Assembly (NCBI GenBank): GCA_964016885.1
Contig: OZ024740.1
Span: forward strand, 113,150,001-113,214,000
DNA from: Eledone cirrhosa
Taxonomy: Eukaryota
Length of the DNA: 64,000 nucleotides
Direction of reading: 5' to 3'
The notes under the pieces: model-generated
The model's database searches: none
What the model saw: only the letters and a program-made list of their open reading frames with translations
Told to the model about the DNA's origin: nothing
Made by a program: the position numbers and the translations under genes
Shown: piece after piece, positions 1-64,000 of the stretch
Layout: each line of letters starts with the position of its first letter
How positions within the stretch are numbered: the first letter of the stretch is position 1

Positions 1-977
1 TTGTCGTGATAATCTCAGGAAAATACGAGTATAATAACTGTATAGCTAATGTTGTAAGAGACCAGTTGAAACCAACATGTTATTTACGACCTCACTATCG
101 TTTCGTTTTTCTCATCGTTTTCACTATTTTTTTCTTCGCCATTTTTTTTCTTTTCGTTTACCAATATCTTTTCATATTTTTTCCCTTTTTTTATTCTTTT
201 CTATTCTCTTTGTTGTTATTATACTTTATTTTTATTTTTATTTCTAATTTATAATTTATCTACCCAGTTATTTTTTCCTCCTATATTATCTCCCACTATT
301 TACACGTCATATTTCTTCTCGGGTGTATTTATTTCTATATTTATATATTTCACTTCCATTCTCTTTTATCTCATTTATTTTTTCTATATGTTATTTATTT
401 TATATCTTCATCTATATCTTTATTCTGAACTATCGTCAGGTTTTTCGTCTTCTCAATACAATTCTGTTTCCTTCTCATTTTGACAATTTTAAAGTTTCAT
501 GCAATTTTCTTTTATGTTTCACTTTTATCTCAAACTTATCATATACTCTATACTCTTCATTCTCTCTTCTTTCCTTTTCTAAACTCTTTCTATTACTCAT
601 TCTCTATCTCTCTGTCTCTTTCTTCAACCTAATACTACACTTCTCTCTTCTCATTTAGTAGTCACCGTATCCGACTTTCACAATTTCCATTCTCACTTCT
701 TATGTGATCATCTACGTCACCCCCACACTGCACATCACATATTTCTCCTTATTTTTCTCCGCTACCTCTCTATTATCTATGTAAGGGACTTCCTCAGACA
801 TCCCCGCTCGTCTATTCTTATCTCCTCTACAGTTCTCTCGTCCCTTTCAATTGTGTCTATTCTCCTCTTTCCAATCCTTGTCTGTCGACGTTCGTTTTTT
901 TACTTCTCTGTTTTATAACGCTGTCTTCTTTCCTGCATCCTTGCACTTTCTCTCGCTGTATCTATTCCCCCCCCCAT

Positions 978-1163
<186 letters not shown>

Positions 1164-1469
1164 GTATGTATTCTCTATTTTTCGTAGTTTTATTATTTAT
1201 TCTATTTGTGTTTGCCTCTCTTAAATTTCTTTCTCTCCCTCTACGCACAGATGTTTACATTGTAGAAGAAGGAAGAAGAAAGTCTTGTAAGGTATCTATG
1301 CAGAACAACCAAGTGTCAAGAATTGACTCTCTTAAAAACAGAGCATGCAGTAAAGGTTTTCAAAGTGATCCGTTACATTATAAAAGTGTGACTCAATTGT
1401 GTTTTGTTTCATATAAAACATAAATATAAAATAGAGCCAATAATAGTGAATGCGTGATAAGGCAGGGAA

Positions 1470-1600
1470 TTAACAGAATTGTTAAAGCGTCGGTATTTTT
1501 CCGGATCTTTATGTTCTGACTTCAAATCTTTCTATGTTAGCCTTCCGTAGTCAATAAAATAAGATACCAGCCAAATACTGGTGAAAATGTAATCGACCCC
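1470..1600 (+). mobile_element. Degenerate tRNA-derived SINE (family 1)
   Basis: TTCTGACTTCAAATC B-box remnant followed by GTCAATAAAATAAGATACCAG, similar to the intact copy at 22697-22880. Confidence 0.55.
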
Positions 1601-1899
1601 CGATATTTGCCATCATAGAATAAGCTAGCATGACACAATAAGGTACATAACTCCTCAAAAGAAAGGAAATGAGCAGTTTGTTATCTAATACCAACGAATT
1701 TTGATACTATCTGCCTGTTGCAACTCCTGGCAGAAGGAGACGAGATTTGAACTCAGAGGACCCAAGGCCGGAGTAGATAGCGCAAAGCACCACGTTTGAT
1801 TCTTAAACAATTCCGCCAAATTATCGCCACTCTTAGGCTGGTACATCTTTTAATGACTCTGGAAGGATATTAAGCAAAGTTGATCTCAATTGTACACAG

Positions 1900-2210
1900 T
1901 AGTATTCGGTTCACGCTTGGTAAAAGTGGAGGTTGTTTGAACGTTTCGGACTTAAGTCCTTCATCAGAAAAATTGAGGAGAACTCCGAGAGGGAGTAAGG
2001 AGGGAAGTAAACAAGTAAAGACCACAAAAAGAAGGAAAAAAAATATATATAAAAACAAAACTAAAAAAGTGAAAATAAAGGGGGTGTGAGGGTCTTTAGG
2101 TCTCGGATGAGTTGTGTTGGGATGGCAAATGTGTGTAAGTGTGTATTGTGGTGGGAGAGAGATAGGGTGGAAGCAAGATAATCCAGGCGGGGATGGTGGA
2201 AAGTAATGTG
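1900..2210 (-). mobile_element. Penelope-like element 3'/pLTR fragment
   Basis: Contains a minimal hammerhead motif on the minus strand in typical PLE pLTR context; boundaries approximate. Confidence 0.45.
1936..1972 (-). ncRNA. Minimal type-I hammerhead ribozyme
   Basis: Minus strand reads UUUU-CUGAUGA-A-GGAC-UUAA-GUCC-GAAA-CG-UUC-AAA: both core boxes intact, 4-bp stem II, palindromic AACGUU in place of stem III, short U/A stem I. Confidence 0.75.
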
Positions 2211-2390
2211 TATGTGTATGTGTGTGTGTATGCGTAGATGTAAGTATGAGAGTCTGAAAGGAAGCGAGTGTATGTGAAAGTTTGTTCTGAAAAGACACCG
2301 TGTGCGTGTGGAAGTGTTGTATATGTATGTATCCACACTGTCTTGAGGCTATGTTCAATAAAAGAAAGCATTGTTATTATTATTATTACT

Positions 2391-2632
2391 ACCCCGATTG
2401 TCATAGGAGCACTAGATACTACCTCAAAGAGTTTCCAAGGATGGTTAAAGAAGATTAGTCCAGCCCCGCTTTTTGGAACACTTCAAAAGTCATCCTTGCT
2501 GGGAACAGCAAGAACCCTCCGATACGTCCTGAATATCTGAGGCTGCAGGTAGCGGCTTGATATTCATTTCAACAAACTTTCCAGTTAAAAAACATCAATG
2601 ACTGAGACTCAAAAAACAATAATAATAATAAT
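2391..2632 (+). mobile_element. R4/Dong-type (RLE) non-LTR retrotransposon, 3' fragment with (AAT)n tail
   Basis: Translation PIVIGALD...LQKSSLLGTARTLRYVLNI* matches the RLE C-terminus (compare VVVGALG...IQKVVLMGTAHILRKILSI* at 15109); short 3' UTR then AATAATAAT. Confidence 0.75.
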
Positions 2633-2911
2633 GATTTCATTTATTGGCCACAAGGGCCGACATGTAGGGGACAATACAAAGACAGGGACAGTGGGGGGTT
2701 TACAATAAGGTGGAGTAAAAGTGCACAATGGCAAGACTAATTTAACAATGAAGATATAAAAATATAAAATAAACTATGCATAAATACAACAAATAAATTC
2801 CCCGATAGGGGGTGGACGACCCTGGGGTGACTCGGGTACCCCACCAATCCAGAACCACCCGGCGCTTCTAGGGCACCCAGGGAGAGCACCCCTCTCCTCA
2901 AGTTAGCTAGC

Positions 2912-5900
2912 CTATAGGCGTATGGTCAGAGTGGGCCCATTCACACGAGCCATTCTCGCACATTCATCCACCTTTTAGCAAATGTACTGGGGGGCAGCAC
3001 TTCTCTCTCCATCCTCACCTTCCTTTCCAGGTGAAACTTGAAGAAGTTGATGAGAGATTGGCCGAAGAGAAAAGTGTCTGTCATCACTCCTTTTAACCTC
3101 GTCCACCATATAACCTCTTTCGCAACTGCAACCAGACAGAGGAAAATTTCCTGCTCTTCCTGACCTAAGGGAGGCGGCGGGTCGATCTTCACTATGGACT
3201 CGGCTGATAGCCGGATTCGATTCGTTCCACACGCGACAGTAGCTGTTCGACATAACTCCACAAGTCAGTAATGCACGGACATTGGACAAGTGCGTGCAGA
3301 ACAGTTTCGTCGTTCTGTGCGCATCTTGGGCAGGTCCGCCTGACAGCACTTCCGTGCCTGTAGAGTTTATCCCGAACCGGCAATGCCCCCCGGTAGCACT
3401 GCCAAGCGAGGGATTTCTGGAAATTGTCTATCGTCCCCGGCTCGAAAGTCCTCCGGTACAGACTGGTCAGTTCGACTTCGTCGAGGCCCAAAGTTTCTCC
3501 GAGTGCGTCATCGCACTTGCCCACCACTAATCCTCTATAGAACTCGAGAGTGGAAGTTCCACTGATCGCATTGCCCGCTTGGTAGAGGGCAGTGAGCGCC
3601 TGGCAACATTCCAGGTGCCAGTCACCCAGTCTCGGTCTCTTCTTGACCCAGGACTGCAGCTCAGTCAAAGAAATGAGCTGCGGAAAAACCCGTCTGATAA
3701 ACAGCGACCACATCTGTTCACCGTTGAGGCAGAATATCTGGAGATGTCGCAGCCTCAACGCATGTCTGCGCATCATTAGCCACAGCATGCCCAGCCCTTC
3801 GTGTAGAGGGTGCTGGCAGCAGATGGACCGCCTCACCAACGGAACTTGTCCCCTCCACAAGAATTTGAAGAGGAGCCATTCCAACTTGACGAGACGCGGA
3901 CGGGGCAGGGCACGACGGTCAGGCGGTAGTAGATGACAGACGCGATGTACGCATTCGCCACCTCCGCGCGACCTTTCAGTGATAGCTTCCTCCCAGCACA
4001 TTTTTGAGTGAGACTGGCTACTCTGCTCGTTACCTCGTCCCAATTCTTTTCCACCTGGATGTCTGGTCCGAACCAAACCCCGAGCAACTTTACCGGTCCG
4101 GCCGTCCAGCGCCCCACGACGCTGTTGGACGGTATGGGCTTGCTTCTTCAGGTTCCGAGCTGCAAGCCCACCGACTTTTCCGGGTTAAATTTGGCTAGTG
4201 TCAGCCTTTCATATTCCTTCAATAAGGTGCCAACCACCTCGATTTCTGAGGTGTTCGACACCATCACGATGATGTCGTCCGCATAAGCCGACACCGCCCT
4301 TCTACGTCCCGGTTCGAGCGGGATGCCCTGCAAGAGCTCCAGCTTCCGCAGTAAAGGCTCGAGAGTCAATACGTACAGAAGGGAAGAGAGAGGGTACCCT
4401 TGACGGACCGATGAGGAGAAATGGTTCCGAGAGGTAGCCATTAGCCTTGACCACTGAGCGAGTGCCGTTGTGCATTGCAGCGATCCAGCTTCTGAAGACA
4501 GGGCCGAAGCCAGCTGCTTTGAGGACAAACTTCAGATACCGATGGTCGACCCTATCGAATGCTTTCGATTGATCTAAATTGATCAGTGCCCCACCTAAGC
4601 CAGGTTTACACCCTACCCTCTCTATGATGAATCGCATGAGGTGGAAATTGTCGTGTATGGACCTTGCTGGGATTGCGCAAGTTGTCGCCTCCCCAAACAA
4701 ATCCCCGACGACAAGCGCCAATCTCTTTGCTAACACCTTGGCCAAAATCTTAAACTCTGTGTTGAGCAGAGTTATGGGCCTGAAGTTGTCTAATGTATCC
4801 CTCTTGTTCTCGTCTTTCCTTATCAGTGTCACCACTCCCCTGCTCACAGAACTGGAAATACTCCCATTCTGGTTCCAGTTGCAGTAGAGTGCTTCGATGA
4901 GATCGGAAAACAAGTCTGGCATATTTACGTAAAGCTCGTAGGGCAGGCCATCCAAACCGAGTGACTTGCGCCTCATGCAGCCGACAAGGACGTCCTGAAT
5001 TTCGGCTGAAGTAATCGGCCTTTAGCAGCGCTCAGCGTCGACCGTCGAGATGCGCGGCAAGCCGTCAAGGTAGGGACTGAAATCCGCTACTCTCTCTGAC
5101 TCGCCACTCTCCTCGAACAACCGATAAAGTGCTGGCGAAAGGCCTCACACATCCGCTTGGAATCGTTTATCACGTGTCCGTCTCGGTTCGCCAAGGACCG
5201 AATTGTGGTTTTATTACCACGCTGCGCCTCCGCCACGCGGGCCCATCGAAGAGCTTTGGTTCCCTCGTTTCTCAGCGCACGCGCCTTAGCTCTGAAAATG
5301 CAACCTTCGTGTTTCGCATTGGAGAAATGGTCCAATACCTTTCTCGCCGCTAGCACGTCAGTTGCAATGCCACTACAAATAGCCTCGTCTAACTTATCTT
5401 TCAGCTCCCTCTCCTTTCTATTTTTCTCTAACGCTAGTACTTTGCTGAACTCTATCGAAGTTACTTTAATCTCTCTTTTGAGAGCCCCCCGCCATCTGTT
5501 GTTGATGATCCCCCCTGTCAACTTTTGCTTAACTAAATTGTTGACTCGGTCCCTGTAAGCTTTACGTGCCGGAAATGACATGTTCAGCTTCATGTAACCC
5601 GGTCCTAACCTACACGTTTTATCTAGGTCGACCGTACAGATCACAAATTTGTGATCTGAATAGGCGACCGTTTTAAAAAGTGGACAGCCTACACTATTTC
5701 TATCTATTTTCCTAATGAAGATCTTGTCTATATACAATCTAGATGATCCCATTCGGTTGGTCCATGTCCATACTGGCACATTGGGGAAATCTAGTCGATA
5801 CCTGTCAGACAGTTGGAACTGGCTGAGAGGTGCTTGAGGCTTTCGCACCCCCGACTCCTATCGGCTACTCCCACACAATCCTAGCGTGCGTCTAAGATGC

Positions 5901-6145
5901 CATTCCAGTCCCCCGCTAACAGTAAAGGCCGAGACGTACCCAGAAAGGTCTCCAGGCGCCTAAATAAGTCCGGTCGTCCGGCCCCTGTAGGGGCGTAGAC
6001 GGCCAGCAGTCTAAAGGCACCACCTTCGCTACTGCTCACATCCAAGACCACAAACTTACCGTCCGGGTCCCGGAAGATCGACCTTACCTCGAGATCTAGT
6101 CCTTTCCTAAACAACACTGCCACCACACCACCCATTCCCGGTGAG
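2912..6145 (-). pseudogene. Tx1 copy A ORF2 (EN-RT-CCHC), frameshifted, N-terminus deleted
   Basis: Pieces in ORFs 5881-6183, 5087-5848, 4302-4976, 4148-4528, 3833-4117 and 3192-4076; ends NGPTLTIRL*. Confidence 0.85.
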
Positions 6146-7535
6146 TTTTCTGTTTTTTTTTGCACTTTTGGGTTTTCCTTCATCTTCGCTGCTGGAAGAC
6201 AAATGGTCTGTGGCTGTGATTGTCTCTGTGTCTGTGTGTGCGTTTAATGTTTTGTCTATGTGTATAATTGGGGGGGGGGGTATGGGGAGTGGGAGAGCTT
6301 TCCTCGTTTTCCCCTTGGATTGGTTTTGGTGTTGGTGGTGATCCGGCTGTTTTTGATGTTGGTGTCCGTGTCTTTGTTGGTGTTGTTTTTGGTGGTGGTG
6401 GTGGTGCAGCTTTCCGTGCTGACACTGGCGTTGGCAACAAAGGAGGTTTGCGACCCACTGCATTTTTGCGCTGAGGGCAGAATGCTTGCAGATGCGTTGC
6501 TTCCCCGCAGACGAAGCAGTGTGGCCTTTTTCCGTCAGTGATTAGTTGGATTGTTGTCCCGTCCTGCAGGCGGGCAAAATCCGGGAAGTTGTTCATGTCC
6601 TCCGGTTTCATTTGGAGAAGAATCTCCAAATCCATTCCAGACCAGTCCTCTCTCTCTTTCCTTTTGATATCCAGGAGGGTAGTGTTTGTCCCCTCCTCGA
6701 TTACGCATTCCACCAGCCAACATATGTTCATTCCTGGTGGGATGCTGGGAATGCGGACCTTTACTGTCCTTTTACCCATGTAGGACGGATGCATGATAAT
6801 GCGTTCCGTTCTGCAGGGGTCACCGAGTGCTTAATAGCAAGGGCCTCGGTTTTGAACAGTACCGAGATGGTACCGAACTGTTTGCCTCTTGCTTTATACA
6901 TTATGTTACTTCCGATGTACTCCAAAGCATCGTCGACCTCTGCTTGGCTGGCAAGTTCCACTTTTCGTGTCTGCACCGAAATGCATTGAAAGTACACCGT
7001 CCTCCTTTGCATGGCCGCTGTTGCCCCGTCCGGGATGGTCAGGTTTGCCCGTTTAATTAGCCTCCACGCCTGGGCCAACTGTTCGTCTTTATCGCTAATA
7101 TCAATATCCAATAAGCGCTTTGTTTTGCTGCAGCAAATGTGGTGTTTCTGATGCTCTTGTTGGTGTTGTCATTCTAGCTGCTGTTATTTGTGTTGTTGTT
7201 TTTGTTTTGTTTGTTGTTGCTGTTGTCACCACCTCCATGTTTACATTGAAGCTGTCGGTGTTATTGTCGTTATTGCTCTGAGTTGTTGTTGTTGTTGTGG
7301 TGGTGGTGGCGGTGGTGGTGGTGGCGGCGGTGGTGGTGGTGGTGATGTCGTTTTCAGATGATACTGCTGCTAACACAGAAGATTGTGATAGTAGCTTTTT
7401 AGTTTTGCCTTCACATTCAGTAGAGTGGACGACAGGCTTGTCTATAGCAGTCGTAGTCGTGGTGAAATCTACAGTGGCTGCTTTTAAACTTTTGACATGA
7501 AAGTTCTTTACCGTTTCAAGGTAGAAAATTTCCAT
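6146..7535 (-). pseudogene. Tx1 copy A ORF1 (gag-like nucleic-acid-binding protein), disrupted
   Basis: GKRPHCFVCGEATHLQAFCP (C-x2-C-x4-H-x4-C), Thr/Asn-rich N-terminus and Pro/Thr-rich tail. Confidence 0.8.
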
Positions 7536-7734
7536 GTTTTTTTTTGGTGGGGAAGCGATTTTTTTTCGAAGTTTTTTAAAATAAATCTGAATATTCGGGC
7601 TTAAAGCCCGAATATTGAGAGGTATCCCTCTCTTGAAACCAAGATGTGTACCTTATGTTTCGTTAACGACAAGAAAATGCAAAAAGTTATACTTTAAAAC
7701 AGCTTAAAGTTACGAATCTTTTCCCCCGCAAAAT

Positions 7735-7841
7735 AACCAGTACATTACTGGTACCTTATTTTATCGATCCCGTAAGGATGAAAGGCAAAGTTAACCTCGG
7801 CGGGATTTGAACTCAGTCCCTAAAAGGACGTAACTGTGCTG
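7735..7841 (-). mobile_element. SINE family 1, partial; left arm of an inverted pair
   Basis: Reverse complement of 7858-7962 with few mismatches. Confidence 0.85.
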
Positions 7842-7842
7842 T

Positions 7843-7994
7843 GGACGCCATGCTTTGCAGAACAGTTACGTCCCTTTAGGGACTGAGTTCAAATCCCGCC
7901 GAGGTTAACTTTGCCTTTCAACTTTACGGGGTCGATAAAATATAGTACCAGTAATGTACTGGCTAATTGCTGGCCTTGTGCCAAAAGTAGAAAA
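7843..7994 (+). mobile_element. SINE family 1, 5'-truncated; right arm of the inverted pair
   Basis: B box GAGTTCAAATCC, central GCCTTTCA...GGGGTCGATAAAAT...GTACCAG, tail GGCCTTGTGCCAAAAGTAGAAA. Confidence 0.9.
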
Positions 7995-8806
7995 CATCGA
8001 CGAAAATCAACTAGCCAATCTCTTCGGAAGCACTTTCGGGCCGGGGCCTATGGACAACTTCCAGAAATCCCTGGCCTGGCAGTGCTACCGGGGAGCTTTG
8101 CCAGTTCGGGATAAACTCTACAAACATGGAGGTGCCGTCAGCCGGGCATGTCCGAGATGCGCGCATGGCGACGAAACCGTCCTGCACGCACTCGTCCAGT
8201 GTTCGAGCATTGCTGACTTGTGGGTTTATGTCGAACACCTGCTGTCACGTGTAGGACGGATCCAGCTATCAGCTGAGTCCATCGTGAGGATTGCCCCGCC
8301 CTCTTCCTTTAGCCGGGAAGGGCAGGCAGTTTTTATCTGTCTGGTGGCCATGGCGAAAGAGATAGTATGGTGGACACGTTTGAAAGGGCTGAAGACGAGC
8401 ACTTACCTCTTCGGTGATGCCCTGATTAACTTTTTCAAATTTCATTTGAAAAGGAAAATCAGGGTAGAGAGGGAAGTTCTCTCTTCCCAGCATTTTGTTG
8501 AAAGATGGGTGAGAGAAGCAAGTATGGCCCGAATGAATGGGCCTTCTCTGAGTATGTGTCTGTAAATTAAAGGTGGAAAACTGGGAGAGGGCACTTGCCC
8601 TGGTGGTCAGGGTCACTGTGGTCTTTTAATGGGCTTGCTCCACAAATGTCCCTCGGAAGTCTCCCCCCTATTGGGGAATTTTTCTTTGTTATTTTATTAC
8701 ATCCTCTGTTTTTTACACGCAGAAATGCCCATTTGTACCGTCCTGTATTGTCCTGTACTGTCCTTAATGTCTACTTTATGTAAACCTTTGTGGTTAATAA
8801 AGAAAA

Positions 8807-8807
<1 letters not shown>
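7995..8807 (+). mobile_element. 5'-truncated Tx1 copy (ORF2 C-terminus + 3' UTR), same subfamily as copy C
   Basis: Colinear and highly similar to 21852-22680; CPRC...ETVLHALVQC; ends AATAAAGAAAAC + (ATT)n. Confidence 0.92.

Positions 8808-8849
<42 letters not shown>
8808..8849. repeat. (ATT)n linker between two Tx1 copies
   Basis: Directly visible. Confidence 0.95.
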
Positions 8850-9030
8850 GAATGCCATGGTTTACGGAGGCTCGGCTCTGTAAGGTATAGTAATTTTTAA
8901 ACGCTATAACAATTGTAAATTGTTTAAAACTTGAACCAAATTGTAGATAAAACACCTTCGTCCTCGTGCGAGGGGTCTTTCTGCCCGTTATTTGGCCCTT
9001 CGGGGTGAAATAACCGCTTATTAGGGTTTT

Positions 9031-11159
9031 GTGCCTAATATTCATTTTAAACCGAAAAAAAAACATGGCTACAAAAAAAATGTTCACAAGTCACTCCCAC
9101 TCTTTCCGTCTTCTTCCTCAATCGTCATTACATCAGAGAGAAGATTGTCTCTCTCCCTCCCTTCTCTAAATGTGGTGTCGCCTCTTTCGCAAGCGACGCC
9201 AGTAAAGAAAAAGAAAAATATAGTTTCTGGTAGCTTTCACCAAGAGAACGTGCATACCGTGGAACATTTCTCCACGACGACGACAACGACGAAAAATGTG
9301 TGCGGTAAATACGGAAAGTCATTTCATACGTCTGACGTCATGAAGAATAGCAGCAGCAGCCGTAATAACAGTAGGAGCAGCAACAGTGACAAGGAAAACA
9401 CTAGTAGCAGCCGCAACAACACCAGCAGCAGCATAAACAACAACAGCAGCAGCCTCAACAGCAACAACAACAGCAGCAGCAGCAACAACAACAACAACCA
9501 CAGCAATAGCGGCGGCGGCGGTCGTAGTACCAGCAGCAACAACAAAAGTAACAGCAGCTCTGTCAACAACAACAACAACAGCAGCAAAGAAAAACCAATC
9601 TCGTCTGCAGGTATCGCAAAGAACCTGGAAATCATCCGTATAACAAATGAGGAATTACAGGAAGCGAAGTCGAAAACCGGACACCGAGCAATCTGCAAGG
9701 CAGCCGAAAAATGTTTCGAAACCCAACAGCACTGTACGGTCACGTACCGTACAGTAAGCACAAAGTCACGTAGGGTTGAAAGAGCCACAGAGTCTCCAAT
9801 ACAAAAAGCCTTAGGGTCTGTGTGGCAGCGGAAAACGCATATCACCCGAGGCAAGAAATATGCCACCGTGGACGTGCTTTTGCCACACCCCAGGAGGCAA
9901 AGGCTCAATCCTTAGTGACCATAAGGAGCGAGGAAATGGTGTTGGTGCCCTCGTACTGCGGGCAAAAAGTTGTGAGGGTTAAACTGACCCCCCCCCCCCC
10001 GGGTTGGCCCATTCTTGGCAGGCCGCGTCTGTCCTCGTCGGAATCGAGGACAAAACAACTGTACTGCAAGTACAGAAAAAAGTACGAAACGATTGGGTCG
10101 GCGCCTCGATTGAGAAGTTAATTCAGGAGTGCATTGAAGCTATCTCGAATGTGATAGTCTTCGATAACGGCACTCAACTGCCCATAAGTGTTGAGGGCAA
10201 ACGCCCGAAATGCTTTCGCTGTGGGTCGAAGACTCACCTCAGGGCCTTCTGCAATGAGAAGACCCTGAGAAATGAGAAAACCCCCCTCCTTCCGAAACCG
10301 GCTCCACTGCTACCAGCAACAGGACAGGCGGCAAGCAGGAAGGATAGGTCCGTGGCACCCATACCCACGCCACGGAAATCAAGAACAGCAACAGCAGTGG
10401 AAGTATTAACAATAACAATAATAATACCAACTACAGCTGCAACAGAGACTCCACTGCAACCATCACTAACAAGAACAAGTGAAAGAGTGCAGCTGGTACC
10501 CCTCCCCGACCTCACAGAATCGGACACGGAGTGTGAGGTGGGAGAGGGATGGCAAAACGTCGCAAGAAGGCACAAACGTAGAAGCAGCGCATCGTCGCCT
10601 TCGAAAAGGAGGAGAAGAGATGAAAAAATGGTGAAGGATACTGCAAAGAGACTGACAGCAGCAACACTACCAACACCATCACTACCCACACTAGCACTAC
10701 CATCACCACCGGCCACAACCCCACCGCCAACAACAACAACACCTTCAACACCACCACCACAAGCACCAACATCGCAAACACAACAACAAAACACACAGAC
10801 ACAGCACCAACGACAAGAAAATAGGAGAACCACAACCCCACCCCCAGAAAAAGAAATGCACAACAATAAATACACACAACAAGAAACTAATGACTTACAT
10901 AATTGAACACACAGACATTTCACAGCACGACTACATAATACTAGCACCAATCAAAACACCAACGAACATAAGACTGGTAAGAATATCACAGAAACAATAC
11001 ACAAACATTAAAATGAAATTCCCCGACGCAGTTGGTGATTTCAGAGACCTAGGAGGGACACTCAACCGGAGAGTATACTCGGATAAACTCACAGACGAGC
11101 CGACGACCAGCCGAAGGGACGATACAACGGTCCCTTCACCAGACGATCAAGGTAAGTGA
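9031..11159 (+). pseudogene. Tx1 copy B ORF1, frameshifted
   Basis: ORFs 9031-9915, 9822-10121, 10004-10906 and 10890-11159; homologous motifs to ORF1 of copies A and C (TVxYRT...SRRVERA; PSYCGQ; CCHC). Confidence 0.8.
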
Positions 11160-11191
11160 TACTTTCTCACTTGCCCCGTTCCTCACCCAAC

Positions 11192-14100
11192 ATGGCTGTA
11201 TTCAGGATCGGAAGTGTAAACGTGCGTGGCTTGAGATCGGATTGGAAACAGGGTCACTTGCTTAACGACCTCAGATCACTAAACATAGATGTGGTGGCCA
11301 TCAACGAGACCAGAATCTCCGAAACGCAAGCTTTCGCACCGATCTTCGACGGTTACGAGGTGTACGCATCTCCGTGCCGTCCTGGAGCGGGGGGCGCAGT
11401 GGTTGTGTTGGTCTGGAAAGGCTTGGGTCTCGCCATACGGACCATCTTCCAGGACCCAGAAGGTAAGTCGGTGTGCTGGACGTAAGCGGCACAGAAGGCA
11501 ATGCTTTCAGGCTAGTAGCCCTCTATGCCCCGACATGGGCAGGACGGCCAGATTTCTTCAGACGTCTAGAGACCTTTCTTGGAACGTCCCGCTCTTTAGT
11601 GTTAGTGGGCGACTGGAATTGTATCTTGGATGCATGCTGGGATTGTGTGGGGCCAGTGGGTAGGGGAGGAATGTGCAAGAGCCTCACCAACCTGCTCAGA
11701 CGCTTTGAACTGTCTGACAGGTATCGACTGGATCACCCGGATGTGCCAATGTGGACATGGACAAACCGCATCGGGTCATCCAGATCGTATCTCGATAGGG
11801 TATTCTGCAGAGAACTAGATAAGGGTAGCATAAGTTGTCGACAATTTAAAATAGTCGACAGACTTCATAGACAAGGGCCCGGTTACTAGCAGCTGAATGC
11901 GTCTTTCCCAGCGCGCAAAGCCTAGAGAAACCGGATTAGCGGATTAGTTAAGCGGGCGTTGACGGGAGCGGTCGTCAACAACAGGTGGTGGTTCGTCCTG
12001 AAAAGGGCAATTAAAGTAGAGTTGATTAGGTTTAGCAAAGGAGTAGTGATAGAGAAAAAATAGAGTAGAGGGAGAGCTAGTCAGAAAGCTAGAAGAGGCG
12101 TTTAGGACAGGCATCGCAACCGACATGTTTGCGGCGAGATTGGCACTCGATCAATTCTTCAACGCAAGACACGAAGGCTGCGTTGTCAGAGCTAGAACGC
12201 GTGCTCTGAAATACGAGGGGACAAAAGCCGTCCAATGAGCCCCGGTGGCAGAGGCGCGAAGTGGCAACAAAGCCACAATTCAGTCTTTGTCTGACCAAAA
12301 CGGGTGCGTGATGCTCGAATCCGAGCGGATGTGTGAAGCCTTTCAGCAACACTTTGCTGAACTGTTCGGGAGCAGCGGCGGAACGGATTGGGGAATGGAC
12401 TTCAGTGCATACCTCGACGGACTGCCTCGGCTCTCGACGACCGCAGTACAGTGTTGCAAAAAAACCAATAACAGCCGGTGAAATATGGGAAGCGATGGCT
12501 ACCTGCACGAGGGGTAAATCGCCAGGTTTGGATGGTCTGCCCTACGAGCTTTATGCATTTATGCCAGACTTGTTCGGTAACCTCTTGGCAGACGTCTACT
12601 GCAACTGGCAGCAGAACGGGAGCATTCCCAGTTTTGTGAGCCGGGGAGCGGTGGCGCTGCTGAGAAAAGACCCGAACAAGGGGATGCTATCGATAATTTC
12701 AGGCCCATAAATCTGCTAAACGCAGTGTTCAAGATTTTGGCCAAGGTGTTAGCAACGAGGTAGGCGCTTGTCGTCAAGGGTCTGGTGGGAAAGGCGCAGA
12801 CATGCGCCATTCCGGACAGATCCATACACGACAACCTCCACCTCATGCGATATATCATAGAGAGGGTGGTTAAGGAACCTGGCACGGGTGGAGCCCTGAT
12901 CAACTTGCATCAATCCAAAGCATTCGATAGGGTCGCTCATCGGTACCTGGCAGCGGTCATCGAGGCAGCCAGTTTCGGGCCCGTTTTCAGTGGATGGATC
13001 ACAGCGCTGTACAGCGACATCTGCTCAGTTGTGAGGGTGAACGGTCACCTGTCGCAGCCGTTCAGAATCATGCGCTCAGTTCGCTAGGGTTGTACCCTCT
13101 CGTCCCTCTTGTACGTATTGGCTCTCGAGCCGTTACTGCACAAACTGGGGGCGATGAGGGGCGTCCCACGCGAACTAGGATGCGGGAGATCCGAGTCGGC
13201 TTGCACCGACGACGTTACCGTTGTGGTGTCGAGCACCAGACACGTCCAGATTCTCGGCACCGTTCTCAAGGAATACGAAGCTGTGACAGGAGCAAAGATA
13301 AACCAGGAAAAGTCAGTGGGCTTGCAGCTCGGCAACTAGAGAGGCAAGTTCATGCCGTCCGACAGCGTCGTGGGGCCTTGGACGGATGGACCGCTTAAAT
13401 TGCTCGGGGTCTGGTTCGGACCGGATGGAGAAAAATGGAACGATGTGGCAAGGTGGCCTCCCTCACCCAGAAATGAGCCGAGAGGAAGCTGTCACCGAAA
13501 GGACAGGCCGAGGTGGCGAATGCGTACATCGAATCCGTCATCTGCTACCGCCTCACCGTCGTCCGTTGCTCCGGCCCAACTCTCACCAAAATGGAGCGCC
13601 TCCTCTTCCGCTTTTTGCGGAAGGGACGCGCTCCCATGGTCAGACGATCCATTTGCTGTCAACACCCGTTGCGTGGAAGACTGGGCATGCCATGGCTGAT
13701 GATCCGCAAACATGCACTGAGGCTGCGACATCTCTGGTACTTCCTTGACGGTGAACAGGTGTGGTCGCCGTTCGCCAGGCACGTTTTCCCACAGCTCGTC
13801 TCCTTGACGGGGCTGCAGTCCTGGCTCAGAAAAAGACCGAGGGATAGCGCTTGGAAACTGGAATGTCTCCAGGCGCTCACTGCCCTCTGCCAGCTGGGCA
13901 TCAGTATCGGGAGAACATCCACCTCGGCACATCCACCTCGGCGTTCTATAGAGAACTAGTGGAGGGGAAGAGCGACGACGTTCTCGGAGAGATACTGGGC
14001 GTCGAAGAAGATCAACTATTTGTTCTCTTCCGGAGAACTTTCAGCCCAGGTCTATGGATAACGTCCAAAAATCCCTGGCCTGGCAGTGCTACCGGGGAGC

Positions 14101-14565
14101 GCTGCCGGTTCGAGATAAGCTCTACAGGCATAGAAGTGCCGTCAGCCGAGCCTGTCCGAGATGCGCGCAGAGCGACGAAACCGTCGTGCACACACTCGTT
14201 CAGTGCCCGAGCATTGCTGACTTGTGGAGCCATGTCGAACAGTTGCTGTCGCGTGTAGAACTGATCTGGTTATCGACTGAGTCCATTGTGCAGATGGTCT
14301 CGCGGTCTTCCTTCGAGGAGGAAGGGCAGGCGATTTTCATCTGATGGCCATGGCGAAATAGATTGTGTGGTGGACAAGATTGAAAGGGTTAAAGACAGAC
14401 ACTTTCCTCTTCGGCGAATCCCTAATTAACTTTTTCAAGTTTCACTTGAAGAGGAAAATCAGGGTGGAGAGGCAAGTGCTGGCTTCTAGCAAGTTTGTTG
14501 AAAGGTGGGTGAATGTAGCGAGAATGGTCCGAGTGAGCGGGACCGCTCTGAATATACGTCTGTAG
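11192..14565 (+). pseudogene. Tx1 copy B ORF2 (EN-RT-CCHC) with multiple stops and frameshifts
   Basis: NVRGL, AINET, VGDWNC, KSPGLDGLPYE, HQSKAFDRVAH, ACTDD (YADD equivalent), CPRC...ETVVHTLVQC. Confidence 0.88.
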
Positions 14566-14878
14566 TTTGAGAAATGGAAAAATTGAGAGAGGGCGCTTGC
14601 CCTGGTGGTCAGGGTGGCCGTGGTGTTTTGTGTGGTTTTCGCCACGAGTAACCCTCGGAGGTTCTCCCCCCTATTGTGGGATTTTTTCATTGTTTCAATT
14701 TTCATTTTTATTGTTTATATATATATATTTCTATGTCCTTTTTTTCTTTTCTTACATAATAAAAATATTTACACGCACAAAACCCACATCGTACCGTCCT
14801 GTGCCATCTGTAATGTTTTTCTTGATGTCACCCCTTGTGGCCAATAAAGAAATCATCATTATTATTATTATTATTATT

Positions 14879-14948
14879 CTTTGAGTCTCAGTCATTGATG
14901 TTAGTTAACTGGAAAGTTTGTTGAAATGAATATCAAGCCACTACCTGA
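14879..14948 (-). mobile_element. R4/Dong-type 3' UTR stub
   Basis: Reverse complement of 2546-2613 with about 4 differences; (ATT)n on both sides. Confidence 0.8.
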
Positions 14949-14962
14949 TTATTATTATTATT

Positions 14963-17126
14963 ACAGCTGCATTTATCTTGCTTTATATTTATACGAGTTA
15001 TCACCAAATCACAACCAGTGACCTCAAGAGACAACAAGGTTCGCCATGTTCAAGAAAGAACATATATACACACACATGCATCTTTAGGTGTTTAGACTTG
15101 TGATGTACTTATATTGACAGAATCTTCCTTAGTATATGGGCAGTTCCCATTAGTACTACCTTTTGTATTTCTCCTATACGCGGGTTTCCTGGGATTTGCG
15201 ATAAGTAATCATTAGACCCCTTAGGTATCATTCCTAGAGCGCCTACAACCACTTGTATTGTTTTAGTTCTCAATTTCCACAATTTTCCAATTTCTATCTC
15301 CAGGTCCTTATACTTACTCAATTTTTCAAATGTTTTTATAGATACATTCTTGCCTATTGGAACGGACATATCATTTAGCAGGCATACCCTCTTTTTAAAG
15401 TCCTTCAATATTATATCAGGTCTATTTGCATCTATTTTTCGGTCTGTTTGGATGCTAAAGTTCCACAAGATTGAGATGTGATCTTTTTCAAGTATGGGAG
15501 GTGGTTGATGCTCCCACCAATTCTTTTGATGGGGCAGGTCAAAATGCTTACACATTATCCAATGTATGTATTGTGCAGCTCTGTTATGCCTGTTCAGGTA
15601 TTCGGTTGGGGCTATAGGACTGCACATTGAAATTATATGTTCAATGGTCTCTGGTTGTTTTTTTCATACACGGCATAATGGGCTGCATCCATTTTTTATT
15701 ATGTTGGCTTGGTAATTTTTTGTTGGCAGACACTGATCTTGTGCTGATATAATCAGGCCTTCAGTCTCCGATTTCAGTCCAGAGGATGCCAACCACTGAT
15801 GGGTTAAAGTTTTGTCAACATCAGGATTGTAAGCTCGTTCTGGGTATTTTCCATACAGAGGCTTTTCTTGCCATTTCTTAGCCAGTTTCTGTAGCAGTTC
15901 TTTCTTTGCAGTTACTTTTACCTGCTTTGCTTTTTCTGTGTTTTCCATTTCAGCAGTAAATGGGACTTCTGAAATTTGTAGTCCATTACTGTATCTTTGT
16001 GCATCTTTTGTAATGGAGTATGATCTTTTGATGCTTTCGTGTTTCAAAACGAGTTTGATCATCCAATCATGTGATTCCCTTAGATATGCCAATTGTTGCA
16101 GTTTTCAACGCAATGTCTAACTGGATTAACCCACGTCCTCCTTCTTTCCTAGGGAGATATATTCTATCTGTATCTGCCTTAGGGTGATGCATTCTGTGCA
16201 TGGTTTGGAATTTTCGAATTTTTGTATCGAGCCTACGGATCTCTGTGCTTGACCAGTTGATGACATTGTAACTATAGGTTACTACTGGTATGGCAAGCGT
16301 GTTTATGGCATCGATCCTATTCCTTGCATTCAATTCCGTTCTTAAGATTGCTCTTACTCTGCGGTAACATTCCTTCCTTATCCTTTCCCTGATTGTCGAG
16401 TGCTTGATTCCGTCTCCTTCACAAACAATATTTGTAAGTTTCCTCTTGATCAAGTTCTCTTATCACATTCCCACGATCAAGATTAATGTCTGAACTTTTC
16501 AGCAGCTTTCCTCTGGTGAACGTTGCTTTGGCGCATTTATCTAGTCCAAACTACATTTTAATGTCATCACTGAACTGCTCCACAGTGGATAATAGCCCTG
16601 CAATTGTTCATAATGTTTTGCAAATAGTTTCAGGTCATCCATGTAGAACAAGTGATTAATGGTTTTGTCATAGACTTTATATTCATGTTTTGTTTCATTG
16701 AGCATTTTACTTAATGGTATAAGTGCGAAGCAGAATAAAAGCGGTGATAAAGAGTCACCCTGAAAAATTCCACAATTAATATTAACTTCTCCAGCTTCCA
16801 GTGATTTTGTTTCACTATTCAAAAGGAGTGTCGTTTTCCATGTCTTCATACTGAATGACAAAAACCTCCTGACAACGGGAGATATTTTGAAAATCTCTAA
16901 ACATTTTTCAATCCAACTGTGAGGCAAACTATCGAATGCTTTTATATAATCTATCCAAGCAATTGATAGATTTTTGTGTCTATTATGACAATCTTCTAGT
17001 ATCATTTTGTTAACCAAAAGCTGATCCTTACAGCCATATGAGCCTCGTTTACACCCTTTCTGCTCAAAGGGAAATAGGTCATTTGTTATCAGGTGGTCAT
17101 ATGTATATTCAGTTAGGACTGATGTT
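14963..17126 (-). mobile_element. R4/Dong-type RLE LINE, 5'-truncated (RT + CCHC + restriction-like endonuclease)
   Basis: AWIDYIKAFDSLPH, GIFQGDSLSPLLF, HLFYMDDLKLF, LYLPRKEGGRGL-like motif, YLNRHN, RPDIILKD...DMSVP, KLSKYKDL; (AAT)n tail on the sense strand and (ATT)n at both ends. Confidence 0.92.
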
Positions 17127-17151
17127 TATTATTATTATTATTATTATTATT
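17127..17151. repeat. (ATT)n linker between the Dong-type and Tx1 elements
   Basis: Directly visible. Confidence 0.95.
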
Positions 17152-17366
17152 GGCGACCTACGTAGTAATTCGTATTATCGTGAGCTCCGCAAAGGTCTGT
17201 TATTTTCAGTTGTTTAAAATTGCCATTTATGGAAAATGTTTATGTTAACTGTAGATAAGTGCACATACATTGTTATCTGAAAAGGACACTCAAAAAGATT
17301 GGGGCCTTAAGCCCAAAATTTAAACTTTTATAATTATCAAACAAACAATTTTTCTTTGAAAAAATC

Positions 17367-19290
17367 ATGGACGACGCAGAGTCAAACCTTTCTCTCAAAC
17401 TAACACCTCACACCGACACCACCATTGTAAATATTACTACGTTTGCCAACACTAAAAATATAAGCAGTAGCAATATTTTAAATTTGTCTCAGGCAGACAT
17501 TCATTTCCCGCCATTACCAATGAGTGCAGATGTTGAAGCCGCCACCCCACCACCACCACAACGACAACAGAAACAAAAGTAAAAAATAAATTATCTCGTG
17601 ATATCGAAATGAATTCACCCAAAATGAACTTTTCCACACCGAACACCGCTGACGCCACCACCACCACAACTGAAACTAAAATTAATAACAAAAATAACGA
17701 TAACAACAACAGCAACAATGAAATTAAGAAAACCACACTGTCTTTTGCCAGAGTAGCAGAAAAGTGCGAAGCATTCCAGGTAACTCAGGAGGAATTAGAA
17801 GAAGCCAAAAGAATGGTAAAGAAAGATGGGTACAGGATCAGCCCCCCCACACACACACCTAATAAAATGGAGCATCGGCGCCTATGCACCGTGCCTTATC
17901 GGACGATTCACATAAAATCGCGCCGAGTGGAACGGGCATCCGAGACCCAAATCCAAAAAGCTTTCGGACATGTGTGCGCAAAAAAACCCACATCAGACGT
18001 GGGCAGAAATATGGAACCGTGGACGTGTTCTTTGAAACACCACAGGAGGCCAGAGAATACTCCATGGCCCCATTAAGAAGTGACGACTTCACACTCGTCC
18101 CAAGCTATTGTGGCCAGAGACACGTGAAGATCAGGGTGACCCACGTTCCACCGGCCATCGAAATTCCATGGCTAATGGCTGCCGTCCTCACCGGCATCGA
18201 GGCCAACACCAAGATAATCGAAATAGCGAAAGAAAAGCAGGAGAACTGGTCCGGATCTGGGATGGAGCTCCTGATCCAAGCGGACCAAAAAAGCATTGAG
18301 GAGATCCCAACGGTAATAGACCTCACTGACGGCAGCCACCTCACCGCAATCGTCGAGGGCAGAAGGCCTAGGTGTGCCGTTTGTGGTGAAGGAACCCACC
18401 TAAGGGCTTTCTGCTCTCACAGCTAAAAGGTTGAGGCCACCTCCCTTACCCACCCCAGTGACTAAACCGTCAACACTACCAGCAGCAGAAATGGCAGCAA
18501 CAACTGTAGCAGCAACAACAGAAGCAAATGTAACACAACAACCCCAGCAACAGTAGCAAAACCACCACCACCACCACCCAACGCGCCAGAACTAGCACCA
18601 GCGCCTACACCATCCACCACGCCACAACCAAAACAACGCCTCTGGAGGATTTTCCACTCCCCGACCTATGGCAACTGGGGACAGATTGTGACGACGAGGA
18701 GTGGGAAACGGTATCAGGTAAAAAGAAAAAAAGAAAAGGAAACCAAAAAAGAAAAAAAATCCCCTTCCTTCCCCCTCCAAAAACAAAATACAGAGGGAAA
18801 CAAATAAACTATCAAACAAAAAAGATAGGACAGATATGCCACGACCCACACCAGCATCGCCAACCCCATCACCACAAACACCAACACCATCACCATCATT
18901 AACCCCAACACCACCATCACCAACACCACAAAAGTCACCAAAAAGCGAAACAAACAAACCCACAACAAACGCAAACAATACAAAACAACCAAAACGATAC
19001 ACACTACACAACATTAAATTTGAACAACAACCAATTATTACACTAGATCCAACACAACACCAGCATCACAGAAAAAGACTACGTAACAACCCAAAAGTTC
19101 ACACCACCTCCGCACATACAAATCACTCGCATCACACAGAAAACGTACACGACACTAAAACAAAAATTCCCCAAAGACATCGGAGACTTCCGACAAGCAC
19201 TCTCCAGGAGGATTTATAAGGACATCCTTCCGGAGGGGGCCACAAGCAGTGAAAAGGATGGAGAAACCATCCTTCCTCTACGAGAAGTAA
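17367..19290 (+). pseudogene. Tx1 copy C ORF1, disrupted
   Basis: ORFs 17367-17582, 17609-18076, 17884-18426 and 18836-19219. Confidence 0.78.
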
Positions 19291-19328
19291 GGTAAGTATG
19301 TTTCCCATCTTTTCCACTCCATTTCAAC

Positions 19329-22300
19329 ATGACCTCACTCAGAATAGGCAGCATAAATGCGCGTGGCTTGGGGACGACATGGAAGCAGAGCCACCTACTC
19401 AATGACCTCAGGTCACTAAACATAGATGTAGTGGCCATCAGCGAGACCAGAATCTCCGAAGCACAGGCCTTCGCATCGATGTTCGGCGGCTACGATGTGT
19501 ACGCATCTCCCAGCCGTCCTTGATCGGGGGGAGGAGTTGCTGTGCTTTTTCGAAGAGGTTTGGATCTCGCCATACAGGCCATCTTCCTGGACCCAGAAGG
19601 TAAGTTGGTGGTGCTGGACGTGACCAACGGAGACGGGCAAGATTTCAGGCTAGTGGCCGTCTATGCCCCGACAGAAGCAGGGCGGCCTGATTTCTTCCGG
19701 CGTCTGGAGACCTTTCTTGGAACGTCCCGCACTTTAGTGTTAGTGGGCGACTGGAACGGGATCTTAGATGCACGCTTGGACTGTGTGGGATCAGCGGATA
19801 GGGGAGGAGGGTGCAAGAGCCTCACCAACCTGCTCAGGCGTTTTAAACTGTCTGACATGTACCGATTGGATTTCCCGAATGTGCCAATGTGGACTTGGAC
19901 AAATCGCATAGGGTCATCCAGATCATATCTAGATAGAGTATTTTGTAGGGAAATAGATAGGTCTAGCATAGGCTGTCCACATTTCAAGATAGTCTGCTAC
20001 ACGGACCACAAATTCGTGATCTGTGTGTTTGACTTAGATAAGCTTCATAGACGAGGACCCGGCTACTGGAAGCTAAACGCGTCCTTACCAGCGCACAAGG
20101 CCTACAGAGACCGGATTAGCTAACTAGTTAAGCGGGCGTTGACGGGTGCCATCGTCAACAAGTGGTGGCTTGCTCTGAAAAGAGCGATTAGAATAGAGTC
20201 CATTAGGTTTAGTAAGGCTTTAGCAATAGAGAAAAATAGAGCAGGGGGAGAACTAGTTAGAAAATTAGACGAGGCGCTTAGCAAAGGTATCACGACCGAC
20301 GTACTTGCGGCGAAATTGGCCCTTGACCAATTCTTCAATGCAAAGCACGAAGGCTGCGTTGTCAGAGCTAGGGTGCATGCTCTCAGACACGAGGGCAGGA
20401 AAGCCGTTCAATAGGCCGGAGTGGCGGAGGAGCGTCATGGCAACAAATCCACGATCCGGTCTTTGGTGGACCACGACGGGCGCATGCTACTCGATCCCGA
20501 GCAAATGTGTAAATCTTTTCAGCGACACTTCGCACAGCTGTTCGGGGGCAGCGGCGGGCCGGGTCGAGGTATGGACTTTAGTGTCTACCTCGACGGACTG
20601 CCGCGGCTCTCGGCCACTGAGGCGGATTTTTGCGAAAAGTTGGTAACAGCCGCTTAAGTACGGGAGGCAATGACTGGTTGCACAAGGGGTAAATCGCCTG
20701 GTTTGGATGGTCTGCCCTATGAATTTTACCTACATATGCCATACTTCTTCGGCGGCTTCTTGGCGGACGTCTACTGCAACTGGCAACAGAACGGGAGAAT
20801 TCCCAGCTCTGTGAGCCGAGGAGCTGTGGAGCTGCTGAGAAAAGATCCGAACAAGGGGGATAACATAGATAATTTCAGGCCCATAACTCTGCTAAACACA
20901 GAGTTCAAGATTTTGGCCAAGGTGCTAGCAAAGAGGTTGGCGCTTGTCGTTGGTCGTCTGGTGGGAGAGGCGCAGACATGCGCCATTCCCGACAGATCCA
21001 TCCACGACAACATCCACCTCATGCGATACATCGTAGAAAGGGTAGCTAGGGAACCTGGAACGGGTGGGTCCTTGATCAATTTAGATCAGTCGAAAGCTTT
21101 CGATTTTGTCGACCATCGTTACTTAGCGGCAGTCATGAAGGCGGCCGGCTTTGGGCCCGTCTTCAGAGGCTGGATCGCTGCCATGCACAGCGACATCTGC
21201 TCTGTGGTGAAAGTGAACAGTCACCTTTCAGAACGGTTCAACATCATGCGCTGGGTCCGCCAAGGATGTCCTCTCTCGTCCCTCTTATACGTATTGACTC
21301 TCGAGCCATTACTGGACCGGTTAAATTGCTAGAGGTCTGGTTCGGTCCGGAACTCCAGACGGACAAAAACTGGGATGAGGTGACGAGCAGGGTGGCTTCT
21401 CTCATTTACTACCGCCTGGCCGTTGTATGTTGTGATAAGCCCCGCCTGACTGCGCTGGAGCGTTTGCTCTTTCGCTTTTTGTGGAAGGGACGCGTTCCGA
21501 TGGTCAGACGGTCCATCTGCTGTCAACACCCGCTACGTGGAGGGCTGGGCATGCCGTGGCTGATGATGCGCAGACACGCGCTCAGGCTACGACATCTCCA
21601 CCTCTTCCTCGACGTTGATCAGGTGTGGTCGCCGTTTGCTAGACGCGTCTTTCCCCAGCTCGTCTCCTTGACAGAGCTGCAGTCCTGGGTCAAGCGAAGA
21701 CCGAGAGGGAGCGCTTGGAGACTGGAATGTCTTCAGGCGCTCACAGCCCTCGACCAATCGGGCAATGTGATCGTTGGAGACTCAACCTTGGCGTTCTATA
21801 GAGGATTAGTGGAGGGGAAGAGCGACGACGTACTTGGAGAAACTCTATGCGTCGACGAAAATCAACTAGCCAATCTCTTCGGAAGAACTTTCGGGCCGGA
21901 GCCTATGGACAACTTCCAGAAATCCCTGGCCTGGCAGTGCTACCGAGGAGATTTGTCAGTTCGGGAAAACTCTACAGGCATGGAGGTGCCGTCAGCCGGG
22001 CATGTCCGAGATGAGCACAGGGCGACGAAACCGTCCTGCACGCACTTGTCCTGTGTCTGAGCATTGCTGACCAGTGGGTTTATGTCGAACACCCGCTGTC
22101 ACGTGTAGGACGGACCCAGCTATCAGCTGAGTCCATCGTGAGGATTGCCCCGCCCTCTTCTTTTAGCCGGGAAGGGCAGGAAGTTTTTATCTGTCTGGTG
22201 GCCATGGCGAAAGAGATAGTATGGTGTACACGTTTGAAAGGGCTGAAGACAAGTACTTACCTCTACGGTGATGCTCTGATTAACCTTTTCAAATTTCATT

Positions 22301-22419
22301 TGAAAAGGAAAATCAGGGTAGAGAGGGAAGTTCTCTCTTTCCAGCATTTTGTTGAAAGATGGGTGAGAGAAGCAAGTATGGGCCGAGTGAATGGGCCTAC
22401 TCTGAGTATGTGTTTGTAA
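19329..22419 (+). pseudogene. Tx1 copy C ORF2, disrupted
   Basis: EN 19329-20123, RT 20670-21310, C-terminal 21266-22419; YADD segment missing. Confidence 0.87.
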
Positions 22420-22696
22420 ATTAAAGGCGGAAAACTGGGAGAGAGCACTTGCCCTAGTGGTCAGGGTCACTGTGGCCTTTTAATTGGCTTTCTCCACAAA
22501 CGTCCCTCGGAAGTCTCCCCCCCCCCCCCTATTGGGGAATTTTTCATTGTTTGTTTTTGTTACATCCACTGTTTATGTTTTTTTACACGCAGAAATGCCC
22601 ATTTGTACCGTCCTGTATTGTCCCGTACTGTTGTCCTTAATATCTACTTTATGTAAACCCTTGTGGTTAATAAAGAAAGCATTATTATTCTCCTTC

Positions 22697-22880
22697 GGCG
22701 GTGGATTGGCAGTATCGGTAGAGGGTCGGACGCCATGCTTTCCAGCATAGGTACGTCCCTTTACGATCTGAGTTCAAATCCCGCCGAGGTTGACTTTGCC
22801 TTTCATCCTTACGGGGTCGATAAAATAAAGTACCAGTAATGCACTGGGTAATTGCTGGCCTTGTGCCTAAAGTAGAAACA
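22697..22880 (+). mobile_element. Full-length tRNA-derived SINE (family 1, Meta-domain-like core) with 16-bp TSD
   Basis: A box TGGCAGTATCGG, B box GAGTTCAAATCC, core GCCTTTCATCCTTACGGGGTCGATAAAATAAAGTACC; TSD ATTATTATTCTCCTTC at 22681-22696 and 22881-22896. Confidence 0.92.
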
Positions 22881-22908
22881 ATTATTATTCTCCTTCTTCT
22901 TCTTATTA

Positions 22909-22986
22909 TTAGTAGTAGTAGTAGTAGTGGTAGTAGTAGTAGTAGTAGTAGTAGTAGTTCTTGTAGTAGTAGTAGTAGTAGTAGTA
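22909..22986. repeat. (AGT)n microsatellite
   Basis: Directly visible. Confidence 0.9.
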
Positions 22987-23125
22987 CCCTCATTATTAAT
23001 CTTTTAAAATACATCGTAGGGGAAATGAAGATGAAGATAAGTTGCTCACTCGCACTACTTTGGCAGAGCGCGCATTAACATACACACACACACAAACACA
23101 CACACATATATACAAATATATATAT

Positions 23126-23174
<49 letters not shown>

Positions 23175-23205
23175 TGTACACACACACAAACACACACACA
23201 TATAT

Positions 23206-23247
<42 letters not shown>

Positions 23248-23249
<2 letters not shown>

Positions 23250-23461
23250 ACGATCGACTTTCGTCAAATCGGACTGAGGGAACAATGTTTCCGTTGGTCT
23301 TTCCAATTGCTAATACTATCTATCGGTCGCAACTCCAGGTAGAAGGAGCAACGTGAAATAAAGTGTCTTGCTCAAGGACATAACGCATCGCCTGGTCCAG
23401 GAATCGAACTCACAACCTTACGATTGCGAATCCAATTCTCTAACCACTCAGCCACACGCCT
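23248..23461 (-). mobile_element. tRNA-derived SINE (family 2, CORE-like), flanked by (AT)n
   Basis: Minus strand TGGCTGAGTGG A box, GTTCGATTCC B box, GTCCTTGAGCAAGACACTT core; same tail as 55735-55915. Confidence 0.8.
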
Positions 23462-25754
23462 TCATATATATATATATATACATATATGTACACACACACA
23501 TACAGACACACATGCCCGCACACCCGCTGGGACACGAATGTACAAAACTACATGCTGCGATATAGCCTTACATAAAGAGACACTCTCCGCCCATCTTCCA
23601 AAAAAATGAAGAAAGCTCCCGAATATTGCTGACAACGATTAATCCACAACGACATGTCAAGTGGTTTATTCTGAGCCTGGGTATACTGCCATATCTCTTT
23701 CTAGATTTAATATATCATTTACACAAGAAAACACACATACACTGAACATACCACCTCCAACAAAAACGATTTATAATTCAGCTTTACTGAAAAGCAAAAC
23801 AACACAGTTTAGATATATTTTTCGCGTTATCAGTAATACTGTCATTTCTTCTTCTTCTTCTTCTTCTTCTTCTTCTTCTTCTTCTTCTTCTTCTTCTTCT
23901 TCCCCTCTCTCTGTTTCTCTCTACATCTCCGCTCCCCCTCTTTATATGTATATACTTTCACAGAAGAAATATAACAGTAAGAATATAAATTCTAAATATG
24001 AGATCATTTTTTCCCCTGCATCTTTTCTTCTTCTTCAACCTTGACGTCTTCCTCCTCCACCTTCGCTTCTTCATCATCATCATTATCCTCGTGGTCGTTC
24101 TCCTTCTCCCTTCCTTATCTTTATATGAATACTCATATACACAGGTTCATTATAAAATCATTGAGCAATTTAAAATGTAAATATATAACTTTAATTCTAG
24201 ATGATACTAACTTTATTTTATTTGAGCTTGTGCAGAGCAATGTTTATTCAAATAACCCGTTTTCTATTGATGACTTGTTGGCGAGGATAACAAATATACT
24301 TCTTGGTGTCCGGTTATATGCGATGGCATCTCAACATCAACAAAAACAAAACCGTGTGGGACGGATAATTAAATGCGTGGGTTAGAACCAACCTACACAT
24401 TGAATGTCAATCAGAAACCGAGCATTTAATGATCCTGGATGTTCATTACTATATTTATTTAGTCACCCACAGCAAAATCCCCCAAAACTGCCTTTTACCT
24501 GTTTTAGTTATCTTTGGATCTTTCAATTGATCAGGCTACCACATGTCCTTATTCACCATTCTTCACAATGCACTTCCATTCCTCCCTTGATTGCGCCATT
24601 CCTTCCAATCGTTGGATTGTGTAGTCTTCTAGTCATCTTGGAGGTCCCCAGTTGGTACCGTCCGGTATCCAATATACCACTCGATAACTGTATAGACAGA
24701 GTGTATGCTTTCGGTATTCTGTCATCGCGTTGTTCTGTCCGTTCTGTTACATATTTCTAAACTTTCATTTCAGATGATGCTTCAGTTGTGAATTGTCATC
24801 ATCATCTGCTGCTCATCTGATACAGACTCAGGTAAACTCCGTAAATTTGTAGTCAACAATTCAATCTACCAAAGAATCGCAATTTATGAAACATGATGAT
24901 TTGGCTGCTATCTATCAAAGATCAAGCAGCCATTCAGTGGCCATCTCATTAGTTCTAACTGATGTGTTTGTTGCAGTTCAGCTCAAAGAGAATTACAACT
25001 GAGCAGAACTATTTCTAAAGACGCTCTAGCCACGACAACTCTATTCTGCCTTTGAAATTATACATTAGCCAAATGTATCATTCTCTCTTCAAAACGCTAA
25101 GATGAAATTTAATAGAGATTCGACTGCTATATCTACCAGCTTCAGCAACCCTACGTACAGCCACTTGTTGGGCATATCTAAAACTTGGTTAAGTAGATAA
25201 GGGTCAGGTGCTAGTAGAAAAAGTGGTATAACCTGTCTAATATAACAGAAACTCGAACTATACGAAATAGATTGATTTGGTTTTATTCTAATGTCACTGA
25301 TGCCAACATTGTTACAAATCTTATGACTCATGCCTCTTAGCAGGAGGTTTTACCTGTTGTGTGTTGTATATTCTATGATAATGTATGATATATTATTGAC
25401 AGCAATTCGTGTACTGTAATGTATAACCAGCAGCGATATCTTTGATCTCTATCAATTTCAGAGGATGAACTAAACCTATCGAGAGACAGTTGAGCCGTAT
25501 GTTACTGTGTACTGTGTCACTGTCTACTAGTGTGTACAGTGTGTGTTTTGTGCTAAACAGCCTTACTCAGTGAAGGATGACGAACGGATGAAACAAAAAA
25601 TAAAGACAAAAAAAAAAGCTTTTTCTCACCACTTAACGATTCTCTAATGTCTCTTCACAAATAATCGGAAAATCAAACAAAGAAAAATCATGATCAAAAT
25701 ATCAAGAAGAACACAACAATAATATTACCATCACTAACAAATGATGGTGAAAAT

Positions 25755-25902
25755 AATAATTGTTTCTACATTGGGCACAAGGCCAGTAATTTGAATGGAA
25801 AAGGAAAGCCGATTCAATCAACCCGAGTGCGTTATTGGTACTTTATTTTATTGATCCACAAGGATGAAAGGCAAACTTGAGCTCGACGTTTTTTTAACTC
25901 AG
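25755..25902 (-). mobile_element. SINE family 1, diverged
   Basis: TGTTTCTACATTGGGCACAAGGCCAG...GGATGAAAGGCAAA...AACTCAGA is the reverse complement of the family consensus. Confidence 0.75.
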
Positions 25903-26149
25903 ATAGTCAAATATAGAAAACTCACAGTTCATATATGATACACACCAGAACAAATACCCAAATTATACAAGAAAGAATTACTGGTGCAGAGCAATAACAG
26001 TAAAGGCATATACCCATTCAACAACTAGAAAATAACATCACATAAAGCTATATATAGCTTAGGAAGACGGTGGGGCAGAAGATGAGGTTGTAGAGACTCG
26101 CATGAAATTAACAAACTAATAAGAAATACCACAAAGTAATGATTTCTAA

Positions 26150-26239
26150 TAGAAGAAGAAGAAGAAGAAGAAGAAGAAGAAGAAGAAGAAGAAGAAGAAG
26201 AAGAAGAAGAAGAAGAAGAAGAAGAAGAAGAAGAAGAAG
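26150..26239. repeat. (GAA)n microsatellite
   Basis: Directly visible. Confidence 0.95.
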
Positions 26240-26399
26240 ATAGATCAAATAGTCACTAATGAAAGCGGTAGACAGTCATCTTAGTACTGTCGAAAGAAAA
26301 AAGAAAAGAAAGCAAACACCGAGAAAAAACCCAAACAATGGAGTATAAAAGGGAAATATTAGATGAAATGGATGGAAGTTGTGAAAGTGAAACTCTGCA

Positions 26400-26900
26400 A
26401 GACGACAAATAATGACAACCATGATAATTATAATCGTTATGGTGAGGAAGATGGCGACGACGAGAAGGACGACAACGATGATGATGAAGAGGGTGATGAT
26501 TTTTATGATGGTGACCATAATAGTGATGTTGCTGATGATGTTGTTGATGGTGATGATGATGACCATGACAGTGATGATGATGATGATGATGATGTTGATA
26601 ATGTTGATAATGTTGATAGGGATGAGCTTAACAGTGATGTTGACGTTGATGATGTTGATGGTGCCATAACAGTAATGATGATGGTGATGATGATGATGAT
26701 GAAGTGGAGGAGGTGGAGGATGTTGTTGATGATTGTGACAATAACAGTAATGTTGATATTGATGATGATGATGAGGAGGAGGAATAGGAGGAGAATGTTG
26801 ATGATTGTGGCAATAACAGTAATGTTGATGATGATGATGATGGTCATAATTAAAATCAAGGTAATTATAATGATGATGATAATGATGATGATGATGACAA
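26400..26900. repeat. Degenerate (GAT)n low-complexity tract
   Basis: Gives poly-D/poly-M pseudo-ORFs. Confidence 0.85.
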
Positions 26901-26939
26901 GGGGGTGAGGATGTTAATGGTGGTGAGTATTATTAAAGA

Positions 26940-27125
26940 CCTGGCAGAAAATAGTAAGCAGCATGTGACCCAACACTTTACATTCTGAATTCAAATCTTG
27001 CTAAGGTCAACTTTGCTTTTCATCATTCCGGGGTTAATAAAAAATAGTAGGAATAAAGAATTGGAGTCAACATAATCAATGTTCTCCTCCTCCAAATTGA
27101 TGTTCTTGTACCTAAAATAGAAATT
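26940..27125 (+). mobile_element. SINE family 1, diverged
   Basis: CTGAATTCAAATC...GGTCAACTTTGCTTTTCATCATTCCGGGGTTAATAAAA. Confidence 0.65.
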
Positions 27126-28323
27126 AATATTATTTACTAACTGGGAAGCAGTTAGTAAATAATATTAATAACCACGCTATGATTATTTTAATATGCTGTG
27201 ATCATGTCACTGCTATTCTTAACAAGAAAGGGAGAGCACCCTAACTGCACAGTTTCGCTATGTCAGAATATTACTACCCAACATAAATCTATGCTTTGGG
27301 TTTGAAAAGGTATTTCATGGATTTTTGAGCATATGTTCGTTGATTTAATTATTCTGTCTTAAAGCACAGGGACATATTTATGGTGAAAAAGTGTTCAGAG
27401 TAATGAATTCCTATATCGATAGAGGATCAAACTCATTTGCCAATTTGCCTTGGGCCATTCTTCTGCGCTATTAGGCCATTTATATGTTTATTGATCGAAT
27501 ATTGTAACAACTTCGTTTAGTGTGTGGAAGATAATCGTGTCTGTTGCAGGTTATATATCTCCAGAGTTAGCACTGCAGACAGAATAGATAGTGTCGTTAA
27601 AGCGATTCAAATGACTCTAGCGGGACTTGAACCATCATAGAAGATTCCTGTTTAGATTACGTACCTCCACACTACAACAACGTTCAAATGATATATACAT
27701 ACATATGCATACATACATACATACATACATAAATGCAAACTTACATATATACATACATGCAAACATACATACTAACATACACACATACACGCATACATAC
27801 ATACAAACAAACATACATACATCATACATATAAACTTACATACATACAACCCTGCACACATATATACATACGCTTGCATTAAAATCACAATGGCACTTAC
27901 ACATACATGCGTATATTAATGTGTGTATGAATGTAATATAGTAAGCCTGTTGAGATGTATGGACGTTTATCAGCTTAAAATCATGTAGTAGAAATCACGT
28001 AAATTACACGAAAATATCATGGGAATATGTCATCGATCAGATGAAATGAAATGATTTATACTGCAGGTCCGGCTATTCGATAGTTTGCTTGTAACAGACG
28101 ACAAGATGATTTGCAGACGACAAAATTGATGATGAATGATTTGATAATTGCAGATATCACATCCGGGTTTTTTTAAAGCTTTCGTATCTGAAATAGATGA
28201 TGACATAAACGTTATTAAACGAAAGATTGAAACGTAGTTGAAACATAGTTGGTGGTGGTGAGGTGGAGATATAAATATAGAGATAACAATAGAGAGATGA
28301 ATCGATAGATAAATGTAGAGAAG

Positions 28324-28326
<3 letters not shown>

Positions 28327-28404
<78 letters not shown>
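28327..28404. repeat. (AG)n microsatellite
   Basis: Directly visible. Confidence 0.95.
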
Positions 28405-28410
<6 letters not shown>

Positions 28411-28812
28411 GGAGAAGCCTGAAAAAGGATTCAATAAAGAGAATCGAATGTGACATAAAGAAAGGGATGCATAAAGAAAATAGAAGTGGAAAGAGATGAA
28501 GAAAAAGCAGGGAAAGAATACAGATGGTGGCAAGAAATTGTCGCACTCCCCTAAAAGCAACAAATAGGTCGATTAGAAATGGAGGGAAGGGAAAGAGCGT
28601 AACGAAGAATTAGATTATTAGTGACCGCATAAATGAGAATTAATAAAAATGAAGGAGAAATATATGTTTGAAAGAGAAAAAATGGGAAAAGGAATGTTAT
28701 ATGGTTGTTTAAATGGAGCTTTTACATTGTAAAAACAGAGAAGAGAAAAATGAAATTGAAATGACAGATTAGGAACCAGCCAGAAACGGCTGTGCAGCGC
28801 CAGTTGGTACAG

Positions 28813-29274
28813 TCAGGCTTGACCGGGATACTTCAGCATTTCGACTGCATATGGCTCCGGTCTTTCCTGCCATATCCGTCTCTTTAGGTGCAGCTGAAGT
28901 TTGGCACTCAGTACGTGGTGGTCAGAGCCCACGTCTGCAGCTCGGTACACTCTTACGTCGCGCACCGAGGACCGCCAGCGCTGGTTGACGCAGATCTTAT
29001 GGCTTTTCTGGTCCCGAGACTGCCAAGTAGCTTTGCGAATCGCCTTGTGTTTGAAGTAGGTGTTGCTGATGCTCAAGCTGTTGCTGGCGCAAAAGAGCTG
29101 CAGTCTCCCACTGTTATCCACGGTGATTGCAGCAGAACCGTACGGCCCGGCGACCTGTTCCAGTCCCTGTCTGTTGCAGTCAATCTGAGCGTTGAAATCG
29201 CCAATCAGTTGCTTGATATCATGGCTGGGCAAGTTGTTGAACGCGTCCTGCAGCCGATCGTAGAAGGCCGTCCT

Positions 29275-29277
<3 letters not shown>
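28813..29277 (-). mobile_element. RTE-clade LINE fragment (APE endonuclease domain)
   Basis: FYDRLQ...IGDFNAQI...NSGRLQLFC...ISNTYFKHK...ATWQSRD...VRDVRVYRAADVGSDHH. Confidence 0.85.
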
Positions 29278-29336
<59 letters not shown>

Positions 29337-29342
<6 letters not shown>

Positions 29343-29881
29343 GATTGGCGCTCTGAAATAGCGATGTATACATGAATGTATGGATAGTATATTTGGCAAT
29401 ATACCGTATGTTTAATTAAAAACATTTTGAAGACCTTACGCTATCGATTTTAAAGTAGTGACTATGTCACTTACTTCTTTTCGGCGAAAGAAAGGAGAGA
29501 AGCTAACAGTCTGCTTCACGCTGATTGGCGTTCATCAGAACCACGCACTCCCTGCTTCCGCCGAAAATTATAGAAGCTGGATTCTTATAGAATTCCAGTA
29601 ATGATCAGGAGCTGATTATAGAGAACGATTCCGGTCCAGCAAAAATTAGTTATTAGGATTGGTGCTCTGATATAGCGATGTATACATGAATGTATGTATA
29701 GTATATTTGGCAATATAACGTATGTTTACATCATGAAACAGACAGTTAGCTTCTCTCCCTTCTTTCGCCGAAAAGAAGTAAGCGACATAGTCACTACTTT
29801 AAAACCGATAGCGTATGGTCTTCAAAATATTTTTAATTAAACATACGGTATATTGCCAAATATACTATACATACATTCATA
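29337..29881 (-). mobile_element. Non-coding Penelope-like/retrozyme-like unit (partial tandem + inverted arm) in (AT)n
   Basis: Direct repeat 29337-29414/29651-29728 (period 314); inverted repeat ~29382-29520/29731-29881; hammerhead motif inside. Confidence 0.7.
29501..29542 (-). ncRNA. Hammerhead ribozyme motif (one core mismatch)
   Basis: Minus strand GGUU-CUGAUGA-ACGC-CAAUCA-GCGU-GAAG-CAGACUG-UUA; the inverted copy at ~29735 reads GAAACAG, restoring GAAA. Confidence 0.65.
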
Positions 29882-30028
29882 TATATATATATATAAACAA
29901 TGAGTTAGAGACTTTGTTGATATGCAATAACAGAGTTATGTTCATAACAGACACGAAACACTTGACAGAAAAATTTGTCTGAAGTATTATGATAACGATG
30001 TTATATTGTTATATCTTCCGTTTATTAC

Positions 30029-30066
<38 letters not shown>

Positions 30067-30883
30067 GGTCAGTCTGTCCCAAACCTAGGAACTCATCCTC
30101 AAAATAAAGGAATCTTATACGCGATTCATCCCAGATACAAAATCCATTATTAATCAATCTAAATATATAGGTCTTAAAGAATTTCTTTGGGCTACATTTT
30201 CACAGACTAAGAATACAATATCAATACAAATATTGATCTATCTCAAATAAGACTCTAATGTGACCTTCCATATAGTCAATTCTGAGCCTTATTCGAGATA
30301 AATCGATATTTGTATTTATAAGTTTCTCTGAAATATGTTTTAAACAATATTATAACATTGAGTTGTAATGTAATGACTAATTTTTATAGTAATATTTAAA
30401 TCGCTTCTCCTATATTTGTTGAGTTGGCAGACGGTTTTAAATTGACTGCTATTTCTAGTCGATTATACGATTATTTACTTTGATGAAAATTCTGCGCATG
30501 CGTACATTATTGTGCACCAGTCTGGTTTTTATTTTGGATTTGCATGAAATCCGACATCAGGTAGATATATTTTGTTTCTATTAATTTTGGGAAGAGAAAA
30601 CCCTCTCCGATGATCAGGCAAGTTTTTTGGCAGTGATTGAATATCTTAATTAATTGAGATATATAATTTCTGTGGCTTTAGTCTGTGACACTGCAGTCAG
30701 TTGAACAGTTCGTTAAGTCCTAGATTGCTTATTTAGATTGCTTAACAATAGATTTTGATTCTGGATCATACGCATATAGGGGCTCCTTTATTTTAAGGTG
30801 CAATAATGGGATCTTCCCTATAGTCAAAACTGAGCCTTCTTTGAGATCAATATTTGCATTCTCCCTCTCTTTCTATGTCTCTC

Positions 30884-30971
<88 letters not shown>

Positions 30972-31331
30972 ATGGACGTAGGCTGCCCCAGAATCAAGCA
31001 TTTTTATTTTTATTTTTGTCTCCATGTACACAATCTGTTTTCACCATGTTTACTTTATAACTGTTATGCAATGCACCTAATGATGTCACTGGAATCCTAC
31101 TGGTCTTTGAAATATATATAGTTCCTGCAGAATAAAAACTTTAAAGGAATTTGAACTTTCCGGCCTCCTGTCGCTTTATTCAATAATATATATATATGAT
31201 ATATATATATCCATACATTATATTATATATATATATATATATAATGCTTCATCAATAAAGCAACATTTACACTAGATAAATATTGCAAAAACTTGTATAG
31301 TTATAGGAAACATTATGTATAGTTAACTGAG

Positions 31332-31547
31332 GGCGGTGGATTGGCAGTATCGGTAGAGGGTCGGACGACATGTTTTGCCGCATACAGTTATGGCCCTTTA
31401 TGATCTGAGTTCAAATCCCGACGAGGTTAACTTTGCCTTTCATCCATACGTGGTCGATAAAATAATGTACCATTCACGCACTGGGGTCAATTTCATCGAC
31501 TTTTCCCTCCCCCAAAAATTGCTGGCCTTGTACCTAAATAAGAAACT
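31332..31547 (+). mobile_element. SINE family 1, full length
   Basis: GGCGGTGGATTGGCAGTATCGG head, B box, core and tail. Confidence 0.88.
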
Positions 31548-31825
31548 ATTATCTATAGTTAACTAGCTAGCGTAATGTACCCCCACCCTCTCTCACTTTA
31601 TATATATGTGTCTGGCGTGTATGTGTCTGGTGTGTATGTGAGGGTGTGCCTCTCTCTATTACTCTCTCACTCTGTGTGTTCGTGCGTCTAAATATACATG
31701 ATTCCAGAATATAAAACAGAATCACCAACTGAATATTAATGTGGGAGAGAGAGGGTGTCGGGAAAATAGTGATAGATAGATAAATATATAAATATATGAA
31801 CACATAAATACAGCGAGGGAAGGGC

Positions 31826-31870
<45 letters not shown>

Positions 31871-32124
31871 GGGTGGGAAACATTAGGGGGAATAAGAATC
31901 ATCTGCAAGAGAAATGGCGTGAATGCGTCAGAAGTTCAGGGTCAATTAAATGAGATGTTTTAATGATTAATTGACCATATATGATATGATGAAAGGGATG
32001 AAAACATGAAAGGTAAAATACTAATAAAGCAGAATATAAAAAGAAACAATAAAATTGTTTCGGCCAGATTTATTATTATTTCTATTTATTGATTTAATTA
32101 TTTGTATATTTATTTATTTGTGAA

Positions 32125-32400
32125 AGCACTTGGTTTAGTTGTTAGAGAGTTCAGCTCAAGGTGCTGAGTTCGATTCCCGGTAGTTTCAGCAAGACACATT
32201 ATTTCATGTTGCTCAAATCCAGTCAGCTCAGCAAAGATTATTTGTAGCTGTACTTCAATGGTCAAAACTTGCCATCTATTCTGTCACGCAGAATTTGCCT
32301 GAGATATATGTTAAGAATAATTTCACGAACAGGCAGTTCTGTTAATCAAGCAACTAGAACACTTGTCAGCAGAACCGATGGAGATCAAACGCACTTAGCA
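32125..32400 (+). mobile_element. Degenerate SINE (family 2-like)
   Basis: TGGTTTAGTTGTT, GAGTTCGATTCCCGG, GCAAGACAC. Confidence 0.55.
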
Positions 32401-32456
32401 CTTACACTTTTTCGGGTTACAGGCATCTTCATGTACACACACACACACATGCGCAT

Positions 32457-32745
32457 TCACCCTGGGTCGGTTGAGCCGGCTCCGTACAATGAATTTTCTG
32501 TATCCCGAATGAAGGCAGACCAAGCATGACAGTCAGACGCTATCGAAGATATGAGTGTCAGCCATTCGCGGTTCCATCTCCGAACCCCACACTGGCGTGG
32601 GCCTAAGATCAGCTCAGTGTCCTGCCTCACCGTCCTAAGCCACGGTTTCAGTTGGCCTCCACGACGTTTCCACCATCCAAACGGAGGAGATGGATCAATG
32701 GCTTCGCGGATGAAGTCGCCCAGGTGTCGACGGAGACCATGACAA
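32457..32745 (-). mobile_element. RTE-clade LINE 3' terminal fragment
   Basis: ...WWKRRGGQLKPWLRTVRQD...RRWNREW...ASDCHAWSAFIRD...* resembles RTE ORF C-termini; flanked by microsatellites. Confidence 0.65.
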
Positions 32746-33384
32746 GCGAAGACACACACATACACACATATATATATATGTAAAATCCCGGTCGCGGCGC
32801 CAAGAGGTTTCGGCTTATGTGAAGACCCAACTCTCGAGATGATCCTCGACATGAACCAAGAACCACAACGCATTAAAAAAAAAAATAAATGGAAATGTTT
32901 TCAGTTTTTAAAGTTTTCCTTTATAGAAATAAGTTTCAGCTGTTTTAAATGAATTACCAATTCCATAGTATTTGCATAAGATATTTCTTTCCACCGTCTT
33001 TTTTCTGTGATTTATTTTCCTGTGACTTATTTTCCCCTGGCTTTTGTCTGGGGCATCTTTTCATTCGGTTCCCATGCCTGTGATGGGCAGTATGTAGACC
33101 CCAAATGTCTATCCTGACGTTTTAATCATACATTCATGCCTTTGCCGTGTTATATAAAGGCACCGAATGTTTACACAGTGTGTCATCTTGTAATTACATA
33201 GGTAAACATGTTTAAAACAATCCTTCCAGTATCTCAACGTGCATTATGGACACAAAAGCCTGGAGATTATATCACCTTACTTCTATCTCACAGCTCACAT
33301 TACTGTCTCTGTCATAATTTAGGTGTCTGACAGTGCTATTGTATATAAATCACTGTTTTATTTTAAAACTGTTGTAGTAAATAG

Positions 33385-33725
33385 GTGGATGCTTGTATGA
33401 CTGAGTGGACTAGAAGCTCACTTCGCAATCATAAGGTTCTGGGTTCTATCTCCCTGTATGGCACATTGGGCAAATGCTTTCATTCTCACCTCGGGTCAAC
33501 CCAAGTTTTGTGAGTGAATTTGTATATGGAAACCGAGTAGAATCCAGACAGATAGATTGTACCTGTAATTCAAATGTCCAGCATTGTCACATTTTGTGTT
33601 ACACAGATTCGGCTTGGGAACTACATTAAAGTCTATGAAATACTCAACCAATTACACATTATTCACGACTGGACATTCAGTTGATGGAACAACTGAATGC
33701 TCATCGTCGAAACCGACCGAGTATC
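33385..33725 (+). mobile_element. Degenerate tRNA-derived SINE
   Basis: TGACTGAGTGG A-box-like, GGGTTCTATCTCC B-box-like, TTGGGCAAATG core; its 3' part resembles 32240-32390 and 53690-53870. Confidence 0.55.
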
Positions 33726-34479
33726 CATTATAATGATATAGATTTTTAAGGTGGCTACAAGGTATATATTTTGTGGTGGCGGGTAAGAAACAGGGAAATA
33801 TATCAACTCCAGATGTTGATTGGTATTAGTTCTTTTATCGATCTACGGAAGAATGAAACAGGGAGTTGATAAAAGTAGGATTTGAACTGAAAACACCAAA
33901 TGACAATATATAGGTAGCAATGTAGCAGAGTGGTGGTTATATTTTAGTTCAATAATGTTTACTGGTGTTTGTCCTGACTAACTGCGAACTGAGTTCAAAT
34001 CCCACAGACGCCAATTCTGCCTTTCATCCAATCTTTGTGGATACAAAGAGCACACATCCAGGACAGCAGATTGCCAGAATTTTTATAACGGCAGATAATT
34101 GTTAGAACTTTGCTTAAATTATTCGCTACGGTTAATTACGTTCTGAGTTCTTGAGTTGTAGACTTAATTTGTTATCTGGTTTAATATTATAACTTAGTCA
34201 TGCTTACAAAACCATATTTGGAGATATATTTTAATCTTTGAAACATGTAAGGGTTAACATCTTGTGTTCTTCTGTGTACAGGAGAATAACAAAATGTGTG
34301 TTTACACTTGATTATTTTCACAGCGATGCTTATAATTTAAAATTTCTTAGTTAAATCTGTATTAAATCTCTTACATTTCCTACTACATGCCTTGTTGTGT
34401 ATAAATATTTATTTGTTATCACTATTGTTGATGCTGCTACTACTGCTACTATTGTTTTCGTTGTGATTGTTATTCTTAC

Positions 34480-35054
34480 GGTGGTGGATTGGCACAATCG
34501 GTAGAGCGTCAGACATCATCCTATGTAGTATTTATTCCACTTCTTCAAGTTCTGTGTTCAAATTTCACCGAGGTTACCTTTGCTTTTCGACCTTTCGCGG
34601 CCAATAAAATAAAGTACCAGTAAAGTACTCTGCATCAATTGCTGGACATGCGACCGAATTAGAAATCATTGTGAATTGGCAGTATCGGTAGAGGGTTGGA
34701 TTATGCTTTCCAGCATAGTTACGTCCCTTTACGATCTGAGTTCAATTCCCGCCGAGGTTAACTTTGCCTTTCATCCTTACGGGGTCGATAAAATAAAGTA
34801 CCAGTAATGTACTGTGATAATTGCTGGCCTTGTGCCAAAAAGTAGAAACAATTATTATTAATATTGTTGGCGGTGGATTGGCAGTATCGGTAGAGAGTCG
34901 GACGCCATGCTTTGCCGCAAAGAGTTACAGACCTTTATGGTCCGAGTTCAAATCCCGGCGAGGTTAACTTTGCCTTTCATCCTTACGGGGTCGATAAAAT
35001 AAAGTACCAGTAATGCACTGGGTATTTGCTGGCCTTGTGCCAAAAGTAGAAACA
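34480..35054 (+). mobile_element. Three SINE family 1 copies in head-to-tail tandem (34480-34668, 34671-34850, 34869-35054)
   Basis: Three successive head/B-box/core/tail units separated by short ATT-rich linkers. Confidence 0.9.
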
Positions 35055-35079
35055 GTTATTATTTAAATATAAAAACAAA

Positions 35080-35345
35080 CTGATGATGATGATGATGATG
35101 GTGATGAGGACAATGACAATAACAGTGACGACGGCGGCGACAACTACGGTGATGATGATCATGATGATGACAATGGCGATGACGCTGAAGATGATGACAA
35201 TGACGATGAAGATGACGACGACGATGATGATGATAATGATAATGACGATGACGATGAAGATGACGATGATGATGATGACGATGAAAATGACGATGACGAT
35301 GACGATGACGATAATGATGATGATGATAACGATAATGATGATGAC
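35080..35345. repeat. Degenerate (GAT/GAC)n tract
   Basis: Directly visible. Confidence 0.85.
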
Positions 35346-35917
35346 GGATATGTTGTTTTACATGGGTATTATCATGTAATCTTTCAGGGAAAAAAATCGC
35401 CATATTCATTTGAAGGTTTTTGGTGGTTATCATGTTATATCATGTTTATTCATTTCTTCATTTGTTCATGCTAATAACTTGCCATTCGTTTTCTGATGCT
35501 CAAGCAAATTCTTATTTTTTTCTAATTAGAAACTAATGAAAATGCCCCTGTAATACCAATGTAATCTCAATGTATGCCGCTGGCTCTCCATGTCTGTTGT
35601 TCAAGCGATATGTTGTTGCACTCCTTTCATATAACAATCTACTTTTATGTTTTGTTGTTGTTGTTTTCTTGTTGGGAATATTTTTCGCTTTTAGCTTTTT
35701 ATTCATTTTTTCTTCTTCTGTATCTCTAAGCAGCGATGTGTCGACATCAGAAAGCATGTTTTGCATAAGTTTTCTCTCTAATTTCAGTATAATAACTGCA
35801 ATGGTATTTATTTTTAAACTATCTAAATTCCGAATGGACGTCAATTCAAAAATATGGTGTGATTATTTCTAATAAATGTCTTCATCTCGTTGCTGTTGTT
35901 GTTGTTGTTGTTGTCGA

Positions 35918-36032
35918 TTCTTCTTCTTCTTCTTCTTCTTCTTCTTCTTCTTCTTCTTCTTCTTCTTCTTCTTCTTCTTCTTCTTCTTCTTCTTCTTCTT
36001 CTTCTTCTTCTTCTTCTTCTTCTTCTTCTTCT
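35918..36032. repeat. (TTC)n microsatellite
   Basis: Directly visible. Confidence 0.95.
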
Positions 36033-36114
36033 TTAGTTCTATTTCAGATTCTTTGAATTCATGTTTTTGTCTTCTTCGCTTAACCATTCATTGATCTGTA
36101 TACGGGCACATCCT

Positions 36115-36880
<766 letters not shown>

Positions 36881-37424
36881 ACATAAAACATGCTATATAC
36901 ACTCACAGTTTAATTCTTTACTTCTCCCTCTAACATAATGTACATGTATGATTGTGTTTAAGAATTGATCTTCAATGGCTAGTATAAATCTATTTTCTGA
37001 AGTGTTTCGGGATAGGGTTTGCGTTTCCTGTCGAGAGATCGAGGTTTCTCAACAATAGTGAGGCAGCAGACATTACCAATTGTTCATGTATATCCAATTT
37101 GTTGTTGATCGAAATATCATTGTTTGAAGAAAAAGGTTTGTAGAAAACTGCAGAACCGAATGTCGAAATGGATTTGCACAGTCAATTCTCTTTTACTTTA
37201 TCCATTGAGACGCTGTTGGTAATCGCCTAAGTATGGGAAGGACCTTATTTCCTGATGGAATCATTGCGGTGCTGACCTAATATTTAAACCTGGCATAGCC
37301 CAACTCTTTCCAAGTCTGATCACAGCCTTTTCTTTTTCCAGGGAAGGAGAATGAACGAGAAAGGAAGAAACAAAAGAAAGAACGTTAGATGAAGAATATG
37401 AAACAGTATTTATCGATTTTAAAA

Positions 37425-37530
37425 GGATGAAAGGAAAGGCAATGCTGACATAGTTGGGATTTGAACTTAGAACGTAGACAGCCGAAACAAATATTACAAA
37501 GTATTTTATCTGATGTTCTAACAATTTTGC
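37425..37530 (-). mobile_element. SINE family 1, diverged
   Basis: GGATGAAAGG...GGGATTTGAACTTAGAACGTA...ACAATTTTGCC. Confidence 0.6.
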
Positions 37531-37774
37531 CTACTTCCTAATTCGAGTATGAAATATATTTTGAAGTTTCAACGATAACCAACTTAACTACTCTATGAAT
37601 AATATTCTTGTCCATTTCAGGTTTATAAAGTTAACCCCAAGATTTATTTTTTCAAATCTGGCACTTATTTTATCTACAATCGAACTGTAAATTGTGGAAC
37701 ATATACAAACAATAAACGTAAATACACACAAGCACCCACTCACACAAATATATATGAATATAAACACACGTACA

Positions 37775-37825
<51 letters not shown>

Positions 37826-37939
37826 GTACAGACCAGAATGTCAGTCGTTATATTCCGGAATATTTGGAGGTATATACAGATCAAGTGAATAAAAAGAAAC
37901 TACTAAGAATTTTATAATTCATATATAAAATTTTTCATA

Positions 37940-38070
37940 AGGTGGGCAATTGGCAGAGTCATTAGATGGCCGGATCCAATGCGTTATGGTATTTCCTCTG
38001 GTTCTCTGCTCCCTGAATTCAAATCCCATCGATGTCAACTTTACGTTTCATCCTTTCGAGGTCGATAAAA
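37940..38070 (+). mobile_element. SINE family 1, diverged
   Basis: TTGGCAGAGTC...CTGAATTCAAATCCC...TTTCATCCTTTCGAGGTCGATAAAA. Confidence 0.7.
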
Positions 38071-38973
38071 AAAGGACCATTCTAGTTGATTCTATCTCTA
38101 TCTCTTTGTCACTTCCATTCTCTCAGTCTCTCTATCCTTTTCTGGAAGAAATCTGTTGACCTCAGGCCTGGAGAGGAGATGGGTTCAGCCAGGTTTAAAA
38201 CTGCCCTAGAAACCCCTATGTAAATACGGCGCCCCTACGAACCCATCATGTATAATGGGACCGTAACATACCATATCATACCATTTAATATTTTAAAAGT
38301 ATCAATGTATAAGAACATAGACACCTAGATATGTATTTAGATAGTTTATTGTTAAATAATACTGCGTTCTTTAGAGCCAACGTAATTGTATGTACATCTT
38401 ATATTCCCTATCTACACATATATATTATCTACATATACACATATATTATCAAATGATTAAATGAAAAGTTTTACTTAATTTCGATCCTCCTTTGTCAATA
38501 TTTAAGACTAATAATAAAGAAAAAAGAATCCACTTTCAGTTTCGTTGAAAATGACATGCAATAGGCAATATTTATATAAGATTATATTATTGAGAAGGAG
38601 AAACCTCCATGAAATTTCAGGTCCACTGACATAATATACGCAAATAAGAACTTTCCAGCGAGTGCTTCAGATTGCAAATAACAGTTTCATATGACCTTTT
38701 CAGAGATTAGTGTCTTGGAAGATTGAAGTAATGAAATATACAGTCAATGGCATTTCATCAGTGAGTGTGTCAGGCAACTTTGTCTATTCTATGTGTATTA
38801 ATGTAGTAACATGTATGCTTATTAAATTTTCCTGTCTAAGCTGTAAGCGGGTCACCGTCGTTGAACCTAAAGAACTGAAATAAACGCTTCCGTATGAACG
38901 TACTATTACTTTAAATTTTATTATGCGGATGAATACATATAGAAGCACACATATGCACACCCACCACACGCAC

Positions 38974-39043
<70 letters not shown>

Positions 39044-39055
39044 ATATCTATCTAT
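38974..39055. repeat. (ATCT)n upstream of Tx1 copy D
   Basis: Directly visible. Confidence 0.95.
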
Positions 39056-39285
39056 TGTTTTACTTGAGACGTGTGCCAGCTCGCTGGTAAGTTTTTGTTG
39101 ATTTTCTAAGTAAGAAATCAAAAATTTATTGTTAAATTTATTACTATTTTATAGCTTGACCCCACGTCTGGACTTTCAGACGGGTGTGGGTCAAGTCATC
39201 TTCACCCCTCCCTGGGGTGAAATTTTCGTTTTGGAAAAAACATTTCGCCGGTGAAAAAAAGTGTAAACAAACCTTGCATTCAGTC

Positions 39286-41170
39286 ATGAACGCTGCGTTC
39301 ATAACTAGAAGTGGTGGAGAGGCGGTAAGAATGTTAAGCTCGCAGTCACCTCCCCTAACCACCTCATTGAAAGACACCGAAAATGTCGTCAGTTTTGAAA
39401 ACACGATGTCGGACGTTGATTGTAACATCAACACTAACACAAACACCAATAACATGCAAAATATAAACAACACCAACCAGAACAACAACAACAACAACAA
39501 CATCAATGACAACAAGAACAACAACAGCAACAATGATAACAACAACACCACCAACAACAACAGCAACACGAACAACTCCACGAACAAGGAAAAGATTTCC
39601 TTTGCTCAAACCGTCCAAAAGACGGAACTGTTCACATACCTTGACATTTCCAATGCTAGGGAAATGTTAAGCGATGCAAAACAGTACGTAATTTTTGGTG
39701 AGAGTGGTGCTTTCAGCGTCACTTCTCAACAGTTACGCAAAGAAACTGTTCTAAAAACAGTAATTTTTAGGACGGTTTCAAATGTGTCGAAAAAACCAGT
39801 TCAATTATCCCAAAACGATATTGAACTGGTTCTGAAGAATTCAATGAAGGATATTGCCTTCATCCAAAAAGGGAAACGTTTGGGAAGCATTTCGGTGTTG
39901 TTGAAAGACTAATTGACAGCACAAAAATATTCTGTATCGCCGATTGTGTCCCCCCTTTACACCTTTTTTCCCACATATATGGGAAAAAGAACATAAAAAA
40001 ATAAAAATTTAGAACATTGCACCAAATGTAAACGTCTGGTGGATTCTAACTGGCTTCATCGATTTCGACGAAGACACCATCATTTCGGTGGGAAAGTCTT
40101 CCAGAGGCACATTCAATGGTACAAGCATAGAAGTTCTGGTCCAAATGAGGCCAGAACGGATAGCTAAAATACCCCAACGTGTGCCTCTGGATGGAATTTC
40201 ACACATAAACATTTCTGTTGAGGGTAGGCGGCCTTCATGTTACCACTGTTTAAGCAGTAGTCACCTGAAGGCTTACTGTCCTCGGTTAACTACAAAAAAA
40301 AGAGGCACTACTGCCAACACCCAAAACAATAACACAACCACTACCACGACGACCACCACCACAACAACAACAACACGCAAACACAACCAAAACAAGAACA
40401 ACAAACCAACCTGCAAGCACAGTCCCACCCAGCCCCACTCCACCTAAAACTACTATAAAACACCAACAAACACAACAGCTCACCAAAACATACACCTTCC
40501 AAATAACACAGACACCACAACGGACGAGGCCCCCACATCATCACCAAGTGACGATGGGGGAGAGCCTCTCCGTTCGAAAAGAAAGAAGAAAAGACACCAC
40601 AAGAACAAAAAAACAACAAATATCACTACAAACATACAACCACCAACACAAACAACACAAACATTACAAACAAAAACCCCCCGTCCCGAAAACAAAATCA
40701 CGACATCACTCCAAACACAAACACCTACAACAAAACGAAAGCTCCCACAAGAACAACAGACAAAAACCACCGCAACACAACAAGAACATTACACATGCAT
40801 AAACAGTAAAAAAACCTTTAATCGAGGTCATCTCCAACGACCCTTCGGTGAAAACCGAAGGGAACATTTTTTCGAACTGTGTAGACAAACCTAATTTAAA
40901 GATGATTAGGGTCACTACGGACACCTATAAGTCTTTAAAGGAAAACTTTCCTAAGGACGTGGGTAATCCTTGTGTTAAACCCATTAACCGCGTCCTTTAA
41001 AAACGTTTCCCCACCCTCACCCCAGACACCCCGACCCCACCAAACATCTCCGTCCCTACCCAACCGGAAACAACCACCCACCCAGACAACCCCTCTAACA
41101 CCCCCATGGAAACCGTGCGGCCTGATCCCCGGGAGACGAAGAGGTGAGTCTTTTCATCTACTCTTCTTTT
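39286..41170 (+). pseudogene. Tx1 copy D ORF1, disrupted
   Basis: Asn-rich N-terminus, KISFAQ, GKRLGSISV, CCHC knuckle near 40235, AC-rich tail; start codon uncertain. Confidence 0.72.
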
Positions 41171-41187
41171 AACTTTTCAGAACCAAC

Positions 41188-44100
41188 ATGGCCAATATAA
41201 GAGTTGGATGTGTTAATGTACGCGGCCTGGGGATGCCCTGGAAACAGGGCAAACTCTTAAACGACCTCAGGTCGCACAGTATGGATGTAGTAGCCATTTG
41301 CGTGTCCAGGATCCACAGCGAGCGACAGCTGGCCCCCATCTTCGATGACTTTGAGATCTACGCATCTCTCTGTCGGCCGGGGGTGGGTGGGGGGGTGGGG
41401 GGTTGCCGTTTTGCTGCGGATACACCTAGGCCTCGTAACACAGACGGTACATCTGGACCCGGAGGGTCTACTGGTGGTACTAGACGTTGACGGTAGTGAA
41501 GGTGGAGCCTTCAGGCTGGTGGCCGAATATGCCCCATCCGGAACACCGCGGCCAGACTTCTTCAAACGTCTAAAGACTTTTCTGGGAACGTCCCGCTCCT
41601 TGATTTTAGTGGGGGACTGGAATGGAATCCTAGATGGACGTTGGGAGCATGTCCCGATAAAGGGGGGTGTAACAGCCTCAAAGAGTTGATCGGCCGATTT
41701 GACCTGGCCGATAGATATCGACTAGATTTTCCGACTGTGCCATTGTGGACGTGGACTAATCGTAGCGGAACATCTAGATCGCACCTAGATAGGGTTCTAG
41801 TTAGAAATAAGGATAGGGACATGTTGAGCTGTCCACAAATGTCCATGGTTGCCTATTCAGATCACAAACTAGTGACCTGCATAGTCAACCTTGATAGAAC
41901 CCATAGACAAGGACCCGGTTACTGGGAGCTGAATTTGTCCTTACCGACATGCAACAGTAGACGGATTAGCACTTTAGTTAAACAGCACTTGACAGGGGCT
42001 ATTCTCAACAACAGATGGTGGTACTCTCTCAAGAGGGTAGTTAGATCAGACTCGTTAGTTTTTAGTAAAGAATTAGCGTTAGATAGAAATAGAACCGAGA
42101 AGGAACTGGTAGATAAAGTAGAAGAGGCAATTAGAAGTGACAACATAGCCAGCGTGCTAGCAACGAAAACGGCCTTGGACCAGTTCTTCGACGCAAAGCA
42201 CGAGCGCTGCGTTGTCAGAAGCAAAATACGTGCTCTGGCAAACGAGGGAGCCAAAGCTGTTAGCTGGGCCCGAGTGACGGAGGCAAAAAGTGGCAACAAG
42301 TCCCACGATTCGGTTTATGAAGGACCCAAACGGACGCGTGATACGTGAGCCGAAGCAGATGTGTGCAGCCTTTCAGCGGCACTTTGCTCAACTGTTCGGG
42401 CAGGGCGGCGCGCCGGGAGTGGCTATGGATTTCGGTCCATACTTGTACGGCCTACCGCGACTCTAGGACAGCGAGGCAAAGTTCTGCGAAAAGCCGATTT
42501 CAGCCGCTGAGATAGGGGACGCGCTGAGCCAATGCGGCAAACTCAAATCTCCACGTCTCGACGGTCTACCCTACGAATTTTACGTAGCAATGCCGGACTT
42601 ATTCTCCGGTCTCCTGGAAGCGGTCTGCTGCAACTTGCAACAGAACGGGAGAATTCCCAGTACTGTGACCGGGGGAGTAGTCACACTAGTCAGGAAGGAC
42701 GAGAATAAGGGAGATGACATAGGCAACTTCCGCCCCATAAGTCTGCTAAACACAGAGTTACAGATTTTGGCCAAGGTGTTGGCAAAGAGGCTGGCGCTTG
42801 TCGTCGAGAACCTGGTTCATACACGACAACCTCTACCTCATACGATACACCATAGAGAGGGTAGGGTGTAAACTCGGCTGCGGTGGGGCCTTGATCAACT
42901 TGGATCAGTCTAAGATAGGGTTGACCATCGTTACCTGGATGCGGTGCTCGAGGCGGCAGGCTTCGGACCCGTGTTCAGTGGCTGGATTGCTGCAATGCAC
43001 AACAGCAACATCTGCTCAAGGGTCAAGGTGAACGGCTACCCCTGGAGCCGTTCCATATCACGCGATCCATCCGACAGGGATGCCCTCTTTCCTCCCTTCT
43101 GTACGTACTGACTCTCGAGCTACTACTGCGGAAGTTGGAGCTATTGCCGGGCATCCCTCTGGAACCGGGACTGCGGAAAGTGGCGTCGGCCTACGCCGAC
43201 GACGTGACAGTAATGGTGTCGAGCGCCTCGCAAATCGAGGAAGTCGGCACCTTACTGAAGGAATACAAAAGGTTCACAGGAGCGAAGCTGAACCGGGACA
43301 AGTCTATCGGTTTGCAACTCGGATGATGGAGAGCCAAACCGATGCCTTCCGATGGCGTCGTCGGATGCTGGACGGAAGGACCAGTAAAGCTGCTCGGGGT
43401 CTGGTTTGGTCCGGACCTCCAGGTGGAGAAGAACTGGAACGGCCAAGGTGTTTGCACTCACCCAGAAGTGGGCCGAGTGCAAACTATCCTTGAAAGGTCG
43501 AGCGGAAGTGGCGAACCCTTTTATAGCGTCGGCCATCTACTACCGCTTGACCGTCGTGCCTTGTCCAGCCAAAACGCTCACCAAAATGGAGCGCGCGCTC
43601 TTCCAATTCCTTTGGAAGAGGCGGGCTCCTTTGGTGAGAAGATCTATCTGCTGCCAACACCCTTCCAACGGATGGCTGAGGATGCCGTGGCTGACATTGC
43701 GCAAACACGCGCTCAGGCTGCGGCATCTCTACGTATTCCTCACATGACAACCGGTGTGGGCCCCGTTCGTGAGGCGAGCCTTCCCACGACTCGTCTCGCT
43801 GACCGATAGCAGTCCTGGGTCAAGCAAAGACCGAGGAACATGGGCGACTGGCACAACGAATGTGCTCAGGCGCTCACAGCCCTCTGGCAGGCGGACCTGG
43901 CGATCAGTGGAGACTCCACTTTGTCATTCTATAGAGGGTTGATCCGCAGCAAGTGCGACGACACGCTCGGTGAAACTCTAGGCGTAGAGGAAGACGAACT
44001 GGCCAGTCTGTTAGGTAGGACCTTCCGCCCGGGACCGATGGACAACTTCCAAAAGTCCCTGGCCTCGCAGTGCTACCGAGGAGCTCTACTAGTTCGAGAC

Positions 44101-44373
44101 AAGCTCTACAGACATGGGCGCCCGGGCAAGGACGCTGCAAAAAAGTTCTGTCTGAGGTGCGTGCGAGACGAAGAAACCGTCGCGCACGCATTAATACACT
44201 GTCCGCGCGTCACCGACCTGTGGGGCTATGTAGAACGACTATTGTCGCGGGTGGGACCAATCCGGTTGACCACCGAGTCCATTGTCATGATCAAACTGCC
44301 ACCCTCCTTCAAAAACGAATGAGAGGCGGTTTTCCTTTGTGCGATAGATATGGCGAAAGAGGTTGTATGGTGG
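41188..44373 (+). pseudogene. Tx1 copy D ORF2, disrupted and interrupted near its C-terminus by (ATCT)n
   Basis: EN/RT/Zn motifs across ORFs 41188-44322; homology stops at ...KEVVWW. Confidence 0.86.
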
Positions 44374-44379
44374 GCATCC

Positions 44380-44427
<48 letters not shown>

Positions 44428-44560
44428 GTCTCCCTCTATTGGGGAAAATTGACTAACTTTTAAATTCCATCTGTGATAACATTTTACACGTTTTTATTGT
44501 ATGTAAACTTCCCCCTTTGTATTTGTCCCCTTCTTTTGTGCCCCTGTGGCTAATAAAGAA

Positions 44561-44563
44561 ATA

Positions 44564-44614
<51 letters not shown>

Positions 44615-44676
44615 ATAGTTACATCTCAATCACTCTCACTCCTTCCCCTGTCCCTCTTCTTCCCTCTTTACTTCTC

Positions 44677-44759
<83 letters not shown>

Positions 44760-44775
44760 ATATATATATATACTT
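44561..44775. repeat. (ATCT)n tail followed by (CT)n and (AT)n
   Basis: Directly visible. Confidence 0.9.
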
Positions 44776-45040
44776 ATAAAACGAATGAAATAAGCAAACA
44801 CATAATGTGGAAGTTAATAACTATGTATTAACAGCTTCATTTACACGTATCTTACCAGCGGTTTCGTAGACGATAACAAGTCTTCAAAACGTATATATAT
44901 ATATATATATGTGTGTGTGTATACAAGTTCTGATCTGTTGTGTGTTAATATAAATAAAAATTATCACAGTAGTATTTTATCTATAAATCATTAAATTGAC
45001 TCTTCCGATGATTATTTTGCTCTTTAATGATGAAATGGTC

Positions 45041-45082
<42 letters not shown>

Positions 45083-45280
45083 GGTAACAAATAAATAAAG
45101 TTAACTAGAACTTCAAAAATAGATACCTTTTAATGATTAATGAGACGAAGCAGCTATGATGTGTAAAAACAACACGTGGTAACGGCCAGTTGAAGATTTT
45201 GACTCGAAGTGTAAACATGGATTGCTGGAATATTGTTCTTCCTTGTTGATAATCCAATAATATCCACTTTCTGTGACTTA

Positions 45281-45330
45281 CCATCTGATTAATTGGTGAA
45301 ATATATTTCTTTAATGAAATATATTCAGGG
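45281..45330 (+). ncRNA. Hammerhead-like motif, copy 1 (CUGAUUA variant)
   Basis: CCAU-CUGAUUA-[AUUGGUGAAAUAUAUUUCUUUAAU stem II]-GAAA-UAUA-UUC-AGGG; palindromic AAUAUAUU. Confidence 0.55.
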
Positions 45331-45848
45331 AAGATTAATCATTAAAAGGTATCTATTTTTGAAGTTCTAGTTAACTTTATTTATTTGTTACCTACTAGCC
45401 ATGCGTGGTTACACGCTTGTAAAAATTATCTCCTGTGATTATTCATGTTTATATTTATTTATATATATGTTGATCAATTTCTAGTTATTATAAAATGCTC
45501 GCACCTACAAAGTCTTTGAGCTTATTTTCCGGGCGATATGGCGCACGCCGTTAAGGCATGACACCCACAATTTCGATTTAGATTGAATTCATTTAATTTA
45601 TCTTAATTTTGGATATAGATATATAAATACGGCTCCTTAATTGTAGAGCTAACTCTGTTGAAAGGAATTGACTGGTATTTCTAGTTGTCGAATACCTATT
45701 CACACCACTGAGACGAAGCCGCTATGATGTGTAAAAACAACACGTGGTAACGGCCAGTTGAAGATTTTGACTCGAAGTGTAAACATGGATTGCTGGAATA
45801 TTGTTCTTCCTTGTTGATAATCCAATAATATCCACTTTCTGTGACTTA

Positions 45849-45898
45849 CCATCTGATTAATTGGTGAAATATATTTCTTTAATGAAATATATTCAGGG
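45849..45898 (+). ncRNA. Hammerhead-like motif, copy 2
   Basis: Identical to 45281-45330. Confidence 0.55.
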
Positions 45899-46117
45899 AA
45901 GATTAATCATTAAAAGGTATCTATTTTTGAAGTTCTAGTTAACTTTATTTATTTGTTACCTACTAGCCATGCGTGGTTACACGCTTGTAAAAATTATCTC
46001 CTGTGATTATTCATGTTTATATTTATTTATATATATGTTGATCAATTTCTAGTTATATATATATGTATATACATATGTGTGTGTGTGTTTAAATATATAT
46101 ATATATATGTATATATG

Positions 46118-46722
46118 GTGGCTGCCAACTCGTTTTCGAGTACGGCCACTACTTAATATCCATGTAGGAGAACTAATAACGATGCGCTGAACGAGTGTGA
46201 CTTTTTAGTTCAGCCAGCGACTTGAAAACTCTGGTACAAACACTACACTTGTGACAATTATTGACACATAGTGCTGGGCCCATGGTACCATGTGACGACA
46301 AGTGCAGAGAGATCTCCAGATATAAAGCAATGCCTGTGCCGTGAAGCTTTGATAGTGAGCAAAGGCACTGCACAAAGCCAGTCCCACTCTCTTAAACAAG
46401 ATGATATTTACCAAAAAGAAGAACATGTCAACATCATTGGACACCATCAGGGTTGCAGGTGTTATATCAGAGTTTTCCTTCTCCTAGAATTCTGCCTTGA
46501 CAAAGGCTAAGGGGTCATCTCTCCCGGTGATTTTGGATGGCCATTGACTCTTAAGAGCTCCTTTTCCCTTTGAGAGGTTTTCTTTTTAGTCATGCAGGAT
46601 GTCCAAAGTCACCCTCCTCACCAAGAAACCTTGGTGGGGTTGCCAGTTTAGTCGCCAACGACCCAACCATGGGACAGGTTGTACTGGGATACATGTTACC
46701 AGTAGCACCAACTGGTGACCTG
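46118..46722 (-). mobile_element. Internally deleted RTE-type retroposon (5' UTR-like part + 3' end with C2H2 finger)
   Basis: CSVCTRVFKSLAELKSHTRSAH* followed by a CTCG-AAAA-CGAG hairpin and a microsatellite tail; 46430-46720 resembles RTE 5' UTRs (recognition only). Confidence 0.5.
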
Positions 46723-47333
46723 ACATATGTATATATACACACATACATACATGCATACTGATATTCTTTCTCAGAATGACGCACAGAGAAAATTGGATGT
46801 GCAGAATATATAAATTTCATGTACACATTTACACATTGCTTGCATAATTGAATAAATGTATAGATCTGCATTATTGACCGTGTTCGATGTATGGTTGATC
46901 CTTTACTAGGGCTGGAATTTATAAAGCTAACTACTGTTGATTGTAAAGTATTTGAAGCTGTAATCCAGAGACTTCTAGATAATCCTGCTGATCTCAGCAA
47001 CATTGCTTTCTATTTTTCTGCAATAACTTATTGGTCTGTTGTTTCTTTGTTTGTTTGAGCTTCGAACGCTTCTGTACCACTAACGAACTCCATTAAAATA
47101 TATCACGTGCAGGTGTCAAAGCGCGCGCTGAAAATCCACTCGATACCGAATTGATGGACGATGACAAAGGCAAGCTATATAATTACTCCCGAGAATATAC
47201 TGTTGACAGAGAATATAATGAATTGCCAACGAAAGTAGTTCCGGTTTTATTAGGTTTCATCTAAATGGGAGGAATTGAAAGTCAACAAGTTTTCCTATAT
47301 ATGGAACGATGCTATATTCATTTAGCCAAACAC

Positions 47334-48257
<924 letters not shown>

Positions 48258-48906
48258 GTTATTATTATTATTATTTTTATTATTATCATTATTATTATTA
48301 TTATTATTATTGTTATTATTATTATTGTTATTGTTATTACTATGTCTGCAAAACAAATTATTTGTTGCTATTAGGTACGCTGAATGAATTTGCGAAGTTT
48401 ATATGAATAGATGTTTAAAAAAAAAATTACAGAAAAAAGCGATACAGAAAAGAAAATGAATTAATGTCAGATAGGACAGTGTACAATGTCATTAGCAAGC
48501 AGTTTAGCAGAATTATATATTATATAGCTTGTTTAGATTTAGTATCACAGACGTAGACACAGATATAGATATATACATAAAAAAGGCACCATACTGAATG
48601 CACAAATTTTCCTTCGAAAGACGTTTAGGCATGGAAAGAGGTAAACGTAGAGTCCCACACACATACACACACACTCACACGCACACACACTCTCGCACGC
48701 ACACACTCACACACATGTACACATACAAACACACACACACATATACATATGTAGATACATATATGTATACATACATTTATAATGTAGATACACACATGTA
48801 TATATGTAAATACGCATACATCTCTCTCTCTCTACGGTTCTTATATATTTGATATATATTCATGGTTATCGAGCCCTCTTTGGATTTCAGTCTTCAAATT
48901 TATTAT

Positions 48907-48987
<81 letters not shown>

Positions 48988-48989
<2 letters not shown>

Positions 48990-49200
48990 AGTATGTGCTA
49001 GTTAATTACCGACTCTTCAGTATGCAGGGTAGAGCACTCGACGAAGTGCGCAGGTGAGTCTGTTTACTCCGGTGTGTATTTATAACTAATATGAATAAGT
49101 CAAGAAGTTAAAATTAACTTCGTTTATACATAGTTGCTGTTATATATATTTCAGCGATAACTATTATGCAACAGCCATCAGATAGCTAGAATTTGAACAG
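48988..49200 (-). mobile_element. Penelope-like pLTR fragment with degenerate hammerhead
   Basis: Abuts (AT)n; minus strand CUGAUGG...GCU-GAAA-UAUAUA-UA at 49141-49185. Confidence 0.4.
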
Positions 49201-49588
49201 AAAAAACAAAAAAAAACTAACGATGGAATACAGCTTACTTATGTTATTTCGCTTTTTTTTTATATGCTCAGTGTTGACATATGGTGCCCATCCTCTCCGT
49301 TTTATTTTTTATTTTCTTTCTAATTTTATTTTTTTTTAAATCCTAACCAATCAGACGCAAGAGAAGCTGACATTCTCAGAACACTCCCTCAGTGAATAAG
49401 TATTTTACCTTTATAGACACACCCCTTCAACTCTCTTTCCTTCACATATGATACCAAACATTCATCAATGCCATTGTCACCCTCAATCTACACCCCTGCT
49501 TTATTTATTTACATATTATTTTACTTTCAATTCTTATTTTATCTGACTTTTATCTTATTGTCTCACATCACAATACTCTTTCATCTCA

Positions 49589-49773
49589 TTGTGGTTTGGT
49601 AGTATCGGTAAAGCGTCTGACACTACGTTTTGCAGCATAGAGTCGCTGCCCTTTATGATCTGAGTTCAAGTTCCGCCGAGGTTAACTTTGCCTTTCATCC
49701 TTACGAGGTTGATAAAATAAAGTACCAGTAATACAGTGGGTTAATTGCTGGCCTTGTGCCAAAAGTAGAAACA
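49589..49773 (+). mobile_element. SINE family 1, full length
   Basis: Head, B box, core and GGCCTTGTGCCAAAAGTAGAAACA tail. Confidence 0.88.
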
Positions 49774-50022
49774 ATTATATTCCTCTGCCTCATTTCGCTA
49801 TACTTTTCATCTTGTTATTTTTCATGTCATTATTTGTACACCCCAGTATAAATACGTTGTATCACCAATACCGAACTACTATTTGGCTGGTGGTAATTGC
49901 ACTTAAAATCGATTGTCAAAGCAGCACCGCAGATAGCGATTATTAGATACACCTAGCCAATGAAACATTTGTTAATACTTTGAATAAACCCTACTGTATA
50001 GCTGTTTTGTTTGTTTGTTTTC

Positions 50023-50483
<461 letters not shown>

Positions 50484-50586
50484 CGTAGGTCCCGGGTTGA
50501 GTCGGGGATAACCACAGTAAGTAAGGTACTCAATACATGGCAGAGTAAAATTCTGAAGATTTCATCTGAATGAAACAGTACTAGTC

Positions 50587-50619
<33 letters not shown>

Positions 50620-50683
50620 CACACACACACATATACATACATAGCTACATATATAAAATAATCTGCCTTTGTTCTCATTGATA

Positions 50684-50745
<62 letters not shown>

Positions 50746-51085
50746 CATATATTATTTATCAGTGATAAGAAAGGCAGGTTATTTTACACATATCATTCAT
50801 TGTTGTACGATTGTTTCGGAGGGTTCATCATAACGATATATTGACTGATCTATAGCAGTTAGAGAACTATATTCTATCAGATATAATATATGGGTCCGAT
50901 CATACCATCTTCTTTGGAAACAATCAAATATATATATATATATATAATATATATATACACACAAATTCATGTACAGTATGTATATGTTTATGTAAAATAT
51001 ATGTAACATATAAATATATATATCAACTAAATCACAAATACTACATGTATTAACTTCTGTATATAAGTAGACACACACACATACC

Positions 51086-51118
<33 letters not shown>

Positions 51119-51181
51119 GTATATATATATACTGTCTTCTATACATCTATTAATGTATATAAATATCAATGTCTATTATAC

Positions 51182-51219
<38 letters not shown>

Positions 51220-52054
51220 ATGACTTCATCACATACATGGATTCACACCCATACACACATACACAGACATACATACATACACACGATACACATACACATT
51301 TCAATAACCATAATTATGTACAATGTACACGTGTGAAAGGATGCGTTAAGGGTTTTTTCTCTTCCATTCTCTCTCTCTCTGTCTCTCTCTCTCTCTTTCA
51401 CTCTCTCCCCCTCTCTCTCTATCTCCAGAAATCGCCTGACTACAATTACATGGTTTAATAACAATGGGTTTTATTGCCAAATATAACAAAAATACGACTA
51501 TATTATTGAATTATTTAGCAAAGGCACTGATGAATTTCAGATTCATTTCCTCCTAGTTGATATTAATTATATTTCTGCATTGTCGCAGACATTTCCATTC
51601 ATTTACTCTCTAACATGGAACTCTAGTAACTTACTATAAATTATATATTAAATAACAAAATCGATTTTAAAATAGATTATCAGATTTTAGTAAACACTGT
51701 AATGTAAGAGATAAAATCCTTACTAGATCGAATCACGATGTGACCTTTCATTCGTTGATTAGTATTGAAACCATTTCGCATTACATTCCGAAATAATGTC
51801 CGAGAGATTGACAGAGTTGCCATAAAATACTAATTATTCCGAACCTTAGAATGTTGAGCTTAGTTACAAGTAATAACAATTTGAATTAGCTTGAATTTGA
51901 AGACTTAGAGGTTAGAGCATTCGGTTCCCGACCGCAAGATTGTTAAATCAATTCCCGGCGATGCGTTGTGTCTTTGAACAAGGCATCTTATTTCATATTG
52001 CTCAATTCCAATCAGCTGGAAGAAAATTATATATATATATAACATTTTCCTATG

Positions 52055-52085
<31 letters not shown>

Positions 52086-52194
52086 TTCTTATGTATATAT
52101 ATATATATATATATATATAGGAACGAGTAGGACCCCGACGGCTGAGCTCAAGCCGTTTCGACGGCTAATTCAGGACTATATATATATATATATA

Positions 52195-52867
52195 TAAATA
52201 TAAGTATGTATACGTACATACATATATGTATACAGAGGTACAGTAGTATGTATATATATACATACATGCACACATACATATATGTACGTATGGATTTACC
52301 AAATATTTATTATAATGATCGGTTTGTTTGTAAACAAACAGCCCGAATTATGCAGTACAGTGTCTAGCAACCATCGTTGCATATTTGTTCAACACTGACA
52401 AAGGAACGCTGTACTAGTTTCAAGCTTATTAGCTATCGTCAGCACCGTATACCTTCCTGCCAGGTGATTGAACGTCTGAAAGTATATACTTTCTTTATGC
52501 ATATTAACAGCTGAACAGCCTAATTTGCATATCGAGTTAGTTAATCGGCCGGGCACACTGAAAACGATAAATGGAAAAAATGAAACGAAATTTCATTTCT
52601 CACTCTTAGTGCGGTGTCGAACAAAAGGGCAACGATGGTTGCTAAACACTGTACGGCTTAATTCGGGCTGTTTGTTTACAAAAAAACCGAGCATTATAAT
52701 AAATGTTCGGTAAACCATACGTACATATATATATGTGTGCATGTATGTATATATATACATACTACTGTACGTCTGTATACATATATGTATGTACGTATAC
52801 ATACTTATATTTAAGTAACAGCCGTACTAAGAGTGAGAAATGAAATTTCGTTTCATTTTGTCCATTT
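52195..52867 (-). mobile_element. Non-coding hammerhead-bearing fold-back unit in (AT)n
   Basis: Inverted repeats 52195-52396/52613-52813 and 52569-52614/52822-52867; hammerhead in the spacer. Confidence 0.72.
52408..52446 (-). ncRNA. Minimal type-I hammerhead ribozyme
   Basis: Minus strand GGUG-CUGACGA-U-AGCU-AAUA-AGCU-U-GAAA-CUAG-UA/CAGC: intact core, palindromic ACUAGU, GUA cleavage triplet, stem I 3 of 4 pairs. Confidence 0.78.
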
Positions 52868-52899
52868 TTTTATATATATATATATATATATAACATTTT

Positions 52900-52942
<43 letters not shown>

Positions 52943-54612
52943 CAAAAGGCATATCCTTCAGAATTACTTAATGGGTAGATATGACTGTGGAATGCTCTGC
53001 CATGTGCACGTTAGTTTTGGAACAAGCCGTTTCGCTGATAATGATACTAGAACACTAATTCAATATTACCTTTTATTTTAGGGTCAAATTACATAAAAGA
53101 AATGAAGAATTTAATATTTAGTCAAACATATAGAAAAAGAAAGTGGAATTGCAAACGATTATAAATGCTCTATATGAGAGGAAAATGGGGGAGGGAAAAA
53201 AGGATTATTAATCAACGAAAGAAAGAAAGAGGAAAGGGGGCGGGAATGACAAATTCTAAACAGAAATCAGTGTGGTGTTTCGGCTGCGAGCCGCGGACAA
53301 AGTGACAAAGGCATTTCCCCGGTGAATGGTCAGCGACACCCGCTTCAACAGACTCACCACTTCCTGTGGCTCTTTCTCAGACGAGCTGCTGTCATTCCGA
53401 TTTTATGGAGGAGGTCACAGTTGTCAAAACTGCTGTATGTCCAATACCAATTAATAATAGAGCGAGAATTTATGCATTTCCAGAACGTATCATCCCCGTA
53501 TTTAGGACGCAGCATGGCCAATTGGTAGAAAAGTTCGCTTTGAAATCATTAGTTGCCAAGATTTATCCAACTCTGTAGCATCAGCAAGTGTAATTTACAA
53601 GAGCATCAGATAGATGAGGGAAATTGGATAAAGGGAAACTGTATCTAAGCCCGTTGTGGGGATTGTACTCTAATTCAAATGGCCGGCCTTTTCACCGATT
53701 ACCTTATGCTAAATCTTCATGAGTATATCCTAGATGTAAAACAGATCTTACGTACATACATTGAAGGTGCGTGATCTTCTAATGCTCAACCTCTTGCACG
53801 TTAATTTCTTGAGTAGGTTTTCCCTATACAATTGGACCACGTGCCGTCAGAACCGATGGGGATCAAATACACAATGTGAATTTGTGTATTAAATTGAGAT
53901 TGGTATCTACGTGATATTTATCAGTATGGACGTTAGTGTTATGTCGGCAGTATATATAACACCTGTAGCTAATTCGAACTCTAATGTTCAGTATTCTATG
54001 TCGAGAAAATATCGCGTTATCACGTTATCGATTTCTTTATTGTGATACAGCCAAAGCCAGGCAGCCTTCGTTAAGGGTTATCTGAAACTAGGTGTCAAAA
54101 AAGGTCATTATGATCACGTTTCAACATTAATAATATAAAGCCATATAAAAACCTCATACATTGCGCCTAAGATTCCTTTAATTATATCCACACTATCTGT
54201 CTCAGTTTACTATATATAGTTATACACACATGCATGCAATCACATAATGCAAGTTTGTGATACATACTCACATATACATACACATATACAGGTTTACATA
54301 TACAAGTGTACATACACATATACAAGTTTAGTATACACAGCAATGGCAACATAGAGAACCAAAAGCAATTGAAGGGTTTACCTCATATATATATATATGT
54401 GAACACTCGCAAATTAAAGTAGAGAGAGCCAAACTTATTTTAAGGGGACACATATACTGTTAAACATGTAAACACAATCAATCACACATTATTAAAGGCA
54501 ATATTAACGCAGACACATATATACACCTTTATACACACAAATTATTTAATGTAATACTAGTCATGGGTTTATAAGTATATCTATATCTATATATATTATC
54601 CATATGTATATA

Positions 54613-54770
<158 letters not shown>

Positions 54771-55734
54771 CATAATTTATGTATAATGGCTATACTGGGA
54801 TTGATCAATTTGATATTCACAATCTTGATATACAAAGAGTGTATAATGTATATGTATGTGTATAAATATATTTACACACACGCACACACAGATACAGATA
54901 GACACACACAAACACACACACACATAGATATATATATATATATATATATATACATACATAAATATATATATATAAATGTATATACGTATATATGTATCAG
55001 GATGTACAATGATGTTACTAAACTAAACTTGTAACTCCCAACACACACGTATATATATATACATACATAAATATATATATATATATAAATATATATATAA
55101 GTATATATATATATATAAATATATATATAAATATAAATATATATAAATATATATAAATATATATATAAATATAAATATATATAATTGTATATGTATGTGT
55201 GTGTGTATGTGTATGCATGAATATGTATGTATATATATAATCCCACATATACACACGTGTGTGTGTGTGTACGTGTGTGGGTGTGTGTGTGTTTACGTTT
55301 GTGCGTGATATATGTTTGTGTAAGTAAGATCAACAATTTCCATATTTTCCAAACGTTATAATTACAGTTTAATTAGAAAAAGAAAAAAGTAATCACAACA
55401 GATTTGCTATGTTACAGGTGTTAGATTTTGTTTATAATCCAATCTGAAACCCACTTTTTTAATGGAATATATATCATGAACTAATAATTTAACATATTTG
55501 GGAAATCGTCCAATGGATGATTAGTTTACTTTTTCTTAGCTAATTATATTTTAAGTGTTTTCGTTCTTCCCACTCTTATTATTATTTTTTTAAATGTTTA
55601 GTTCATTGTTATAGAAGGTTTGGAAATTTGTTTTGTTAGTTTAATTATATTATTTAACGGATTTATATAGTTTCGGTGGTATATATGTATGTATGCATGC
55701 ATACATGCATACATATATATATATATATTCGTAA

Positions 55735-55915
55735 TGGTGAGGTTGTGCATTCGATTCCCGGACTGGGAGATGTGTTATGTCCTTGAGTAAGACACTTTAT
55801 TTCATGGTGCTTCTTTTACCTTGGGTTGCGACCGATAGATAGTATTAGCAATTGGAAAGGGCAATGAAAACATTGTTTCCTCGGTCCGATTTGACGAAAG
55901 TGGATCGACTATCGA
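55735..55915 (+). mobile_element. SINE family 2, ending in (AT)n
   Basis: TTCGATTCCCGG, GTCCTTGAGTAAGACACTTT; tail homologous to 23248-23340. Confidence 0.8.
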
Positions 55916-55919
55916 TATA

Positions 55920-56017
<98 letters not shown>

Positions 56018-56286
56018 TATATATATATATATATATGATCGACCATAAGATCAGGTGGATTCAGCTCGCTACCACTTTTAAAGAAGAGGTGTCTAGCCGA
56101 AACTTCCTGAGCTCACTGACGATTCTTTACTTTACTAATGTGTATATACAAGGAAATTTCATTTAAAATTTGATCTATTTTCTGACTATTCATAGTGATT
56201 CTAACATTTCCAGCATAACAAATTCTGTGAGATCATGATCATTATAATCATCCCTTAAAAGGGATGATTATAATTGTAGAGTTACA

Positions 56287-56411
56287 CCCCTTTATAGTCT
56301 GTGTTCACATCCCGTTGAGGTTCACTTTGCCTTTCATCCTTACGGGGTCGATAAAATAAAGTACCAGTAAGGTACTGGGTAATTGCTGGCCTTGAGCCAA
56401 AAGTAGAAACA
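56287..56411 (+). mobile_element. SINE family 1, 5'-truncated
   Basis: Core and tail nearly identical to the consensus. Confidence 0.85.
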
Positions 56412-56417
56412 ATTCTA

Positions 56418-56930
56418 ATCATCCCTTTTACGTCCGCTTTTCCACGCTTGTATTGGTTGGACGGGTCCCTTCCAGTACAACATCTCTCCACTCGTCGTGT
56501 TCCTTCTTATCTCCTCGATGAATCTCATCGATTTAAGATCATCAGCTCTCACCACCTCTACACAGGTCTTCCTCCGTCAGCCTCTACTGCGGACTACTTC
56601 CACTGGTATTTCCTGACACTTCCACACACACCAATATTCGTCTATGCCCAACATGTGTCTGTACCAACACATTCTTCTCAAACCAACACATTCTTCTCAA
56701 ACCAACACATTCTTCTCAAACCAACACATTCTTCTCAAACCCAGCTTCTCCCTTAGCTCAACCTACCTTTCTCTCACATTTACATTGCACATCCAATGAA
56801 GCATAGTTGCTTCATTTCTCTCCAGTCTACGCATGTCCTCTGCAGTCACAGCCCATATTCCATTACCATGCAACATCGCACTTCGCACACTGACATCATA
56901 CAGTCCTCCTTTTATACGTAGAGAGAAATC
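56418..56930 (-). mobile_element. RTE-type LINE 3' fragment with internal 20-bp tandem repeat (56662-56741)
   Basis: Minus strand reads ...GLYDVSVRSAMLHGNGIWAVTAEDMRRLERNEATMLHWMC..., an RTE thumb-region motif; ACCAACACATTCTTCTCAAA x4. Confidence 0.7.
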
Positions 56931-57136
56931 TTTATTCTATTATGGTCTTCGAGCACCCTCCACTGCTGCTCCTCTTGACGAATACTTGCTTTCCTTTCCC
57001 TACCAACAGCAACAGTTTTTTATCTTTACTCTTTGCCGATTCTGTTCGTCTATATTTCGCTGTTGCTTTTCTTCGATTTTGGAGTCTTTCGCGGCGCTGT
57101 TCTTCACTTTCATTCTCCTTTTGTAGCTGCTTTGCA

Positions 57137-57315
57137 ATGGCAGTATCGATAGATGATTAGACGCTATGGTTTGCAGCATAGAGTTACGGCCATTTACGGT
57201 CTGAGCTCAAATCTCGCCGAAGTCAACTTTGCCTTTCATCCTTACGGGGGTCGATAAAATAAAGCACCAGTAATGCACTGGGGTAATTGCTGACCTTGTG
57301 CCAAAAGTAGAAACT
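57137..57315 (+). mobile_element. SINE family 1
   Basis: TGGCAGTATCG head, core and tail. Confidence 0.85.
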
Positions 57316-58145
57316 ATTGTGTCCCACGTCATAACGCTAAACGCTCTTCTCCACAACTTCGGATATTTTCAAGGCGCTGCTACACGACAAAAATATTTAC
57401 TTCTTTATATATTGTTTGGAAGGAAATATATATTTAATTTAGTTGCAGAAATTCATATTAGCTATGATACTTTAGAGTTCAATAATACGGCCTCCCTGAA
57501 ATCTGTGACCTGTGCGGCTGCCTAGTTAGTCTTAATGGTAGTGCCTGTTCTTCCCCAGAGCATTTCAATCAACCTCGATGCGGTAAACATGCTTTAAAAT
57601 GAATGATTTCAATCAACGGTATTGCCAATCGTCTGAACTAGACAAGATTAATGGAGGGAATAACTGACAATGGTCTTGGAAGAATACTAGTTGTCAACCA
57701 GTTGAATATTCGTAGTCTTTTCAGTAGGGCTTTCAGGTTCGGGATTATGAACATTCCAAAATGTTCTTAATCTCATAGTGTTTTTGAAATGGCATATTAT
57801 ATATATATATATATATATATGAGTCTGTTCATTGTAATGTGTGTCTTTGTGTTAAACAGCTGTTAACCAGTGTATTTCTAGGAAGTCTGAGTAACACGTA
57901 GCGATCTCCGTTTTGATCCGAAATAATGTTTGTTGGTGTCGACGTATGTACGACATTAAGTGCGTGACAACAAAACGTTCGTGCCGTTGTAAATGACAGA
58001 TTCGCGAAGATTTGGAAGAAATTCACACACTCACGTACATACAGATGTATATAGAAATAAATATATATATATACATACATAATATTAACATTTGTACTGC
58101 CTCTTTGCTTCCACGTTGTTTTTTTGTTTTCTGTTTACTGTCTCA

Positions 58146-58183
<38 letters not shown>

Positions 58184-58185
58184 GC

Positions 58186-60165
<1,980 letters not shown>

Positions 60166-60201
60166 CTCTCGTTCTATTTATACATACATACATACATGCG
60201 T

Positions 60202-60256
<55 letters not shown>

Positions 60257-61127
60257 TTTAAATCGATATCCAGTGATTTCGATTTCGCTATTTTCAATTT
60301 GCTCAGAGGATTAATTGGAGTACAACATTCCCGGCCAGAAACCTACGCTATGAAAATAGTGTAATTATTGTATTGACAGATTAACATATGAAAACGTTAA
60401 AGTACTCAAAATGTGTCAAATTCCATGCAGAATTACCCGATCATCAATCTATATATATAAAACTGAGGTTGTCTGTCTGTCTTCAAAAACGGTCGGCACA
60501 CATCTCCTAAACCGTACGTTCAAATTTCGGTGAAATTGATACACTTATAGATGAATGTCCGGCGGAGTCATCGGTCAAAAAAATGTTCAAATAGACCCAC
60601 GCTAAGTGCAAAAATCGAATTTGAAATGTATTGATTTTTCCGTTCAAATGTATAAATAGAGATGAGAGACGAGTTATTTCCCTTTTATGGCTTCATTTGC
60701 TTATCTATTTACGTTATGTATAAACGACGCGTGCAAATGTACAAAAATACACAAACAACTTTCGGGCAAGAAAAATTTTAACCTGCAAAATTCATGAGTT
60801 CGAAGTTTCAACATTAAACTTCCATTTTGCTTCATTTCCATTAAAAAGTTTTTTAAAACAATATTTTTACTTGAAAACAAACCCATTTGAATACACCGTA
60901 AAACAAGCAAATATTTTGTAAAAAAGGCATTGATCTCGAATAAAGCCTTATGAAATTTTCATTTAGAAGCAATGATTTTAAACGACAAACAGATAACGCA
61001 TTTTTTTTTTGGCTTTTCATATCCATCCAATTTCTTTGTTTCAAAATAACTGATAGTTTGGTTACGCTGATGTTTTTCTCTGAGACAACTGTTGCAGTGT
61101 TTACATTTTCGATTTGTTAATAGATTA

Positions 61128-62829
61128 CACCGTGTACCAAAAACAATTTTTTTCTCTGTTCCTGGCATGTTATCACTTTTTTTGTGTTGCTTAGGTCCTA
61201 AATAAAAAAAAAACAGTTAAAAGTTAGAATTATTTGTATGCTGGATTTTACGTTGTATGTAAGTTTAATTTTCTTATGTTAAATGATTTTTTAAATATAT
61301 GTTTCAGGTTAAATTAAAAATATAAAATAAAGAGTAATACCTAAAGAAAATTATAAAAGTGCAATAAAGTATAACATTGTTAAAAAGTGGATTAAAGAGA
61401 TTTATTGATACTGGATTTTCGCACCCTAAATAAAGGGTAAGTTGTGTTTTAAGCATTCGTCTCCAGGATGAAGCAGTGGAACTTGGTCAAGGAGGAAGTG
61501 CAGGTGACAAGTCAGAGAAGTCGACACGAACCTTTCTCAGGCTTTTACACTCTTAGGGGTGGCCTCTGCTTCTGCCATGACGTGCCTAGGACTGGTTGAC
61601 GTTATTGGGGTGCCGTTTGTGCCCAAGGAGTGGCGGCTATTTATAGACAGCTCCACCACAAGTTTGAAGGCTGTCCTCCTCCACAATGGAAACAAGTTCC
61701 TGACACTGCCCCTAGCTCATTCAGTCTGCCTGAAGGAAGATTACTACAGTGTGAAAGTCCTCTTGGAAGCTCTGCAATACAACCAGTACAATTGGGAAAT
61801 CATTGCTGACTTCAATATGGTGGATTTCCGACTTGGACTCCAAGGAGGCTTTATCAAATTCCAACGCCTCCTCTGCCTTTAGGACAGCAGAGCCACCTCT
61901 GACCACTACAAAAGAAAGAACTGGGAGCAGCGAACAGAATTTGTAGTTGGAACCCGGAACGTCATGTGGGAGCCACTGGTTGATCTCAGGATTCTACTCA
62001 TGCCACCACTGCACATTAAGTTGGGGTTGATGAAGCAGTTTGTGAAGGCTCTCAACCAATAATCGGCCGCTTTTAAGTACCTTCTTGAGTTCTTCCCCAA
62101 GTTATCTGAGGCCAAAATCAAAGGTGGAATTTTTGTTGGACCTCAGATAAAGAAGGTGTTTGAGTCTACAGAGTTCTCCAATAAGCTCTATAGGATTGAG
62201 AGAACAGCATGGAACTGTTTCAAGGCAGTTGTTAAGGGATTCCTGGGCATCTACAGAGCTGAAATCTACCAGCAACTGGTGCAGGATCTGATAAAGGCTT
62301 TTGGCGCCATGTGATGTAGGATGTCGCTTAAACTCAATATGCGGGACGCTCACCTGGAAACATACAAGGACAATATGGGCGCCTACTCGGAAGAACAAGG
62401 CGAACAATTCCACCAAGATGTGAAAGAGATAGAGCGGAGGTACCAGGGCCACTACAATGAAAACATGATGGGGACTATATCTGGGGGCTAGTGCGGGAAT
62501 GCGACCTGGACTACAACCGCAAATCCAGGAAATCCAGTCATTTCTGACGTGTATAAGTTGCTTTATATGTTTTATTTGTTTTTACTTGTTTGCTTTTGAT
62601 AAGCTTGTGTAATAAAATAAATATATACTCTGTTGATTTAATTATATGAACTGATAAATTTAAAAAAATGTGTTTTTTCTTGAAAAATATGAAAATTTCG
62701 AAATATCAAACTCCTGACTATAAACCCAAACTTCTGATTAAATAATAGTGTTTTTTTTTATAATAATGGGATATAACAAACCACGAAATGACACTTAGAA
62801 CCGAGGAACAAAAAATATGTTACACGGTG
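61128..62829 (+). mobile_element. Chapaev3-type (CMC) DNA transposon, internally deleted
   Basis: TIRs CACCGTGTA...TTTTT...GTTCCT / AGGAACAAAAAATATGTTACACGGTG; TTA duplicated at 61125-61127 and 62830-62832. Confidence 0.85.
61559..62547 (+). pseudogene. Chapaev3 transposase, catalytic region with stops
   Basis: EWRLFIDSSxxSLKAVLLHNGN, LGLQGGF, PPLHIKLGLMKQFVKAL, KIKGGIFVGPQI, MSLKL, GAYSEEQGEQFHQD...ERRYQG. Confidence 0.85.
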
Positions 62830-63148
62830 TTACCAGTGCAATTTTTATCCCCAGCACCCTCTTTTGTTTTAACATTCAGGTTATGGTTATGTTTTCTTAA
62901 CTTCATAAGGCATACTGTTGGTTGAGGGAATATTAATCAAAAGTACCACATAAAAGTCTACACTGTAGACTCTACAGTTTTTAAGCCAAGAAAGGAACTT
63001 AACATTGTAACTTTAACACAGCTACTGAGCATCCCCGAGCAACGCCGGGCTTTACTGCTAGTTACTGATAAATCCATAACCATCTAATTCCCGACAAGTG
63101 AATTCTCTTCGGCCAGCAGTCTACAAATGTATGCATCTATCTATCTAT

Positions 63149-63227
63149 TTTTTTTTCATATACCTGTATGTTAAACTCCCCATTTGTATTTGTCCCCTTC
63201 TTTTGTGCTCTTGTGGCTAATAAAGAA

Positions 63228-63228
<1 letters not shown>
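63149..63228 (+). mobile_element. 3' stub of the Tx1 copy-D subfamily between (ATCT)n tracts
   Basis: TTTGTATTTGTCCCCTTCTTTTGTGC..TGTGGCTAATAAAGAAAT matches 44516-44562; (ATCT)n at 63135-63148 and 63228-63283. Confidence 0.85.
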
Positions 63229-63284
<56 letters not shown>

Positions 63285-63475
63285 GATAACTAGCTATTTA
63301 TAAAGTATCACCCTCTCTCCCTTTCTCTCTCTTTCACCTCACTGTACTTTACGTTACAACCAAGAAACGTCATTTAAGAAATATTTGATAGCGTGCATAA
63401 AATTGACATATATACAGATGAAGAAAATTCCGTGTACAGTCAAAAATTCAATCAACGACAATAATATTATCACCA

Positions 63476-63476
<1 letters not shown>

Positions 63477-63543
<67 letters not shown>
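63477..63543. repeat. (CTA)n microsatellite
   Basis: Directly visible. Confidence 0.95.
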
Positions 63544-64000
63544 GAAACAATAAAATGGTTGAACTACAGTACAAAGCTCATCCATTTTTAGAGAAGTTGT
63601 TTGTTTCGTTAGGAGTTGACCTTGAGTGAAACCTCAACAACAAACAGTGGTATTCATTCTAACGTATAACGCTGCTATTGAGTTAACTGAAACATATTTT
63701 GTTAAATGAAAGGCCAGCTTCACCTTTGAAGATGCGTCTGCTCGTTCTGGGGCGAAATATCAACAAAAATAACAACAGCAAGCACGTGCAATTGTTCTAA
63801 AGTTTAGCATATATTTATTTACCATGTATGTATTTTATTAAATGATAACCCAAGTCAACATTGAACATATGTTTGCTCGATTAGGACTGACATGCGCATA
63901 ACCGACAACAACAGCCTGGAATATATAATTCATTCATTTGACTATAAAGTACAAGTCAATCTTTGGACATATTTCAGGACTGAGCTACGGTTAAACAACT

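Follow-up and report, generated by a model that had tools for sequence, protein, structure and literature searches.

A window of 64,000 nucleotides from the Eledone cirrhosa genome (contig OZ024740.1, positions 113,150,001 to 113,214,000) carries at positions 2391..22896 a dense run of retrotransposon pieces joined by short ATT repeats, which raises the question of whether the elements are directed to this repeat, each clade on its own strand. The chain is real: Tx1-like and Dong-type LINEs lie piled up there in (ATT)n together with a SINE (Table 1). The six tracts listed in an earlier note on this DNA were all present, with coordinates off by only 1-2 bases; on the sense strand, the four Tx1-like pieces end in ATT and the three R4/Dong pieces in AAT, and the two clades are antiparallel at all three of their direct meeting places in the block, as that note had described. 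The 20-kb chain that it proposed does exist, but a single uninterrupted chain was ruled out, as three junctions (7730/7731, 7841/7843 and 7993/7997) lack a tract and the left 5.4 kb is reversed in polarity. The three SINE pieces had been overlooked. All element copies in the window contain stops or frameshifts. The A copy lacks its first 32 bp and approximately 810 bp over the end of ORF1 and the start of ORF2, the full-length D copy has an internal deletion of approximately 0.3-0.4 kb past the RT core, and in the E copy (ATCT)n at 44376-44431 stands in place of approximately 290 bp of the 3' part. The Dong stub at 2391 (41% amino acid identity to the C-terminus of the Dong2 ORF) has ATT as its 5' neighbour, opposite to the usual AAT. 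The reversed polarity of 2391-7841 is likely due to a later inversion, the right edge of which would likely be the SINE arm junction at 7843. The sequencing reads of four runs provided short repeat pieces only at 7500-8200.

Table 1. Features of the block and of the ATCT-associated elements in the window (positions within the window).
Position	Strand	Feature	Remarks
2374..2388	.	(TTA)5 tract, ATT polarity on +	left block edge
2391..2617	+	R4/Dong family 1 (Dong1), 3' stub with the final ~45 codons plus 3' UTR	97% to genome copy
2618..2632	.	(AAT)5, common tail-to-tail to Dong1 (+) and Tx1 A (-)	
2633..7730	-	Tx1-like family A	CCHC knuckle, APE part, RT, zf-RVT; frames broken
7731..7841	-	SINE piece (positions 47-157 of 184-bp unit)	left arm, head-to-head pair
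7843..7993	+	SINE piece (positions 32-182)	right arm, head-to-head pair
7997..8807	+	Tx1-like piece, 5'-truncated (ORF2/3' end of family D)	zf-RVT
8808..8849	.	(ATT)14	tail of truncated D piece and 5' flank of next element
8850..14857	+	Full-length Tx1-like element, chimeric (5' module C joined to ORF2 family C')	frames broken
14858..14878	.	(ATT)7, common tail-to-tail to Tx1 (+) and Dong1 (-)	
14879..14947	-	R4/Dong family 1, 69-bp 3' stub	96% to genome copy
14948..14963	.	(ATT)5	separates two parallel Dong pieces
14964..17125	-	R4/Dong family 2 (Dong2), 5'-truncated (RT to C-terminus)	RVT_1; 96% to full-length copy L460
17126..17151	.	(ATT)8, common head-to-head to Dong2 (-) and Tx1 D (+)	
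17152..22680	+	Full-length Tx1-like family D	frames broken
22681..22696	+	(ATT)3 tail of D (22681-22689), within the left one of the two 16-bp target-site duplication copies flanking the SINE	
22697..22880	+	Full 184-bp SINE	Tx1-like 3' hairpin
22881..22896	+	Right copy of 16-bp duplication	then compound (CTT)/(ATT)/(AGT) microsatellite
38974..39055	.	(ATCT)20	5' flank of lineage E
39056..44563	+	Tx1-like lineage E	ATCT-targeting
44564..44614	.	(TATC)13	tail of E
63165..63284	+	E 64-bp 3' stub, then (ATCT)14	

The flanks of related copies were counted in one genome, and the best 40 candidates were scored in every search, which biases the sample towards well-kept copies. With the window copies left out, 85 of the 87 full-length Tx1-like 5' ends among these best 40 candidates per search lay at (ATT)n (D 29/29, C 29/29, A 27/29; none at AAT). 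The chance rate of ATT adjacency was 0.75%, determined at 4000 random points of window positions 23001-64000 as a match of at least 10 of 12 bases to ATT over 12 bases, within 6 bases of the point. The 5' flanks of these full-length copies were far from random; random flanks were what the earlier note had named as fatal to its proposal. Truncated copies of D, A and Dong2 were collected via their 3' ends, again from the best 40 candidates per search. The target repeat was found at the break in 25 of the 38 truncated Tx1 copies (D 8/17, A 17/21) and in 8/14 of Dong2, with a single opposite-strand case among the 52 copies. No repeat was present at the break in the other 13/38 and 6/14; several of these copies are internal deletions or adjoin a neighbour's tail, and others are neither. 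The elements sit in the repeat on a fixed strand at both ends, even where the break is internal to the element, and an insert has a new tract on either side. The sequence 5' of the tracts varies between the loci of full-length copies, and their 5' junctions hold a fixed phase. Past the 5' tract, another Tx1, Dong or SINE piece was present in 53 of the 87 full-length copies (best 40 candidates per search), in agreement with the suggestion that insertions renew their target and arrays feed themselves. As the two flanks of full-length Tx1 copies consist of nothing but repeat, their target-site duplications could not be delimited by eye; plausible duplications of 10-14 bp were seen in a few truncated copies only. 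A Tx1 family has been regarded as target-specific when more than 20% of flanks carry one target type (PMC4494074), a share exceeded among the best 40 candidates per search by both the ATT lineages (85/87) and lineage E (23/29).

The (ATT)n specificity that had been attributed to one Tx1 family was therefore upheld, but not the single family: three ATT-targeting ORF2 families with 74-81% DNA identity, combined with four swapped 5' modules, were found instead. Exo_endo_phos, RVT_1 and zf-RVT domains were identified in window pieces and genome copies, and the endonuclease could be aligned to L1-EN. Elements of the Tx1 clade have a separate ORF1 with a CCHC knuckle; one CX2CX4HX4C motif is present in each of A, C, D and E, with a weak zf-CCHC match (E-value 0.004) in one copy. 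Judged by its sequence, the reverse transcriptase is nearer to L1 than to R2, as the close relative P0001 (77% to the window RT) matched L1 ORF2p with an E-value of 1e-50 versus 1e-24 for R2. The RT tree was a quick tree of 81 of 143 rows, built without named Tx1L, Keno, Kibi or Koshi sequences, and its backbone had no resolution. Close relatives include sequences from Argonauta and cuttlefish. Among the relatives fetched by profile are elements next to U2/U1 snRNA genes, one of which begins immediately past the U2 5' end, as would be expected of Keno. The (TC)-rich-flanked locus L351 and hagfish and turtle proteins formed a separate RT clade, the tie of which to the octopod clade was without support. 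A metagenome scan of 80 loci at 23-41% identity revealed no clear ATT/ATCT tail after the AATAAA signal.

R4/Dong elements have a single ORF with RT and C-terminal CCHC and restriction-like motifs, and no apurinic endonuclease. Of the two Dong families in the block, the second is represented elsewhere by a copy (L460) with a 1216-aa ORF, in which RVT_1 was the only Pfam match and CCHC, RHD and PD motifs are visible. The window Dong RT matched R2 structures only, and the homologue search gave no named R4/Dong among its matches. Both families are ordinary new R4/Dong members. Among the best 40 candidates per search, 57/58 Dong 3' ends lay at (TAA)n on the sense strand. At 574 distinct tracts (same sampling), the 5' ends adjoined ATT for Tx1 (96/98) and SINE (82/82) and AAT for Dong (78/79), so that orientation relative to the repeat was not random. 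Pairs lying across a tract (best 40 candidates per search) were antiparallel for Dong-Tx1 (44/44) and Dong-SINE (35/35) and parallel for Tx1-Tx1 (28/28), Dong-Dong (20/20) and SINE-Tx1 (31/33). The tails alone force tail-to-tail pairs to be antiparallel, so that only 5' junctions are informative. The use of one target on opposite strands by the two clades, proposed from this block, held across the tracts sampled in the genome.

The SINE was recognised by its size (184 bp), its many copies and its target-site duplications; neither ARAGORN nor Rfam gave a tRNA match, and Rfam reported nothing above curated thresholds in positions 1-24000. The 3' ends of D, C', A and E and that of the SINE share a hairpin whose loop reads C[T/C]TGT and whose stems carry compensatory changes; it is absent from 59 Dong1 and 37 Dong2 ends. 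It has 3-4 pairs only, and folding was no better than that of shuffles in 4/5 ends. The Tx1-like families are the likely partner LINE. The SINE lay in a tract in only 8/29 other copies (best 40 candidates per search; Fisher p = 0.003 against truncated Tx1), so that a short motif may suffice, and its copies usually sit at a short duplication starting with ATTA.

Lineage E appears to behave alike on (ATCT)n, chaining with itself only. Outside the window, 23/29 of its full-length 5' ends (best 40 candidates per search) lay at ATCT and none at ATT, with another E tail upstream in 9/29 and an ATT-lineage element in 0/29; a few E ends adjoin (TC)n. In the endonuclease-region tree, the ATT lineages formed a group that excluded E (93/94, figures as on the tree), contrary to the RT tree, which joined E with A (SH-aLRT 95); because of this conflict, ATT as the ancestral target was dropped. 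The one-clade test (p = 0.059) is little informative, since the unlabelled P0001 was left outside the group. The sister endonucleases with different targets are 56-65% identical. Of 173 endonuclease positions otherwise shared, 37 distinguish E from the ATT lineages, two loops among them. At the endonuclease hairpin loop, which aligns with the betaB6-betaB5 loop of human L1, the ATT lineages have R[I/M]GSS and E has RSGTS. Grafting of this loop shifts the nicking preference of L1-EN, although specificity was not transferred in a modular way (PMC1950540).

Taken at sequence level, the pile-up is probably targeted and self-extending; Tx1 and the SINE are oriented along the ATT strand and Dong along the AAT strand. 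For Tx1, the likely course is that its endonuclease nicks the AAT strand and that the (AUU)n tail of the element's own RNA pairs with the nicked end and primes copying. Full-length RNAs would carry a few upstream repeat units, annealing of which to the target could produce the in-phase 5' junctions, and each insert would leave new tracts for the next, by which the chain grows. The SINE may borrow the Tx1 machinery via the common 3' hairpin. The apurinic-type endonuclease of Tx1 and the restriction-like endonuclease of Dong would have arrived at one repeat independently of each other, with each cutting the strand opposite to the other's, and the later inversion would have turned the left part of this block round.

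We regard it as rather unlikely that RNA-DNA pairing sets the target instead, with loose nicks at YATTA-like motifs and insertion only where the leader and a tail of (AUU)n or (AUCU)n can pair, in which case a tail change alone would switch the target. The fixed phase of full-length 5' junctions is expected from such annealing, the SINE duplications mostly start with ATTA outside long tracts, and in vitro nicking is looser than in vivo integration (PMC1950540). However, truncated Tx1 copies without a leader still lie in tracts (25/38, best 40 candidates per search), the E endonuclease has diverged at the positions given above, including both loops, and Tx1L-EN nicks its own target almost exclusively (PMC1950540). 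Since tail and target co-vary without exception across the lineages, endonuclease choice and RNA-tail pairing cannot be split by sequence alone. Far less probable, and already largely refuted, is an absence of targeting, with the repeats being element-encoded ends or random inserts surviving in harmless microsatellites. The genome is microsatellite-rich, and Waldo-A/B have been suggested to accumulate passively (PMC3812793), but repeats at many internal truncation points cannot be element-encoded, survival can neither fix strand polarity nor sort sister lineages into ATT and ATCT, and runs of (AT)n and (CT)n, although far commoner, are unused. Misassembly, or tandem or inverted duplication of a few old units, is hardly credible despite the palindromic SINE pair at 7731-7993 and the similar look of the two Tx1-ATT-Dong1 junctions, as the Tx1 copies A and C at these junctions are only 71% alike and each is 87-94% alike to its own family elsewhere, the SINE arms are 88% alike and hence different copies, and junctions of these kinds are found again on many chromosomes.

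Beyond targeted insertion itself, we tentatively propose an undescribed octopod radiation of microsatellite-specific Tx1 elements, in which a small number of changes in two loops of the endonuclease might have switched the target between ATT and ATCT and the SINE might be driven via its tiny 3' hairpin. Together with Dong, these elements might make and refill much of the ATT/AAT stock as self-extending mixed arrays, the antiparallel layout of which might be a source of silencing RNA for both clades. The system bears on how apurinic-type endonucleases change specificity, where grafts between distant enzymes gave unpredictable results (PMC1950540); sister endonucleases of 56-65% identity with different targets, and several ATT lineages as controls, make this directly testable. 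Insertions of this kind could account for transposon clustering and for the abundance of ATT/ATCT microsatellites in octopod genomes, and a very abundant SINE gains a likely partner LINE. Markers based on ATT or ATCT in octopod genomes often lie at element ends and should be used with caution.

Microsatellite-specific Tx1 and TAA-specific Dong elements as such are already known. Kibi in (TC)n and Koshi in (TTC)n of fish, and crocodilian Tx1 in (TTCC)n/(TTTC)n (PMC4494074, PMC3812793), are likewise two-ORF LINEs with an apurinic endonuclease, one microsatellite and one orientation, with sister families differing in the unit. Unlike them, the present elements use (ATT)n and (ATCT)n, unlisted in the available text of both papers, reside in an octopod and share their target with an unrelated clade. 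A literature search, with Repbase entries outside its scope, found no ATT or ATCT Tx1 target. Octopus annotations comprise 51 Dong-R4 and 80 L1-Tx1 families, and the word 'target' is absent from the main text of that report as available (PMC13282606). Dong of the R4 clade is TAA-specific in silkworm, mosquito and the snail Biomphalaria (PMC3812793), and the families described here share its single ORF, RT, C-terminal CCHC and restriction-like motifs, and (TAA)n on both sides. LINE/SINE pairs with a common 3' stem-loop (PMC3747384) and SINEU/Tx1-Mar (PMC4494074) resemble ours in the common hairpin, compensatory changes and target motif, whereas our hairpin has 3-4 pairs and our SINE is targeted more loosely than its LINE. 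Keno of the Tx1 clade and Utopia, with a restriction-like endonuclease, both insert in U2 snRNA genes (PMC4640811), and thus also represent convergence of a Tx1-clade and an RLE element on one target. They share the same site and 3' flank in a low-copy gene, in contrast to the opposite strands of a self-renewed repeat used here. TRAS and SART, both of the R1 clade and with the same endonuclease type, occupy silkworm telomeric repeats in opposite orientations and form arrays, and are in this respect the same arrangement of two site-specific LINE groups in one simple repeat; their target is telomeric and their endonuclease of one type, whereas two types meet here in interstitial microsatellites.

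Repeat-free queries covering the 5'-most ~300 bp of each element were run against the 3.0-Gb genome, in which the window occupies positions 113,150,001-113,214,000 of contig OZ024740.1; 40 candidates were scored per search and 30 loci came back, the window among them. The 5' flanks of full-length Tx1-like copies were far from random: the 5' end lay next to (ATT)n in 29/29 returned loci outside the window for D, 29/29 for the 5' module C and 27/29 for A, and next to AAT in none. The sequence upstream of the 5' tract varied from locus to locus. Among copies recovered through a 3'-end search, those with a truncation break within 1.5 kb carried the repeat there in 8/17 (D), 17/21 (A) and 8/14 cases (the R4/Dong family Dong2, with AAT), whereas the same scan gave a background of 0.75% of random points. 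Those lacking it comprised internal deletions, copies next to a neighbour's tail and some unexplained cases. Since many different internal break positions carry the repeat, the repeats there cannot be element-encoded.

Polarity was counted over 574 distinct tracts in the fetched loci. Pairs across one tract were antiparallel for Dong-Tx1 (44/44) and Dong-SINE (35/35), and parallel for Tx1-Tx1 (28/28), Dong-Dong (20/20) and SINE-Tx1 (31/33). The two antiparallel SINE-Tx1 pairs are accounted for by compound ATT/AAT tracts with a change of polarity, observed at L116, L209, L202 and L035. As the orientation of tail-to-tail pairs is forced by the tails, the 5' ends are the telling counts; those at tracts read ATT for Tx1 (96/98) and the SINE (82/82), and AAT for Dong (78/79), which bears out the claim in the earlier note that Tx1 and Dong use opposite strands. 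Another recognised piece lay beyond the 5' tract in 53/87 full-length ATT-lineage copies, which makes mixed chains the norm in the Eledone cirrhosa genome; the block in the window is a long example rather than a unique one.

Insertion into the repeat is strand-fixed, with a tract on both sides. Judging from target-primed reverse transcription in general, the Tx1 endonuclease would nick the AAT strand, the (AUU)n tail of the Tx1 RNA would prime copying, and annealing of the upstream leader would give in-phase 5' ends; Dong would follow the mirror image of this process with a different nuclease. The combination of strand-fixed insertion, AAT-strand nick, tail priming and leader annealing is the best explanation overall, and we consider it quite probable. 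It is unlikely that tail pairing is the main selector of the target. Antiparallel neighbours might also produce antisense RNA, as the earlier note suggests; the Tx1 ends have AATAAA immediately upstream of the tail, which would limit read-through.

The block layout comes from aligning the window with itself, from Pfam domains and from mapping the pieces onto natural full-length copies. All six tracts listed in the earlier note were found, with coordinates off by only 1-2 bases; no tract was present at three block junctions (7730/31, 7841/43 and 7993/97). Every long piece contains stops or frameshifts, and the copies within the window are fossils. The 5' side of the Dong stub at 2391 reads ATT. 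Flipping 2391-7841 would set all Tx1 and SINE pieces on the plus strand and all Dong pieces on the minus strand, and a later inversion of this segment therefore seems the likelier history.

Pieces of the block in order (1-16) and other features of the window
Feature	Position	Strand
1 (TTA)5 tract		
2 Dong1 stub		+
3 (AAT)5 tract		
4 Tx1 A		-
5 Two SINE pieces, head-to-head		
6 Truncated Tx1 D piece		+
7 (ATT)14 tract		
8 Full Tx1 C/C'	8850-14857	+
9 (ATT)7 tract		
10 Dong1 stub		-
11 (ATT)5 tract		
12 Dong2		-
13 (ATT)8 tract		
14 Full Tx1 D		+
15 SINE with 16-bp duplication		
16 Compound microsatellite		
CTGATGA...GAAA motif	1930-1975	-
Stretch with terminal AATAAA and ATT	2040-2372	
Three tandem SINEs, linked via tails	34466-35063	
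Element E	39056-44563	
Local duplication	29337-29888	
Local duplication	45078-46061	
Local duplication	47334-48285	
Local duplication	58507-59366	

The CTGATGA...GAAA motif is reminiscent of a Penelope-type hammerhead; Rfam gave no match for it. The AATAAA and ATT ending the 2040-2372 stretch resemble a Tx1 tail, and the stretch had no match among the other fetched loci. The local duplications include an 860-bp near-perfect inverted repeat (94%) and a 353-bp repeat in direct orientation (99%), accompanied by short inverted copies.

The earlier note was largely right on targeting and polarity but incomplete on family structure: in place of a single (ATT)n-specific Tx1 family, three ORF2 types with the ATT target were found (A, C' and D; DNA identity 74-81%). 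Their 5' modules are shuffled, with 5' UTR/ORF1 swaps near the ORF1/ORF2 border. Module C, whose usual partner is ORF2 D, sits on ORF2 C' in the window and in 3/29 other C' loci (L273, L278 and L298), a recombinant subfamily that itself spread. Most C' copies carry a fourth 5' module, also preceded by ATT where the end was seen. Dong1 and Dong2 share about 37% protein identity. One Dong2 copy (L460:2105-5752, minus strand) retains an uninterrupted 1216-aa ORF with RT, C-terminal CCHC, RHD and PD motifs, and the 97-98% likeness among Dong2 copies suggests recent activity.

A C[T/C]TGT loop ~12-16 bases upstream of the tail is common to D, C', A, E and the 184-bp SINE, on stems of AACC/GGTT (D), GCC/GGC (C' and E), GGCC/GGCC (A) and GGC/GCC (SINE); it occurred in 0/96 Dong ends examined. 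In an 8-row alignment, stem pairing held in 92% of cells versus 70% in shuffled and ≤63% in slid controls; folding energy was unremarkable in 4/5 ends. The duplications at SINE copies are about 8-19 bp long and in most cases begin with ATTA, but only 8/29 other SINE copies lay within a tract. The SINE is probably carried along by Tx1, with a less strict choice of target.

Element E, a sister Tx1-like lineage whose ORF2 is about 71-73% identical to A, C' and D, has (ATCT)n flanks in the window. Its 5' ends adjoined ATCT in 23/29 returned loci outside the window and ATT in 0/29; upstream lay another E tail in 9/29 and an ATT-lineage element in 0/29. E differs at 37 of the 173 endonuclease positions common to the three ATT lineages, including a segment aligning with the L1 betaB6-betaB5 hairpin (R[I/M]GSS in the ATT lineages versus RSGTS in E). 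The endonuclease-region tree set E apart from the ATT lineages (support 93/94), in conflict with the RT tree, which grouped it with A (support 95). In sister-clade proteins (P0005, P0006, P0023, P0026, P0051 and others) the hairpin loops are very variable and often longer, hinting at more targets.

The nearest named relatives of the window's Tx1-like RT were from Argonauta (70%) and a cuttlefish (50%), in line with an octopod host. Tx1-clade placement is putative and follows from the architecture, the resemblance to L1 and relatives flanked by snRNA genes, not from a tree with named references. Distant metagenome relatives adjoin U1, U2 or U5 snRNA genes (L334, L335, L336, L342, L346 and L348), and L336 starts directly after the 5' part of U2, as Keno does. 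The accessible literature searched, which included PMC4758252, PMC8869645, PMC10294476, PMC5786205 and PMC3747384, with Repbase and the PMC4494074 supplements outside its scope, contained no ATT- or ATCT-specific Tx1 family. Octopus L1-Tx1 and Dong-R4 elements were counted without target analysis in the accessible parts of PMC13282606 and PMC8967140. The Tx1 families Kibi and Koshi target (TC)n and (TTC)n and crocodilian Tx1 families (TTCC)/(TTTC) (PMC4494074), Dong inserts in TAA (PMC3812793), and Keno and Utopia converge on one target (PMC4640811).

Follow-up and report, generated by a model that had tools for sequence, protein, structure and literature searches.

Copy D, at positions 38974–44615 of the window (the 64,000-nucleotide stretch of Eledone cirrhosa DNA analysed here), belongs to a large group of L1/Tx1-type retrotransposons in which each family appears to insert into one repeat, and we consider it probable, from the comparisons set out below, that the target is chosen by several loops of the predicted endonuclease (EN) acting together, probably with pairing of the RNA 3′ end, and not by the EN hairpin alone. 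The division of targets between families is real: we recovered at least seven families that insert into (ATCT)n and four that insert into (ATT)n, and a further family, E, occupies a fixed point in a 72-bp tandem repeat.

Copy D and Its Relatives

Copy D is a composite of a broken body, an internal (ATCT)12 tract, and a separate 3′ stub, all on the forward strand. The sequence-only reading had taken it for one element with (ATCT)n at both ends. The outer tracts are indeed present, an (ATCT)20 host tract at 38974–39055 that forms the 5′ junction and an (ATCT)n tract at 44562–44615 (start approximate), but a third, (ATCT)12 at 44380–44427, replaces about 290 bp of missing D 3′ end. The body, 95% identical to an intact relative at its end, stops at position 5416 of that relative; the final 136 bp (44426–44561), a 3′ UTR stub of the Da family with 99% identity to the intact element L133, restart at 5707. 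To judge from this arrangement, the apparent 3′ end of copy D is most likely a separate, 5′-truncated tandem insertion. The 5′ UTR and broken ORF1 (39056–41147) are of a type we call Db, about 70–77% identical to the main Da family and in part about 95% identical to L121/L134, so that the 5′ half of copy D is of another subtype than that found in most copies having its ORF2; the ORF1 stop falls within a splice-donor-like GTGAGT. ORF2 (41188–44378) retains the APE endonuclease, the reverse transcriptase (RT), and the start of the zf-RVT region, lacks its 3′ end, and is 95% identical to L133 with nine internal indels.

The other copies in the window fall on both sides of the target division. An 81-bp 3′ stub at 63148–63228 (forward strand), followed by (ATCT)14 to 63283, had been read as the same 3′ UTR lying between (ATCT)n tracts; the ATCT flanks stand, although the 5′ tract has three units only, and the stub itself comes from another ATCT subfamily, Dc (95–96% identity, against 91% to Da). 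Copies A to C had been said to use (ATT)n, and all three carry ATT at their 3′ ends. Copy A (family A, 2633–7730, reverse strand) has an internal deletion of about 800 bp and a SINE-like repeat that interrupts its 5′ end and hides any ATT flank there. The remaining copies lie on the forward strand: a C-family 3′ stub with (ATT)14 (7997–8849) immediately upstream of copy B; copy B itself (8850–14878), a mosaic that is C-type in its 5′ end and ORF1 and B-type from inside EN onward and that ends in (ATT)n; and copy C (family C, 17126–22689), with a 5′ ATT tract and a short 3′ one. The terminal motif reported for these elements is common to copies A, B, C, and D and to the stub at 63148–63228, and it also occurs in the C-type stub ending near 8807.

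By their predicted proteins the elements are L1/Tx1-type APE LINEs, a label that leaves aside their grouping with named Tx1 elements. Intact relatives have an ORF1 of roughly 640 aa with a CCHC knuckle and an ORF2 of 1,145 aa with APE, RT, and zf-RVT domains, and PF03372, PF00078, and PF13966 all score above cut-off in L133 and L143. Protein comparison gives E = 9e-115 for L1 ORF2p versus 4e-36 for R2. The top matches in a fold search are L1-EN, the closest solved relatives being human L1 ORF2p and L1-EN, and the nearest proteins overall, at about 40%, carry no family names. A CX2CX4HX4C pattern is visible in ORF1, for which a Pfam scan gave no match; look-alikes in a protein atlas (zf-CCHC/RRM clusters at 0.90–0.92 and a ZCCHC3-like protein at 0.89) offer a lead. 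ORF1 proteins of the Tx1 clade typically have RNA-binding domains and a CCHC knuckle. Many copies carry an intact ORF2, and L133 (D), L353 (E), and L143 (C) are examples of intact elements. The end motif occurs 30,647 times in the genome versus 25 times for its reversed control, a count that leaves out families whose motif is one base longer.

The Repeats as Insertion Sites

D-type 3′ ends number 6,173 genome-wide (control, 0). Among the matches listed, the first 100 of the 6,173 by position on contig 1, counted by hand, ATCT follows 98 of the 100, and none is followed by an ATT run, poly(A), or the 72-bp site. Poly(A) is equally absent after the 100 ends listed for the unfiltered motif. A wider sample of 248 distinct ends, 200 of them traceable to a family and some from loci chosen for off-target ends, gave ATCT-type repeats at 101 of 103 ATCT-clade ends (76 long, 25 short; two other), ATT-type repeats at 79/79 ATT-clade ends (60 long, 19 short), and the 72-bp repeat at 18/18 family E ends, the short classes being permissive ones.

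The same coupling is seen at the other end of the elements. Among 197 visible 5′ junctions in 282 ends, ATCT precedes 75/99 ATCT-clade copies (23 unclassified, one ATT row) and ATT precedes 56/85 ATT-clade copies (28 unclassified, one ATCT row), with backgrounds of 1.2% and 6.3% for the two repeat types; part of the unclassified junctions stem from incomplete references. Family E has the 72-bp repeat at 13/13. When only 5′-truncated ATCT-clade copies are considered, the matching repeat still lies 5′ of 63/85. A LINE has been considered target specific if over 20% of its flanks are of one sequence type (PMC4494074), and the present families exceed that share at both ends (98/100 at D-type 3′ ends; 75/99, 56/85, and 13/13 at 5′ junctions).

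Since truncated copies retain the repeat, target duplications of 9–22 bp are found, and copies stack in tandem, we conclude that the repeats are insertion sites and not tails. Thirty candidate duplications were identified, of which 12 in the ATCT clade (9–22 bp) and 3 in the ATT clade begin two bases past the motif (AAAGAAA), most of the remaining rows resembling tails of neighbouring copies; the duplications include non-repeat bases. The stacked full-length copies lie about 5.9 kb apart. The end contributed by the element itself amounts to about two private bases and at most one repeat unit: off-target ends hold only NN+ATT or NN+(TA)TCT ahead of (CTT)n, (GTT)n, or (CT)n, and several insertions are at sites with just one ATCT or ATT unit. 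Families specializing in other microsatellites were sought behind the same end motif with the units TC, TTC, TG, and TTG, which gave two sets of overlapping matches, 654 and 28. Among 28 loci inspected, 26 proved to be copies from the known ATT or ATCT families that had landed off target, and two could not be placed in a family.

Two Deep Clades and a Recent Change of Target

The sequence-only reading saw in copy D a sister subfamily that appeared to have switched target. Repeat type does follow the phylogeny, in the trees as well as in the flank counts, and the outcome that this reading had named as its refutation did not arise. The ATT and ATCT elements are, however, deep clades of several families each, only 55–67% identical in EN, which does not fit a recent switch between sister subfamilies. 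In the more careful EN tree the ATT families form one side (support 87/66) and the base is open. In the RT tree, a quick version in which window copy C is misaligned, the ATCT families and E group together (support 99) with family A as their sister (99), which leaves the ATT families paraphyletic. A change from ATT to ATCT is the likelier direction; of the two trees it is the quick RT tree that favours it, and both are limited by a distant outgroup and by recombination within clades. Typing of full-length ORF2 copies at four segments turned up no recombinants between ATT and ATCT elements. ATT and ATCT are parted by one split, and hence there are no independent contrasts for associating residues with targets.

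Family E offers a second change. In the unfiltered list of ends, 15 of the 100 matches listed continue into non-microsatellite sequence, and these are family E, whose flanks on both sides are the same point of a 72-bp tandem repeat. Insertion of E appears to remove 7 bp of the target. There are 313 exact-match ends at this site; the first 100 listed all carry the GTGGCA motif of E, and 0/100 have a D-, B-, or C-type motif. Because 42 of the first 100 matches in a further list lay away from the 72-bp site, E had seemed able to use ATCT as well; of 30 loci read, however, every true E copy (23) was in the 72-bp repeat, and the seven found in ATCT were D3/D6. Since E is nested among the ATCT families (99/96 in the EN tree; 95 and 98 in the RT tree), its shift is polarised, and since its 3′ part also shares about 86% identity with D, the shift is recent. 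The 72-bp repeat is part of a dispersed element whose termini read CCCTTT and are flanked by TTAA; among 32 loci examined, several of them overlapping, the left terminus, TTAACCCTT, was found in L354, L355, L357, and L362 and the right terminus, AAGGGTTAA, in L354/L369, L360, L389, L396, and L398. Inverted termini that begin with CCC and are flanked by TTAA are a hallmark of non-autonomous piggyBac elements, and from its termini we take the host element to be piggyBac-like.

The Endonuclease Hairpin and Other Residues

The four EN peptides quoted in the sequence-only reading occur as given, and the segment, WTWTNRSGTSRSHLD in copy D (41746–41790, forward strand), is the EN hairpin, aligning without gaps to the βB6–βB5 hairpin of L1-EN (T192–D205). 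Its proposed specificity residues fared less evenly. The H of copy D (SHLD) is private: the 30 D-EN loci yielded 29 loops, 28 with Y and this one with H. The L of copy A is likewise private (1/31 loops), and position 196 varies across the ATCT families (T, S, Q, or V) and so has no diagnostic value. What stands is position 194, S in seven of eight ATCT or E families (one unreadable) and I or M in 4/4 ATT families. It is the sole loop residue to track ATT versus ATCT, but across EN as a whole 37 positions, 194 included, tell the two clades apart, several of them in DNA-facing loops at 61–66 (near L1 K70) and 152–159 (152 near L1 R155). Base contacts of L1-EN are few, namely P197/H198 in the hairpin and N118 (PMC8565326); position 194 aligns to P197, which touches T+1. 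An AlphaFold model (pLDDT 78; low confidence at 150–162 and 197–199) was not used for contacts.

D and E have an identical hairpin loop and yet different targets, which means that more than the hairpin is needed to set the target. This contradicts the idea that the EN loop is a sufficient cause, and published loop grafts likewise failed to transfer Tx1L specificity. D and E are 83% identical in EN (41/240 residues differ), and E is unlike all ATCT families at 18 positions, none in the hairpin. W116 of E adjoins the position of L1 N118, and F115 is common to E and three ATCT families. The changes in E show no clustering near 115–124 beyond chance (778 of 5,000 shuffles), and the comparison of dN/dS (0.26 versus 0.25 for same-target pairs) gives no sign of positive selection in E EN. 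In R1Bm, Y98 takes the place of the L1 Asn and alters specificity, and both Y98 and N180 matter (PMC1919474); residues 115–116 of E may be regarded as a lead to specificity candidates.

How the Target May Be Chosen

The explanation that we prefer, and think probable, is that EN reads the target with several DNA-facing loops together. The nick made by the enzyme would fall on the bottom strand and probably at a T/A step, with residue 194 (L1 P197) contributing to the choice between ATT and ATCT and residues 115–116 (L1 N118, R1Bm Y98), among others, to the choice of the E site. AATAAA lies about six bases before the junction, a placement by which transcripts would carry, at their 3′ ends, a few bases from the target in which the donor copy sits; such an RNA could anneal to the nicked strand and prime reverse transcription. 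The register of the nick is ambiguous by one base for ATCT and five for E, and under one register the bases downstream in E resemble those of D, so that the hairpin could be reading the same bases in both. When EN was exchanged between TRAS1 and SART1, the insertion site reportedly followed the EN (PMC1919474), which suggests that RNA pairing may add little and argues against that part of our explanation.

A possibility that we hold tentatively, and think rather unlikely, gives RNA the leading part: EN would nick loosely at T/A steps, the read-through flank would anneal, and a lineage would keep the target of its founder. The position of AATAAA and the lack of poly(A) after the 100 ends listed in either search are consistent with this, as is the change of target in E with an unchanged hairpin and no excess of EN change, and Repanas et al. 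proposed RNA–DNA complementarity as an additional targeting factor (PMC1950540). Against it are the insertions at sites with a single ATCT or ATT unit, the 41 EN differences between E and D with a Trp beside the N118-equivalent position, and the finding that Tx1L-EN by itself nicks almost nowhere but at its own site (PMC1950540). We give no more credence than this to the general idea that such LINEs are RNA-programmed integrators with a target memory, in which read-through past the terminal poly(A) signal copies the donor flank and base pairing picks the next site; were it true, E would have exchanged (ATCT)n for the 72-bp repeat of a transposon while its hairpin stayed the same, and a change at the RNA end could reset a target.

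It is doubtful that the hairpin is itself the switch, S versus I/M at its tip reading the bases after the nick. The pattern at position 194 and its alignment with the T+1-contacting P197 are what one would expect, but when the Tx1L loop was grafted (LTx), specificity changed and the Tx1L site was not recognised (PMC1950540). Moreover, 36 other EN positions split the clades equally well, several in the loops at 61–66 and 152–159, ATT and ATCT represent a single split, and D and E share the loop. Finally, it is very improbable that the repeats are tails made by the elements or that E spreads passively by duplication of its host element. In favour of such a view, other LINEs often have microsatellite tails, some E copies occur in tandem arrays that are nearly identical (L350/L351, for instance), and every E copy whose 5′ junction can be seen (13/13) is full length. 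Against it stand the matching repeats 5′ of truncated ATCT-clade copies (63/85), the non-repeat bases in duplications, the near absence of repeat from off-target ends, and the presence of E copies 97–100% identical to one another in diverged 72-bp units, where the number of units varies and three dinucleotides predominate at the junction.

How APE-type LINEs choose microsatellite targets was called "not well understood" in 2013 (PMC3812793), and grafts of single loops failed to move specificity (PMC1950540), whereas here one genome holds a dozen related families with three targets, a natural series of intact predicted endonucleases that is material for testing how such targets change. The pair D and E, with the same hairpin and different targets, makes the question of enzyme versus RNA directly testable. 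With more than 30,000 3′ ends, these elements have, in addition, broken up many of the ATT and ATCT microsatellites.

Comparison with Known Systems

A description of Tx1 families targeting ATT or ATCT, or of such a switch, was not found in open full texts, and subscription papers, Repbase, or supplements may hold one; a paper on octopus repeats reports 13 recent L1-Tx1 families in passages that give no targets for them (PMC13282606). Human L1 endonuclease (PDB 1vyb, 7n8s, 8sp5) is the best sequence and fold match (TM about 0.75), with the same hairpin length and aligned catalytic motifs; it is nevertheless only about 20% identical, and its loose TTTT/AA preference and poly(A) tails differ from the strict targets and lack of poly(A) seen here. 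Dong is an R4-clade element with a restriction-like nuclease, unlike the present families, which have an N-terminal APE domain. Its (TAA)n target is of the same trinucleotide class as that of families A, B, and C (PMC3812793).

The closest parallels are found among Tx1 elements. Kibi and Koshi insert into (TC)n and (TTC)n in teleosts, and crocodilian Tx1 families into (TTCC)n or (TTTC)n (PMC4494074, PMC3812793); like the present families, these are two-ORF, APE-type, microsatellite-specific elements in which related lineages use different repeat units, and, as far as the target descriptions in those sources go, ours are set apart by (ATT)n and (ATCT)n and by their more than 30,000 3′ ends. Xenopus Tx1L, whose hairpin is two residues longer than the one described here, targets Tx1D, a non-autonomous piggyBac element, and Tx1-Mar targets Mariner-N4_AMi (PMC4494074). 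Family E resembles both in using a fixed site inside a dispersed element, its host being TTAA-flanked with CCCTTT ends, and is unlike them in being nested among microsatellite-targeting families with about 86% identity to D over the 3′ part. Tx1 elements that target microsatellites and transposons are thus already known from Kibi, Koshi, Tx1L, and Tx1-Mar.

Results

Families that share a target class, the repeat type into which they insert (ATT, ATCT, or the 72-bp repeat), have exchanged 5′ UTR/ORF1 modules and segments of ORF2, and two alternative heads each were found for C, an L1/Tx1-type family of (ATT)n, and for D, a family of the ATCT clade. Such swaps are seen at the genomic loci L121, L134, L141–L160, L174, L191, L198, and L215; comparison of the modules and four-segment typing of full-length ORF2 copies revealed no ATT-by-ATCT recombinant.

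All eight families examined have a splice-donor-like motif approximately 35–45 bases upstream of ORF2, with a pyrimidine tract after it; the motif reads GGTRAG/GGTAGG, except in family A, where it is GGTAAT. The comparison covered L133, L353, L225, L214, L218, L173, L143, L192, and window positions 41143–41190, the corresponding region of D, where the motif overlaps the ORF1 stop.

A different LINE (14880–17125, minus strand, RVT_1) supplied, at its (AAT)n end, the tract into which copy B inserted, and its sequence is also found after copy A and after numerous further copies of the ATT families. ATT-family copies are often adjoined by a SINE-like repeat that is approximately 190 bp long and has ATT ends, in which no tRNA was called and which is abundant in the window (7731–7993, 22697–22890, 31332–31485, 34480–35070, 49586–49785, 56277–56423, and 57138–57321). 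The window also holds direct local duplications of 353 bp (99%; 45141–46061) and approximately 470 bp (85%; 47334–48285).

One D-like copy (L364:1974–7228) is inserted at a 25-bp minisatellite instead of ATCT. Family E, nested within the ATCT clade, inserts at one site of the 72-bp repeat (L349–L362 and L369–L398); among the matches listed, most E copies on contigs 1–3 lie near contig ends. Every E copy with a visible 5′ junction (13 of 13) has the identical junction, with seven bases of the repeat unit missing, and all are full length, whereas D copies are often truncated.

What the first reader, a model, noticed from the sequence alone, without database searches (positions are those of the whole stretch)
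52195..52867. Inversion breakpoints cluster near the predicted ribozyme cleavage site
Seen: here the inverted arm stops at ~52396, about 15 nt 3' of the predicted GUA cut (52412/52411, minus strand). At 45 kb the inverted arm starts at 45334, 8 nt after the UUC at 45326. At 29 kb the inverted copy begins within the GAAA box, about 15 nt before the cut. At 50.7 kb the arm ends at ~50790, about 15 nt from a GUA at 50806. The 59.4 kb unit does not fit (arm ~165 nt downstream). Inference: the inverted arms are cDNAs that ran to the 5' end of a ribozyme-cleaved RNA, which would be a genomic footprint of in vivo self-cleavage.
Basis: inference. Interest (0 to 1): 0.7.

Follow-up and report, generated by a model that had tools for sequence, protein, structure and literature searches.

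The report
Retrotransposon arms ignore ribozyme cut site
The flipped ends of these Penelope-type jumping-gene copies mostly run straight through the predicted ribozyme cut instead of stopping there, and where they do stop sharply it is at a likely transcription start, so the genome likely records where the RNA begins rather than where it cuts itself.

Summary
The coordinates are mostly right, but the five units are unrelated Penelope-like/retrozyme families. Tested on genome-wide samples, the claim fails for the family at 52 kb: 83 of 88 cDNA passes cross the predicted cut, and the stop rate at +1..+20 is 0.76 times background. The 29-kb (1.0) and 59-kb (0.36) families also show no clustering. 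The 29-kb window arm runs 13 nt past the cut, and the 50.7-kb 'arm' is not a 5' inversion. Only the 45-kb family clusters near its cut (rate ratio about 4, with some joins exactly at +1); cleavage and stalling at a stable fold both fit. Sharp walls do exist elsewhere. In a sixth family (52120-52178, the pLTR of a 3.5-kb ORF-bearing element; 11,813 hairpin-like copies), arms cross the cut and stop at -44, an initiator-like TCATTT. The 50.7-kb family stops at a similar motif at -118. The two arms of an inversion start at different RT start sites in 171 of 180 classifiable cases, which points to twin priming on one RNA. The scan noted the general retrozyme/inversion layout before, on nearby DNA (e1-9572504). 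No RNA data were available.

The parts
52195..52613 (-). Sense copy of the 52-kb family (about 425-430-nt tandem monomer), ending at RT start site A (+213) in (TA)n
52406..52448 (-). Minimal type I hammerhead motif (CUGACGA box, GAAA, palindromic 2-bp stem III); predicted cut 52412|52411
52614..52867 (+). Inverted arm of the same family, from +17 to RT start site B (about +270)
52120..52178 (-). Short copy of a sixth family (pLTR of a 3.5-kb ORF-bearing element): starts at -41/-40 (the family wall), crosses the predicted cut (H17 at 52137), ends at RT start +17
45141..46054 (+). 1.6 monomers of the 45-kb family (period 568)
45237..45334 (+). Hammerhead-like fold with UUGANAA box, 9-bp stem I and 9-bp stem III; predicted cut 45325|45326
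45079..45141 (-). Inverted arm of the 45-kb family, ending at +9
29340..29728 (-). Sense copy of the 29-kb family (period 314); hammerhead cut 29505|29504
29734..29888 (+). Inverted arm of the 29-kb family; runs 13 nt 5' past the cut
50755..50924 (-). Copy of the 50.7-kb family (degenerate core CCGAAGA, predicted cut 50806|50805); 5' end at -118, the family wall
50650..50690 (+). Short second copy facing the former 3'-to-3' across (TA)n; not a 5' inversion
59420..59792 (+). Sense copy of the 59-kb family (period 516); hammerhead cut 59500|59501
59354..59419 (-). Inverted arm of the 59-kb family, ending at +153

Best explanation
These inverted Penelope-type copies are likely made by twin priming, in which the two DNA ends of a break in a (TA)n tract each prime reverse transcription at one of two fixed sites on the same RNA, and most arms cross the predicted ribozyme cut, ending either at scattered points or at a sharp wall that is likely the transcript's start. 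The two cDNA 3' ends are then likely joined through short microhomology. The templates were therefore mostly uncleaved or re-ligated RNA. In the 45-kb family a minority of cDNAs stop at or just after the cut, through cleavage or through stalling at a stable fold. Shown: two 3' end sites per family, the A/B pairing of arms, the end distributions and the walls. Inferred: one shared RNA, transcription start as the cause of the walls, microhomology repair.
For: Stops per nt at risk, +1..+20 against flanks, in loci anchored away from the cut: 52-kb family 4/1720 vs 36/11751; 59-kb 1/1157 vs 20/8358; 29-kb 5/1035 vs 35/7223. Passes reaching +21 and still running at -3: 88 to 83, 58 to 57, 55 to 50. 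Cores are mostly canonical in these families (92 of 107, 44 of 49 and 24 of 35 regex-matched copies among the six commonest classes printed). Among near-symmetric 52-kb inversions (first 50 of 140 listed, sorted by eye), 12 arms end at -2..+3 and 47 pass upstream, as a uniform model predicts (p 0.44). Outer ends are A/B in 99 of 105 classifiable inversions of four families (25 more unclassifiable) and in 72 of 75 of the sixth family (3 unclassifiable). Sixth family, 248 5' ends: 199 reach +4, 194 pass -3, 86 reach -39, 13 pass -56. It has 11,813 near-symmetric hairpins genome-wide. Of 61 listed places where an arm reaches -44, 20 are the same both-arms-at--44/-43 join and 4 continue upstream (by eye). 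50.7-kb family: 17 of 30 copies reach -100 and 12 of these stop at -125..-100. Two RT start sites, and insertion from unprocessed RNA, were shown in vitro for an anole PLE (PMC11167929).
Against: The 45-kb family does cluster: 13/1201 vs 23/8724, rate ratio 4.1, or p 0.004 counted per insertion. Eight of its 32 near-symmetric joins have both arms at +1..+4, two of them blunt at exactly +1 (by eye; two may be one duplication). The 29-kb near-symmetric set also leans to the cut (8 arms at the cut, 5 upstream; p 0.004 under a model that probably overstates upstream ends), though a palindrome sits at +1..+4. The initiator motif is recalled, short, and not in every long copy (TTATTT in L544, L549, L551). 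A cap-templated base was not convincing. Circles made by cleavage and ligation would also give read-through.
Confidence: 0.72

Rival explanations
1. One reading: arms run to the 5' end of ribozyme-cleaved RNA in all families.
For: 45-kb family excess at +1..+20, a drop in stop rate upstream and blunt joins at +1. That family has a fully paired 9-bp stem III and a variable N7 with conserved neighbours.
Against: No excess in the 52-, 59- and 29-kb families. The 29-kb window arm crosses the cut. The walls in two families lie 44 and 118 nt upstream. Even in the 45-kb family, 52 of 66 passes cross the cut.
Confidence: 0.1
2. In the 45-kb family alone, a minority of templates were self-cleaved, and both cDNAs ran to +1 and were trimmed back to the GATTAATC palindrome.
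For: Peak at +6..+9 with a downstream tail. 17 of 50 listed near-symmetric joins centre on that palindrome (by eye). Weak-homology joins sit at +1 and none on the adjacent TATATA palindrome.
Against: Normalised by anchor frequency (31, 17, 47), near-symmetric joins are dense both just downstream (82) and upstream of the cut (about 19 of 32) compared with the +97 control (25). The whole folded region (z -3.9) is a hot zone, which fits RT stalling. The core departs from consensus, stem II has two alternative pairings, and covariation does not beat shuffles.
Confidence: 0.4
3. The RNAs are cleaved and ligated into circles in vivo, and rolling-circle reverse transcription erases any footprint of the cut.
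For: Arrays of 4-5 tandem monomers. Metazoan non-LTR retrozymes are expressed as circles (PMC7229834). This is compatible with read-through.
Against: It does not explain the walls at -44 and -118, which need a linear 5' end. No RNA evidence here.
Confidence: 0.35
4. Palindromic junctions arise by fold-back self-priming of one strand, as proposed for rotifer Penelope elements.
For: Joins favour local palindromes. Proposed in PMC3846280.
Against: A simple fold-back should copy the same outer end, yet the outer ends differ (A/B) in 171 of 180 classifiable cases.
Confidence: 0.12
5. The -44 wall is an RT stall or a host nuclease cut in the U-rich loop of stem II, not a transcription start.
For: The wall sits in a variable A/U-rich loop, extra A/T runs occur at some joins, and there is no clear cap base.
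Against: The edge is nucleotide-sharp, and a second unrelated family stops at a similar TCATT motif outside any loop.
Confidence: 0.25

Closest known systems
Penelope-like elements with inverted 5'-truncated pLTR copy and optional tail (PMC8557442; PMC3846280)
   Same: Inverted 5'-truncated copy, tail at one end only, (TA)n targets, hammerhead in the pLTR; one family here has a pLTR-ORF-pLTR master (L541).
   Different: Tails here are 27 to 137 nt (about 58, 137, 27, 71 and 83 nt), not 30-40. In the passages read, those papers do not map arm ends to the ribozyme or to a transcription start.
PAc (Poseidon) internal initiation at two sites (PMC11167929)
   Same: Two fixed RT start sites downstream of the hammerhead, both target strands extended, unprocessed RNA as substrate.
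   Different: In vitro the two strands showed no difference in start site. Here genomic inversions pair site A with site B in 171 of 180 classifiable cases.
Metazoan non-LTR retrozymes (PMC7229834; bioRxiv 10.64898/2026.07.22.740005)
   Same: Non-coding 314-568-nt tandem monomers with type I hammerheads, thousands of copies, PLE-like ends.
   Different: Circular RNA expression and cleavage were not tested here. 'Inverted' does not occur in the main text of PMC7229834.
L1 twin priming (recalled, no call)
   Same: Both ends of a break prime on one RNA and give a 5' inversion with microhomology.
   Different: In L1 the second primer anneals at variable internal sites and the arms barely overlap. 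Here both primers use fixed neighbouring sites, so the arms overlap and form palindromes.

Membership tests
Type I hammerhead (52-, 29-, 59-kb families) | CUGANGA and GAAA cores with NUH and stems I-III | tested here: met
   the 52-kb family has U-U at 10.1/11.1
Type I hammerhead (45-kb family) | Consensus core C3 and G8 | tested here: not met
   The box is UUGANAA in 73 of 77 copies, N7 varying. That a U3-A8 pair can replace C3-G8 is recalled; a C3G/G8C rescue is reported in PMC11167929.
Type I hammerhead (45-kb family) | Three conserved helices | tested here: inconclusive
   Stem I 92% and stem III 98% paired in 18 sequences, but covariation not above shuffles; stem II ambiguous
Type I hammerhead (all) | Self-cleavage activity | not testable with these tools
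   needs in vitro transcription; Rfam gave no match at gathering score
Metazoan non-LTR retrozyme | Non-coding tandem monomers of a few hundred nt, each with a type I hammerhead | tested here: met
   periods about 425-430, 516, 568 and 314; arrays of up to 5 cut motifs; no tandem seen for the 50.7-kb family
Metazoan non-LTR retrozyme | Expression as linear and circular RNA | not testable with these tools
   needs RNA reads or northern blots
Penelope-like element | Inverted 5'-truncated copy and tail at one end | tested here: met
Penelope-like element | Single ORF with RT and GIY-YIG between pLTRs (sixth family) | tested here: inconclusive
   L541 is pLTR-ORF-pLTR with a unit of 3,522 nt. A cysteine linker, VIY..YIG and C-terminal Cys/His motifs were read by eye (motif meaning recalled). 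Pfam matched 0 of 4 pieces and PDB 0 of 1.
Penelope-like element | Autonomous partner for the 52-, 45-, 29-, 59- and 50.7-kb families | tested here: inconclusive
   An ORF scan of 510 loci (output partly cut) showed PLE-like ORFs nearby but none clearly continuous with these monomers

The most novel reading that the evidence does not exclude
Penelope-type elements insert by paired priming on one RNA, with site A on one DNA end and site B on the other. Both cDNAs can run off the capped 5' end, which in one family lies inside the ribozyme, so its own mRNA starts with half a hammerhead. About 12,000 genomic hairpins then map that start to the nucleotide, and in the 45-kb family the same readout captures true self-cleavage at +1.
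Probability: 0.4. Interest if true: 0.65.

Novelty: new member of a known kind. Interest (0 to 1): 0.48.

Why it matters
The role of the hammerhead in Penelope-like elements and the origin of their inverted repeats are both open (PMC8557442). These counts give in vivo support, from DNA alone, for the in vitro result that uncleaved RNA is the usual template. They also show that the two arms use different start sites almost every time, which favours twin priming over fold-back. Arm ends can be used to map RNA 5' ends from a genome sequence. The 45-kb family is a ready test case for cleavage.

Tried and rejected
Rfam: no match at gathering score over the window; only microsatellite-driven hits among the 150 of 156 shown at E up to 1 for 28-62 kb. 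RNA evidence: no RNA holder listed. Laying three contig sets of one sample gave no start or end information. The first 45-kb sample was anchored at +23, next to the cut, and was set aside as biased; it was replaced by loci L441-L510 anchored at +143. The best-hit loci from DNA searches (L001-030, L101-220) were left out of the rate tests. Pile-ups at microsatellite edges were alignment artefacts and were filtered. My prediction that a full stem III gives a wall at the cut failed in the sixth family, although its short transcripts would lack the first core box. A cap-templated base at -44 was not convincing. A splice acceptor as cause of the walls (the D. virilis intron ends at helix I; PMC4209133) was considered: the -118 wall has no AG, and the -44 arms join directly. 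No protein atlas result was obtained. Literature searches found no paper mapping arm ends to the cut or start: (0 papers for twin priming + Penelope + inverted + ribozyme). The library lacks most subscription papers, and no supplements were read; those of PMC11167929 (Fig. S2) may bear on this.

Full report
Setting. The window lies in G000 (3.0 Gb). A masked self-BLAST shows that the units at 29, 45, 50.7, 52 and 59 kb do not match each other. Each is a large family, with exact motif hits of 11,643 (52 kb), 111 (50.7 kb), 1,018 and 1,837 (45 kb), 2,020 (29 kb) and 864 (59 kb). Four are tandem monomers of 314-568 nt with one type I hammerhead motif each, inserted in (TA)n.

Observation. Positions are counted from the predicted cut. 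The window's arms end at +17 (52 kb), +9 (45 kb), -13 (29 kb) and +153 (59 kb). The 29-kb arm includes sequence 5' of the cut, which contradicts a cleaved template. The 50.7-kb copy is a 3'-to-3' neighbour, not a 5' inversion. From family-wide rates, three of four within 20 nt has probability 0.023.

Test 1: stop rates. I took loci found by an exact motif away from the cut: 70, 65, 55 and 70 loci for the 52-, 59-, 29- and 45-kb families. They came from the first 100 listed hits of each pattern, all on contig C1; not every listed place was fetched, and five 29-kb loci were picked for having inverted pairs. I tiled them against natural monomers and counted 5' ends per base at risk. Rate ratios for +1..+20 against flanks were 0.76, 0.36, 1.00 and 4.11. 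Passes reaching +21 and still running at -3 were 83 of 88, 57 of 58, 50 of 55 and 52 of 66. The family named in the finding shows no clustering. The samples are small, so a stop in a few percent of cDNAs is not excluded.

Test 2: near-symmetric inversions genome-wide. Counts were 140 at the 52-kb cut against 59 at a control site (not normalised for anchor conservation), 9 for the 59-kb family (two not of the family) and 35 for the 29-kb family. For the 45-kb family they were 82, 32 and 25 at anchors +25, +4 and +97. Arms were sorted by eye from the listed rows. In the 52-kb family 12 end at -2..+3 and 47 pass upstream, matching a uniform model (p 0.44). The 45-kb family gave 13 and 4, the 29-kb family 8 and 5, the 59-kb family 4 and 4. 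That model overstates upstream ends when joins are symmetric, so the small p values are not to be taken at face value.

The 45-kb exception. Ends peak at +6..+9 and stay raised to +40. Ten insertions contribute, p 0.004 before correction for four families. Eight of 32 symmetric joins have both arms at +1..+4, two blunt at +1, and none centres on the TATATA palindrome beside it. Against cleavage: about 19 of those 32 have both arms upstream, so the whole folded region is hot; the fold is stable (z -3.9); and the core is the non-consensus UUGANAA without significant covariation. I put a cleavage contribution at about 0.4.

Two start sites. Every family has two 3' end sites: about +213/+271, +167/+304, +141/+168, +222/+293 and +17/+100. 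In inversions the two outer ends are A and B in 99 of 105 classifiable cases and 72 of 75. This matches the tail and the two RT start sites of PAc (PMC11167929; parts 1-2 of 4 read). It argues against simple fold-back (PMC3846280; passages read).

Where arms do stop. The 59-nt piece at 52120-52178 belongs to a sixth family (10,070 hits). It is the pLTR of a 3,522-nt pLTR-ORF-pLTR element (L541); Pfam and PDB gave no match. Of 248 5' ends in the 540 loci then held, 199 reach +4, 194 pass -3, 86 reach -39 and 13 pass -56. A divergent subfamily may add false ends at -30. In the 30 pattern loci alone, 26 of 60 ends lie at -43..-38 and 2 at -2..+3. There are 11,813 near-symmetric hairpins, with varied junctions among the 50 listed. 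Among 61 listed places where an arm reaches -44, only 4 continue. Position -44 is the A of TCATTT, between the two halves of the hammerhead core. The 50.7-kb family has a wall at -118, the A of TCATTG. Both resemble an initiator (consensus recalled). Penelope has an internal promoter (PMC2377424; passages read), and initiator-like motifs were noted in rotifer pLTRs. The start-site reading is an inference.

Mechanism. The endonuclease likely cuts both strands in (TA)n, and each end primes at site A or B of one RNA. Each cDNA runs until it falls off or reaches the RNA's 5' end, and the two ends join with short overlaps (junction gaps). Read-through of canonical cores means uncleaved or re-ligated templates. 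It does not show that cleavage never happens, since retrozyme circles are known (PMC7229834; passages read).

Literature seen. PMC8557442 (passages), the bioRxiv preprint 10.64898/2026.07.22.740005 (parts 1-2 of 5), PMC4209133 (passages), PMC7761336 (passages), PMC7151607 (passages). The elements are new members of known kinds. The end mapping was not found in the searches listed.

Verdict. The finding as stated is largely refuted for its own locus. A weaker version may hold for one family. The by-products, A/B pairing and walls at likely start sites, are what merits follow-up.

Noticed in passing
window 58607-58855 and 59018-59266: A 249-nt inverted pair, 100% identical, around a microsatellite, nested within a 93% inverted pair at 58186-58492 and 59854-60165. 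A young symmetric insertion or an assembly fold-back.
   Followed up: no
59-kb family, +145..+176 after the cut: Stop rate 7.7 per 1000 against 0.7-4.1 elsewhere, in an AT-rich tract next to the search anchor. The window's +153 arm falls here.
   Followed up: partly
window 45246-45252 and family: The first core box is UUGANAA with N7 = A 42, U 20, C 10, G 1 of 77 copies, a conserved non-consensus hammerhead variant.
   Followed up: partly
window 2546-6141, 11187-14947, 19325-22678, 41183-44376: Four diverged (67-79%) copies of a LINE with endonuclease- and RT-like ORF pieces; clade not tested.
   Followed up: no
window 15109-17125, minus strand: A broken non-LTR element with RT and a C-terminal Cys/His, restriction-like domain by recalled motifs.
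   Followed up: no
window 7731-7993, 22681-22890, 31332-31552, 34466-35070, 49586-49785, 56277-56423, 57138-57321: An abundant SINE-like repeat of about 200 nt, one copy folded as a palindrome at 7731-7968.
   Followed up: no
L133, L141, L165, L194 and others: Further hammerhead families with canonical cores and a TATATA stem III lie beside the sampled copies.
   Followed up: no
L163: Repeated short restarts of one element end inside a (TA)n tract.
   Followed up: no
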